DNA of 62,108 bases, filler included, from Nemertoderma westbladi (GCA_032718475.1; 3 parts of 3 records of this genome joined end to end with filler, not necessarily neighbours in it), one strand, 5' to 3'; shown: positions 1 to 62,108, counted from the first letter of the whole stretch. The notes: a model not told the origin generated them from the letters alone. Translations and numbers: made by a program.

Positions 1-214
1 TAGCTGTATTTATTTTATTGTGATAACTATATTTATCTGATGACTGTCATTTAATCAATTATTATGGTTTTATATTTTTTGCACTAATGTTCTATTTAAA
101 TTATACTGTAGTTTCCTAGCAACCTAGCTAGCCTGTATTATAGATATGTTTAGTTTTTAATATTCTCTATCATTCACCAAGCCTTGTAGACATTAATTCC
201 TTTATTATTCGTTA

Positions 215-2660
215 GTGCTTCATTTATGGAGTTGATTCCCCATGGAGCCATTGTTCCTAATGTACATTGCCAAAATCCCTCCCTCTGTCTAAGACGTTCT
301 TCCAGGTTTGGTCCCTTCGATACCTGTTCTATTGGGGTTATTCAAACATCATTCCACGTGTGTCCATTCTGCCCAAAATGTGCGTCCACGCAACAGCTTG
401 GTTTCTTCCCATTAGTTGTTTGTGATTTATAGTTCCTTATTCTCTGTTTAACCCTATTACCACTGGGGTGTTTTGACCATTAGCACCACTGGGGGGGGGG
501 GGGGGCGGGCGATTCGGCCCACCCACTATATTTTTGTAGTCGTCCAATGAAATCCTACAAAATTTGGGCTGTTGGTGAAACAACTATAGATGAACACTAC
601 CAAACCTTAAAAAGTTAAAATTTCATAAGCAGGGACTCATAATTTTGATGAAAAATAAAAGTAGTCCCAGGACAAAATTACAAAATTTTTCGTTTTCTAA
701 AAACTAATAGTGTGGCAGTGTTGGCTAGATTTAGTAGGTTTTTCAAGACGCTGAATCGAATGTGATTATATTCCACTTCCAAAAATTGAAGTGGATGCTA
801 TTTTTCGTGCACCTAAGAAGTGGGCGTGGCACTTCAAATTTTGAAAAATTAGATATTCAGAAAATGCCCCTAATTTTTTTATTTCAACGCATCTTTATGG
901 GTTTTCTGGGCCGCTGAATCGATTGAAAGTAATATAGAAGCCTGAAGACTGAGTGGTTCGCCATTTTTGGTGCACCAAAATTAGGGCGTGGCACTTCAAA
1001 TTTTGAAAAATACGAGATTCGGAAAATAAACCAAAATTGAAATTTTAACGAATTTATATAGGTTTTCCAGACCGCTGAATCGATTGAAAGTAATATAGAA
1101 GCCTGAAGACTTAGAAGTTAGCCATTTTTTGAAATCAAAACTTTAGTGTTTTTTCCGAATAAAGTAATTTTGAAAATTTGAAGTGCCACGCCCTAATTTT
1201 GGTGCACCGAAAATTACGTACACAAAGGATTTGAGGCTTCTATATTACTTTCAATCGATTCAGCGCTCCAGAAAACCTATAAAATTAATTTGAAATCAAA
1301 ACTTTAGTGAATTTTCCGAATCTCGTATTTTTCAAAATTTGAAGTGCCACGCCCTAATTTTGGTGCACCAAAAATGGCGAACCACTAAGTCTTCAGGCTT
1401 CTATATTACTTTCAATCGATTCAGCGCTCCAGAAAACCTATAAAAATGCTTTGCAAATCAAAACTTTAGTGTATTTTCAGAATCTCGTATTTTTCAAAAT
1501 TTAAAGTGCCACGCCCTAATTTTGGTGCTCCAAAAATGACGTACCACTACACTTACATACTTGTATAGAGCATTAGAGTGATCCAAACCAATAAAAATAA
1601 ATAAAAATAGCCCAAACATAAATAATTACTAAATCACGAATGACTTTGTAAAATTCGAAAATTTCAAAAAATTTGGTGCTGGAGACCAAATTTTGAGGTG
1701 GCACCCACATCGAAAAGTAGAAATCCAATTGCAACGGCGTTTTTTGCAAAAGATGCGGCATTAAATTTGGTTAATTCTCACAAAAAATTGGGCCGGTACG
1801 TAATGTGGTTGCATAGTTACAGCAACTAAAAACTAGGAAGGGGCCGATTCGGCCCCCCCCCCCCCCCCCAGTGGTAATAGGGTTAAAGTCCTTAGCCGAT
1901 CCACAAGCTTGCTTCTTACATACTTTACAGTTCACCAAATACACGACGTTCTTGCTTTCACATGTCAGTTCACCTCTTATCCTATGATTCCTATTTAATT
2001 CCCTAGTACTTGAACTAAACGTCTTCATCATCTCTATGCTCTCACATGGTTTACATGTTGTCCGTTTACAGTGAATTACCCCCGTTGATGCAATAGAAGA
2101 GGCTAAAGTTACATTTCTTTACTTCCATCCACAAACCGTGATGGTGCCAAGATATTTTTTAGTGTCTCACCTCGCCTTACTACAATATTTATGTTCACAC
2201 GATCCATAAAATCTTTAGTTTCCCTATCTTCCTGTAATATATTCATATGCTTCTTTATTATTTTATTAATGTCGGGTTTCGCAGGCTCATTGTTAGTCAC
2301 AAGGAAAATCTGTTGTTTTTCCGAGTGCTTCTTCCTTTCCTTGACTTTAAGGACTCATTTTGTGTCTTTTTTACAACTGTTGCAAATTGTTGACATACCA
2401 TATCTACGTCCCAACCCCGTGAAACAAATGCCCCTCCAAAACTATGTAAATGCCTTTCTAGGTCCTCCTGATGGCTACAGTTCCTTCTCAACCTCAATGC
2501 AACGCTGTATGGTATGTACTTTGTCTGGCTCCTTGGGTGACATGACTTTGCATGCAAATATTGATGTACATCCATGTCCTTAAAATATGTATCCTTTTGA
2601 ATTTTACCAGTTTCATCTATAAAAATCCTAAGATCTAGGAAATTTATTTCCCTTTTATTG
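215..2660 (-). mobile_element. Decayed Penelope-like retroelement (RT C-terminus plus GIY-YIG endonuclease), split by a MITE at 452-1882
   Basis: Minus-strand fragments: HQYLHAKSCHPRSQTKYIPYSVALRLRRNCS (PLE RT thumb region) and CESKNVVYLVNCKVC (GIY-YIG N-terminus). Removing 452-1882 and one TTAA joins GSAKDF to KQRIRNYKS...HF...REGFWQCTLGTMAPWGIN, the GIY-YIG C-terminus. Stops and frameshifts present; boundaries approximate. Confidence 0.85.
452..1882. mobile_element. Non-autonomous piggyBac-type DNA transposon (MITE)
   Basis: TIR CCCTATTACCACTGGGG / CCCCAGTGGTAATAGGG, flanked by TTAA at 448-451 and 1883-1886. Internal subrepeats (gggcgtggcacttcaaattttgaaaaa, gctgaatcgattgaaagtaatatagaagcc) occur in direct and inverted orientation. 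No transposase ORF. Confidence 0.9.
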
Positions 2661-3092
2661 ATCGTACCGGTACTAACAGAACGCTTATTATATACTTATA
2701 TAATTTAGGCTATGCATATATACCGGTATTCCGGAGTGATATCAGTTTTTGCTGTAATACTGTTATAAATATATAATATATTGTATACCGGTATTTTATA
2801 CATTGTTATCTGTCAGCATTACCTGGGTAGCAATACATTTTAACTGTAAGACTGACCAGTGATAGATTTTAACTGTAAGACTGACCAGTGATAGATTAGT
2901 TAAGTCAACTTGACTGTTGTATAGTAATAGGTATTCAGTAAAGAAACATTTTATAATGTATGAGTCAAAATACACCCTCCTGTCGGATAGCATATTAGAA
3001 CAGACAGTCTGTGACCCCGGTAAAATTGTAAAAAGGACCCGCCTACTGTAAGAAAGGCAATCCCTACGGTAGTTGTATCGGAACCTAGGTTA

Positions 3093-6000
3093 GTGGAGCA
3101 CCATAGGTCTATTATAGGCACTAGGTCCCAGGTGAAAAGAGTTCAAGCTGCTACAGCAGAACAGCCATGTCAGAATGAACCGCTGGAGACCCCTAAGCAA
3201 TCCAGTGGTAATAGCTCTAGTACAGAGGAACTGACACCTACCGCGGCTGATCAGAGAATAGCAGAAGTAGCTGGCGCCAACTCACTCTTCTTTCTCCCTG
3301 GAGGGATGCTCAACCAAATCCTTCCAGCTTTGGAAGAGCATTTAGCAGACTGGGTAAAGAATAGAAGGCCGACTAAAGAGAGTTACGCCGGATATTCGCA
3401 GGAAGAATTGGAATCCTTAGTCGAATCGCAGTGGAACTTTCCCAGACCCGGAGTTCCCTTTAACTTCTCAGAAGTTCCCTGGGAGGATTTACAACAGCTA
3501 GGAGTAAATCGGGAGACCCGAGACCCCATGGTTTGGAAGAGGTCAGCATCCGGTTACATACAGGGATTCTTTAACTCCCTGGGACGACTAGAAACTCAAC
3601 TGTTCCAAGGACAGCTGGAACCTCAAGGGCAAGGACTACTCTTGTTCCAAGTGCGAGAGCGGATCTTAAGGATCAGGCTAATTTTGTCAGCATTCGAAGT
3701 AGCCTCCAAAATAAGACAAGATACATCTCTGCAGGTAGTGGTGCAAGTATGGTTTCAACAAATCAATGATAAAGTCCAGGGAATTGCCATGTGGAAGAAC
3801 CAGTTAGCCGATCAACTCGTATATGGGGAATCCACTGACACGGTTCTATCCTATGGAGAAGGGGAAGTAGAGCTCGAAGTGCAGCCTAAGAAAGATGGTA
3901 TCGACATTTATTTGTCGGATTATCAGCGATTCATCGGAGATCGGGAGTTGAGAAAACGTCAAGTAGGACTGCACCCTAGCAGCGAAGCAGCCGGTAACAT
4001 ACTGGACGCAATAGGTGCAGAGATGCAGGCTGCCGAACAGGAAAACTGAATCAGTAAAGGTAGACGAAGAAACAAAAAGGGCAACTTCTAAGGCTGCATC
4101 TGAAGCGTTGGCTCAACTGGAATTAGAAGCTATCCAAACGAGACAAGAACTGATATGGAAGCAAAGAGAAACGGCTCAAGCCCAAATCAGAAGTCGTTTA
4201 ACTTCCAAGAGACACGGATGTGCAACCTCCTCCGATGAAGGGACTAGGACTGGATCAGAGTGTCAGAGTTACAAATCCATTTCAAACGGGCGTAGACGAG
4301 CTCCCATAGGACACAAATTACTATTACCATGAAGCAAATTACCATGATTCTAGATTCCCTTTAGAAATTACAAATCCCCCCTTAACCAGCAGTCAAATCC
4401 CTGAAACCAAAATTTGCGTCAAATTTCGCGACCAAACTTTTGGTCATGGATTGTCCCCGGTTGTCCCACACACCATCTGGCCACTCCATTGGCGGCTCCC
4501 ACGCGAGCAGTAGAGAGGATGGAAAAGGGGCGACTGGATATGGACAACAAGATCAAAATATCTCGGTTCATGGACCAGTTAAGGAATTTGACTTGTACTG
4601 TAAACACCTTAAAGGAGACGGTAAGAGACAGTAAACTTGAGTTGCAGGAGGTACAGCAACAAATCGCTCTTGAAAGCGATAAATTAGTCAACATAAAAAA
4701 GGGTATACCACCACCCCCTGCAACTGTATTGCAACCACTTAGGTCTGAAGCACATGCGATAGGTGTAGAGCCTATACGCATCTATACTGCCAGTGAAGTG
4801 GAAACTCCTACAGCAAATCATACCAATAATATTAATAGACCAACTTGTAATGATATCCCATATGTGCCTGATAGTAATCCGAAAAATATCTATTCGGATA
4901 ACTCGATATTAAATAATACGATGGCTCAGGAGAGCTTTATGCGTCAGATGGCGAGAACTGAGGCCCGACAAGCCGTGAAAGTTGGCGAAGTCGTCTAATT
5001 TAATGGAGATGAGATGAAATGGTTGCCTTTTAATGAATATTATAAAGACAATATACAAAACTCTGTCCTATCAAACGGAGAGAAGTTAAGATTCCTCATT
5101 GAGTATTTGGAAGGCCCTCCCAAATTGATGGCGTTAAAGTTCATTGGACATCCTGACGGATTAAGACAAGTATGGGATACCCTAACTATCAGGTATGGTA
5201 ATAGGACTAACATAGCTAGATATTTGTATGCAAAGTTAGTGGCGCCCAGAAAATTCCCTAGCACAGGAATTATAGATTTTCCGATGAGGTTCAGGAGATC
5301 TGTAGACAGTTGGAATGGTTAGGTAAGTCTCATGAGTACCAAAGTTCTATGGTGGTAGGAGCTGTAGCGGTGTCTTTACCTAAGGGTTGAGTAGGTACTC
5401 GTTGGGATAAAAAGGTACTATACTTGGAAGATCAATTTAAGATAGACCCTACTATGACTGACCTTATGTCTTTCCTGACTGGAGAGGTAAGATTACATCT
5501 GATTAAGCTAGGAGAAAGGTAACGCCTGTATGTTACGCCGAGTATGAGAGTCAAACGTCTTACGATGAGGACAGTGGACCAAACACTGCCGACGTCTACT
5601 ACACAGATAAGAGCAAAGACATAGAAAAACCCAAATATCAGCAGAAGGACGGAAAGAGAGAACAGCATAAGACTCCTCCGACGTCACCAAAAAGGACTCA
5701 TGGTAAGAAACCCGAAGAAAGAACTCGAGTGCAGAACACCGTACAACCTAAGGTAACTAATCTTAAACCTACATGTGTGTCATGTCAAGGATACCATCAC
5801 CTCAGTAAGTGTGAGGAATTCCTAAAGAAGGACCTCAGAGATAGACATAGTGTAACTTGGGATAAGAGGTTATGTTACAACTGTCTGAGGAGGGGACATA
5901 AGAGAAAGAATTGCTATTCAGACGCTAGGTGCACTAAGTGCGGAGCCAAACATCACTCATTGTTACATACCGAGTTAGACAAGGTGAGTGAGCCTGAGTT

Positions 6001-9000
6001 ACATGTCCAATTTGGAGATGCAATTGATACAGACCAGAATTCGGAGATGGAAGGATTCTACACCGATGAATTTTCCAATGAAAACAAATACTGTTATCTT
6101 ATAAACACAACGGTGTACCGTGCCCTTACCCATGAGGCGACTACCGACGGAGAGGAAGCCCAACTATCCCTTCCCAATAAACAGTTCTCAGGTAAGGTCT
6201 CACAACCATAAAGAGGCATACAAGAATTCACTGTGGTGCAGCTCAGGATACATGGACAAAGTAAGAGTTTAATTAGTAACGCTCTCCTTGATTCAGGTAG
6301 TACAGGCACCTTTATAGATAAGGACTTGGCCGAGGACATATTTGCAGGACAGGAGAAATTACGAACTAAATTGAATCTCTCAGCAATCATGCAGGTATGG
6401 AAATCAACCATTTCTATGGACTACTACATGGGATCACTATCAACTCCCAAGGATGAATCTGGTAAGAACCGCATAAGGTCCATTAAGATGGTAGCGATTA
6501 AGAACTTTGCCGCTAGTCAAGTCGAACCTTATGACTGGGACGAAGATTCCTTCACCCAGAGGCACCAAGTTCCCAGATTCAAACCCAATTATCCGGCAGT
6601 TCAGATGCTCATCGGCCAAAATGCGCACGAAGCACTCGAGACCCTCAAAAAACGACCCGCACGACCACGACCTTTACAAATGTCACAGGACATTACATCA
6701 CAGGACCCTCTGGACAGACCCTCTGAGAAAGGGGAGAGGACGACCATGTCCCTCAAGAGTGCAACGGCATAGAGGCCATGATGGAAGAAACTCTAACAGC
6801 CGAGGAAACTCCATGCTCCTCGGATAACGACGATATACAAACAATATACGATGAGGAGAATGTTATCGAATCCCTCACTGAAACTCAGACTTGGTTCCAT
6901 CAAATCGAACTCTGTAACTTAACACAGCCTAATAACGAGCTGTTGGCTTACGAGGATGATGAGCTCAACGAGGTAGTGGAGCAATACAATGCTAAATTGA
7001 GAGATGAACTCGCCATTCTATTCTTCACTCAAGAAGCTGTGGAACCCAACTCATATGATAGAGCCCTATCAGTAGAGGAGGAAAGAGCTAAACAGATACA
7101 AGCGACGACTACTCGTTACTTAAAGGAGGAGGGTCATTACGAGATTGGCTTACCTTTCCAGAAGAGAGAACCCAGCTTCGTAAACAATCCACCGTTAGCC
7201 ATCAAGAGAATCGAACAACTACATCGACGCTTGTTAAGGAATGACAAGGCTAAAGAGATGTATAAGACCCAGTTGAAAAAGTTCATCGACAAGGGATACG
7301 CAGAGCGAGTTCCCGCCGACACACCTCTGACAGAGAAAACATACTATCTAACACACCACATCCCCAAAGCGGTCATCGATATTATTAAACGTGACATCTA
7401 TATCGATGACCACCTCAAGTCGCTACCTACGGTGGGAGAAGCTGTAGAGGTGGCCAAGGGAACGGTAGAGTGTCTTCAATGCAGTGGATTTCGGTTAACT
7501 AAATTCACCAGCAACTCCCATGAGTTTCTGGAGGCGATCCCAGAGAAAGAACGAGGTGCGAAAGATCTCGACCTCATTAAAGACGACCTCCCAGAGACCA
7601 AAACCCTCGATCTAAAGTGGGATACGGAGAGAGATATTTCGTTCTTCCAATTAATACAATGAGTGGACCCTGTTCGGACTAAATGGATATGCTTGAGCAT
7701 TCTTAGCACGAATTTAGATCCGTTGGGATTCATTAGTCCAGTTGCTCGGAGTCTAGTCCAGCAAATGTGGCTCGAAAACCATTCTTCGGATAACCCGCTA
7801 TAGGGTGAACTATTGAAGAAATAGATGAAGTGGGAAAACTAAGGTCTCCTTAGCCGCCTCAAAGGCTCTAATCAACAACAAGCTGTGGGTCCCAGAGCGG
7901 AATTAAAAGCGGCATTGTACGCTACCGCCATTGGTAGGAATATCACCGAACAGATAGACTACCCGTTGGAGAAAACTGGTTATTGGATGGATGCATTACT
8001 CGTTCTAGAATATTTGACTAACGAAGTCTACCAGTTCAGCGTCTTTGTAACTAACCGCGTAGACATTATACTCAGTCGTACAAAGTTGGACCAATGGAGA
8101 CATTGCCCTGGGACTATTAATCCATCTGACATCGCCTCCAGAGGAGCGACACCCAAGGAACTAACTGAGAAACCAGATTGGCTAGGCGGCCCCGACTCCC
8201 TGAGTAAAGAAGAAGAGGAATGCCCCCCCCCCCCATCTCCCCACTGCCGAGATCAGACAAGCCAAAGGAGCAGAAACTGTTAAGCCAAAGACGCGTACGA
8301 GTAAATCCAAGCTGTTTAAACCAACGCTCACTCTATCGATTCTCCATGCTGCTGATAATGACAATGGTGCCACACCACCAACCCCGAATGGGACTGTAGC
8401 CTATATTCAAAACCACGATTGGAAGACTGGGATACCAGACGTCTCTAGAGGACTCTCACCAAGGGCTATCAAAAATTAATTGGGCAAAAAATTAATTGCA
8501 ATTAATTGACCCAATTAATTGATTGGTGATTTCAAAATAATTGGAAAATTGATTGGGATGGACGCAATTAATTGGATAATTGATTGAGACAGACGCAATC
8601 AATTGGATAATTGATTGCACTAGAAGCAATTATCCAATTAATTCCGTCCATCGCCCAACCCAATCAATAATCCTATTATTATCTATCAATTCTACAGTAG
8701 AAAGTGGGTCAGCGCCCAGCCTTGCAGCATCAGTAATACTTTACTGTTTTACTGTAGACATTGCTTACTATACAGTGCACAAACCGTACACAAACACAAT
8801 GTAAAATAAACTATCCGTATCAGTCTTATTTACAGCATTAGGCCTACCTACTGACTGCATACCACAGCATCAGTCGTTAATTTTAGTTATCTTGATAATG
8901 GTACTGGTACTGCGGCAGTTTGAGCGAGATACTTGACAGAAAGACACTAGGTAGTAAGAACTACCGGCTGACCGGTAGTTAGTAATGTCCAATTGTGATT

Positions 9001-9885
9001 TTAAATCTTCGGGTCAGTATAATAATTGTTCAGCATGATTAATATATTATTGATATTGAATAGTCAGTCATAATAAAGAAATTATGTACATATTATATCT
9101 TAAACTTTTTTAAAATAATTGGCAGTTAATTGCAATTAATTGAATAATTGATTTTGTAAATTCACAATTACAATTAATTGATCGTCTCAAGACTTTAATT
9201 GCAATTAATTGATTGATATAATTTCCAATTGCAATTAATTGATTGATAGCATGCAATTAAATTGCAATCAATTTTTGATAACCCTTGACTCTCGCCCCTG
9301 GTAAAGAGAGTGATGGCCCATTACAGTTCTTGGAATACACTGTGTAAAGCGATTACGTATTTGAAACGGCTTTTCCATCATCATTATTCCAAGACTAAAG
9401 AAATTCACAACGCCATCCCAAGAGAAGTTGAAAAGGTTAATGCTATCAAAGACCTTCCCACTTATCGGCTGTCCACTAAGATTTTAATAGACAAGATCAC
9501 TCATCAGGAGCATGACAATACCAACAAGAAACTACCGAGGCTTCTACAGTGCCATGAGGATCCGGAGAAGTATTTCCTGTTGATAAAAAATCCACAGATG
9601 CGCTTAAAGGATTCTTTGTCCAGTATGATGTTTGATGGATTCATACGTGTTGGAGGGAGATTAACTAATGCACCACTTTCCTTTGACACTAAGTACCCCA
9701 TCATCATTAGAAATCTTGAAATACAAATCAAGATGATTGTAGATGTCCATAGTAATCTTTATCATGCTGGTAGGGAACAAGTTCTTAGCGAAGTTAGATG
9801 CGCTATTATTTTTATAAGCCGCGTAAGGCACTAAACCAAGTTCTTAGGAACTGTATACCCTGTTGGAAAGCATTTAGTAGGCCTT
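3093..9885 (+). mobile_element. Degenerate BEL/Pao LTR retrotransposon gag-pol region
   Basis: In order: Gag DUF1759-like FNGDEMKWLPF...EKLRFL...WDTLTIRYG (~5000-5200); BEL triple Zn knuckle CVSCQGYHHLSKC/CYNCLRRGHKRKNC/CTKCGAKHHSLLH (5773-5970); aspartic protease ALLDSGSTGTFI (~6281); RT YEIGLPF, YYLTHH, IYIDD, GFRLTKF; Pao RNase H region PRAELKAA, FVTNRV, WRHCPGTINPSDIASRG; integrase Zn finger start RVGGRL...H...HAG...C..C (9640-9865). Many stops and frameshifts; integrase core missing; no LTR pair found. Confidence 0.93.
8460..9287. mobile_element. hAT-like MITE inserted in BEL pol
   Basis: TIR CAAGGGCTATCAAAAATT / AATTTTTGATAACCCTTG; 8-bp TSD ACTCTCAC / ACTCTCGC (one mismatch); many subterminal caattaattg motifs; BEL coding sequence resumes on the far side. 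Confidence 0.88.
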
Positions 9886-11075
9886 TAAGGGGGGGGGGGG
9901 GGGGGGGGGGGGGGGTAGCGCATTTTCTGATCAAAAAGTCGAATTTTTGAAACATATCCTATCTGATCCAGAATTTAATGCTGAATCCAAATATGGAAAC
10001 CGTTTTCCCATATCTTGCTTAGTTTTCGAGATATCTGGGATAGAAGATACTGGCTCCGATATATCGCGATGTCGGTAAAGGCGATGAAGTTTGGGGTTTG
10101 CATTCAATTTCTGTAAATTTCTGTGCTCAGTGGTGCTAATTGGATGTCTCCACGAGAAAGAGCATAAAATTTTAATTGAGAAGGTATTTTTGTATGATTA
10201 TTGGACCTACTGATCAGTTTATAAGACAACTTCAAGTCTCCGGAATGAAGCGAATGAAGGAATAAGCGACTCTGCGGTCTTTGCGGGATTATACGGAATA
10301 GACTTATCGGTCATCGGAGATCTTCAAAATGTATAATCTCCAGTTCTAGTGGTCGTACGAAGTTCGTTTTAGGCTCATTCGAAAGCTCTTTTCTTAGAGA
10401 ACAAAGTTATCATTTGATTTAAGACAAAATGTTTGTAAAGCAACATAACATGAATTTGGGTAAAATATGCCTTGGAAATTTTGTTCAAGTTATGATTGTT
10501 CAGGCAGCTTTCAAGACTTTGCCAAACCAAATGGTAACTTTGGTCTCTGAGAAAAGAGCTTTCGAATGAGCCCAAAACGAACTTCGTACGACCACTAGAA
10601 GTGGAGATTATACATTTTGAAGATCTCCGATGACCGATAAGTCTATTCCGTGTAATCCAGCAAAGACCGCAGAGTCGCTTATTCGAGTCCCGTCTTCATT
10701 CTGGAGACTTGAAGTTTGTCTTATAAACTGATCAGTAGGTCCAATAATCATACAAAAATACCTTCTCAATTAAAATTTTATGCTCTTTCTCGTGGAGACA
10801 TCCAATTAGCACCACTGAGCACAGAAATTTGCAGAAATTGAATGCAAACCCCAAACTTCATCGCCTTTACCGACATCGCGATATATCGGAGCCAGTATAT
10901 TCTATCCCAGATATCTCGAAAACTAAGCAAGATATGGGAAAACGGTTTCCATATTTGGATTCAGCATGAAATTCTGCATCAGTGGCACCCACCGATATAC
11001 TTAAAAGACAAAATTTCTAGAATCAGTGGTTAACGTCCCCAGATATGTTCTGGAATAAATTGGTGCCCATCTTAA
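9886..11075. mobile_element. Foldback-type non-autonomous DNA transposon with long inverted arms (possibly Kolobok-like)
   Basis: ~9970-10397 is the near-perfect reverse complement of ~10548-10978 around a ~150-bp spacer. Left end TTAA followed by a G-run; it truncates the BEL integrase. Right boundary uncertain. Confidence 0.75.
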
Positions 11076-11865
11076 TGTAAATTAATAAAATTCACGGGAA
11101 TAAATCCAAATTCATAATTTATTATGAATTAAATAAAATTGTCAATTTTAGACATTATTATAATATTCCTTAAAATTAATCAATTAATAGATCATGGGAG
11201 CAGAGATTCACCCCTAATAATCAATGTGAGAGAATCCCCTGTATGCATTGAATAGATGGCAAAATTAACAAACACCACATATAAGGGAGTCATAATAACC
11301 TTAGAGCCACTATTAAATAGCATCCCAGATCTGTATGCATGATGAATACTCTAATTTCTATTGCTAGCTTTGCATAATGTCACCTTAGCAACGCCAGCGC
11401 TAGAATTAGAATATAGTTAGAGAACAATAGAAAGCTTGCCACATTAAATAGAATGCATAGTGTATAGTATCTAAGAATACACAACAACAACAGTGACATT
11501 CTGGAAGGCATTTGACTAACGGACAAATGGCCCCAAATTGTACGAATTGTGGTATGAATGTGGAATTTGTGCATTTATAGGTGAATGTTACTACTAAAGT
11601 GTGTTTACAGTATTGAACCGCAATTGTGAAAGTACTCCCTTACCTGCGACCAGTATCTCAAGCATCTTGGAGCCCTTGGGACGGACAGTAGAGTGACTCG
11701 CGCTGATTATCATTGTCGTTTTGTAGCTACTCCGTTGGCGTAAACATAATGACAGCGGTACATCAGTGCTGAGGATCTCAGGCTGTCCGGGGGCCAGTCG
11801 GGGGAAACCTCTGAGGAAGCGATGCTCGCTAGCCTTACCTATAAACTCTATAAACTCCCCTATAA

Positions 11866-14800
11866 TGACTGAATTGATAGAGGAAAACCTTGGTATTAAG
11901 GAGGGATATACGCAACCTCTACAAGCGTTTCTCGATAGTTTGTTGAGCGGTGACACTAGTCAATCTACGACTGCGGATGATGACCGTTACATCGAACCTC
12001 CGATGACTGGGGAACAACTTAAACGAGAACTCAATTATCGAAAATTCATCTTGCACTATACGCATTGCGATGGTACGTATATGGGTTTCTTAACTACTGA
12101 TCATCCTATCAACCTACATGATACTAATGATTTGGATACGGAGACAGAGGTGGTTTTATTAAAGTTTTACACACAATGGAGTCGAAATGACAAACCACGC
12201 ATCGAGCATGAAAGTTCTATTAGAAATCGGCTCGAAAGAGAAGATGTGGAAGAACCAGACAAACGTACGAACTTTTACGAATATCTGGAGTTCCTGCGAG
12301 AGACTTATCTCAATATCGCTAGCCAACAGCGATATTGGAAACTCGATATCCTCGATGGTATACATCCCAACCCCATGATCGAACTCAAACGATTATATTT
12401 CACGATGATGTACCTTACAGCAAATCGACCGCTACCTGTTATACCAGAGAGCTTCAAACAGATGGAGGAATACTGTAAGACGGGAGAAAGGTCACCAGCG
12501 TTTCATCTACAAGATATGCGTCTTTGGTATTATTGTGACGAATGAACCAATCAACCAACCAACCAATCAACAAACGGAACGCCATAAGCACCCACGGAGA
12601 CGTTGCACTAAACATAGTTTCACGCGCTATACTTACGGGAGTTTTGAGCGAAACCTATTCGACGTGCTACCCACGTTCGCCTGACTCAAATGCTCCTGGA
12701 GTAAACCCTTGACCAGAATTCCGGAATACTCGGTCAGACCTCCCCATCCCTTAGTGCGACCACAAACTCTCGATCCTAAAAGTATAACCGACCCTCCTGA
12801 GTTATACTCTCTGTTCAAAGATCTAGTTCTACCCAAACAGTTAATCGGTGGCGTTTTAACTGTCGGCCCTATGGATATCCGTCCAACCTACCTAGCCGGA
12901 TTGTGACGAGGACACTTGATCTCCCCGTTCAACCCCTATAATCGGCCCGGTTTAGCAACCATCCAACCCATTACGGAAGTGGAAGAAAGCGTAGTAAAGA
13001 ACATGCTTGAAGCGATTCGTCAAAAGGTTGGAAAGGGAACTTACGACGTTTTAGACAAACGCAAGTTGCATCAACAGGTGCAGGCTGTGAAGGAATTGTC
13101 ATTACCGCAATTTGATCGAGAGATTGAAGAGTTAGAGAGAGATATTGAACTTAGACATACATATTCGTTACAAGAATTCTTGGGTGATCGGTTTCGTAGA
13201 CAAGAAGAGATGAATCAGCTCGAGGAGAAACAGATTGAGTTGAACGAAAGAGAAGAAGCCGCTTTAGCGCAACCCGAAGCGCAAGTACTCATGACTGACC
13301 TCTATTCGAAAACCATCATACACCCCTTGATGATTCCCCAGTTTGGCTTCAACTCTTTGCCACTGCACAACCCCAACCAGTCAACACCGATTTGAGATCT
13401 CGTGAACTCATCGCTGACGCCCCCATGCTACAGCATTCTCCAATTGAAACCACTCGAGTAGACGGTATACTGGTGGAACCTCTGGAATACCGAGCCGACC
13501 TTATCCATCGTATGGTGCAAGAGGTTATTATGCGAGCGAGACCCTTGTAAATCTCATTCTACGGCATCAAACATTATCCATATTACGTCCATTTGGCTCA
13601 ATATTATATGGTGAAACCTGAGGATCCTACGCACAGCTTAAGATTTCTACCTCTAATAAACCCTTTCGATGTTGTTGAATTAGAACAGCTTCAAAAACAT
13701 CTAGACCATTTGGTTAAGTCGAACTCCTTTCGAAAGCCCTATACTGTTGCGAGAATCGAAAAGGAAGTTCCCCCTCCTTACAATCTTGATGGGTTCATCA
13801 AAACTCGATTAGTCCATTGGAATTTGAATGTGTTGTTCAAAGAAGAACGCATACAACGCTATGGAAAAGAAGATACACACACTATGCACTATTTGAAATA
13901 TTGTGATCTCCCTAATGTGAGTGATAGAGCGACATTGTGGCACCCTGTAGATATGACTTTGGAAAAGGCCACTGCCAAATGGAATGAAACTCAAAATATT
14001 ATTGAAATGTGTGGTGTCGTAACCTATGACAATGAAGGCAGAGTTCCTGTTGGAGAACTTGGAACCACGAGATTAATCCATATTCGAGGATTAGCCAGTT
14101 CTACACACGTCTTTACTCGCACTTGCTCTGACGCAACGACTTGCTGACGAGTGCTCTGACTTTTGAAACCCTAGCATGAGAAGCGCAAAAGAGACTTAAA
14201 CACGAGCAATTCGAACTCGCACGGCGATACGTCCTGGATACCGAGCAGAAACCAGCTATGGGAATAGATGGATCCATGCTCCCGCAACCTGTATTAGAGA
14301 TGCTATTCGACGAGAGAATAATTAAAGTCAGTTCTGCGATCTACGGATATCTTCGGAATGATTTTAGGAATATGAATAATATTCCATATCCGTTCGTAGA
14401 TACCCAGCTAATAGCACCTTGGGTGGAAGGCAGAGGATTTTTCCGAGCTATGTACTGCACTACGCCGAGTGGGATCAACAAACTTCTATAGGACATTTAG
14501 CGTATCAAGAGTATGGATGGAATTTTAAGATTGGGAATCTGCTCAACTATCAGCAAGTCTATGGCGACCATTATTCCCGTTTATATTTCGATGGACCATT
14601 AACGGCACCAGGAGCGGTTTATAGTTTTATGAGTGTGCCCATCCGTCCCTCCTTAGCCATTTATACCATATTCGAAAATACAGCCCTTTCCGGATGGTTA
14701 GCTGATGTGTGCAGTCGCACTATACGTTTACACCCCTTAATCTTGGGAACCAAACTCGCGAAATTAGATGAACATAACAAATTCATCCGATTTGAATGTT

Positions 14801-15600
14801 TCAGGTGCTTTCTGACTCCGTTTCGGAATGTTGATAGTCAGTTTAAAGAACACGCACTGACCAAACTCAGCCTGCGAGATTCCACCACTGAGAAATTAGA
14901 TAGTGCCGGATTCGCTATCTTCAAAGACGTATGCATACAGAATATGCATTCTACTGTCCTACAGAGACCTAAAATCCTTTCAGTATATTCGGTTATGGAA
15001 ATACAAATTGTAGAACCCACACCTAGAATGACTACACCCATAGAAATTCTGCTGACTGACGAGGAACCCATTTGTATGGGGGCGGATGAAATTTAACCCA
15101 CCGTCCCTTGTAGTAGTGATGATGACCACAAGCTGGAGTGGTATCAAGGCCCACAACGTCTCACTGCCTATGATTACTGACACACCAGCTATGTATCTAG
15201 GAAACGCTGCCATTTATGTGCTTCCCGTGATCACACCACTACTTTGACCTCCGACGAACTTTGTTCCTACTTCAAAGATAAACCCCCAATGGAGATATAT
15301 TGTGCTTATTGTCGAGTCAATAATCAACATATCTTCGCAGTCTGTCCACAGTTCATGACACAATGTCATTACTGTCATTTAAAGGGACACGCTAGTTGGG
15401 ATTGCCCTTTTAGCCCCGACATGCTACATTTTCCCCTACATTCCCACAAAAACCCAAAAGCTCAAATTACGAAATCACTAGCCATTGGATATTATTCTCT
15501 TTATTTACATGTTCACATGTTAGTCACCGTCCAATCAGTATACCTTCCCCCCTACGTCACCCCATACACTGAATTACCGGATCCATTGGTTACGGGTTGA
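11866..15600 (+). pseudogene. Fragmented long ORF region with coiled coil, DnaQ/DEDDy-type 3'-5' exonuclease domain and C-terminal CCHC Zn knuckles; probable retroelement accessory ORF
   Basis: Collinear + strand ORF pieces 11766-12545, 12709-13395, 13593-14147, 14258-14491, 14419-15096, 15244-15600. Exonuclease-like motifs in order: VVTYDNEG, RLIHI, LPQPVLEMLFDERIIKV, FVDTQ, SIGHLA...GWNFK, PLT....Y. Then CAYC....H....C and CHYCHLKGHASWDC. Confidence 0.65.
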
Positions 15601-16179
15601 TGGCATGGAAACTGGTCCCTGATTGGGAGTTCTTGCATGTTCCATACGTTCTACGACGTTCCATATGATTCATGCTTTGTGAACTACTTGAGGCAAGAAT
15701 ATTCTGGCAGGCCTTCAGTAGAGTTGTGATTACCTTATTCACTTCCTAACCCTTTTTGCCCAGAAACACCAGTGGCTAGAAAGATTACAGAATGCAAATC
15801 TATTAAACGTTTACGTTTGCATTCATTTAACCATCCTTCAATACTCACTGCAATACATACTGACTGTCTGATATTGCCGCAACACTGCATTTTTATATTC
15901 TGTTGTTATTGTATCATATGGAATCATGTTAATAGTTGGAGAATACTTACGAATAACCGGTAGATGTCTTGGTTTTCATGATCATTGAGGTAAGAGGAGG
16001 GGTTTACTATTCACAATTAAACATTTCATTTCATTTAATCACCAGGGCAGAAATAACTCCAGAAAGATAGTCTATATTTCCAGTTCAAATAACAGTGGTA
16101 TGTATCAGTTTATGCTGTTTCATAGTCCCCAACGTACGTGAGTTAAGTTCTTCCTATGCAAGTAAAATCGGTGACTGTT

Positions 16180-16590
16180 GGCAAAGTTAGTGTGTTTTAG
16201 TAATATTACCCGTCCGTGTGAGAGTGTGAAGTGAACGTTCAATAAATACATTCCTAAAGGATGTAAACATTTGCGTTATCTTATGCCCACCCATTGTAGT
16301 TAGTATAAGTCATATTTCTGCGTAGTATTTAGAGCGCAACACCTGAAAGGAACTCTCAGTATTTAACGGAAAATAAACATAGTTTTTGGAGATTATATAG
16401 TAAAGCTCGACCAAATAATACAAGGTATCCTACGGCTTGTTCCTACGACTTTCTACCATCGAATCCAGTCTCCCACCTCCGGTGGGTCACAAAGTATCCT
16501 ACGTCTTGTTCCTACGACTTTCTGCCATCGAATCCAGTCTCCCACCTCTGGTGGGTCATACGCCGCGCTAGACTGGCTTCGACTGTGTTC
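16180..16590 (+). repeat. Dispersed repeat family copy 1 (others at 51445-51770 and, inverted, 47430-47730)
   Basis: Shared blocks tacattcctaaag.atgtaaac, tagtttttggagatta.atagta and agtctcccac...ggtgggtcatacgccgcgctagactggc.tcg.ctgtgtt. This copy has an internal ~68-bp tandem duplication at ~16423-16558. Confidence 0.8.
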
Positions 16591-16957
16591 ATCTGCACTT
16601 ACATAAATCTATACCGCCGTGGGGACAAGTTTGTTGTTGTAGTGCTAGCTGCTAAACACACCTCAATTGAAATAGCTATAAAAAACAAGAACGGGTTGAG
16701 ATCTCGAAAAACCGTTTTCAGATTTGAAATCTCCATTAAAATTAGGTTTAGAATCGATCATAACCCAAAAAGAGAATTTTTAACCCCATATGGCGGCAGG
16801 CTTGTCCCAATTATTCTAATAAATTATAATAAAATAATCACTATAATTATTATGCTGCACACAACGACCGTTTGACCTACAGTACTGCAGTACACAGTAA
16901 GTTTACTTTACAGTGTGCTATTTATAATAATACCAGAATACCGTTATGTAATAATAC

Positions 16958-16999
16958 CAAGGCCATCTAAACAACGTTGTTTAGATGGCCTTGAGCTTG
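16958..16999. mobile_element. 42-bp palindromic micro-insertion with 8-bp flanking duplication
   Basis: Perfect 36-bp palindrome CAAGGCCATCTAAACAACGTTGTTTAGATGGCCTTG plus AGCTTG, flanked by AATAATAC at 16950-16957 and 17000-17007. Confidence 0.65.
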
Positions 17000-17036
17000 A
17001 ATAATACCAAGGACTACTGACTAACTAATACCGACT

Positions 17037-17270
17037 GACGAGGAACTGGACGCAATAAAAATTCATCCCTCTCCAGGGGAAATTGGACGCAAATATCAGA
17101 TGATTACTCTCAAAAATAAAACTGTAACCTGTTCAATTGTGTTTAGTTTATTGTTTTGGTTAAAATAACGTGCCACTGTAACCTGCTGCTTTCCCTAAAT
17201 TGAGAATTTAACATTGAGGCGGGATATTAATTTGCCAAGGCTGGTTTTGCGTCCAGTTTCCCCCCTGTCT
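17037..17270. mobile_element. Short MITE-like dispersed repeat; inverted copy at 42175-42365
   Basis: Imperfect terminal inverted repeats (aactggacgcaa / ttgcgtccagtt). The body matches the reverse complement of 42175-42365 and shares aaccaaaacaataaac with the subrepeats at 36553-36960. Confidence 0.7.
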
Positions 17271-17436
17271 CTGTATTGCTGAACTGCAGTACTGCTGTAT
17301 TTGATACTTATTTATTACAGTATTAAATTCAGTATCGGTAATTCAGTAAATATAAATAATAATATAATATCTGAATATTAATAGGCCTAATCATTATTAT
17401 ACATTTTTTTCATTATCAGTAGAAAGAAAGACAGAC

Positions 17437-19317
17437 ATGTCTTATCTAACAACTCTAATGATGGGTTCTATAATTAGTGGGTCTGTTGCCGTATTCACGG
17501 CTTCCCTTGCCGTGGTCTACAAATTAAATCTGTTATATATTCGTGGCAACCCGCCGGACAAGCAGTCTAAACGCAACGGCGGGGAACTCGTTGCCATGGT
17601 GCTAAAGCAACACAAAGTGAAACATCTGTTCACTCTGTGCGGCGGCCACATATCGCCGATACTGGTGGAATGCGAGAGGGCTGGAATCCGAGTGGTTGAC
17701 ACTCGGCAGGAAGCCACGGCCGTGTTCGCCGCCGACGCCACCGCTAGACTCACTGGTGGCGTCGGCGCTGTGGCGGTAACCGCGGGCCCCGGAGTTACGA
17801 ACACGGTAACCGCGGTTAAGAACGCGCAGATGGCCCAGAGCCCTGTGTTGGTGATGGGCGGCGCGGCGGCTTCTATTCTTAAAGGTCGCGGCGCCCTGCA
17901 AGACATACCGCAAGTTGAGTTGTTCCAAACAATATGTAAGGGGTGTTTCACAGTGAAGGTAGTCCGGGATATAATTCCGGTGTTAAGAAACGCAATCCAA
18001 TTGTCTCAAAGTGGCACCCCCGGTCCGGTATTCGTAGAGTTTCCAATCGATGTTCTTTATCCCTACCAACAGGTTTTTAACGAAATCGGAATAAATTCTT
18101 CCGGGAAGAAACGCGGGTTCCTCCAGCGGATAATAAATTTCTATCTCTGTAATTACGTTGATAATTTATTCTCCGGGGCCTGGTTGCCTAGAGATTGCAC
18201 GTCACTTCCACTCGATATCCCGTTTATTTCGGAGGATAAACTCACTCGCGTTGCAAAGTTGGTGAGCCGGAGTAAGAAACCGTTGATTCTTGTCGGGAGT
18301 CAGTCGACGTTGCCGCCCAGTCGTGTGGAAGCGGTTCGCGCGGGGTTGGAATCCCTAGGGATCCCTTGCTACCTGGGCGGGATGGCTCGCGGGCTGCTGG
18401 GCAAACGGAGTCCGACGTTCTTCCGACAACGTCGCCGCGACGCCTTAAGGGACGCGGATCTCATAATCCTTGCCGGATCCGTCGCGGACTTCCGTCTCTC
18501 TTACGGACGTGTTCTACCGCGAAACGCCAAGATAATCGCGGTTAATCGTGATAAAACCCAACTAACGCTCAACTCAGATATGTTCTGGAAACCCACAGTC
18601 GCGGCCATTGCAGATCCCGGAAACTTTATAGTTCGGCTTTCCGAGTTGTTAAAAGGAATGAAAGTCGATGCAGATTGGCTGGGAAGTCTTCGGTCACGTG
18701 ACGATGAAAAGGAACAGGAAAATCTAAAGAAATCTTTAGAGAAATCCGATAAATTTATCAATCCGTTGAGTTTATTGCAGAGAGCCGAGTCGTTTCTCCC
18801 GCGCGATCTCGTCTTGGTTGCGGATGGTGGCGACTTTGTGGGTTCTGCAGCGTACATCCTCCGACCGCGGGACCCATTGACGTGGCTCGACCCCGGGCCG
18901 TTCGGGACCCTGGGGGTGGGCGGTGGGTTCGCGTTGGGGGCCGGGTTGGCTCGTCCTGGGACCCGAGTGTGGGTGGTCTTCGGCGACGGGTCGCTCGGTT
19001 ACTCCCTCGTCGAGTTCGACACGTTCGATCGCCACGGGGTGCCGGTGGTCGCGTTGGTTGGCAACGACGCTTGTTGGTCTCAGATTGCTAGGGAGCAGGT
19101 TCCGATGCTAGGAGCGGCCACCGCTTGCAATCTCTCGCACTCAGACTACCACTTAGCTGTATCCGCCTTCAACGGAGTCGGTCTGCTCCTGGATGACCCC
19201 GACAAAGTCGACGATGTTCTCAGAGAGGCAGACGCAGCCTATAGGGAAGGCAAATCTGTTCTGATAAACGCCTTAATAGGTAAAAGTGATTTCCGATCAG
19301 GTTCCATTTCCGTTTAA
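17437..19317 (+). CDS. ILVBL: Acetolactate synthase-like protein / 2-hydroxyacyl-CoA lyase 2 (TPP-dependent), single coding exon, 626 aa
   Basis: N-terminal hydrophobic anchor; GGELVA...[13 protein letters not shown]; [14 protein letters not shown]; TAGPGVTN; [15 protein letters not shown]; [16 protein letters not shown]; TPP motif GDG...GNDACW; C-terminus [11 protein letters not shown]. Confidence 0.96.
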
Positions 19318-20422
19318 ATTCCTTCTAATTTTATTTATTATAATTTATAAACCCGAAGTTAATACTTAATACTTAATAATATATTAATTTTAATATATTT
19401 TAATTTTATTATTTACATTCCGTTATCAATCTAAATTGTAAAGATGTATTGATGTGGAAATGTATATTATAATTTCTTCAAATTGTCAAATACTTAACAA
19501 ATCGAAATTTGCATTTAGATTAAGTTAGTATTTAAGAAGTTAAGAAGTTAGTATTACTCGTGGAATAATTTATTGGATACGATGCAGTTCATTTCACATT
19601 TTTTTTGTTGATTTTGTTTCATATAGTAATATATTTTACCTATGAATGTGTCAGGCAATCTTAACAGATTGCGCAAGTACAATTAATTAGGAATAAATGA
19701 TATTAACTACAGCACTCGCTAGTATACTTTCAATTGTATGCCGTATCCAATTCTCCAATTCTAGTTATGTAAATTATTTATTTGTGCTACTGTAATCTAC
19801 GAAACTTATTTATTACCTATTTTTATAATCTGTATCATTATTATGCCTTTAATTATATATTTGATAATTGTTTATTAATTAAATATAATTATAAATTATA
19901 TATAATTATATAATTATAGGGCTTTATGGAATGATTAATTAAATTGCTGGTTTAACAAATCATTGATACATTAGAGAAATATGGAGGATACAAGACCGAA
20001 GTATTATTATTATTATTTGCTTTTATTTATAACCAAATAATTAGTTTTGGTTGTGTTCCCGGTGAAACTTTTTCATAAAGATTTGCAGGTACAACCGGGT
20101 CAAATGTTCACATAATTGTGTCATCATTTCAGCAAACTAAAGTCACGTTGTGTCGCCTTCCCAGCATCGTTATGAAGCTGTTAGATCTCGTATGTTAAAA
20201 GATATCACTTTACATATCGCTTATTGTCATTGGATTTTAGATATTTTGACAGATTTTGAATCTCTACAACTTCATATTTCCATCGGTACCAACGTATGGC
20301 TTTAAGGGTGAGAAATAACTACAGCATTATAGGTTCATTATCGACGTAGGCCAATTTTACTTTTCTGTAAACACCTAGAGACTTGTAAACCAAGTGAGGG
20401 GGGAGGTCAAACTATCTCTGTT

Positions 20423-20722
20423 TCAAATTGCATGTAATCTCTTTATGATTTGTGCAAGTGTGTCGCCCTGAAGGACTCCCCATAAGACTTGGAATGGATC
20501 TGTGTCACCATCAGCAGTAGACACAAATGTGGAGGAACCCTCGTACAATGAGTGACCTGATAGCTGTAATGATTTCCAATGTGATCTCGAAACAGAATCA
20601 AAGGTCATAAGTAAGTCAGCAAAAATAACAGCCAAATGTCTGTTTTTCTGCTGATAACCTTCCAAGCGCCAGAATGGTCTCTGTGGTTCCACGATCTTTA
20701 CGGTACCCATTCTAATTTCCAC
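20423..20722 (-). mobile_element. Decayed non-LTR (RTE-type) reverse transcriptase fragment
   Basis: RLEGYQQKN...VIFADL..FDSVSR and STADGDTDPFQVLWGVLQGDTLA; same type as the fragment at 60040-60600. Confidence 0.7.
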
Positions 20723-22849
20723 GTAGCAGTCTCTAAATTGGATCCCTGATGCGATTTAGTATAACTCTATTGTACAGCCCTGCAATCGAGATCAACAAGA
20801 ATCCATGAAATGATCCGAAGAGTGATAGGTTGCCATTCTTGATAACTGGCGCCAACTTATTTGTTACTTATTTGTTTTCATTTATTGTGGGACTCTCGTC
20901 GTTCTGTACATGTCCATGATTATGGGATGAATGACCTCGAAATACACACCAGGAAGGACGCCATCTACTCCAATGTCACGATTGGTCTTGATGCTCTTTG
21001 GAGCAGTCTTGACAGACTGCTGCATAAACTCAGTTCCACTGGTATAGAACTGTCAGACACACGATGTATTACAAAGTTATCAGGCAATTTGTTATTCTTC
21101 CATTTACATATGCTCTAGTTATAATGTTTATTTTTTAATGTACGAAAGGAATAAAATACGATACCTTGTCACTGTTTAGGAGCTTCCAATAATTGCAGGG
21201 ATCTGCTGGAGATTCAGCCTTAACCTTGGCATTTCCACCCATTCATCAGGTTGATCCTGATGAATCCCTCTCTGCAGGCATCCATGATTGCCTGCAGGCA
21301 TCGGTATTGTTGATAGCCTGAACCAGCTTATTGATAAGCTCCAGTGACCTAGGTACAGCATGAACTGCATCCTTGGTGGTCCTAGTCTGCCAATGGCGAG
21401 GTAGATCTCTTAGTTCTGCCAACTCCACCCCCCCCCCCCCCCCCCCCCCTCGCAATCTGGCCTCACTGGTGGCCCAGGGTTTGGGCCAGAGAGGTTTTCA
21501 GGAAACGGAATCAAATAATTGTTGACCACTCTCTCTACAATAGGGGATGAGACAGACAGCCGGTCAGGGGATAACTGACGCCTGTGAGGCCATTTGTGTC
21601 CGGTTATTCCGCTGGCTTAGTGACCGGACCTCTGCATTACTGTATGTTCCTTAGTGGGAGTTGGGGGTGCTTTTTTGCCGAGTCATCCCTCTGGGCAAAT
21701 ACCGCGCCCTGGTATGCCATTCCACAGGGTGGGAGAAGGCAAATAACCTTATTTCCAAGGTGTCCAAGAGATGGAGGGAGTTTGTGACGAGTACATTAGA
21801 AATATATAATTATTTAATTATTAGCAACAAGTACAACATGGGAGTTGTTCTAACTGACATTATATTAATATTCATCTCGCAATACAGCACCACTTAAACT
21901 GCTTCAACCTGGGTGGACACTGACAAGTAAGTGTAGCAAGTAATTAGTTACGGAACAGGTAAGTGTAAAAAACGAAGTAAAGGTTGTCGTGGTTATAAAA
22001 AATTGTCATTACCGCGGAAGTGCTTCACTCTGACGTCTTTGCTCCATAAACAAATAGGTTGAATTGATTAAGGTTGTTTTTACTCTAATCTTCCATTATT
22101 TATAAGTAAAGGATATAGAGAACTTGGCATATCCCCCCCCCCCCCCCCCCCCCTTCTCTATTATTTTCTGTCACTCTAGTGAAGCTACTGCAATCTGAAT
22201 AAATCACTGTGTAGCGTAGCGTGCTTTGCGTCAAGTGTGTCCCCTAGTGGGGTAATCGCATTGAAAGTTAATAACTGTTATATACTCCATTTTCCATTAT
22301 GTAAACTTGAATTGCTTTTTTAAAGGGCGAGGTTGATGTTTAAACAAAAAAAATTGACATTAAAATCCTCTCTATAACTACGGCATATCGTTCTCGCTAA
22401 TGTAGATGCACTTTTATTTCTGTCACTTTAGTTAAGCCACTGCAATCTGAAGAAATCCCGGAAGGGGGGGGAAGTGTCACCATGACCATTAATAAAATGT
22501 GTCATTTTCAGATCCCCCCCCTCCCCCTCCATATTTTTCTACAAATCTTTATCATATTACGTTAAATTTGAAACACAACTAAAGTCCATTTTTTAAATTT
22601 GGAAACAGCTTATTTTTGGTCATAACCTCGCGAGTTTTGCTCGTAGTCTTGTACGTTTTTGGGCTCATTCTGTTCGGAATATAACGATTTATTCAAATCC
22701 ACTTCCAATTTTATAATTTTATTATGTTTTCTCATTCAAAAACGCTGTGAAAAAAGCTTCGTTTTAAAAATTGTGTTACAAATATAGGTTTAGAGGTTTT
22801 TATTTCGCGTCACTGTAATTAATTAATGCCCAACTGCCTCAAAATCATA

Positions 22850-23122
22850 GAAAAATCATGGAAAAAACATAGAGAAAAAACATTGAGGAAAAAAAACTAT
22901 GAGAAAAAACATTGAGGAAAAAAAACTATGAGAAAAAAACATAGGGAAAAAACATAGAGAAAAAACATTGAGAAAAAAAACTATGAGAAACAAAACATAG
23001 GGAAAAACATAGAGAAAAAACATTGAGAAAAAAAACTATGAGAAACAAAACATAGGGAAAAACATAGAGAAAAAACATTGAGAAAAAAAACTATGAGAAA
23101 CAAAACATAGGGAAAAACATAG
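22850..23122. repeat. A-rich tandem repeat (~55-bp higher-order unit) running into the assembly gap
   Basis: Repeated catagagaaaaaacattgagaaaaaaaactatgagaaacaaaacatagggaaaaa. Confidence 0.9.
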
Positions 23123-23222
23123 NNNNNNNNNNNNNNNNNNNNNNNNNNNNNNNNNNNNNNNNNNNNTTAATTAATTAANNNNNNNNNNNNNNNNNNNNNN
23201 NNNNNNNNNNNNNNNNNNNNNN
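23123..23222. other. Artificial assembly gap/spacer
   Basis: 100 positions of N with a central TTAATTAATTAA (stops in all six frames); same layout as 48291-48390. Confidence 0.97.
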
Positions 23223-24279
23223 AGCGATGGGATGGGGGCTAGCCATGTATTGTGAGGTTAGGCTATGTGAAGATGAATATGCAATGGTTGGTGAAAAATT
23301 GCGATTTGAAAAATAGTAGAAGTTACCTGATGCTAAGTGTAGACACCCGAACACCTGTAAAATAAAGGTTGGTGATTGGATGCAGTACTAGCGTCGGGGG
23401 ACTAATAACGCCTCTAGCGGAATAAGCGGGAACTTGAGAAGTTACCATGGTTACGGATGAAATGCTGACATCTGATTGGTTGAAATAATAACGACCACCG
23501 CAAAAGGATGAAATGGTGGCTTCTGATTGGTTGCAGTACCAGAAATGGATGGTAATGATGGGCTACGGGTGACCATGAAGCAGTGTCATAGTATTGTATA
23601 CTACTGACACTAAAACAAATAATTCTAATTTACCTAAGTTACTTAATACTACAAATTACGTACAATTCGGGTGAGATTACAATCTCTAAATAAACACAAA
23701 AATTTACAAAAACACAAAATACGAATTTTCAGGGTAATTTTACAAGAAGTCTACAAACCAGCCTAACAAAGGGTTAGAAATCTGGTTATTACAACGGACA
23801 GGTTACTATGGTATTTGAAAATAATAAGTAGTAGTAAATACACTGCGCTGTCCAGATAGGAAAATACCACCGCCTGACGACCTATAGCCGTATCGCTATA
23901 GGTACTACGTTATGTATCACGGAGTGTTCCTACCTAGAAGTTAATATAGCTAACGTACGTGCCTATCAACCACTTTACAACACAAATATAATGCCTACAC
24001 TAATTACTTTCGGAAAGTACTGTACACTAAACCCTAAATTAGGTACAAGTACTTGTATAACAAATAATCAGTAGTTAAAAATACTTGAACAGCTAAAAGA
24101 ACCACGGTATCTGCTGGAGTGACCGGTGCACAAAATCACCAGTCTTTACCTACGCCGAGCAGCCCGTATAGTACCGGGGTTAGTTTAACTATAACGGTAT
24201 GTATAACAAACACAATTACTGTAGGAATAAACTTGGGGATATGAATGTTGCGAATAATCGCATAAACTCTGAATAATAA

Positions 24280-24850
24280 ATATTACGCTACGCGTACAGA
24301 CCATTCAAACAAAATGCAGACCAAATACTGACAGACTACTATCAAGCCTAAACAAACTACGGTATATGTAGACTCCGAAATGGTTAAGTAGTATGCGTTC
24401 TAACCCAGTAGTAGGACTTATTCTTTAGATGGGGGTTTACCTTACAGCTTTTGCTGCCCCTACTTCCTAACCGTTCTTTATCGGACAGATGCTTTACACA
24501 CACCGAAATTTCCTCAAACCCAACAGCAGCCAGACAACTATCCAGCCTACAAATTATCTAAATAAATTATACGCTACCTGTACAGACTACACAAACAAAG
24601 TACAGACTAAACGATGGCAGACTACTCTCAAGCCTAAATAAACTACAGGACATGCAGACTCCGAAATGATTAGGTAGTATGCGTTCTAACCCAGTAGTAC
24701 GACTTATTCTTTAGTTGGGGGTTTACCTTACAGCTTTGGCTGCCCCTACTTCCTAACCGTTCTTTATCGGACAGGTGATCTACACACACTGCAATCCGTT
24801 CAGACTTAACAACAATCAGACAACAGCTCAGCCTACAAATTGTCTGTACA
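24280..24850. repeat. Two-copy direct tandem duplication (~285-bp period) within a probable minus-strand repeat element ending near 25015
   Basis: gactccgaaatg.tta.gtagtatgcgttctaacccagtagta...cccctacttcctaaccgttctttatcggacag at ~24371 and ~24657. The reverse complement of 25004-25015 (TGTGGGGCGAGC) matches the start of the element at 46754. Confidence 0.8.
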
Positions 24851-25489
24851 ATCTGATCAGGCTTACACGCCTTCTGTTCAATACTGGCCTACAAACAAAT
24901 AAAACTTGACAGAAATAAGTAAAATCACGTTTAAAATTAAACACGACAGAACGACAGACACACCGATTGAGTTAGTGGTATGCTAAGCTCGCTTACTTTC
25001 GTCGCTCGCCCCACAAGCTTTATTATGGCTTAATACAGGGTATAATATACAACAACTTCTAGAAGCAATTAATCATCATAATTTGTAATTGAAGGGCTAT
25101 ATGGGTATGGGTCTAACCCAAGTTACAAATACAAAATAATACTACATTATATTATGTTTAATTATAATAGCACCCTACCAATATAATTAACACCAGCTCG
25201 ATTGGGAATATTTACATGAACAAATAAAAGCGAGTTAGTGAATATTAAACGAGAGCCTAGAAAGAAATATAGGTTATTTTTATTCATTCAAATACGTAGT
25301 TTTCTATTCAAGTCAATATGTAAGTACAGTAAGTTAATGAAAAGTACTTAATTATACTCTACAGAAGGCCCTTCATATGATACTCATAAATGTTTCCGTA
25401 ATCAATCATAATACTGTACAGTGTACAGCTGTACTGACATACATAAAGTGAGATTACAGATTACAGTAGTTCCTGCAGGTCCTCTAAGT

Positions 25490-26959
25490 ATGGATTTCAT
25501 TAGTATTTTTTTGATTGTAATTGCCTTCATCATTGTCCTATATTTAATTTCGAACCGACACAAGTCCGTCCGGCCTCCAACCCCCCCGGGACTGCCTATC
25601 ATCGGTAATCTCATTGGTTTATACAACACGCGCAGCAACAGGACACTCGCGTGGTCCAGATGGTGCAAAGAACTTAATTCGGATATTATTCGTGTGCGAA
25701 TTCCAGGCCCGTCGTCAGTTATCGTCCTGAATTCGTTCCTTGTCATTAAACAAGCGTTTGTTGAAAATGGCGGACTGTTTTCTAACCGACACGATAAATA
25801 CGAACTCCCTGATGGAATTATTGTATCGAGTGGTAATCTTTGGACTCACCAGCGAAAGCTGTTTATGTCTGTGTTACGACAGTTCTATCTGGGTAAAAGT
25901 AGCTTCGAGAACCGCATTGTGGAAGAGGCTGGTATGCTTAATGATTGGATTGCCAAGTTGAATGGGGTGGAATTTGATTGTTGTAAAATTGTTGGGAAGG
26001 CGGTTTCTAATGTTATTAGTAGTGTTGTTTTTCCTGAACGATTTGATTATGACGACGACGAATTTAATTGTCTTAATAATTTAGTGAATCTACAATTTCG
26101 GGTTAACCCTATTTTAGCCATAATACCAGAATTTCTCGCTAATTTGTTCCTCAGCGATAAAACAAATCGATATACATTAAGATATAAAATGAATGAGATT
26201 TTTAAAAGAAAGATCACGGAGCACCGCGCAACAATAGATTATAGTTCGCCTAGAGATTATATTGATTGTCACATTATAGAGGAGAAAAAATGGATAGATT
26301 TAGGGCAGACAGAAACGGCATCTTTTTTCAGGGACAAAAACCTGGTCACTTCAATAAGCGACATTTTCCTAGCTGGTTCTGAGACAACAGCTAGTTCAAT
26401 GTACTGGTTCGGCCTTGTCATGGTGGCCTATCCGAATATCCAGAGGAAGTGTCAGCGAATATTAGACGAAAATATCGGAAGAGATAGACTCCCAACTCTC
26501 GAAGATTTCTCTAAGATGCCATATTTCGAGGCTTGTTTGTTAGAAGTTTTGCGATTTGGGGTTATTGCCCCGACACCTGTGCCTCACAAGGTTTCACACG
26601 AGTTGAAATTCAACGATTACACCATATACCCTAGTGACTTGATTATAGCTAATTTGTGGAACGTCATGCGAGATCCTGGAATCTGGGAGAAACCCGAGGA
26701 GTTTTTTCCCCAACATTTCCTATCGACCGATGAATCGCGTTTGATTCGGCGGGAGGAATTCATTCCGTTTGGAATCGGACCCCGCGTCTGTGCCGGGGAG
26801 CGACTCGCTAAGATGGAGTTTCGATTGTTTAGCAGTCACCTCCTCCACCGGTTCACCCTGCATCCCTCCGGTGATCTTCCGAGTCTCCACGACCCCGAAC
26901 CCGGATTTACTTTACAACCAAAACCGTATAAAATACGGGCCGTTCTCAGGGTCGATTAA
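25490..26959 (+). CDS. Cytochrome P450, CYP2 clan, single coding exon, 489 aa
   Basis: ATG at 25490 gives signal-anchor MDFISIFLIVIAFIIVLYLI; proline hinge PPTPPGLPIIGN; WxxxR (WTHQR); I-helix AGSETT; ExxR (EVLR); PQHF; heme motif FGIGPRVCAG. Confidence 0.95.
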   Translation: MDFISIFLIVIAFIIVLYLISNRHKSVRPPTPPGLPIIGNLIGLYNTRSNRTLAWSRWCKELNSDIIRVRIPGPSSVIVLNSFLVIKQAFVENGGLFSNRHDKYELPDGIIVSSGNLWTHQRKLFMSVLRQFYLGKSSFENRIVEEAGMLNDWIAKLNGVEFDCCKIVGKAVSNVISSVVFPERFDYDDDEFNCLNNLVNLQFRVNPILAIIPEFLANLFLSDKTNRYTLRYKMNEIFKRKITEHRATIDYSSPRDYIDCHIIEEKKWIDLGQTETASFFRDKNLVTSISDIFLAGSETTASSMYWFGLVMVAYPNIQRKCQRILDENIGRDRLPTLEDFSKMPYFEACLLEVLRFGVIAPTPVPHKVSHELKFNDYTIYPSDLIIANLWNVMRDPGIWEKPEEFFPQHFLSTDESRLIRREEFIPFGIGPRVCAGERLAKMEFRLFSSHLLHRFTLHPSGDLPSLHDPEPGFTLQPKPYKIRAVLRVD

Positions 26960-27714
26960 CTCCATTGTATTTCGGCGGCGGCTGAATTTTATACGGAACG
27001 AAATTATGTTGGCGAAATTGAAAGTGATTCGCGTAATATATTTTATAGACTTTTTTGAGGGTATTAACAAGGTAATATAGAATAAAACAAATTGTTTGGA
27101 TGAATTGCGAATGAATTTGTTATGGGTTGACCCCCGTTTTTGGCTAGATTGACTCGCCTAAAAGTTGTACCCAAAAAATGATATAACTTATTATCCTCGA
27201 TGACGCTCAGTAATTAAAATTTCTCGAGAATAGTCGAAAAAAGTACTGCTTATTTTCAAAGTAATAAATAATTTTTTATGTTCGATATTAAATTACTGTC
27301 TTTTTATCAATCATTCTTTTTATATAAGGGGGACTTTTTTAATATGAATCTTTTTGCCAGCATTATACAGAATTATGATTTTGGCCCGACCAAACTTAAC
27401 TACAAACCCCACAACTGCATTAGCCTACATGTTACATAATATCACGCTTGTAGGGAAAGCGAAAATTGCAATGAATTAGCTATTAATTGGCAAATTATAT
27501 AGTTTGTTGGTGAGTCACGGATCGCAACTACTTTGAGTGAATGACTTATTTGCATTAGATCATTATAAGTACTTTATTTATGTGCTTAATGTAACACAGT
27601 ACAATATACTGTACTATAATATCGACAGAACGCGGCCAACGCACAGTACACGTGGGATCTAAGTTCGCTTCGCGACTTTATAGCATGATAATTACCAAAG
27701 GCTTTATAAGCATA

Positions 27715-28060
27715 AAGTGAGATCTAAGTTCGTGCCTAGTTAGGATCTAAGTTCACCTAGTTAGGATCTAAGTTCACCTAGTTAGGATCTAAGTTCACCT
27801 AGTTAGGATCTAAGTTCACCTAGTTAGGATCTAAGTTCACCTAGTTAGGATCTAAGTTCACCCAGTTAGGATCTAAGTTCACCTAGTTAGGATCTAAGTT
27901 TACCTAGTTACAAGTTCACCTAGTTAGGATCTAAGTTCACCTAGTTAGGATCTAAGTTCACCTAGTTAATCTTAGTTTACCCAGATAGGATCTAAGTTCA
28001 CCTAGTTAGGATCTAAGTTCACCTAGATGGATCTAAGTTCACCCAGATAGGATCTATGTT
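27715..28060. repeat. 21-bp minisatellite, ~15 copies
   Basis: Unit CTAGTTAGGATCTAAGTTCAC with a few degenerate copies and outliers at ~27655 and ~28094. Confidence 0.93.
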
Positions 28061-28775
28061 CGTATATATAAGACCTACTATAAGTTAGCAAATATCTAAG
28101 TTCACCAAAGTCAGGCCTTGCAGTTCGTTTTACCATGTCGGGTACCGTAGCTAAAACTATTATAATCTACTGCAGTACTGTCATTACTGACATACTGATA
28201 TGCAGATATGTATGACTGTATGCAGATATGATATAGCTGTATAGGGGCCCCTAAACCATTGCACGCACACTATGCACTAGGCATTTTACCTGTTACCATA
28301 GTGATGGTGCAGAAGACAGGTCTACTACAGTGTTAATAGAAAATAATATCAGAATTATTTTAATAGTTCCGTTTACATACCGTATGGTTTACTGGTTTAG
28401 GCCAAGTCTTTCTCTCAGTCTCTTATCTGTTTATATAGGGCCTATAGGTTAGGCTCACTTTTACTTGACAATTTCAGAATTTACAGTTTGTTTCCACCTT
28501 GGTACCGGTCAGCCGGTAGGCCTAGGCCTACATCCTGCATCATATTGCAGTATTGGTAGACTATTTTGTTTAACATTGACTTTTATTGTTGGATAGGCAG
28601 AGCACATAGGGCACACAGGCACAGGGCATAGCACATAGCATACCAGCACACTGGCATATGGCATACGGGTAACTGCAACTGATGTGATATCCAATCCTGA
28701 CCTGATATACATATGACATATATCTGTATATCCTACCGCCGGTAATGAGACATAAAATTTAATAGAAGTACCGAT

Positions 28776-31532
28776 ATGAATATGATATATTCACGTGATG
28801 TTGCTCTTCTAGCTGGGTTGTTCGGCTGTTATCTATTCTTTACCGGCTTTTTCCCAGTTAATTATCCGGAAGAGCGGAATTACGCTAGTGACGCAAGGGC
28901 CCCTCATAGCGGAGCGACCAGTCCTCTCTTCAGTGACCTTGGTAACGAATCACAATCTCTAGAAAATGAGTTCAAAAATTCAGCATGGAAACCCAAACGT
29001 CTCATTAATAAATTGGTTTTAATGTTAGTGGATGGGATGAGAAGTGACGTGGTTCCTTACGCAGGCCAATTGAATTCACCAATGCCGTTTTTGTCGGAAC
29101 AACTGATCTCCCCGACAACTGTCAATCTAGTGGCTGTTTCTCAGGCCCCAACAGTGACGCTACCTCGACTAAAGGCGTTGACTACAGGAGGAGTGCCCTC
29201 CTTCCTTGACGTCGTATGGCAGAACTTCGCAGATGCCTCGATATCCGTTTCTGATAATTGGGTTGATAATGTCTATCAATCTGGCTTGACCCTATCCTTT
29301 TGTGGTGATGAAACGTGGTTGTCGCTCTTCCCCACACAGTTTAAACGTTCGCTGGGCACCCAGGCGTATTTCGTACAAGATTACATCAACATCGACATCA
29401 ATGTCACTGACGGAATTAAAAACGAACTCAACAATTTTTACAACGACTGGGACGTGCTAATTGCCCATTACTCTGGGTTGGACCATATTGGTCATCTATT
29501 TGGACCTAGGAGTTCATTGGTTGAGCCAAAACTGCGCCAAATGGACCAATCCATCCGTTTGATACACCAACGATTATTCAGTGAGGCCAGCGATCTTCCC
29601 AACATGTTTATGTTGATATCAGACCACGGAATGACGGACAGTGGTAACCACGGCGGCCCCACGCCCGAGGAAACTCTAACTCCTCTCATAGTCTTTAGTC
29701 CATCTATTAGCCAAATAATGTCTAGTGAAACTGACATCCATAGAGTCAATCAAATAGACATAGTTCCCACTATTTCCGCGCTATTCGGTGTTCCAATACC
29801 ATCCGGGAATCTCGGAATAGGGATCTCGCAGGTGCTTCGTCCTCTTCTCTCGTCGGCCAGTGATTGGATCGCTTGCATGAAGGATAACGCCGTGCAATTA
29901 TCACATCTGCTCCCAAGTGGACCGTCTATTCTAGAACCAGCTTTGTATCATTATCGTAGATTCAGGGCTGATACCAAACACACCGACATACAATATATTG
30001 AAGATGAATTCGTATCGGCCATGAAACAAATATCGGAAGAGGCAGTAATTCGACTGTCGAATTATGATTTATTCTCTATGGTTTTGGGATTTGTTGTTTT
30101 AGTTCCATCCAGCCTTGTATTACTTATCCCACCGAATAATCACCTACAGCTACAAGTCAATGTGTTCATTGCTTCTCTAAGTGTTGTTACCACTGCAACT
30201 ATCGCATCAACAACTCCCTCCCCACTAGGTACAGTAACTATCCCCTCCATTATTTCGCATTGTTCCGTTTGTTTATTTTTATCATTCCTTATACCAGTTG
30301 TATTACGATTTCTGAGGCTTAGCAACGCGGTTAGGTTCGTCCATGTCTGTAGGTCAATGGATACAGTTAGTTGGTCTGTAGTTGTGGTTTTCGCTTTGTC
30401 TATAGGTTCCTACGGGTCTAGCAGTTTCGTAGAAGAAGAGCATCAGGTCTGGTACCACGGAATGCAGACAGTGAACCTGGCCTTGTTAATCTATGCACTT
30501 CGGACGAAATACGGGAGTAATAAAGTGAGTAAACTCCACCTGAAAGGTGTAAAGGACGTAATCAAAAGTGAGTCTTATATTCAGGGACTTTCCTATTATC
30601 TTCCAATACTTGCATTAATGGCCCTGATTAAACTGCAAAGACTAGTAAATCAAACTGGCAATAAATGGTTGAGTATTCCCGACTTAGGTGATTGGTTGCT
30701 GGACAATAACCAATCATCAATTACCATTGTATGTATTTTATCAATCCTTGTAATTTTCTTACTTCGATTGCGTCATTGCTCGAGGACCGCAGCTCTTCTA
30801 TTGGCTACTGGTCTTGTATTAGCTTACTGCTACCACGCCAGTTTAAATATTTTATGGCCGCATAAACCGACCAATGGGATTCAGCCGATAACATACGCCC
30901 GCTGTTGTTACCTAGCAACCGTTATACAACTAATTCATTGCCTAGTTACATTCAACCCTAATAGTGCAATAAACAGTCTACTAACTCTTGGATGTCTAAT
31001 ACAGCGCCCATACAATATGCTCTTATTGGCTATCTCTGTTATCCAATCACATTTGATTCGAAGAATATTAGGCAACTTATCATTAGCAACCAATGACTAT
31101 TTAGTAACACACGTCTATATTATAATGGGCCAGGTTTTATATTTCAGTTTAGGAATGTCCAATAGCATTGCCTGTATCGACGTCAACGCTATCTTCATTG
31201 GAGTCGACGGTGTCAGCGTATTGTTCGGGTCTATCATTTTGTTACTTCATACTAACTACGGCCTGTTGTTTTGGTATGTTGCCATGATTACGTACTTTAT
31301 GGAATCTCATGTTAGTTTCCCAGATATCCATTCCTGCGTATCGCATTTATTAGGCATTCGTTTCATCTCCATGGCGATGTATTTTGCTTTTATCATCCCG
31401 TTACGTCATCACCTAATGGTTTGGACGGTATTTGCTCCTAAAATTTTATTTTTAATTATATTTCTTACTGCGGCTATTTTTCTATGGGGTTTCGTATTTA
31501 TGTTACAAATATTATATTCAATAGGTAATTAA
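28776..31532 (+). CDS. PIGG: GPI ethanolamine phosphate transferase 2, single coding exon, 918 aa
   Basis: Alkaline-phosphatase-fold motifs LVLMLVDGMRSD, APTVTLPRLKALTTG, GDETW, HYSGLDHIGH, SDHGMTDSGNHGG; multi-TM C-terminal half with SSSFVEEEHQVW and RHHLMVWTVFAPK. DHIGH favours PIGG over PIGO. Confidence 0.93.
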   Translation: MNMIYSRDVALLAGLFGCYLFFTGFFPVNYPEERNYASDARAPHSGATSPLFSDLGNESQSLENEFKNSAWKPKRLINKLVLMLVDGMRSDVVPYAGQLNSPMPFLSEQLISPTTVNLVAVSQAPTVTLPRLKALTTGGVPSFLDVVWQNFADASISVSDNWVDNVYQSGLTLSFCGDETWLSLFPTQFKRSLGTQAYFVQDYINIDINVTDGIKNELNNFYNDWDVLIAHYSGLDHIGHLFGPRSSLVEPKLRQMDQSIRLIHQRLFSEASDLPNMFMLISDHGMTDSGNHGGPTPEETLTPLIVFSPSISQIMSSETDIHRVNQIDIVPTISALFGVPIPSGNLGIGISQVLRPLLSSASDWIACMKDNAVQLSHLLPSGPSILEPALYHYRRFRADTKHTDIQYIEDEFVSAMKQISEEAVIRLSNYDLFSMVLGFVVLVPSSLVLLIPPNNHLQLQVNVFIASLSVVTTATIASTTPSPLGTVTIPSIISHCSVCLFLSFLIPVVLRFLRLSNAVRFVHVCRSMDTVSWSVVVVFALSIGSYGSSSFVEEEHQVWYHGMQTVNLALLIYALRTKYGSNKVSKLHLKGVKDVIKSESYIQGLSYYLPILALMALIKLQRLVNQTGNKWLSIPDLGDWLLDNNQSSITIVCILSILVIFLLRLRHCSRTAALLLATGLVLAYCYHASLNILWPHKPTNGIQPITYARCCYLATVIQLIHCLVTFNPNSAINSLLTLGCLIQRPYNMLLLAISVIQSHLIRRILGNLSLATNDYLVTHVYIIMGQVLYFSLGMSNSIACIDVNAIFIGVDGVSVLFGSIILLLHTNYGLLFWYVAMITYFMESHVSFPDIHSCVSHLLGIRFISMAMYFAFIIPLRHHLMVWTVFAPKILFLIIFLTAAIFLWGFVFMLQILYSIGN

Positions 31533-32209
31533 ACCTACAGTTTAAAATAAAAACTTGTAATTTATAATTAATTTAATAGTGTGACGTGACATGGGGGGGG
31601 GGGGGGGGGGGTGGGGGCGGGGGTATATATTTTGCTTGAGTTAGAAATGATTATTTAATGATAGTCAAGCAAGAAAGTGAAATGGGGGGTGGGGAGGGGC
31701 TCTATCAGAGAAGCTCAGTGCTAAAGGGTGTAATGATATGATTTTCAAAGAGAAAGTAAATGAAAGTAGAGTTTAGATGCGTACCGAATTACTAAACAGA
31801 CGATGCGTACCGAATTACTAAACCACCACAGACGTTCGAATACCACTCACGTTCTTAAATACTTATATGTCGTCTAATCCACTTGTACTGACAGACTCTT
31901 TTGAACAGGCAGTCTTTAGTTGCATATCCTATCTTTAATGCTATCTCTACTGTAGTACTTTCTAACTTTTTCCATTTCAAAACAAAACTATAATAAAATA
32001 TTTATAAAGTCATACAGTTATGAACAGTTAGCACGTGAAGTCCTCTTAACTTCCACTGAATAAAAGCTTTTATTGTTGTATTTGCTGTGCATAGAAATAA
32101 TTCGCATAGTTAATAGTTGCTGAAGTATTCTTTACAGTTTATTATTCTTACATGATTAAAACTAAACCATAATCATTATTGATCAACCATAACATAAATA
32201 ATATTCCTG

Positions 32210-34454
32210 TATTTACTAACACTTGTCACCCATACAGATTTCCCCCTTATTGATACTTAAAAACAATTTCCTCTCTTGTAGATTTTGCCCTTACTGGTAC
32301 TTGCTAACACTCCCCCCCCCCTTTTTAGATTTTCCCCTTACTGGTACTTACTAACACTTGCCCCCCTTGTAGATTTCCCCCTTACTGGTACTTACTAACA
32401 CTTGTCCCCCTTGTAGATTTCCCCCTTGCTGGTGCTTACTAACACTTGTCCCCCTTGTAGATTTTCCCCTTACTGGTACTTACTAACATTTGTCCCCCTT
32501 GTAGATTTCCCCCTTACTGGTACTTACTAACACTTGTCCCATTTGTAGATTTACCCCTTACTGGTACTTACTAACATAACACTTGTCCCCCTTGTAGATT
32601 TCCCCCTTACTGGTACTTACTAACACTTGGCCCCCTTATAGATTCCCCCCTTACTGGTACTTACTAACACTTGCCTCCCTTTTAGATTTCCCCCTTACTG
32701 GTACTTACTAACACTTGTCCCCCTTGTAGATTTCCCCCTTACTGGTACTTACTAACACTTGCCCCACTTGTAGATTTCCCCCTTACTGGTACTTACTAAC
32801 ACTTGGCCCCCTTATAGATTTCCCCCTTACTGGTACTTACTAACACTTGTCCCATTTGTAGATTTTCCCCTTACTGGTACTTACTAACACTTGCCCCCCT
32901 TGTAGATTTCCCCCTTACTGGTACTTACTAACACTTGTCTCCCTTTTAGAATTCCCCCTTACTGGTACTTACTAACACTTGCCTCCCTTTTAGATTTTCC
33001 CCTTACTGGTACTTACTAACACTTGTCCCCCTTGTAGATTTCCCCCTCACTGGTACTTACTAACACTTGCCCCCTTGTAGATTTCCCCCTTACTGGTACT
33101 TACTAACACTTGTCCCCCTTGTAGATTTCCCCCTTACTGGTACTTACTAACACTTGTCCCCTTTGTAGATTTCCCCCTTACTGGTACTTACTAACACTTG
33201 TCCCCCTTGTAGATTTCCCCCTTACTAGTACTTACTAACACTTGCCCCTTGTAGATTTCCCCCTTACTGGTACTTACTACCACTTGCCCCCCTTGTAGAT
33301 TTCCCCCTTACTGGTACTTACTAACACTTGTCCCCCTTGCAGATTTCCCCCTTACTGGTACTTACTAACACTTGTCCCCCTTGTAGATTTCCCCCTCACT
33401 GGTACTTACTAACACTTGCCCCTTGTAGATTTCCCTCTTACTGGTACTTACTAACACTTGTCCCCTTTGTAGATTTCCCCCTTACTGGTACTTACTAACA
33501 CTTGTCCCCCTTGTAGATTTCCCCCTTACTAGTACTTACTAACACTTGCCCCTTGTAGATTTCCCCCTTACTGGTACTTACTACCACTTGCCCCTTGTAG
33601 ATTTCCCCCTTACTGGTACTTACTAACACTTGTCCCCCTTGTAGATTTCCCCCTTACTGGTACTTACTAACACTTGTCCCCCTTGTAGATTTCCCCCTCA
33701 CTGGTACTTACTAACACTTGCCCCCCTTGTAAATTTCCCCCTTACTGGTACATACTAACACTTGCCCCCCTTGTAGATTTCCCCCTTACTGGTACTTACA
33801 ACACTTGCCCCCCTTGTAGATTTCCCCCTTACTGGTACTTACTAACACTTGTCTCCCTTGTAGATTTCCCCCTTGCTGGTGCTTACTAACACTTGTCCCC
33901 CTTGTAGATTTCCTCCTTACTGGTACTTACTAACACTTGTCCCCCTTGTAGATTTCCCCCTTACTGGTATTTACTAACACTTGTCCCCCTTGTAGATTTC
34001 CCCCTTACTGGTACTTACTAACACTTGTCTCCCTTGTAGATTTCCCCCTTACTGGTATTTACTAACACTTGTCCCCCTTGTAGATTTCCCCCTTACTGGT
34101 ATTTACTAACACTTGTCCCCCTTGTAGATTTCCCCCTTACTGGTATTTACTAACACTTGTCCCCCTTGTAGATTTCCCCCTTACTGGTACTTACTAACTC
34201 TTGTCCCCCTTGTAGATTTCCCCCTTACTGGTATTTACTAACACTTGTCCCCCTTGTAGATTTTCCCCTTACTGGTACTTACTAACATTTGTCCCCCTTG
34301 TAGATTTCCCCCTTACTGGTATTTACTAACACTTGTCCCCCTTGTAGATTTCCCCCTTACTGGCACTTACTAACACTTGTCTCATTTGTAGATTTTCCCC
34401 TTACTGGTACTTACTAACACTTGCCCCCCTTGTAGATTTCCCCCTTACTGGTAA
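32210..34454. repeat. 44-bp minisatellite, ~50 copies, overlapping the SANBR 3' end
   Basis: Unit TTACTGGTACTTACTAACACTTGTCCCCCTTGTAGATTTCCCCC; the copy at 34401-34444 is the last 44 nt of the SANBR ORF; copies are most degenerate near 32210. Confidence 0.97.
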
Positions 34455-36170
34455 CTTCCTCTGTTGACTTTCCCAGCAGTTATTCTTAAACTGTAATTCC
34501 AACCGCGTGTAAATCCCGCCCTGAAATTCTTTACCTTTGAGTTCAACCTGACTCCCGTAACCATGGTGCTGATGACGCACTTCCGACAAACTTTCTCTGA
34601 GATTGCTTAACCCGACCAGCAGCTGATTAAAGGAGAGTCTATCTTCCTCCCTTTGGTTGTCCTGGTTACACCGCGTACTTTTACTCGAATTCCATTTATA
34701 TTTCTTCTTGATTGGTGGGATTTTAGTTTTAGGGATTAATGTAAATATCCCGCCTACGTTAACGTCTCGACTCAGTTCGTACTCGCTGTGCAGCTGACAG
34801 TCTACTGTTACTGGGCAGTAATCGCCGCCGCTATCGTCAGGTTTACTACTAGTAGCTATGGTAACGCGTTCCCGATGAGCGTTCAAGTCATCGAGAACCC
34901 TTCTTTGGGTTTCTTCGAGAGCGTTGAGGTTAACCAGATGGTCTCTGAGTTGACACCCGCTTGGTCGGCCACCCATTGGATTGAACCCATCGCGGGTGGA
35001 CCCGCAGCACGGGTAGACCCAGGGACCGCAATCCCCAACGAGTCGCTCAGCCTCATTTCCATGGTAACGGCAATCCCCGAGACCGGTCCCTGGGAAGACC
35101 TCCCCGCAGCGCGAGCACTCGAAATGGTTCGAGAGTCCCCACAGCCGCCAGTAGAGGGCGCCACTGGAGCAATCCAACTCCTTGTACAGTTCCGTTGCCC
35201 ACCGCTGTATGTCCCAGTCGTCGGCCACACGATGTCGGTAGATCAGGTTGCCATGGGGACCGATAAGGGTGCGCTCCGGGAGACAGGGGGTCCGCCAATC
35301 AGCGTCGTGCGTGGTCAGCTGACTGCAGAGTCCGCAACGGTACAGAGAAACGGCGTTACCTCCGCGCGACGGATCAAACAGCTGTTCAACCTTCTTAGCG
35401 AACAACTTACTGCGAATCTTATCCCGACGATCCTTTAGACTCTCAATCTCGTTGTGATCGAACTGATCGGCTATTTTGGTTAGAAGATCGTCTTTAAGGC
35501 AACTCATATTGCAGGGCGAGGCGACCACCTCATCCATGTTATGGTGGAGATAGACGAGGCATTGGACGACCAACGACTTCATACATAGAAACTGCGACGA
35601 TATCAGAATGGATACGACCATCCCCGGATCGAGAACAGGCGCCTCCGTACCGGTTCGTTTAACGTATCGGATCAACCAATCGAATATGTTTACGTCGCAA
35701 TGAACCGATATGTCGACGTCTTCAGCTCGACCGTCTGCAGGAAGATAATCCGTGAAGTAGCCCATCTCGGCGACCAGCAGCTCCCGGGGGCATTCGAAGT
35801 CACGTTTAATATTCTTAGTTTCATCGCACACGTGGATAACGGTGATTGGCTGAGAGTGTTCGACTGTCTGGGACGATAATTTCTCAGTGGGTGTCTTACA
35901 GGTTTGCTTTGGGGAATTAATTTCCTTCGGTTTGGATTCCTCATGTTTTATCGGTTTATTTTGGGTGCAGTTACCGGTAGCGGATATATTGGCACCTGTT
36001 CTGTCGGCTCTCTTAGCTAATCGTCTGTGTATCTCTTGACATTGCTCGGGTGTTGACCCCGGAACTATTCGGGATATAACCTGCCAATGTTTATCTTTCA
36101 ATGAATCCAAGTCTGTTTCTTTAGTAATTAACGACCGCAGTAACAACTCCAGGGCGCCATCGCCAGCCAT
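34401..36170 (-). CDS. SANBR: SANT and BTB domain regulator of class switch recombination homolog (KIAA1841/DUF3342), single coding exon, 589 aa
   Basis: First ATG at 36170. SANT-like W..ISRIVPG.TP..C; BTB-like VIHVCDETKNIKRDFECPRELLVAEMGYF and VDISVHCDVNIFDWL; YWRLWG; C-terminal R.NQDNQREED and KEFQGGIYTRLE. Confidence 0.92.
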   Translation of the reverse strand: MAGDGALELLLRSLITKETDLDSLKDKHWQVISRIVPGSTPEQCQEIHRRLAKRADRTGANISATGNCTQNKPIKHEESKPKEINSPKQTCKTPTEKLSSQTVEHSQPITVIHVCDETKNIKRDFECPRELLVAEMGYFTDYLPADGRAEDVDISVHCDVNIFDWLIRYVKRTGTEAPVLDPGMVVSILISSQFLCMKSLVVQCLVYLHHNMDEVVASPCNMSCLKDDLLTKIADQFDHNEIESLKDRRDKIRSKLFAKKVEQLFDPSRGGNAVSLYRCGLCSQLTTHDADWRTPCLPERTLIGPHGNLIYRHRVADDWDIQRWATELYKELDCSSGALYWRLWGLSNHFECSRCGEVFPGTGLGDCRYHGNEAERLVGDCGPWVYPCCGSTRDGFNPMGGRPSGCQLRDHLVNLNALEETQRRVLDDLNAHRERVTIATSSKPDDSGGDYCPVTVDCQLHSEYELSRDVNVGGIFTLIPKTKIPPIKKKYKWNSSKSTRCNQDNQREEDRLSFNQLLVGLSNLRESLSEVRHQHHGYGSQVELKGKEFQGGIYTRLELQFKNNCWESQQRKLPVRGKSTRGASVSKYQ

Positions 36171-36207
36171 TGAGGTAAAGGGTAAGGAACTACGGCACAA
36201 CGGGTAA

Positions 36208-37569
36208 TGACCTGAATCCGTACCAGTGGGGGCAATTTTTTTGTCGATTTTCCCTATGCCCGTGGTGAAACACTTATGCTTTTAATTACCATTCTGGCTA
36301 TTTATCTATGCCTGTGGCGAAAGACTTATACTTTTATTTACCATTCTGGCTATTTATCTATGCCTGTGGCGAAAGACTTATACTTTTATTTACCATTCTG
36401 GCTATTTATCTATGCCTGTCTGCCTGTGGAGAAAGACTTATACTTTTAATTACCATTCTGGCTATTTATCTATGCCTGTGGAGAAAAACTTATACGTTTA
36501 AGTTTAATTAGGCCTACCATTCTGCTATTTATCTATACCTGCCTGCCTGCGGGAAAGGAGCAGGTTACAGAGACGGGATTTTCTAACCAAAACAATAAAC
36601 GATAACATTACCAATTGAGAGAAAGGAGCAGGTTACAGAGGCGGGATTTCCTAACCAAAACAATAAACGATCACTTAATTAATTGAGGGAAAGGGGCAGG
36701 TTACAGAGGTGGGATTTCTAACCAAAACAATAAACAGTCACTTTACAAAATGAAGGAAAGGAGCAGGTTACAGAGGCGGGCCTTTCCTAACCAAAACAAT
36801 AAACAGTCACTTTACAAAATGAAGGAAAGGAGCAGGTTACAGAGGCGGGCCTTTTGCCTTTTCTAACCAAAACAATAAACGGTCACTTTACCAAATCAGG
36901 CAAAGGAGCAGGTTACAGATTTTCTAACTACTGAACTACGCGGGATTTTCTAACCAAAACAACCGGTCAGCCGGTAGGCCTACCAGTACCGTATTTAAAT
37001 GGTAGGCTACACAGTACGCAGTAGGCATACAGCAGTACCGGTGCCGGTACCGGTACGGAATGCTGTACAGCTACAGCAGTAATTACAGTAGACATACCCT
37101 CCATATCCATTGCACAATGTACTGGACATATGATTTAGGCCTATGTGTTGTGTGTAGTCCACCTCAGGCAGACAGGACTGCAGGAGAAGTGCGTACTTCA
37201 TGAAAAATATACATTGGGACAATATTTTTTCTCACGTGCTGCACGAAGGGAAAAACTATCTCTCATGACAAATTTTTTTAACATCATTAAGTACCTATGC
37301 TGGACTGTCTGTATATCGAATTTCAGTTATATTAAATGAAAATTGAGTAAATGTCGCTCATTTTAAAATTAGATTTTTTACAAAAAATATAAGAACTCTT
37401 GAGTTTGTGACGTGCTGCGCGAAGCGGTATTAGCAATAAATTGAAATTTTTGTTTTCCAAGTTGGTCACTATAGGTTGAACAAAGCCTGTTAAAATTTTA
37501 GGAGCGTTCTGATAAAAAATATTGACAGGGGAGAGGAGATTATCACTGGTACGGATTCAGGATAGAGCC
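36208..37569. mobile_element. Non-autonomous insertion with 18-bp subterminal inverted repeats and 13-bp flanking direct repeat, just upstream of the SANBR ATG
   Basis: GCACAACGGGTAA at 36195-36207 and 37570-37582; CCTGAATCCGTACCAGTG (36211-36228) / CACTGGTACGGATTCAGG (37544-37561); internal tandem repeats of ~53 bp (36280-36540) and ~70 bp (36553-36960). Confidence 0.78.
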
Positions 37570-38999
37570 GCACAACGGGTAAGAAAACAGGTATGGAACC
37601 GATTCTTATATAATGCAGTACTGTAGGCCCTAAATAACCTAATTCAAAACAAGTGTATACAGTTGCTATGCAACCAATGCAATGGGCGTTTACCTGTATA
37701 ATTTTGTTGAATAATTTACGCGCGAAATTTAAAAAAGCATGGATACTGTTATTAATTTATACCGTGGCACTTTTCTTCTAATGGTTTAAACTCTAATTAG
37801 GTGTTCTCAGGGTTTCTGGACGAAGCGTAGAAGTGTACATTTGTTCCCGATTATAGGCAAACAACATACCTACCTGTATATACCCATCTACATTATAAAG
37901 CTACCCGCCAATGTTACAAAATATATTTGTCGGTGCGGTGGCTCGGGGTTTCTCAATCTGACTAAATAGCTTCAAATCTGTCCAATCTGACTAAATGAAC
38001 ATGTTCAATGTTATATGAACCCCCAAATCCCAAATCTAAGCAATGTTTACAGGAATATGGATTCAAATTACATAGGAATATGCTCGCCTTAACATATAGG
38101 CCAGGTTACTGTTGTGTAATCAACGTGGTCAAATAATACCCGGTCCAACAAACGAATAGCCACCCGGTTAAATCTGAAGAAGATAAGTTTCCGTAGCAGT
38201 ATGACCTATTGCTACACCTACAGCACCTAATCTCACGGACCTAACGCTACACTAATCTAACCCAATCCTTTGCGTGCCAGACCAATGGTATTCGGATTCC
38301 TTCGATATTTCGAGTTACACCAAACATACAAACCAACCACAACACTCCTTACCCACGCAACCATTATCACATAGCTTTACTCTATCAGCAATCTGTTACT
38401 CCCTTGTTATTATTATATAGCTGTTGTATTAATAATGCTATAGCCTGAACCCCAGCAATTAGTACAGATAAAGTATATTATAACTGGTAGTTAAACGGGT
38501 AGTTGAAGGCACTGTCAGTGTCTAACCGTCCCGTATGTGGTGGTGTAAACAGCCAATTATTTAATATTAATATCATATTATAGTAAATTACGTCCCATTA
38601 TGTTGTATCCATATGGATTTATTAATAATTACAGTCGAAATAATTGGGTAAACGAAACTTAGGAATCCCAATATATTATTAATAGGCTATTTCATATTTA
38701 ATATAAAATGATATAAATGGGATCTTTGGTTTAAGATTAATAGAATATATACGGGTGGTCATTTAGATGGCAAATATATATAAATTGCCACATCGCGCAT
38801 TTATTGTCGTAAAAAACAAACAGCCATATCGTGGCCTCTTTAAACTTACTGTACAAAATATGTTAAACGACAAAAATTAATAAGATTATATAAACTGCAT
38901 AAAGTTACTAATTGAGTTAAAGGCCCGGACTGGTCGACAGGCCCGCTGCTGTGGAGCACAGCCAGCACCCATTGCACAACTAAGTCCATAATAACAGAT

Positions 39000-41900
39000 C
39001 TACCAGCCAAACAAATAATCCATTGTTCTACTCAATATACCCATATTTTTCTGTGGTGTCACTGGATCCGACATAATACTGTGTTGATCTCTTGCCTTTT
39101 GGTATGCAGCCGCTAGAGGTCGGAGTTTAGGTGTACTAACGGGCGTAGCGCCACCTACCGGCTTCTTCGTATCATAAATAACGTCCTGGAAGAAAAACGT
39201 AAATTATTTAATCTGTTTAGAATTTATTTATGTATCATTTCTAATTACAAAGGACATATTATAAATTGTGAATATTAATTATGTAGTTACTGCGATAATG
39301 AAACAATAATTTATTTGGATATGAAATGAATTTCTTGCAAATATCACCCGGGATTATTCCAATAACCGAACTCCTAAGCAAGACATTAGCGCCATCTTGC
39401 GGAGCTCAGAGTGTATTCATTGGCACAACCAGGGACAACTTTAATGGCAACACCGTTGTATGTCTGGAATACGAGTCCTATCAGCCAATGGCGTTAAAGC
39501 AACTAGAAAGTATATGTGAGGAGGTGCGCAGCCAATGGGATGTAGAGAATATAGCGATTACTCATCGTCTGGGCGTAGTCCCAGTAACAGAAACCAGCAT
39601 CGCCATTGTAGTGACGTCAGTACATCGGGCGGACAGCCTCCAAGCGGTTAGTTTCATAATCGATCGCGTTAAACAGACAGTCCCGATATGGAAGAAAGAA
39701 AAATATGCTGATGGTACAGCTGACTGGAAAGCAAACTCGATAACTTAAATATTGGTTCATTTAGTGGCTCAACTAGCCTTCAACGGGCATTCAGTACGAC
39801 AGTGCGCTTACCTTGTCAACGCATTGAGACACACCAACCATAGTCGTTCCTCCGAAAACTTTGCCATTTTTACTGAGAGCTTTTTTTGCAGCGATCACTG
39901 AACTGTACTGAATGTGCATCCAATTACCTTCCGAACAAATCTAAATACAAAAGTGTAAGTAATGACAAAAGCGTGTACGAATTGACCACAAAAGTATTGC
40001 CACAAAAGTGTACAACTAATGACAACAAAAGTGTGTACGTAATGATCATATTATTCAGTATATAATGACCACAACAACTCTTAAGTAGTGAGTAATGACC
40101 ATAACATCTTCAAAGTGTGCGTATAGGTTTAATGGTTCATGATGAATAATTGTGCACGGTGCAAGGTTCCTGATGAATTGTGCACGGTGCAAGGTTCCTG
40201 ATGAATTGTGCACGGTGCAAGGTTCCTGGTGAATTGTGCACGGTGCAAGGTTCATGATGAATTGTGCACGGTGTAAGGTTCCTGATGAATTGTGCACGGT
40301 GCAAGGTTCCTGGTGAATTGTGCACGGTGCAAGGTTCATGATGAATTGTGCACGGTGCAAGGTTCATGATGAATTGTGCACGGTGCAAGGTTCCTGATGA
40401 ATTGTGCACGGTGCAAGGTTCCTGGTGAATTGTGCACGGTGCAAGGTTCCTGATGAATTGTGCACGGTGCAAGGTTCCTGATGAATTGTGCACGGTGCAA
40501 GGTTCATGATGAATTGTGCACGGTGCAAGGTTCCTGATGAATTGTGCACGGTGCAAGGTTCCTGGTGAATTGTGCACGGTGCAAGGTTCCTGATGAATTG
40601 TGCACGGTGCAAGGTTCCTGGTGAATTGTGCACGGTGCAAGGTTCATGATGAATTGTGCACGGTGCAAGGTTCATGATGAATTGTGCACGGTGCAAGGTT
40701 CATGATGAATTGTGCACGGTGCAAGGTTCATGATGAATTGTGCACGGTGCAAGGTTCCTGATGAATTGTGCACGGTGCAAGATTCCTGATGAATTGTGCA
40801 CGGTGCAAGGTTCCTGATGAATTGTGCACGGTGCAAGGTTCCTGATGAATTGTGCACGGTGCAAGGTTCATGATGAATTGTGCACGGTGCAAGGTTCCTG
40901 ATGAATTGTGTACGGTGCATGATTCACTACATGGTTCATAGTGTATGACGTTATTGATGTTGGTTAGCCGTAGGTCTATCTATATTGTTTGCAACTTCAC
41001 GTTCGTACATTAATTTATTAATTTCAATGCGACACTTATAAACTTTGTTTGGAATAATAATATTTATTATTTGATATTTTTACATTAACTACTTTTATTC
41101 CAAACATTTTTCGATGACCATAATATTATAGTAAGATTGAAATATATTTATGGGGGGGGGGGGGGGGGGGGGGTGTCACCTCGTTAAATATCACGACGGT
41201 AGATTATTTATGCAGGCGGATTGTTATCCGCCTAATAATAAGTTCGTTCGCGAATTATAATTCAATTACATTTAAAATGAACTTTACCCAAAATATTATA
41301 AAAAATGCAATTGTGGTGCAGCACCTCTAAGAAAAAATAAAAGTTCTTAATAAAATAATATTTACAACGTTGACACTTTATGTGTGAAATTTCAAGACTT
41401 GACTTCAGACAAACTTGGGGTTTTCTGAAAACTCCCTTTTTGTTCAAACTCTTTGACTATCTACTGTTTAACTTTAACTCCATAACTCCACTTTTATACT
41501 GTTGCATGTTTTTTTCTTTTTGTCCATCAACTATTTGTCTATCTGTTTAATTAACTCTTTCACAATTCAATACCTCCTGCTAATTTGCCACACATTCTGA
41601 AAGCACAGGAAAACACAATTTTAGAGTAAGCACTAAACAATTGATTCATGCTTAGTGGTTTCCTGCTCTTTTTGGTCGCAAATACGGGTGATTTACTTTT
41701 CCTTGAAAAAAACATTTCCGGCAAACTCACATCCCTACTACACACGACATAGTTAAGGCCTAGATCCTTGTGGGAACATTGTTTAGTAAGAAAAATGGGG
41801 GAAAAATAAATATAAAATGTAAAGGTTCTAATTTGGCTTTGTATGGTTCACGATAAACTAATCGAGAAATCCCAGACTGGAAATGGTTCTCAAAACTACA

Positions 41901-44900
41901 ATTTTTGGCGCGTGTTGTTTTATTTTATCTCTATGGTAACGAAACGATACCAACAAACTAACGTGGTGTTTTACAATGTGTCCGTATTGACTGAATTGTT
42001 GTAGAATGAATGAGGCGGCCCCAGCAGGGAATCCGAACACCGTGACCCAGGTCTCGTCTAGAACGTCGGCGCTCGAAAGGGATTCGCTAGAAAACAAACA
42101 AACGTCCGGGTTATAGATAACGTTGCGATACTTGTTAGAGGGGGGGGGGGGGGGGGGGGGGGGGTAAATCATATTTCGGCGAATTAATATCCCGCCTCAA
42201 CGTTAATTCTCAATTTAGAGATAGGATCAGGTTAAAGTGCCATGTTATTCTAACCAAAACAATAAACGAAACTCAAAAGAACAGGTTAGTTTTATTTTTG
42301 AGAGTAATCAATCAGCTGTTATTTGCGTCGAATTTCCCCTGGAGAAGGATGAAGTTTTATTGCAAGACCCCCTATCTGCAATGGTGGCAACCTTTGAAAG
42401 CGTTCCAAATGCAAAAACCTAATGTGTATAAAAAATATAAACATTTTGTCGACAATAAATTAAAACTGTAAATTAAACCGAAATTATGAAATAAAAACTC
42501 ACCCTTGGGTATAGAAAGGGTCTGCCTGTGCGGGAGACGGTGGGGTGCGTTGTCTTCGCGATGGGAAACCGCTAGATGGCGTGATAGAACTGTGTTGGGT
42601 TCCGTTCATGAGTGAAGTGGAAAACATCTGAAATTATAAACACCGCGAGAAGATCAATTAAACATCAATTATATAATTACATGGACTAGTTCGAGGTAAT
42701 TTTGGTTCATCGGGTAAAAATTGTAGCTTTTTCAACCTGAAAATTATTTATATTCGATCAACAACATTGAAGAGTAAATCCATAAGCATTGCTACTCCCT
42801 TTAGTGAATTAAAATAATATTATTTGATAAAAAAAAAGGAATCGGAAAAAAACACTTTTTGTAACTATTTGCAATTGGACGAAATTCAACCATTCTGTCT
42901 GAGTATCCGATTACGGGTTAACTGAAACTTGTAGGAAAGACTTTGTATACTTCGGATACGGGGAAATTCATTAATAACTAAACTTATACCTAATTATGAT
43001 TTCTACTTACTGAGGTTGAGTTGTCGTTGCGTTGCCCAGTAACCGATGCGTTGAGACGTTGCTGGGCGACGGTAGCGTGTCGCAGGGGTGGTGGGGCCGA
43101 GTCGAACAGACTCTGTACAGGGGGTCCGTCTGGTGGCGGCTGGCGATTTCGTAGGAACGAGTCGTTACCACCGCCGAGATGACTGGGGTCCGGTGTGGTT
43201 GCCTGGTAACTCTGAGTAGAGGACAGTTGTCTGGCAACTGTATGTCTAAATAACACCAATGATACAATCTAAACAATTATTACACCATAAAGCCAGAACG
43301 CACGGAAAATTCAACATTACAGAAAAATAAATATAAATTGCTTGTTTCATGCGGTCCTTTCTCCTTTGTCTTAACTACTATAGAACTAGCTATTTGCACT
43401 CCAACATTTATCGCGGCGGGGTTAAACATACCTGGAGCCCAATGTCAAGAGTTACACGGTATAAACTTACCTGGAGCCCAATGTCAAGAGTTACACGGTA
43501 TAAACTTACCTGGAGCCCAATGTCAAGAGTTACACGGTATAAACTTACCTGGAGCCCAGTGTCAAGAGTTACACGGGATAAACTTACCTTGATCCAAGAG
43601 TTAAACTAATAGACTTACCTGGATCCAGGATTTACACTAATAGACTTACCTGGATCCAGGAGTTACACTAATAGACTTACCTGGATCCAGGAGTTACACT
43701 AATAGACTTACCTGGATCCAGGAGTTACACTAATAGACTTACCTGGATCCAGGAGTTACACTAATAGACTTACCTGGATCCAGGAGTTACACTAATAGAC
43801 TTACCTGGATCCAAGAGTTACACTAATAGACTTACCTGGATCCAGGAGTTACACTAATAGACTTACCTGGATCCAGGAGTTACACTAATAGACTTACCTG
43901 GATCCAGGAGTTACACTAATAGACTTACCTGGATCCAGGAGTTACACTAATAGACTTACCTGGATCCAAGAGTTACACTAATAGATTTACCTGGATCCAG
44001 GAGTTACACTAATAGACTTACCTGGATCCAGGAGTTACACTAATAGACTTACCTGGATCCAGGAGTTACACTAATAGACTTACCTGGATCCAGGAGTTAC
44101 ACTAATAGACTTACCTGGATCCAGGAGTTACACTAATAGACTTACCTGGATCCAGGAGTTACACTAATAGACTTACCTGGATCCAGGAGTTACACTAATA
44201 GACTTACCTGGATCCAGGAGTTACACTAATAGACTTACCTGGATCCAGGAGTTACACTAATAGACTTACCTGGATCCAGGAGTTACACTAATAGACTTAC
44301 CTGGATCCAGGAGTTACACTAATAGACTTACCTGGATCCAGGAGTTACACTAATAGACTTACCTGGATCCAGGAGTTACACTAATAGACTTACCTGGATC
44401 CAGGAGTTACACTAATAGACTTACCTGGATCCAGGAGTTACACTAATAGACTTACCTGGATCCAGGAGTTACACTAATAGACTTACCTGGATCCAGGAGT
44501 TACACTAATAGACTTACCTGGATCCAGGAGTTACACTAATAGACTTACCTGGACCCAGGAGTTACACTAATAGACTTACCTGGATCCAGGAGTTACACTA
44601 ATAGACTTACCTGGATCCAGGAGTTACACTAATAGACTTACCTGGATCCAGGAGTTACACTAATAGACTTACCTGGATCCAGGAGTTACACTAATAGACT
44701 TACCTGGATCCAGGAGTTACACAAATAGACTTACCTGGATCCAAGAGTTACAGTAATAAACTTACCTGGATCCGGGCCAGGAGTTACACTAATAGACTTA
44801 CCTGGATCCCGGAGTTACACTAATAGACTTACCTGGATCCAGGAGTTACACTAATAGACTGGTTACACCGTCCGGGGGAGCGGGTAATGAAAGTCTGTCT

Positions 44901-44951
44901 GCCGACTAACGGGGGGGATGTAGAACCGGAGCCATGGGAACGGTAACTGGG
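39000..44951 (-). CDS. NUP35: Nucleoporin NUP35/Nup53, spliced; exons 44951-44833, 43245-43011, 42627-42503, 42086-41963, 39940-39812, 39185-39000 (start exon not identified)
   Basis: All five introns are GT-AG and phase-compatible. Joined translation contains GPPVQSLFD, SPAQADPFYTQG, DETWVTVFGFP...ILQQFSQYG, GNWMHIQY...AKKALSKNGKVFG...MVGVSQCVDK (MPPN-type RRM) and C-terminal LRPLAAAY...MDYLFGW-stop. The 44951-44833 exon is less certain because it is poorly conserved; the 43245 acceptor has an in-phase alternative 15 nt downstream. Confidence 0.93.
39326..39748 (+). CDS. MOCS2: Molybdopterin synthase catalytic subunit MOCS2B (MoaE family), 140 aa, nested antisense in the last NUP35 intron
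   Basis: CGAQSVFIGTTRDNF, LEYESYQPMA, IAITHRLGVVPV.E.S, S.HR, K..VPIWKKE.Y, WKAN; intact single ORF. Confidence 0.95.
   Translation: MNFLQISPGIIPITELLSKTLAPSCGAQSVFIGTTRDNFNGNTVVCLEYESYQPMALKQLESICEEVRSQWDVENIAITHRLGVVPVTETSIAIVVTSVHRADSLQAVSFIIDRVKQTVPIWKKEKYADGTADWKANSIT
40135..40922. repeat. 28-bp minisatellite, ~28 copies, in a NUP35 intron
   Basis: Unit TGATGAATTGTGCACGGTGCAAGGTTCC with CC/CA and ATG/GTG variants. Confidence 0.97.
42175..42365. repeat. Inverted copy of the 17037-17270 MITE-like repeat, in a NUP35 intron
   Basis: aattaatatcccgcctcaac...ctcaatttag...aaccaaaacaataaac...ttttatttttgagagtaatca...atttcccctggaga matches the reverse complement of ~17050-17236. Confidence 0.75.
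43432..44859 (-). repeat. Compound minisatellite in a NUP35 intron: ~40 x 31 bp plus 4 x 39 bp, each unit reading GTAAGT...CAG on the sense strand
   Basis: Minus-strand units GTAAGTCTATTAGTGTAACTCCTGGATCCAG and GTAAGTTTATACCGTGTAACTCTTGACATTGGGCTCCAG; a partial first unit forms the 3' end of exon 44951-44833. Confidence 0.97.
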
Positions 44952-46753
44952 CTGAAAAACAAAGATGTAATTAAAAAGCACTGCAATTAGCCTAGGGCGA
45001 TGTAATATTGCAACTTTACAAGTGTAAGTTAGTTGGAATATTGGGTTCTCGGTAACTAGGCGAATATGGAACCACATACAAGCTACAACGGACCTTTACA
45101 ACCGGAATACTACACGGCTACGAGCGAGAGAAGATTCATTTATTAAGTAATGCACCTCGCTGAAGGTCTGCAGTAGGTTTTTTTATTTTTCAATAATATC
45201 ACGTGATACGTTGCATAATATAAAACTTCATGAGATTCGAGGCTCTGGTCAAACGATTAGCGAATTGTAACAAAAAGCGCCGTGCTATTAAATTGAATAC
45301 CGGTACAATGCTTCTCCATTACTTATTTAACAACTGCTGAATAAGTTTTGGCTGAGCTGTGAATGCAATTTAATGTAAGCAAATAGTATGACATTAGATT
45401 AAAATGTTAATTAGTTGAAAATATGAAAATATGAGGACAGTTTTAAACCCGGCCTGCGGTATCGTATCCGGGTAACCCCATCGTCAGCATCTTGGTTGCT
45501 GTATAGTGTATAGTAATTATACTTCCCACTTGGAACTTCAATGTACAGCCCTGGTTCGAGCCCTGACGACACCCTTTATCCAAAGTCGGAGGGAGCCCCC
45601 CCCCCCCCCCCCACTCCTATTTTTTTTTCAAATTTCATCAAATGCTACGAAATTTGGTATGAAAATAGTTCAACAAATTTTCTGACTGCTGGCCTGGCCG
45701 GATTTTTCAATTTTCAAATATTTACCAACAGCAACAATAGCTTAATTTGCCTATTTAACCAACTATTTTTCGAGGCCGGTGGCAGAGGAAAAAATGCTTT
45801 TACTATTTAGAGGAAAAAATGCGGATTAAAAAGAGGATATATATACTACAGGGTTGTTTTTTTCAAAATGTTCACTGTTTAAAGCTTCTAAACGGTTAGA
45901 AAAAATTTACATTCATTTTGTTTAGAAAACCAAAATAATTTTACCAATGGCGAATTTGAAAGGTGAATTTTGAAAAGTGAAAATAGAGCCATGCATTACT
46001 GCTGACTTGCTTGTTTTCTACTTTATTCAACCGATTGGTATCGTACATCCTGTAATGTAAGTAAGTGCCTTGTAGTTTTTATCTGTCAAATTGATAAAAC
46101 TGTATAAATGCCAGTGAAACATTCTTATACTGTAAAACTATATCAATCTACCAGTACTTAATGAGCTATGATGTAATAATGAACTACTGTAAAATAAAGG
46201 TGATGGAGATAAATCAGATTTAGGGATTCAAGGATTCAATTTTTGTGAATGAACAATAAACAAACAAAAATTAAATATGGGCTAATGTTAAATTTTGGTT
46301 TTTATTTCAAACTCTTTAGTTAAAGTGTATAATTTTAAATTTGTTGTTTTCAATATTTAGCTTTGCAGTTTTAAAAATATTTCTAAACAAGTTTAAAAAA
46401 TTTAGAAATCACTATTTTCATTTATAAATTTCACTAACATATTTAGAAAAAAAACCAGATTAGCTTCTATACTTTGTGAGTGAAAATGATATTCCTAAAC
46501 GAAATTATGATTGATTAAAATAGCTTTAGCAAAATATCGTAATGCTAAATTAATTAATAATAACCAACGTAATTACTGATCGATAATAAATAATGCGAAA
46601 CCAACAGAATAAACCTCTAGATCGCTGATTGGATAAATATTTTATTATCCGAATTTTTGGAAGATTGATTGGATAATAAATTTATTGCTCAAGAAAGTAA
46701 ATTAATTATAAAGTGTATCATCCGTAAGGATAATTATTCAGATTGGGTATCAT

Positions 46754-47430
46754 TGTGGGGCGAGCCACGAAGTGAGATAAGTCTTAGTATATGGGTGCCA
46801 TTAACGCGTTGTCTGTCGTCGTCGTCGTAAATTTTTGATCGCTAAAAATCTGTTATTCCTTGATGAAATTAAACGAAACTTGGTACGTATGTAGTCCGGC
46901 AAAAGTTTAGAAAGAATCTGAAGTTTGGTAAAAAACGAACAAACGCAACGAGTTTACAGTGGATACGAGTATCCTTCTGCCATAAATCAGCAGTTACTCT
47001 CACAGTTTCGAGACTTTGCATAGTTATATAGGTCGTTAGTCTCCGTTTTATAGGGAAATTATTTTAGACAAAACAGGACGAGCGCAACGAGGCTAATGAA
47101 CTAGAAGAGTATTGTAAAACTAAAAATGTCATACTTAACTTAAATAGCCCTAGTTAGAAGGTTTACAAATGACAGTTAAAGTGTGTAAGGGCAAAGTGAA
47201 ATGGATCTCTGTTTTTACAACTAGTTTATCACAAACTGATAGCATCGCCTTCACTCATATATATTTTAGGAAAGACAGTTTTCGTATATCTAATAGAGAT
47301 TAGCATAATGTACTTTCTAATATAGGTGTTCGCGCTTTTGAAGACCTTTAGCAGTTTAACCTGCCAAAATTTATATGTCTTCTAGTTAATTAAAACCACT
47401 TTAGCATACGACAATATTTTATGCTAATAC
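46754..47430 (+). mobile_element. Possible non-autonomous Helentron/DINE-1-like repeat
   Basis: Starts TGTGGGGCGAGC (shared with inverted 25004-25015), then a short tgtctgtcgtcgtcgtc microsatellite and a gaaacttggtac motif, a layout typical of such elements. The 3' boundary is not defined. Confidence 0.35.
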
Positions 47431-47730
47431 GCAAAACATTAGCCGAAGTCAGCCCATGCGCGATCATTCACCCGATGGATCTACACCCGGGAGACTGAAT
47501 TCGGATGCTTGAATTGTATTATTACAGTGTAAGGTTGCAGTGTATACCTAATGTATTATTCGATAGATCGTTAATAATTAATCTCTGACAGATATTATTG
47601 GCTTTCGGGAAATATTAACAGTTCCTTTAGGACGTGGCGCTTTATCTATTTAAACAGAACTAGGACTTATACTAAACGCAACGATACTGCTTATGATTAA
47701 AGTATAAAGCGTATTCTTTAGGAAATACTT
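47430..47730 (-). repeat. Diverged inverted copy of the 16180-16590 / 51445-51770 dispersed repeat
   Basis: gggagactgaattc, gggaaatattaacagttcctttag and attctttaggaa match reverse complements of blocks in 51445-51770 in the expected order. Confidence 0.6.
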
Positions 47731-48290
47731 TGTTACCAATCACAATCATACACACTATTCTGCCGACCGTCAGTATATTTGATCACACATAAAGAGGGCA
47801 GCAATTGACTCACGTAGGGTCTGCTAAATAACATTGGATTCAATACACACCACATTAATATAAATCGCAATTGTTATGTATAGCCGGTCTCTCTAACCTG
47901 TAGTGTATCAAGAAAATTGGGAATTTGGGTGATTTATCCGTATTATCCAAATAGCAATATTTCCATCAACAAATAGGTACAATTAATAACTGACGGTAAA
48001 ATAACAGTACAAACAATATGATTAATGCAATTAAATTAAGTGAGTTAAGTGAGTTTCATTAGATTGATTAATTAGTTAAGGTAACAGTTTATACTTTCGA
48101 TAATTCAAGCAGTTTACTAGAGTTCTTCCCAAAAAGCCGGTGTTTCTGGCTTAGACAGCAATAACAACAAAGTATCAAGTAAAAAACAGTAAGACTGAAC
48201 ACTCTCCTTATGATCGACTAAAAAGCTACACGTCGACAGGAAAAATCGCTCTGATTGGCTCAAGCCAAACAAAGAACCATACATCCAATG

Positions 48291-48390
48291 NNNNNNNNNN
48301 NNNNNNNNNNNNNNNNNNNNNNNNNNNNNNNNNNTTAATTAATTAANNNNNNNNNNNNNNNNNNNNNNNNNNNNNNNNNNNNNNNNNNNN
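48291..48390. other. Artificial assembly gap/spacer
   Basis: N-run with central TTAATTAATTAA, identical layout to 23123-23222. Confidence 0.97.
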
Positions 48391-50162
48391 CATACAACTG
48401 GCCTCTCACTAACACCCCTACAACTGGCCGCTCAGTAACACCCCTACAACTTGCTGCTCAGCAACACCCCTACAACTGGCCGCTCACTAACACCCTACAA
48501 CTGACCGCTCACTAACACCCCTAAAACTGGCCATTCACTAACGCCCATACAACTGGCCGCTCACTAACACCCCTACAACTGGCCGCTCACTAACGCCCAC
48601 AAAACTGGCCGCTCACTAACACCCCTACAACTGGCCGCTCACTAACGCCCATACAACTGGCCGCTCACTAACACCCCTACAACTGGCCGCTCAGTAACAC
48701 CCCCTACAACTGGCCGCTCAGTAACACCCTCTACAACTGGCCGCTCAGTAACACCCCTACAACTGGCCGCTCACTAACACCCATATAACTGGCCGCTGAC
48801 TAACACCCCTACAACTGGCCGCTTAGTAACACCCCTACAACAGGCCGCTCACTAACACCCCCACAACTGGCTGCTCACTAACGCCCATACAACTGGCCGC
48901 TCACTAACGCCCATAAAACTGGCCGCTCACTAACACCCCTACAACTGGCCGCTCACTAACGCCCATACAACTGGCCGCTCACTAACGCCCCTACAACTGG
49001 TGCCGCTCACTAACGCCCCTACAACTGGCCGCTCACTAACGCCCCTACAACTGGCCGCTCACTAACACCCCTACAACTGGCCGCTCACTAACACCCCTAC
49101 AACTGGCTGCTCACTAACACCCATACAACTGGCCGCTCACTAACGCCCCTACAACTAGCCGCTCACTAACGCCCCTACAACTGGCCGCTCACTAACGCCC
49201 CTACAACTGGCCGCTCACTAACGCCCATACAACTGGCCGCTCACTAACGCCCCTACAACTGGCCGCTCACTAACGCCCATACAACTGGCCGCTCACTAAC
49301 ACCCCTACAACTGGCCGCTCACTAACGCCCATACAACTGGCCTCTCACTAACACCCCTACAACTGGCCGCTCAGTAACACCCCCTGCAACTGGCCGCTCA
49401 GAAACACCCCTACAACTGGCCGCTCACTAACACCCATACAACTGGCCGCTCAGTAACACCCCTACTACTGGCCGCTCAGTAACACCCCTACAACTGGCCG
49501 CTCACTAACACCCTACAACTGGCCGCACACTAACACCCCTTACATCTGGCCGCTCACTTACGCCCATACAACTGGCCGCTCACTAACACCCCTACAACTG
49601 TCCGCTCAGTAACACCCCTACAACTAGCCGCTCACTAACACCCCCTACAACTGGCCGCTCACTAACACCCCTACAACTGGCCGCTCACTAACACACCTAC
49701 AACTGGACGTTCACTAACATCCCTACAACTGGCCGCTCACTAACACCCCTACAACTAGCCGCTCACTAACACCCCCTACAACTGGCCGCTCACTAACACC
49801 CCTACAACTGGCCGCTCACTAACACACCTACAACTGGACGTTCAACTAATACCCCTACAACTGGCCGCTCACTAACACCCCTACAACTAGCCGCACACTA
49901 ACACCCCCTACAACTGGCCGCTCACTAACACCCCTACAACTGGCCGCTCAGTAACACCCCTACAACTAGCCGCACACTAACACCCCCTACAACTGGCCGC
50001 TCACTAACACCCCTACAACTAGCCGCTCACTAACACCCCCTACAACTGGCCGCTCACTAACACCCCTACAACTGGCCGCTCAGTAACACCCCCTACAACT
50101 GGCCGCTCACTAACACCCCTACAACTGGCCGCTCAGTAACACCCATACAACTGGCCACTCAC
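48391..50162. repeat. 26-bp minisatellite, ~68 copies, truncated by the gap
   Basis: Unit TACAACTGGCCGCTCACTAACACCCC; the right edge reads TTGAG|GTGAGT on the minus strand at 50163/50162. Confidence 0.97.
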
Positions 50163-51444
50163 CTCAACTAGAAATATAGCGGAACTCAGACATCAGGTTG
50201 ATTATTTAACTTTAAATATATTAAATACCACATTATTTAATTAATTTTAATTAACTATATTTTATAAATTATTTTATCACACCATTGCTTTGTTGTATTA
50301 AATAACTTAAATATATATAATTGTTATTAATGTTATTCGATAAAACAAGTATTGCTATTGGCAAGTATTTGGCCCATTTTGGCGAATCTCAATGTTCGTT
50401 TCATGCGAATCTCAATTTTCGTTTCATGTCAATCTCAATCAGTCAGTTTCAATGTTAAATTATCAATTAGGAAAAGTAAGTAGCAGGTTATACAGTACTA
50501 GTGGGGCGTTCGTGCAGTATCAGCGAACAATTATAATTATACTATCACAATGGCTATCACCCCCGCACCCCCCCCCCCCCCGATTCCTAACCTAACCGAA
50601 ACAATTCACGAAAGTTAATAGAATCGGTTACAGTTTTAGTTTGCGTGTATTCAGCTGTTTGCGTGTTATTTGCATCGATCTTTTCCTGGACAGGAATCCC
50701 CCCCCCCCCACCCCCACTCCCCACCCCCAAAAAAAACCAATGCTCTATTCAGAAAATAAATCAAAAGTTTTGTAAAAGCTTTTGCGGCAAAAATGTATAT
50801 TTTTTGTGCAATACACGAACTACTCTAAAACCAGCAATGTCTCAAGAAAGTTGAAAACATATAAGACTTACGCCCTGTGGCGTTTATTTTTGGTATATAG
50901 CTCTAACGCCGAAATCGCCAGGCATTGGTCAATATTTTCTTTGTTCCGTAGCTCCTATGCTATTCGCACGGCCAATCAGCACAATTTTCACTTTGCGAAT
51001 TCCTGAGATCTTGTTTACATATTTCTATATGCCGCAATGCGACAAAATCATTTATTCTGCCCGAATACCATCAGTGGCGTGAGTTATAGAACTCAAAGCA
51101 AATTACCTGCATTCATTTCCTCCACTGCATCTTTTTCTGCAGTCTGCTAATATCTGACTGCGGATTAACTGCCGACACCGCTGTTTTGATACTGTTTTGT
51201 ACTGTTGTTCATTGTTGTTTGGTAACATATTTAATGGATGTTTGTATTTGGAGAATACGTAGGCTCTTCGAATAATCGATAATCCCAACTAACTTTCTTT
51301 ATTATTGAGAGGTAAGCAAGAGGGAAGCATTCGTAACGATTGATTGGCTCAAATTACAGTGGTCTGTATGATATTTATGCTATTTCATAACCCCATCAAA
51401 AGAGCTAAATTTCTCCTTATACATGAACAAAATTAGTAACAGTC

Positions 51445-51770
51445 AGCAAATTAGTGTGTTTCCGTATTATTGTCAGTGAAGTGAGTGCGAGTGAATAATG
51501 CTACATTCCTAAAGAATGTAAACGATGATGCTCTATAAACAACCGTTGTAATTATTGTAAGTAACTCCGTCTGCTATTTAAAGCGCAGCATCTAAAGGAA
51601 CTGTTGATATTTCCCTGAAAGTAAACATACTGTACAATAGTTTTTGGAGATTACATAGTAGAGATCAATCGAATAATAGAAAGTAGCCTACCCCTCACTC
51701 TGGCCATAGAATTCAGTCTCCCACACACGGTGGGTCATACGCCGCGCTAGACTGGCATCGGCTGTGTTAA
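51445..51770 (+). repeat. Dispersed repeat family copy 2 (see 16180-16590)
   Basis: Same ordered blocks, ending ggtgggtcatacgccgcgctagactggcatcggctgtgtt. Confidence 0.8.
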
Positions 51771-51777
51771 TTAATTA

Positions 51778-52025
51778 ACAATTGTTTTTGGGGGATGAAT
51801 AATTGTTTTTGGGGGATGAATAATTGTTTTTGGGGGACGAATAATTGAGTTTCGGGGAAGAATAATTGTTTTTGGGGGATGAATAATTGTTTTTGGGGGG
51901 ACGAATAATTGTTTTTGGGGGTAGAATAATTGTTTTTGGGGGTAGAATAATTGTTTTTGGGGAATCAATAATTGTTTTTGGGGGATGAATATTTTTTTTT
52001 GGGTGGTGAATAATTGTTTTTGATG
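51778..52025. repeat. 21-bp minisatellite, ~11 copies
   Basis: Unit AATAATTGTTTTTGGGGGATG with variants. Confidence 0.9.
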
Positions 52026-52199
52026 AGAGGGATATTCAAAATTGGGGTATGTGAATTGGTGCAACACAAAAAAATATATTTGGTGCAAAATAATTTATTT
52101 TGTTATTAAATCATATAATTTGGGGTGGCATTCAATTAGTGGCGATTACTATAATTCAATACAGTAGTAATAACAATATATTTGATTTTTACCATTTGA

Positions 52200-54980
52200 T
52201 TGATTACCATTTTTGATTACTCAAATTTTAAGGCCGATAAATTCATAAAAGATATTAAACTGGAAAGCTCTTGGTCTTACAAATCCAGTTTAATACCAGA
52301 TAATGAAAAATTTAATAAATTTTATGAAAATCTAGAAAACATTTGTTCGAATCATGTAACCAAAAAAAAAATAAGTCAACGCAATTCCCCCAAAAAACCC
52401 TGGATAACCACCTCTTTAATAAAATGCTCCCGCAAGAAGAATACATTATTCCGAAAATATTTAAAAAATCCCACAACAGAAAACTTAAATAAATTTAAAA
52501 CATATCGTAATAAATTAACTTCATGCCTGAAAATTGCAGAGAAAAATTATTATACGAACAAATTCACATCAAATTCAAACAACACTAGAAAAACCTGGCT
52601 CATAATAAACTCAGCTTTAAATAGACAAAAAAAATTAAACATTCCAAAAAAAATAACTGTTAAAGAAGGGGATAAAATTGAAACATTTACAGATAAATTA
52701 AAAATTGCTAACATTCTTAACACCCATTTCGCTAATATTGGTCCAGAGTTGGCAAGCTCAATTCCCACATCAAACCGCTCTCCAACACGGAATATTAAGT
52801 TTAATAGCTCCAGTTCGTTCTCATTAGTTGAGACATCGCCGGTGGAAGTTGAATATGAACTCTTGCATTTAAATCCAAAATCAGGAACCAATGACACATT
52901 TCCAACTAAACTTCTTATACTGGCTGCTAAACCTCTGTCATTTCTCCTAGCTCCTCTTATAAATCTATCAATTCAACGAGGTTTCTTCCCCGACTCTCTA
53001 AAAATTGCTAAAATTATTCCATCTTTTAAAGGGGGGGACCCCACCGACCCAAATAATTACCGTCCTACTTCACTTTTACCAGGTCTTAGCAAAATATTTG
53101 AAAAAATAATAAATAACCAACTTCAGTCTTTTATATTAAAGTTTGGAATTTTGACTAGTTCACAATACGGTTTTCGACCTAAGACAACAACTTCCGATGC
53201 TCTACTCTCAGTAATAAATCATATTCAAAATGTTCTAGAACACAAACACACAACCAGTGCTATCTTTATTGATTTAAAAAAAGCATATGATACTTTAGAT
53301 CACAAAATTCTTAAAAATAAATTACTCAACTATGGCATAAGAGGAAAACCTCACGACCTAATTTCAAACTTTTTATCAAACAGATTTCAATACATTTCCA
53401 TAGATGATTGCAATTCAATAAATTTACCACTGGCTTGTGGGGTTCCCCAGGGTAGTATAATATCACCAAACTTATTCCTACTTTACATCAACGATCTACC
53501 CAATGCAACAAATCTTAACTGTACCCTTTTTGCAGATGATACTACCCTTTATACATCAAATAATAATATTAATGTTTTAATTGAAGCCACAAACTGTGAA
53601 CTAGCTAAAATTTCGAATTGGTTAATCGACAATAAATTATCTTTAAATCTATCAAAAACTGAATACGAATTGTTTTCATATACTTTAAAAGACTTTACAA
53701 ATACGCCAATAGTACATATTAACACCAATAAAATAAAACAAGTACATGTAACTAAATTTTTAGGGGTGTGGGTGGATAATAAATTAAACTGGAGAAGTCA
53801 CATTCAATACATAACTAAAAAAATTTCAAAATTTTCTGGTATATTTTTCAAACTGAGGCATATATTCCCATTAAATATCTTAAGATTACTTTATTTTTCT
53901 TTAATTCACCCATACTTAATTTACGGAATCATACTTTGGGGGGGAACTTATGAAAGCATTATTAAACCACTCAGAATAAAAATCAATAAATTATTACGAT
54001 GTATTACCTTCAGCCACCATCGTTCATCGGCAAATCCCATTTACAAATCATTAAATATCCTTCCCTTAGATTTGCTTTATAAGTACGAAATAGGTAGGTT
54101 TGTATACAGATGTAACAACAATTTAGCCCCTACAAATATCTCAAAGCTATTTTTCAATAAAATTAAAGACTGCCATAATTATAATACAAGATCAGCCACC
54201 CAAGGGCATATTCAACTTCCACTAGTACGTCTCAGCTCAACTCAACGCTCTCTTAGTTATCTTGGTCCGTCTATTTGGAACGAGATCCCGGTGATGATTA
54301 GGAAAAAAAAAACAATAGCAATGTTTTCAAAAAACCTGAAAAAGCACCTCCTACAGCACCTATAAAATATTTTTATTGCAAATAAAATTTACAAATTTGA
54401 CACTTCTCCCTATTTATTTATTATTATTTTTTATTTTTTTTTATATACTGGATACTCTTGTGCAAAATTTAAAATTTAACTTCCTGACCTATATAAGACT
54501 TCACAAAAATTGCCGCCCGTAACATCCTAACTATTTTTACTTCAAATTGTATAAAATAAATTATCACTAACTTTTCTCTGAATCTACTCTGTTTTGGTCA
54601 ATTAATTAAACATCATTCCTATTTAAATAAAATCGCCATCATCCACTCTTTCAATTTCAAATTTTAGTCTCAACCAAGTAGGTATCGGTCAATAGTATCA
54701 CAATAAATTTAGTTAATGGTTCTATAAATATTTCATTTTTTGGGCCGGAGAGTATTTAAGGATATAAAAAAATGTGTCATAATATAAATACCCAAGGTAG
54801 TAAAATAATATTTCATGTCTGATACTTAGCTTAACACCTGGCTGATTGCGTCCACTAGCTCCAGGCTATTAGCAGTCAGCCAGCTTCAGTCATCATTTTT
54901 AAGTATTGATTTAATTATGAAAGTGTATTGCAATTTCTTATTTGTTTGATTGGAGAAATAAATATAATGATATAATAATA
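52200..54980 (+). mobile_element. 5'-truncated non-LTR retrotransposon (CR1/L2 group) with open RT reading frame 52200-54365 and AT-rich 3' UTR
   Basis: KPWIT, NYRPTSLLP..SKIFEK, QYGFR, FIDLKKAYDT, GVPQGS, LYINDL, LFADDT, KFLGVWVDNKLNW, GP.IWN.IP; no APE endonuclease upstream and no ATG start. The 3' end is estimated. Confidence 0.92.
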
Positions 54981-56142
54981 TACTGTAGTGACATTTCGTA
55001 TGCAAAAAATAACCACAACTTTAATATTTACTAGATACAAAGAAATAACATTACTTACGAAAAGAACCATATAGTTAATTTTTCCTAACCCATAGTTTTA
55101 GTAATGTTATTTCATGCTCTGTTTGAATTTAAGCCCATATCTCAGCTATTTACCAGCGGAATTCAGATTTTATTCAATATTACCTTATTACACGTTATTA
55201 CATTTACTTCATAATTCCATCAGTACCAACGAATGACAATAAGGTTAAGGAATAGCTGTAGACGGCAGTTGAGGCAAATCGATGGAGACGGCTGTTTCAA
55301 ACGCTTGTAGCTAAAGAATGAAAGCAAAAATGTAAACTCTGACTCATCCAGTGTAAATTGGTTAACCATTTGTTTTTGCATCCCAACCAATGTTTGTACA
55401 GTACTACAGTATACCGTAAAGTAGTATACTGTCACTTACAATGCATGCGTGCATTGTTGAGCGCATCCCTTGCCTTCCATTCCTGGGTACAAATGCAATG
55501 GCACACCTCCCCACATGTCGCTGCTTACTTAAGGTTTCTATTCTTATAGAATCGTATGGTTGCGTCCGAAATAATCCATTGCCAGAATAATATATTTGTC
55601 TCCCGCAGTGTAAGTTAGACCTAAGCCATTATTATTGCTCGTAATTATGATTTAAACTGAATAGTTATATTGCTGGGTTCGAGTTGGTCAAACACATTAA
55701 TTATTTAATCGTATTGATTAATCTACCATTGCAGGTTTATATTACGCTGTACGGGCAATTCATTAGGTTTTGTTTGATTGCGCGTATCAATTATAATTTG
55801 GTAAGGAAAAAGATTTCGCCTTGTGGAGCATTTTATTATAATGCATAGACGTACAGTTACATTGTAATGTCGAATATAATTTTGCAGGCCAAAGTATGTC
55901 TATTATATTTACACAAACTTACAGTATAAGTCGTAGTTCTAAGTACAGTAGTACAGATAAGTACAGTAAGTACTGCAAGTTGTATCAAAGCGGTAGGTCA
56001 ATTCAAGGTGACTTAAGAATAATAGTAAGTTGCCTCAATGGATTCAATTACTACTGTAGCAATCTAACATAGGAATGTAGATTTGGCAAGTAGATTAATG
56101 ATAATCAAATCTCATTATACAGTACGGGTCAGTACGTATATA

Positions 56143-56434
56143 ATGTTGCTTCTTATGTTATTATGTATCATACTTTTGCCTCTATCGCGTTGCTGTAGCA
56201 ATATATCCAGATGGTGTCAGCCTCATTTTGATCCGCCAAGTTTGGATAAAGTTTATGAATATTCTAACTACAACGTCTCCTTGCTGTTTACATGCAATAC
56301 TACGGGCACTAGAAATCTTCGCGTTCGTATAACTTTGGCCGAAGACGGTATCGCATTTATATCGAATGAGGAAGTTGATATTTACCTCGAAACAGATGAG
56401 AATTTGACCATTCCTGTAACAACTGGAATGTTGG
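56143..56434 (+). CDS. Probable first coding exon of a secreted/membrane protein, resembling the extracellular N-terminus of SLC10 (sodium/bile acid cotransporter) family members
   Basis: ATG 56143 begins a signal peptide MLLLMLLCIILLPLSRCC; F.PPSL.KV.E pattern, several N-x-S/T sites, ends ...IPVTTGMLG at a strong donor G|GTGAGT (56434/56435). No downstream exon found in the window. Confidence 0.45.
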
Positions 56435-57688
56435 GTGAGTTTAATGGATATTTTCATGTTTACTGTAAAAGATTACTTTTCTTCCCCCACAGAGGCTGCC
56501 AGGTTCCCTTTGTATGATGTTAGACAACCACGACTTTAGAGGGATTGTGATATTAATATGAAAACAATAAAGTAGGAAATTGGGTGCACTGCTGATAAGG
56601 AGAACCACGAATCCCAGGGTTCAGTGTTTAAATCTCCGAAACCCTTTATTTTTATAAAATTTATTACTTAGACTTACCTTTTCGGCGGACAAAATGTCCC
56701 ATATTTTTCTTAATTTATGGGATAGCCTATTCGTGCAATACTTACTGGTACCTGTAGTTACTGTATGGTTTGGTGCAGTTTTCCTTGTGGTAGTTGGGTT
56801 GGGAGCACTAAACTCGATTTGGTAATTCATTTTTTAATAGGCCTTAGTGCCTGAGTACTAATAGTGGCCCAAGTGGCCCTAAATGCTAGGTAGTATCTGA
56901 GGGAATAATACCCCATTTCCTATTTTATAGGTTCCCTTTGTGCCGCTGGGTTTGCGTAAACTAAGCTCGAACTTCTTATAAAGTGTATTGTTAGGGACAG
57001 CAGTGCGAAATTTCTGCAGTCATTACTGGGATTTGAACCTCCGAACCTCTCCACAAACCGAAACCACTATTGTGTGAAAGCATAAAGCAGTTCACTGTTA
57101 CTGCTTACTGTTACACGTGATTTCGAAATGTCCAAGGTCTCACCCCCGTACAGTATAAAAGTACACTTTCCACTGTGGCTCGAACGAACTTGGTCTTCAG
57201 GTGCGTGGAGAGGTCTGATTTCCAGATGGGACAGTATCTATTTTTGATAGAACTACCAAATAGGCCTACACATGCCTTTGTTTACCTAACCATTGTGTCT
57301 TTTTTGTTGCTCTCTATCCCATACCTAAAGGTAGCCCTACTGGAAGTCTTTCTCTAGTTGATTATTATCGATAGAGGAAAAGTCTGTTGGGATTCCAATA
57401 TAAAAATCATAATTGATTTTGGTATCATTTATATGCAATCCAACCTCCCTTCCAAAGTTTTTCCAACTGCTTTTCCCACTTTATTCAGTAAGTTGTGCAT
57501 CTGTTAAGCGTATCAGTTAGAGGAAGAAAGGCAAGGACGTTTTGGGTCACAATTTTTTATTAGGCTTGGCATCCATTAATATCTTGACTAAAACCATTAC
57601 TAATAACATTAACTAATAATATCATTGCTAAATATTTCGTGCCTTGTTTTATTTAAAAAAGAGGTACAGTGTAGACATTGTTAATTAA

Positions 57689-58560
57689 CCCTATTGGTAC
57701 CGGGCTATAAAATGCTGTACAAATACCGGTGGGGGTGGGGGGGGGGGGGGGGGGGGGTCATATTGACCCCTCCCTCTAAAATCTACAAATATTAACGAAA
57801 ACGTCTGATTTTTTGTTTGTACGTAGGTATCACTAGTCTGGATCCGACCGAAAAAAAAAAAATTTCGAAAAAATGCAGCACCACAATTACAAGTAGTGCA
57901 CAATTTTCACAAAATTTGAAAGTTACATTTTTCGGCTAATTGTTTTTCAATACAGGTTTTCTGGGGCGCAAAATACATTGGAAAATATTTAAAAATGATA
58001 TGATTACCATAAATGGCTGTTTAGTCCTCTATGCGTAGGAAAAAAGTGAAAAAAACAAGTAACCAGCACTTTTCAGTTAGAACACAAAATATTTAATTCA
58101 CTTATACGATGCTATAAATTCATATTTTCAGGTTTTCTTGGGCGCTGATTCTAAAGGAATACATTTCAAGCCAGATCATTTCTACTTGTATTTCTCGGCG
58201 TAATTTGGCAAATTTTGGTGCTAGCACCAAATTTCGTACCCATCACCAAAAAGTACAAGTTTGCGATGTCCAGTAATGTTTTTATTGATTCCATCGGATT
58301 CAGGACCCTCGCAAACCCGTATAACGCAAGAAACAAGATGATACTATCTACTGATCAATTTACTCATTTTCCAAAATTTGGTGCTGGCACAACAATTTCC
58401 ACCCACCGGCGAAAAATACAAGTTTGAAAACTCTTATGAAATTTTTACTGATTCCATTGAATTCAGAACCCTAACAAACCCGTATAACGCAAGAAACAAG
58501 ATGACACAATAAATTGATATATTTGATGGTTTTCAAAATTTGGTGCTAGCACCACATTTT
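57689..58560. mobile_element. piggyBac-type MITE fragment related to 452-1882
   Basis: TTAA-CCCTATT start, G-run followed by palindrome ggggtcatattgacccc, and aaatt(t)tggtgct(a/g)gcac subrepeats similar to the first MITE. Matching right TIR not found. Confidence 0.55.
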
Positions 58561-60039
58561 GCCGATAGATGGCGTAGCTATCTTAGTTATTCTTATGTTT
58601 GATTATATATTATATCCATCCTGATTATACAGTAGTACATACGTACTACGGCTTTCTGCATTGCTGTACCCTGCCCTCCTGATTAGTCATAGGGCCTAAT
58701 AGATAAAAAAAAAGATAAATTAATTGTAGATAAAATAGTTGTTGATAAAAAAAAACGTGTCAGAAATAACTTCTTGACACTAATTTAATTTAACCGAAAT
58801 TCAGATGTTCTGCCCTCGTGTATTGAATTTTGCATTCGATGGCCTTTTAGGTGCATTTCCTACAAAACCTAAAAGCATAATTGGGCAGCATAATTGAATT
58901 TGGTAAATTAAAATGAGTGAAAAAAAAGTACTTATTTCCGAGACTGCTCTCTATCGGAGAACATTTCTTTCTCAGCAAGTCCAAATCTAGATCAGAAATA
59001 TTATATCTTTGCACAAAGCCCACACTTTTGGTGTGTTATATTTCTCAGCAAGTCCTGTAAAGATAAGTACCGTGCAAAACCTACCCTATAGAAAATAAAT
59101 AATATATTCCCACGATCCAATCAAAATTGCTAAATGCCTACAGGAGCCAGTCAGACTTAAGGGGGCCAACTATAACCCCCACAGAAATGAAATTTTCGAA
59201 AATTTGCACAAATTTTTGTAATTTGATAGAAGGGATTTCATAAGGTGATATCGGTTTTCCACATTGAATTATTTTTTGACCTCAAACTGTTCTTTTCAAC
59301 AACATAATATATTGCTGATATTTATGACTCTCTGTATAAAACAACCTTTTTATCAGTTTGTCGATTTAGACTTCACTAAATTCACTAAAAAACCCTACTA
59401 CTATTTTATTTTTTACTCAATTTCCATCAAACATATACCAAAATGTGCAGCAGCTTTAGGACTACTATCGTTGGTTTTGTAAAACATGGCCATTTGTATC
59501 TTCTAGAGCCGATTTTGTAACAATTTTTTGCACCCAATTTTGAAAAAACCGACCTGCTCAAAAAGTGCCATATTTTTCGAACAAACGGTTTATGAAGCTA
59601 TCTATACTCAGTTTTCATCGTTTATAAAAGATCACAGATAATTGTGTTAAAGTTTCAGAATAGTAGCTTTATAAATAAAACAAATAGATATGGTCCCATA
59701 AATATATTAAAAAATTAAACTTGAGAAAATCTACCAAAACCATTACACTCGTTGTTATAGCAAAGGTTTTATATGCCGTTTAGTAATGTTACAATTCTTG
59801 ATGATAACTATTTTTGCAAAGTAGGCCTTCTTATTATTAAAGTACTTAGTAGTTATTTGCACGCAGTCAGTCATCCAACGAAAATACTTTATATTTCCTT
59901 CGCAACATTTTCACAATTTCAGTTGTTTTTAGCGGCTTGTTCTTTTGAAAGGGTTTGCGGAAAAATATCAATTTTCGGGCCATTTTTGGAAAGTACTAAA
60001 ATGTGCCTTAAGGGCCACCAGAGGCTTAATCCGGCACTG

Positions 60040-60600
60040 GAAAAACTCAGTTTCACCATCTGGTGAGAGTACCTGTGCTTCTGTGTCACAATATAACAAT
60101 CCAATGCCAGCAACGATTACTCCTGGTATTCCATAAGTTCTTATGATTTCAAACATTTTACCTCTATGGATGGAGTCGAATGCCTTCTTCAAGTCCAGAA
60201 AAGTCATGACTGCGGGGAGATTCTTTGACTTAATTCCTTCAATCAGTCTCCGTAGTGCAAGTATCTGAGCTATTGTTGATCTACTTGGTCGAAATCCGTT
60301 TTGGCTCTTACGCAGTAGTTTCTCTATGTGAGGCCTAATCCTATATAGAATCATTTTATTGTATATTTTGGCAGCTACCACAAGCAGACAGATCCCACGA
60401 TAGTTTGTTGGTATGCCGAGGTCTCCTTTCTTGGGGAGAGGCTTTAGTTGACCTTTAGTCCACATTGGTGGAGGCTTTTCTCCTTTTAACATCCGGTTGC
60501 AAACATTCAATAATGGTCTGTTTAGCACTCCTGTTTTCCATACCTCCGCTGGAATTTCATGTAATCCGCTCGCTTTATTATTGGACATGCTTTTAATGCT
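60040..60600 (-). mobile_element. RTE-type non-LTR RT fragment, cut at 60039 by a probable hAT-like end
   Basis: NNKASG...IPAEVWK, LPKKGDL...NYRGI.L, QNGFR..RST, FLDLKKAFDSIHR, SPDGETEFF. Homology stops where minus-strand CAGTGCCGGATTAA begins, before the expected GVLQGDT motif. Confidence 0.88.
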
Positions 60601-60746
60601 TCTTTGGAGTCCTTCTGGGGGATATGCCTCTTAGACATTCTTTGTGGGCTTTTATTATATTCTGGTATATTGAATCGGTGGAATGGATATCAATTAATAT
60701 TTTTTGGTTATGTTTTTGGATATTAAACAAAAAATACTACTGTACA

Positions 60747-62108
60747 GTAGGGCGGTGCGTTTTTTACTTTTTTTCGATTTCATTGTTCTACCGGTGCACA
60801 AAAGTTGCCAAATGGTAAAAAAATAAGGCAAAAAAAATTTCTTTAAATTTCGTCTATGTCTTCACGGATCCCAAGAGGGTTGAAATTTTGTGCCATCGCG
60901 ATGCACCATAATGAAATTTATAACAATATAACACATTGATGAAAGATCAATGACTCAAAAAAGAACTTCCTGCATGCATCAAATGTCATCAAATGGGTCC
61001 AAACTTAGTTAGATACCAAAATTTTAATTTTTGGATCAAGGGAAGTTGTGCCACAGGCACATGACCAGAACCTACTCTTTGGCGCAAGTGATGATTATTC
61101 CCAATTTTGGTGATGGACAACTTTTAGTTCTCCTACGGCATTATTATTATGCTCATTAGAACCGCAATGACCGACTTAGTGGGGGTAGACACCATCAAAA
61201 CAAGCGTAGAGCGAATAGTTCTTGAGATATTACAGAAAATGTTAAGTACGGCACATGTCAACATTACCGCCTTGATGATTTATAGACAAATACACAAAAA
61301 TGTTACTTCTAATTATCTTAAGGCATCAAAAATATACACATCACTGCAACAAATTGATTTAGTGTATACAGAGACCTTCAAAATTAAAGAGTAGTACATA
61401 ATTCACTATAGTTTTTGTACAAAATGTGTGGAATGGGTCAACTCAATATCAAGTAGTAATTGGTGGACATAGTCTTGACATTTTGTAAAATAACTCAAGA
61501 ACTAATGACTCTACTCTTATTTTGAAGGTGTCTTCACCCACTATATCGATCATTTCTGTGATGTGTCTATTTTTTGATTCCTTGAGATAATTCAAAATAT
61601 CATTTATTGTGTATTTGTCCATATCACATCAAGGCGGTAATGTAGACTTGTGCCGTACTTCACATTTTCTGCGATATCTCAAGAACTATTCGCTCTACGT
61701 TTGTTTTGAAGGTGTCTACCCCCACTAAATCGGCCATTGCGGTTCTAATGAGCATAATATGAATGCAGTAGGAGAACTCAAAGTTGGCCATCGCGAAAAT
61801 TGAGAATAATCATCACTTGCGCCAAATGGTAGGTTCTGGCCATGTGCCTGTGGCACTAGTTCCCTTGACCCAAAAGTTAAAATTTTGGTATCTAACTAAG
61901 TTTGGACCCATTTGATGACATTTGATGCATGCAGGAAGTTCTTTTTTGAGTCATTGATCTTTCATCAATGTGTTATATTGTTATACATTTCATTATGGTG
62001 CATCGCGATGGCACAAAATTTCAACCCTCTTGGGATCCGTGAAGATATAGATGAAATTTAAAGAAATTTTTTTTGCCTTATTTTTTTACCATTTGGCAAC
62101 TTTTGTGC
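60747..62108. mobile_element. Foldback-type element with ~500-bp inverted arms, running off the window end
   Basis: ~60796-61300 is the reverse complement of ~61605-62108 (gcacaaaagttgccaaatggtaaaaaaataaggc...; cttcacggatcccaagagggttgaaattttgtgccatcgcgatgcacc...). Confidence 0.85.

Follow-up and report, generated by a model that had tools for sequence, protein, structure and literature searches.

A decayed multi-copy gene behind the pol gene of a BEL/Pao element in Nemertoderma westbladi with a possible RNase D-like exonuclease core

Downstream of the pol gene of a degenerate BEL/Pao retroelement in Nemertoderma westbladi (GCA_032718475.1), a long stretch of broken coding sequence lies on the same strand, raising the question of what kind of protein it once encoded and whether it belongs to the retroelement at all. 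The window, i.e., the whole stretch of DNA analysed here, comprises 62,108 nucleotides in three parts joined by filler, and it contains intronless genes of eukaryotic type together with LINE-like and other repeats; the presence of a BEL/Pao element implies an animal host. The explanation that we favour, with moderate confidence, is that the stretch is the decayed third gene of a multi-copy BEL/Pao family, situated in the env slot and predicted to encode a large RNA-binding protein of the DEDDy RNase D type. That this extra gene forms part of the same element as pol seems highly probable to us. Coordinates of all features are collected in Table 1.

The BEL/Pao element and the end of its integrase

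The genes upstream of the extra gene are those of a BEL/Pao element, as had been proposed in the preliminary description. From its start near position 3024, the element presents a gag with DUF1759 and a triple Cys-His box, followed by protease, reverse transcriptase (YxDD), RNase H, and integrase in this order, and its reverse transcriptase/RNase H region matches the Pao-type Peptidase_A17 model with an E value of 7e-7 if stops are read as X. The copy in the window is dead. According to a by-eye comparison with the reverse transcriptase sequences of PMC554778 (supplement 2), a large internal deletion has affected the reverse transcriptase, and an AT-rich insertion interrupts pol, which is skipped by one contig per run in all three sequencing runs that contain this stretch (joint 8459-9304). 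A Pfam search with the zinc-binding region of the integrase gave no match. Further downstream, the integrase is split by a foldback with arms of 267 nucleotides that are 99% complementary. Several insertions are nested at this locus.

The integrase had initially been regarded as truncated and as separated by some 2 kb from the extra gene, so that only adjacency linked the latter to BEL. This view has to be revised, since the integrase is interrupted by the foldback and its C-terminal motifs resume at 11195-11330; the segment 10983-11864 is for the most part a probable integrase remnant and not spacer, and the distance between pol and the extra gene is therefore far below 2 kb. Because integrase C-terminal motifs are located directly upstream of the extra gene, its link to BEL is firmer than first judged. 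Published consensus sequences of BEL integrases end in GGxWE...E(A/G)xLNSRP (supplement 6 of PMC3118150 contains 307 instances of LNSRP), and the spacing from W to E is about 33 residues in one consensus example counted in the supplements of that paper. In the window, WE is encountered at 11195, EPLLNSIP at 11304, KW at 11525, and IVKVLP at about 11621. Of all sites on the two strands of the whole window, the one at 11304 matches E..LNSRP best; taken alone it is equalled by 19 of 3000 null sequences, and in combination with a WE at a fitting distance (36 codons upstream) by a single one of the 3000, so that the motif test recovers the WE...E..LNSRP arrangement of an integrase end. Three further motifs follow 11304 in order, and we take them to belong to the integrase tail. 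The chain of all five motifs scores 72, more than any of 400 shuffles (highest value 62) or of 140 tiles of the window (59), but these tail motifs carry less weight because they were picked post hoc, with the sequence already in view, and because a further motif, FWxRW, was left out as its spacing did not fit. Pfam gives no match for 11195..11745, as expected with such short frames.

In Sinbad, some 135 residues of the integrase follow the catalytic E, and if decay is allowed for, this length places the end of pol near 11600-11750. Pol therefore likely ends near 11700-11745, and the ATG of the extra gene is estimated to follow some 120-170 bases later on the same strand. Folding of the RNA between pol and the extra gene is no better than that of shuffled sequences (z 0.03).

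Table 1. Features of the BEL/Pao element and of the extra gene (positions refer to the window).
Feature	Position	Strand	Evidence or remark
BEL/Pao gag	3024..6211	+	several frames
DUF1759 in gag	4999-5319	+	Pfam, E 1.3e-8
Triple Cys-His box in gag	5774-5968	+	three knuckles
Aspartic protease, LLDSG	6212..6772	+	motif; Pfam Asp_protease_2, E 0.0033 (below cut-off)
Reverse transcriptase (YIDD) and RNase H region	6727..8283	+	Peptidase_A17
AT-rich insertion in pol	8460..9303	.	30/31-nt repeats; missing from sibling contigs
Linker and integrase zinc-binding region (H...H), broken at G run	9304..9888	+	sequence, by eye
G run and foldback insertion splitting the integrase	9889..10982	.	arms 9963-10229 / 10716-10982
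Decayed end of integrase core and C-terminal domain	11195..11745	+	motif pair WE / EPLLNSIP, then KW, IVKVLP
Extra gene, N-terminal piece without family assignment (226 aa counted from the ATG)	11865..12545	+	
Extra gene, interrupted middle part with stops, a short AACC repeat, and coiled-coil-like segment	12546..13547	+	
Extra gene, piece with ExoI-like strand at its end (D 14028, E 14034)	13551..14147	+	
Putative RNase D-like core, from the ExoII region through DTQ	14180..14491	+	TIGR01388, own profile, shuffles
ExoIII-like segment (Y 14620, final Asp missing) and unassigned downstream domain	14479..15096	+	
CCHC knuckles, two complete and one degenerate	15181..15600	+	
3' terminal region, candidate 3' LTR	15459..16592	+	common with fragment 50899-51771

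Coding structure of the extra gene and its likeness to RNase D

Frames of at least 100 codons on the plus strand cover 83% of the stretch 11865-15600 and those on the minus strand 0%, whereas in 1000 Markov sequences the mean cover is 5% and the maximum 33%, none of them reaching 83%. The existence of about 3.7 kb of decayed coding pieces on one strand, as originally described, is therefore well founded. The pieces are separated by four frame changes and several stops, the first ATG is at 11865 and not at 11866, and together they probably once encoded a single protein of about 1200 amino acids. Synonymous codon usage in 7 of 7 pieces is slightly more similar to BEL than to the host, a weak tendency (+0.005 to +0.038 bits per codon). 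The extra gene is not an env gene, since no transmembrane segment is found in it (maximal hydropathy over 19 residues, 1.2). Where a coiled coil had been suggested (about 13050-13290), a charged, heptad-like segment does exist at 13054-13290, with 48% of its residues being E, K, R, or Q, as judged by a crude test that employed no coiled-coil predictor. Two CCHC-type knuckles are present where they had been noticed, at 15301-15345 (CX2CX5HX4C) and 15364-15405 (CX2CX4HX4C), and a third, degenerate one begins at 15208. Their region matches zf-CCHC_3 of Pfam only with E values of 0.33-0.44, and their pattern is unlike that of the knuckles in gag of the same element. One contig in each of two runs omits the stretch 15496-15764 (the short side of the joint having 29 letters), and the tail of the reading frame up to 15600 may therefore be private to the copy in the window.

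The motifs on which the proposal of a DEDDy exonuclease was based are all where they had been placed, i.e., VVTYDNEG at 14016-14039, RLIHI at 14070, LPQPVLEMLFDERIIKV at 14279-14329, FVDTQ at 14393, SIGHLA at 14485, GWNFK at 14515, and PLTAPGAVY at 14596-14622. After a hydrophobic strand, the D-x-E of ExoI is present at 14028/14034. The window copy has a tyrosine at the ExoII position and lacks the acidic residue there, and in the Y-x3-D of ExoIII the tyrosine is kept, with serine at 14632 replacing the final aspartate, as had been noted. Among 18,950 models, NCBIfam TIGR01388 (RNase D) comes out on top with E values of 0.002-0.005, its 17 bits lying below the cut-off of 299. The best match of 14252-14488 in a tblastn search of plasmids was also an RNase D (E 0.4), which prompted further profile tests. 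A profile of our own, built from 14 RNase D proteins of bacterial genomes, matches the piece 14252-14488 (E 1.6e-4) and no other of the 1480 pieces obtained by six-frame translation of the window, and a read-through with stops as X obtains 15.3 bits with an RNase D profile, a value not reached by any of 2000 shuffles (maximum 5.7). With hhalign, the probability is 59%. The aligned part consists of 45-47 residues only, beginning with the helix that precedes ExoII and ending at DTQ.

Other tests were less favourable. Pfam, including PF01612 (DNA_pol_A_exo1), for which the preliminary description had recommended a HMMER check, shows no match to any DEDD family, and the piece was not picked by profiles built from short RNase D-like proteins (34 sequences), PolA exonuclease domains (6), or WRN-like proteins (2). 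From the DEDDy profiles, 6 of 60 reference loci were left out because none of their frames contained both motifs. The proposed ExoI motif ranks second in its piece, the top window of which is reached by 276 of 2000 shuffles, and ExoIII is the best window in its piece but is reached by 498 of 2000; neither is significant. The spacing between ExoI and ExoII is 99 codons, 14 more than the maximum of 85 in 49 references. What stands of the DEDDy proposal is thus a repeated, weak match to RNase D with motifs in the right order; a family-level match is lacking in Pfam and the alignment is confined to the short segment around ExoII. From these profile matches we predict, with good confidence, a DEDDy fold for the core. 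The term “RNase D-like” denotes the best match among the references used and not the donor, since eukaryotic references such as RRP6, mut-7, and EXD were outside the comparison. Bacterial RNase D (TIGR01388) is the best profile match and shares the core K-V...D...P-F-D-T-Q, but its HRDC domains have no counterpart seen in the extra gene.

At the ExoII codon, all of the listed depth from sibling contigs (11, 7, and 8 contigs in the three runs) differs from the window copy, and, provided that the remaining two codon positions are the same, the difference yields the acidic residue expected there. Siblings therefore likely keep the ExoII acid that the window copy has lost along with the ExoIII aspartate; at ExoIII, none of the 40 variants listed (of 3093) is located.

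Searches for relatives gave little. Word-indexed searches among longer proteins with 13551-14144, 14252-14488, and 11865-12542 found none, which is weak evidence, and when 14380-15093 was compared with 1.84 billion protein representatives in a full HMMER search, no true relative emerged, the sole match (P0001) being a repetitive protein with a score summed over six stretches that we attribute to chance. Metagenome scans were without match, a viral scan with the core piece yielded 3 matching stretches and 0 loci, and of the scans for a BEL reference protein, one gave 18 loci that are all due to chance and another gave none in 401 genomes. Among PDB sequences, the core piece matches glutamine synthetase with E values of 1e-4 to 1e-3 (best single stretch, 0.11), nominally about as strong as the RNase D match; we discard this reading, which has no family support, and other PDB matches are weaker and due to chance. 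In the Atlas, one search brought up phage capsid clusters with low recognition, which we reject as unrelated, and another gave nothing above 0.80. Single-sequence fold models of two pieces flanking the core have mean pLDDT values of 34-36 and are unusable.

Two readings accept the extra gene as BEL cargo and dispute its enzymology. If the likeness to DEDDy nucleases had arisen by chance, the protein would have some other fold, and weak scores, the blank in Pfam, the competing glutamine synthetase match, the lack of support from fold models, and the unrelated capsid clusters of low recognition from the Atlas would all be accommodated. Such a coincidence seems improbable to us, as three differently built RNase D references converge on the same 45 residues, the motif order is correct on both sides of them, and sibling variation at ExoII fits the expected residue. 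The main rival, which we still consider unlikely, is a BEL gene with a catalytically dead nuclease domain that would bind RNA, as described for EXD1 and Maelstrom, and so serve small-RNA pathways as an adaptor or decoy; EXD1 and Maelstrom are both named as inactive DEDD derivatives in PMC5408684. The missing ExoIII aspartate of the window copy and an ExoI-ExoII spacing that exceeds the references would agree with a dead domain. Yet D and E of ExoI are present, the ExoII acid is likely kept in siblings, and the window copy has accumulated so many private changes that its lost residues tell little about the family. On balance, we lean slightly toward an enzyme that would be active in intact copies.

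Sibling copies, the 3' end, and linkage to BEL/Pao

Three sequencing runs contain the stretch. They represent no more than two samples, and one of these is possibly the source of the window itself. At 80% likeness, 30 of 30 bins of 2400-17400 are covered by these runs. At least 8 of the 24 longest pieces listed lie in or across the extra gene, and the seven that were tabulated (330-605 bases) are 83-91% identical to the window, a divergence similar to that of five gag/pol pieces (82-84% identical). Siblings of this kind in three runs indicate a repeat family and not a single host pseudogene; the extra gene is multi-copy and decayed. Variant sites in the extra gene are found in 7-26 contigs per run among the rows listed. 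One sibling piece of 567 bases differs by 94 substitutions and one gap letter, resembling gag and protease pieces in this respect, and this pattern suggests coding constraint, in a listing that favours long pieces. Where listed pieces cross breaks, 2 of 7 have a length that fits an open frame; the other five lack such a length, which shows that decay is frequent among siblings as well. The piece corresponding to 13051-13616 has a length that fits an open frame across the break in the middle of the gene. Read depth is alike and very high for 4905-5405 in gag, 9779, and 10917-11918, which is a hint, depth not being copy number. No contig among the matches listed, all contigs being short, joins pol to the extra gene.

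The 3' terminal region is a candidate 3' LTR. It is 79% identical to the fragment 50899-51771 over 823 aligned columns, has a purine tract at 15992 with a counterpart in that fragment, and ends in TCA at 16591. An LTR of Sinbad ends in TCA as well (PMC554778). In agreement with the preliminary description, no LTR pair was found, 15459-16592 being without match upstream of gag, and the window copy does not present gag, pol, and the extra gene enclosed by two LTRs. The 5' end of the element adjoins a fragment of another element, and for this reason a 5' LTR may have been lost. No target-site duplication was detected. As for a solo LTR at 50899-51771, its boundaries show neither a clean TG start nor a duplicated target site, and at its end it passes into TTAATTAATTAA, a linker known from assembly gaps. 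Rfam detects neither a hammerhead nor another structured RNA in 2400-17400, and a tRNA search found none.

It is against this background that the linkage of the extra gene to BEL has to be judged. The gene might instead come from a different mobile element, either a non-autonomous one or a member of another class, which landed just behind BEL pol or recombined with it. Such an origin would go along with the lack of an LTR pair and of a target-site duplication, with a 3' fragment standing alone at 50899-51771, with the several nested insertions at the locus, and with CpG ratios of 0.69 in gag-pol and 0.98 in the extra gene; rotifer DEDDy ORFs, too, are common to unrelated retroelements (PMC5408684). 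It is nevertheless quite unlikely in our view, considering that the ATG follows the inferred end of pol so closely on the same strand, that no terminal repeat belonging to the extra gene intervenes between them, and that siblings diverge similarly in both parts. A processed pseudogene of a host exonuclease that came to rest beside a BEL relic by accident is very improbable. Neighbouring host genes are intronless too, which would suit a pseudogene and means that the absence of introns cannot separate host from element, but many diverged copies exist and the protein searches above found no conserved host protein, although a host gene should give one.

Relation to known elements and possible function

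DEDDy reading frames in bdelloid rotifer retroelements, to which the preliminary description had referred, are indeed published: according to the relevant parts of PMC5408684, the LTR elements Juno and Vesta and the Athena retroelements possess RNase D-like DEDDy ORF3s, carriers listed include the Juno, Vesta, TelKA, and Mag clades, and the ORFs show no clear departure from neutrality. As in the window, the ORF3 of Juno and Vesta is situated downstream of pol in the position of env, and some ORF3s carry a zinc-binding Cys-His-Cys motif. By description, however, these ORF3s are without coiled-coil or transmembrane domains, whereas the extra gene has about 1200 codons, a coiled-coil-like segment, and CCHC knuckles, and its carrier is a BEL/Pao element, unlike Juno and Vesta. 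DEDDy exonucleases also exist in Terminons and Dada (PMC6431247, PMC3706591, PMC5718144). Athena/Terminon (PMC6431247) and Dada (PMC3706591) resemble the present case as mobile elements with a DEDDy accessory ORF or domain, but they are other element classes, and in Dada the domain lies within the transposase. Within BEL/Pao, Tas and Cer7 have an extra coding region past the integrase (PMC554778, PMC3118150); this is env, in contrast to the nuclease-like cargo without transmembrane segment described here. In the portions of PMC3118150 and PMC554778 considered, env is the only extra BEL gene described, and the word exonuclease occurs 0 times in the main text of PMC3118150. No BEL/Pao element with an exonuclease was found in the literature searched; Repbase and subscription journals, which lie outside that search, may hold entries. 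Enzymatic third genes are thus known from rotifer LTR elements, their role being untested there, and what is likely new is such cargo in BEL/Pao.

Coiled coils serve in oligomerisation or docking, CCHC knuckles bind single-stranded RNA, and DEDDy domains trim 3' ends. In the protein proposed here, the coiled coil would oligomerise the protein or dock it onto the ribonucleoprotein of the element, the knuckles would grip single-stranded RNA, and the DEDDy domain would trim 3' ends, the favoured substrate being RNA associated with the transcript of the element itself. If the enzyme is active, it may possibly act on host small RNAs or their precursors that target the element and so counter silencing, a suggestion that falls somewhat short of even chances. 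Tentatively, the transcript or the end of the tRNA primer might be its substrate instead, and a trimming of cDNA ends is less likely and rather doubtful. The boldest form of the proposal is speculative and quite unlikely: in a large lineage of BEL/Pao, env would have given way to an active RNase D-type exonuclease of about 1200 amino acids with coiled coil and CCHC knuckles, an arrangement for which 1.84 billion protein representatives offer no detectable counterpart, and the enzyme would destroy or trim host piRNAs or siRNAs. If it were true, a transposon would encode a nuclease that suppresses small-RNA silencing.

If a multi-copy BEL family does carry a gene for a nuclease with knuckles, one more LTR superfamily would have acquired this kind of cargo. 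The family's numerous diverged copies would permit a test of selection (dN/dS and catalytic residues), which has been inconclusive in rotifers. If the protein acts on small RNAs, it would represent a rare example of a counter-silencing enzyme encoded by a transposon.

Insertions and repeats in the BEL element

The pol region of the BEL element, a decayed BEL/Pao retrotransposon copy, is interrupted by an 844-base AT-rich insertion, which contains 30/31-nt repeats and a hairpin and is skipped in all three sequencing runs by sibling contigs, i.e., diverged copies of the BEL element; an Rfam search gave no intron match for it. The foldback element in the integrase is young. Its arms are complementary at 99%, it is preceded by a run of 27 G residues and covered at high read depth, and a target duplication around it is not evident. 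Upstream, BEL gag is adjoined, at the place expected for the 5' LTR, by a fragment whose motifs resemble those of Penelope-like elements, namely of their reverse transcriptase tail and their GIY-YIG-type nuclease.

Summed contig depth over conserved BEL segments is 20-100 times that of the rest of the BEL element, and this excess could reflect either a large number of divergent BEL families or a deletion derivative present in high copy number.

Features of the window
Feature	Position	Strand
161-bp tandem units, inverted arrays	730-1611	
Penelope-like fragment (presumed)	1771-2695	-
High-depth conserved BEL segments	4905-5405, 9779, 10917-11918	
AT-rich pol insertion	8460-9303	
Hairpin within insertion	8552-8659	
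Foldback element with preceding G run	9889-10982	
69-base tandem duplication	16420-16558	
Intronless host-type ORF	17368-19317	
Intronless host-type ORF	25412-26959	
Intronless host-type ORF	28749-31532	
Intronless host-type ORF	34401-36281	-
Intronless host-type ORF	39302-39748	
Lone copy of 3' region	50899-51771	
LINE-type frame (presumed)	52200-54365	
LINE-type frame (presumed)	59968-60630	-

A lone copy of the 3' region

A lone diverged copy (79%) of the BEL element's 3' region passes at its end into TTAATTAATTAA. Since TTAATTAATTAA also lies inside both N gaps (23123-23222 and 48291-48390), this end may be an assembly artefact. Close to its 3' end the BEL element carries a tandem duplication of 69 bases, which the related copy at 51700 lacks.

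Other coding regions

Two frames presumably encode LINE-type reverse transcriptases, the first being open over 721 codons. Five long, closely spaced ORFs of host type are intronless, among them a TPP enzyme identified by Pfam; the others are presumably a cytochrome P450, a GPI ethanolamine-phosphate transferase, a SANT/BTB protein and a molybdopterin synthase large subunit. The clustering of five such ORFs suggests that this animal genome is unusually intron-poor.
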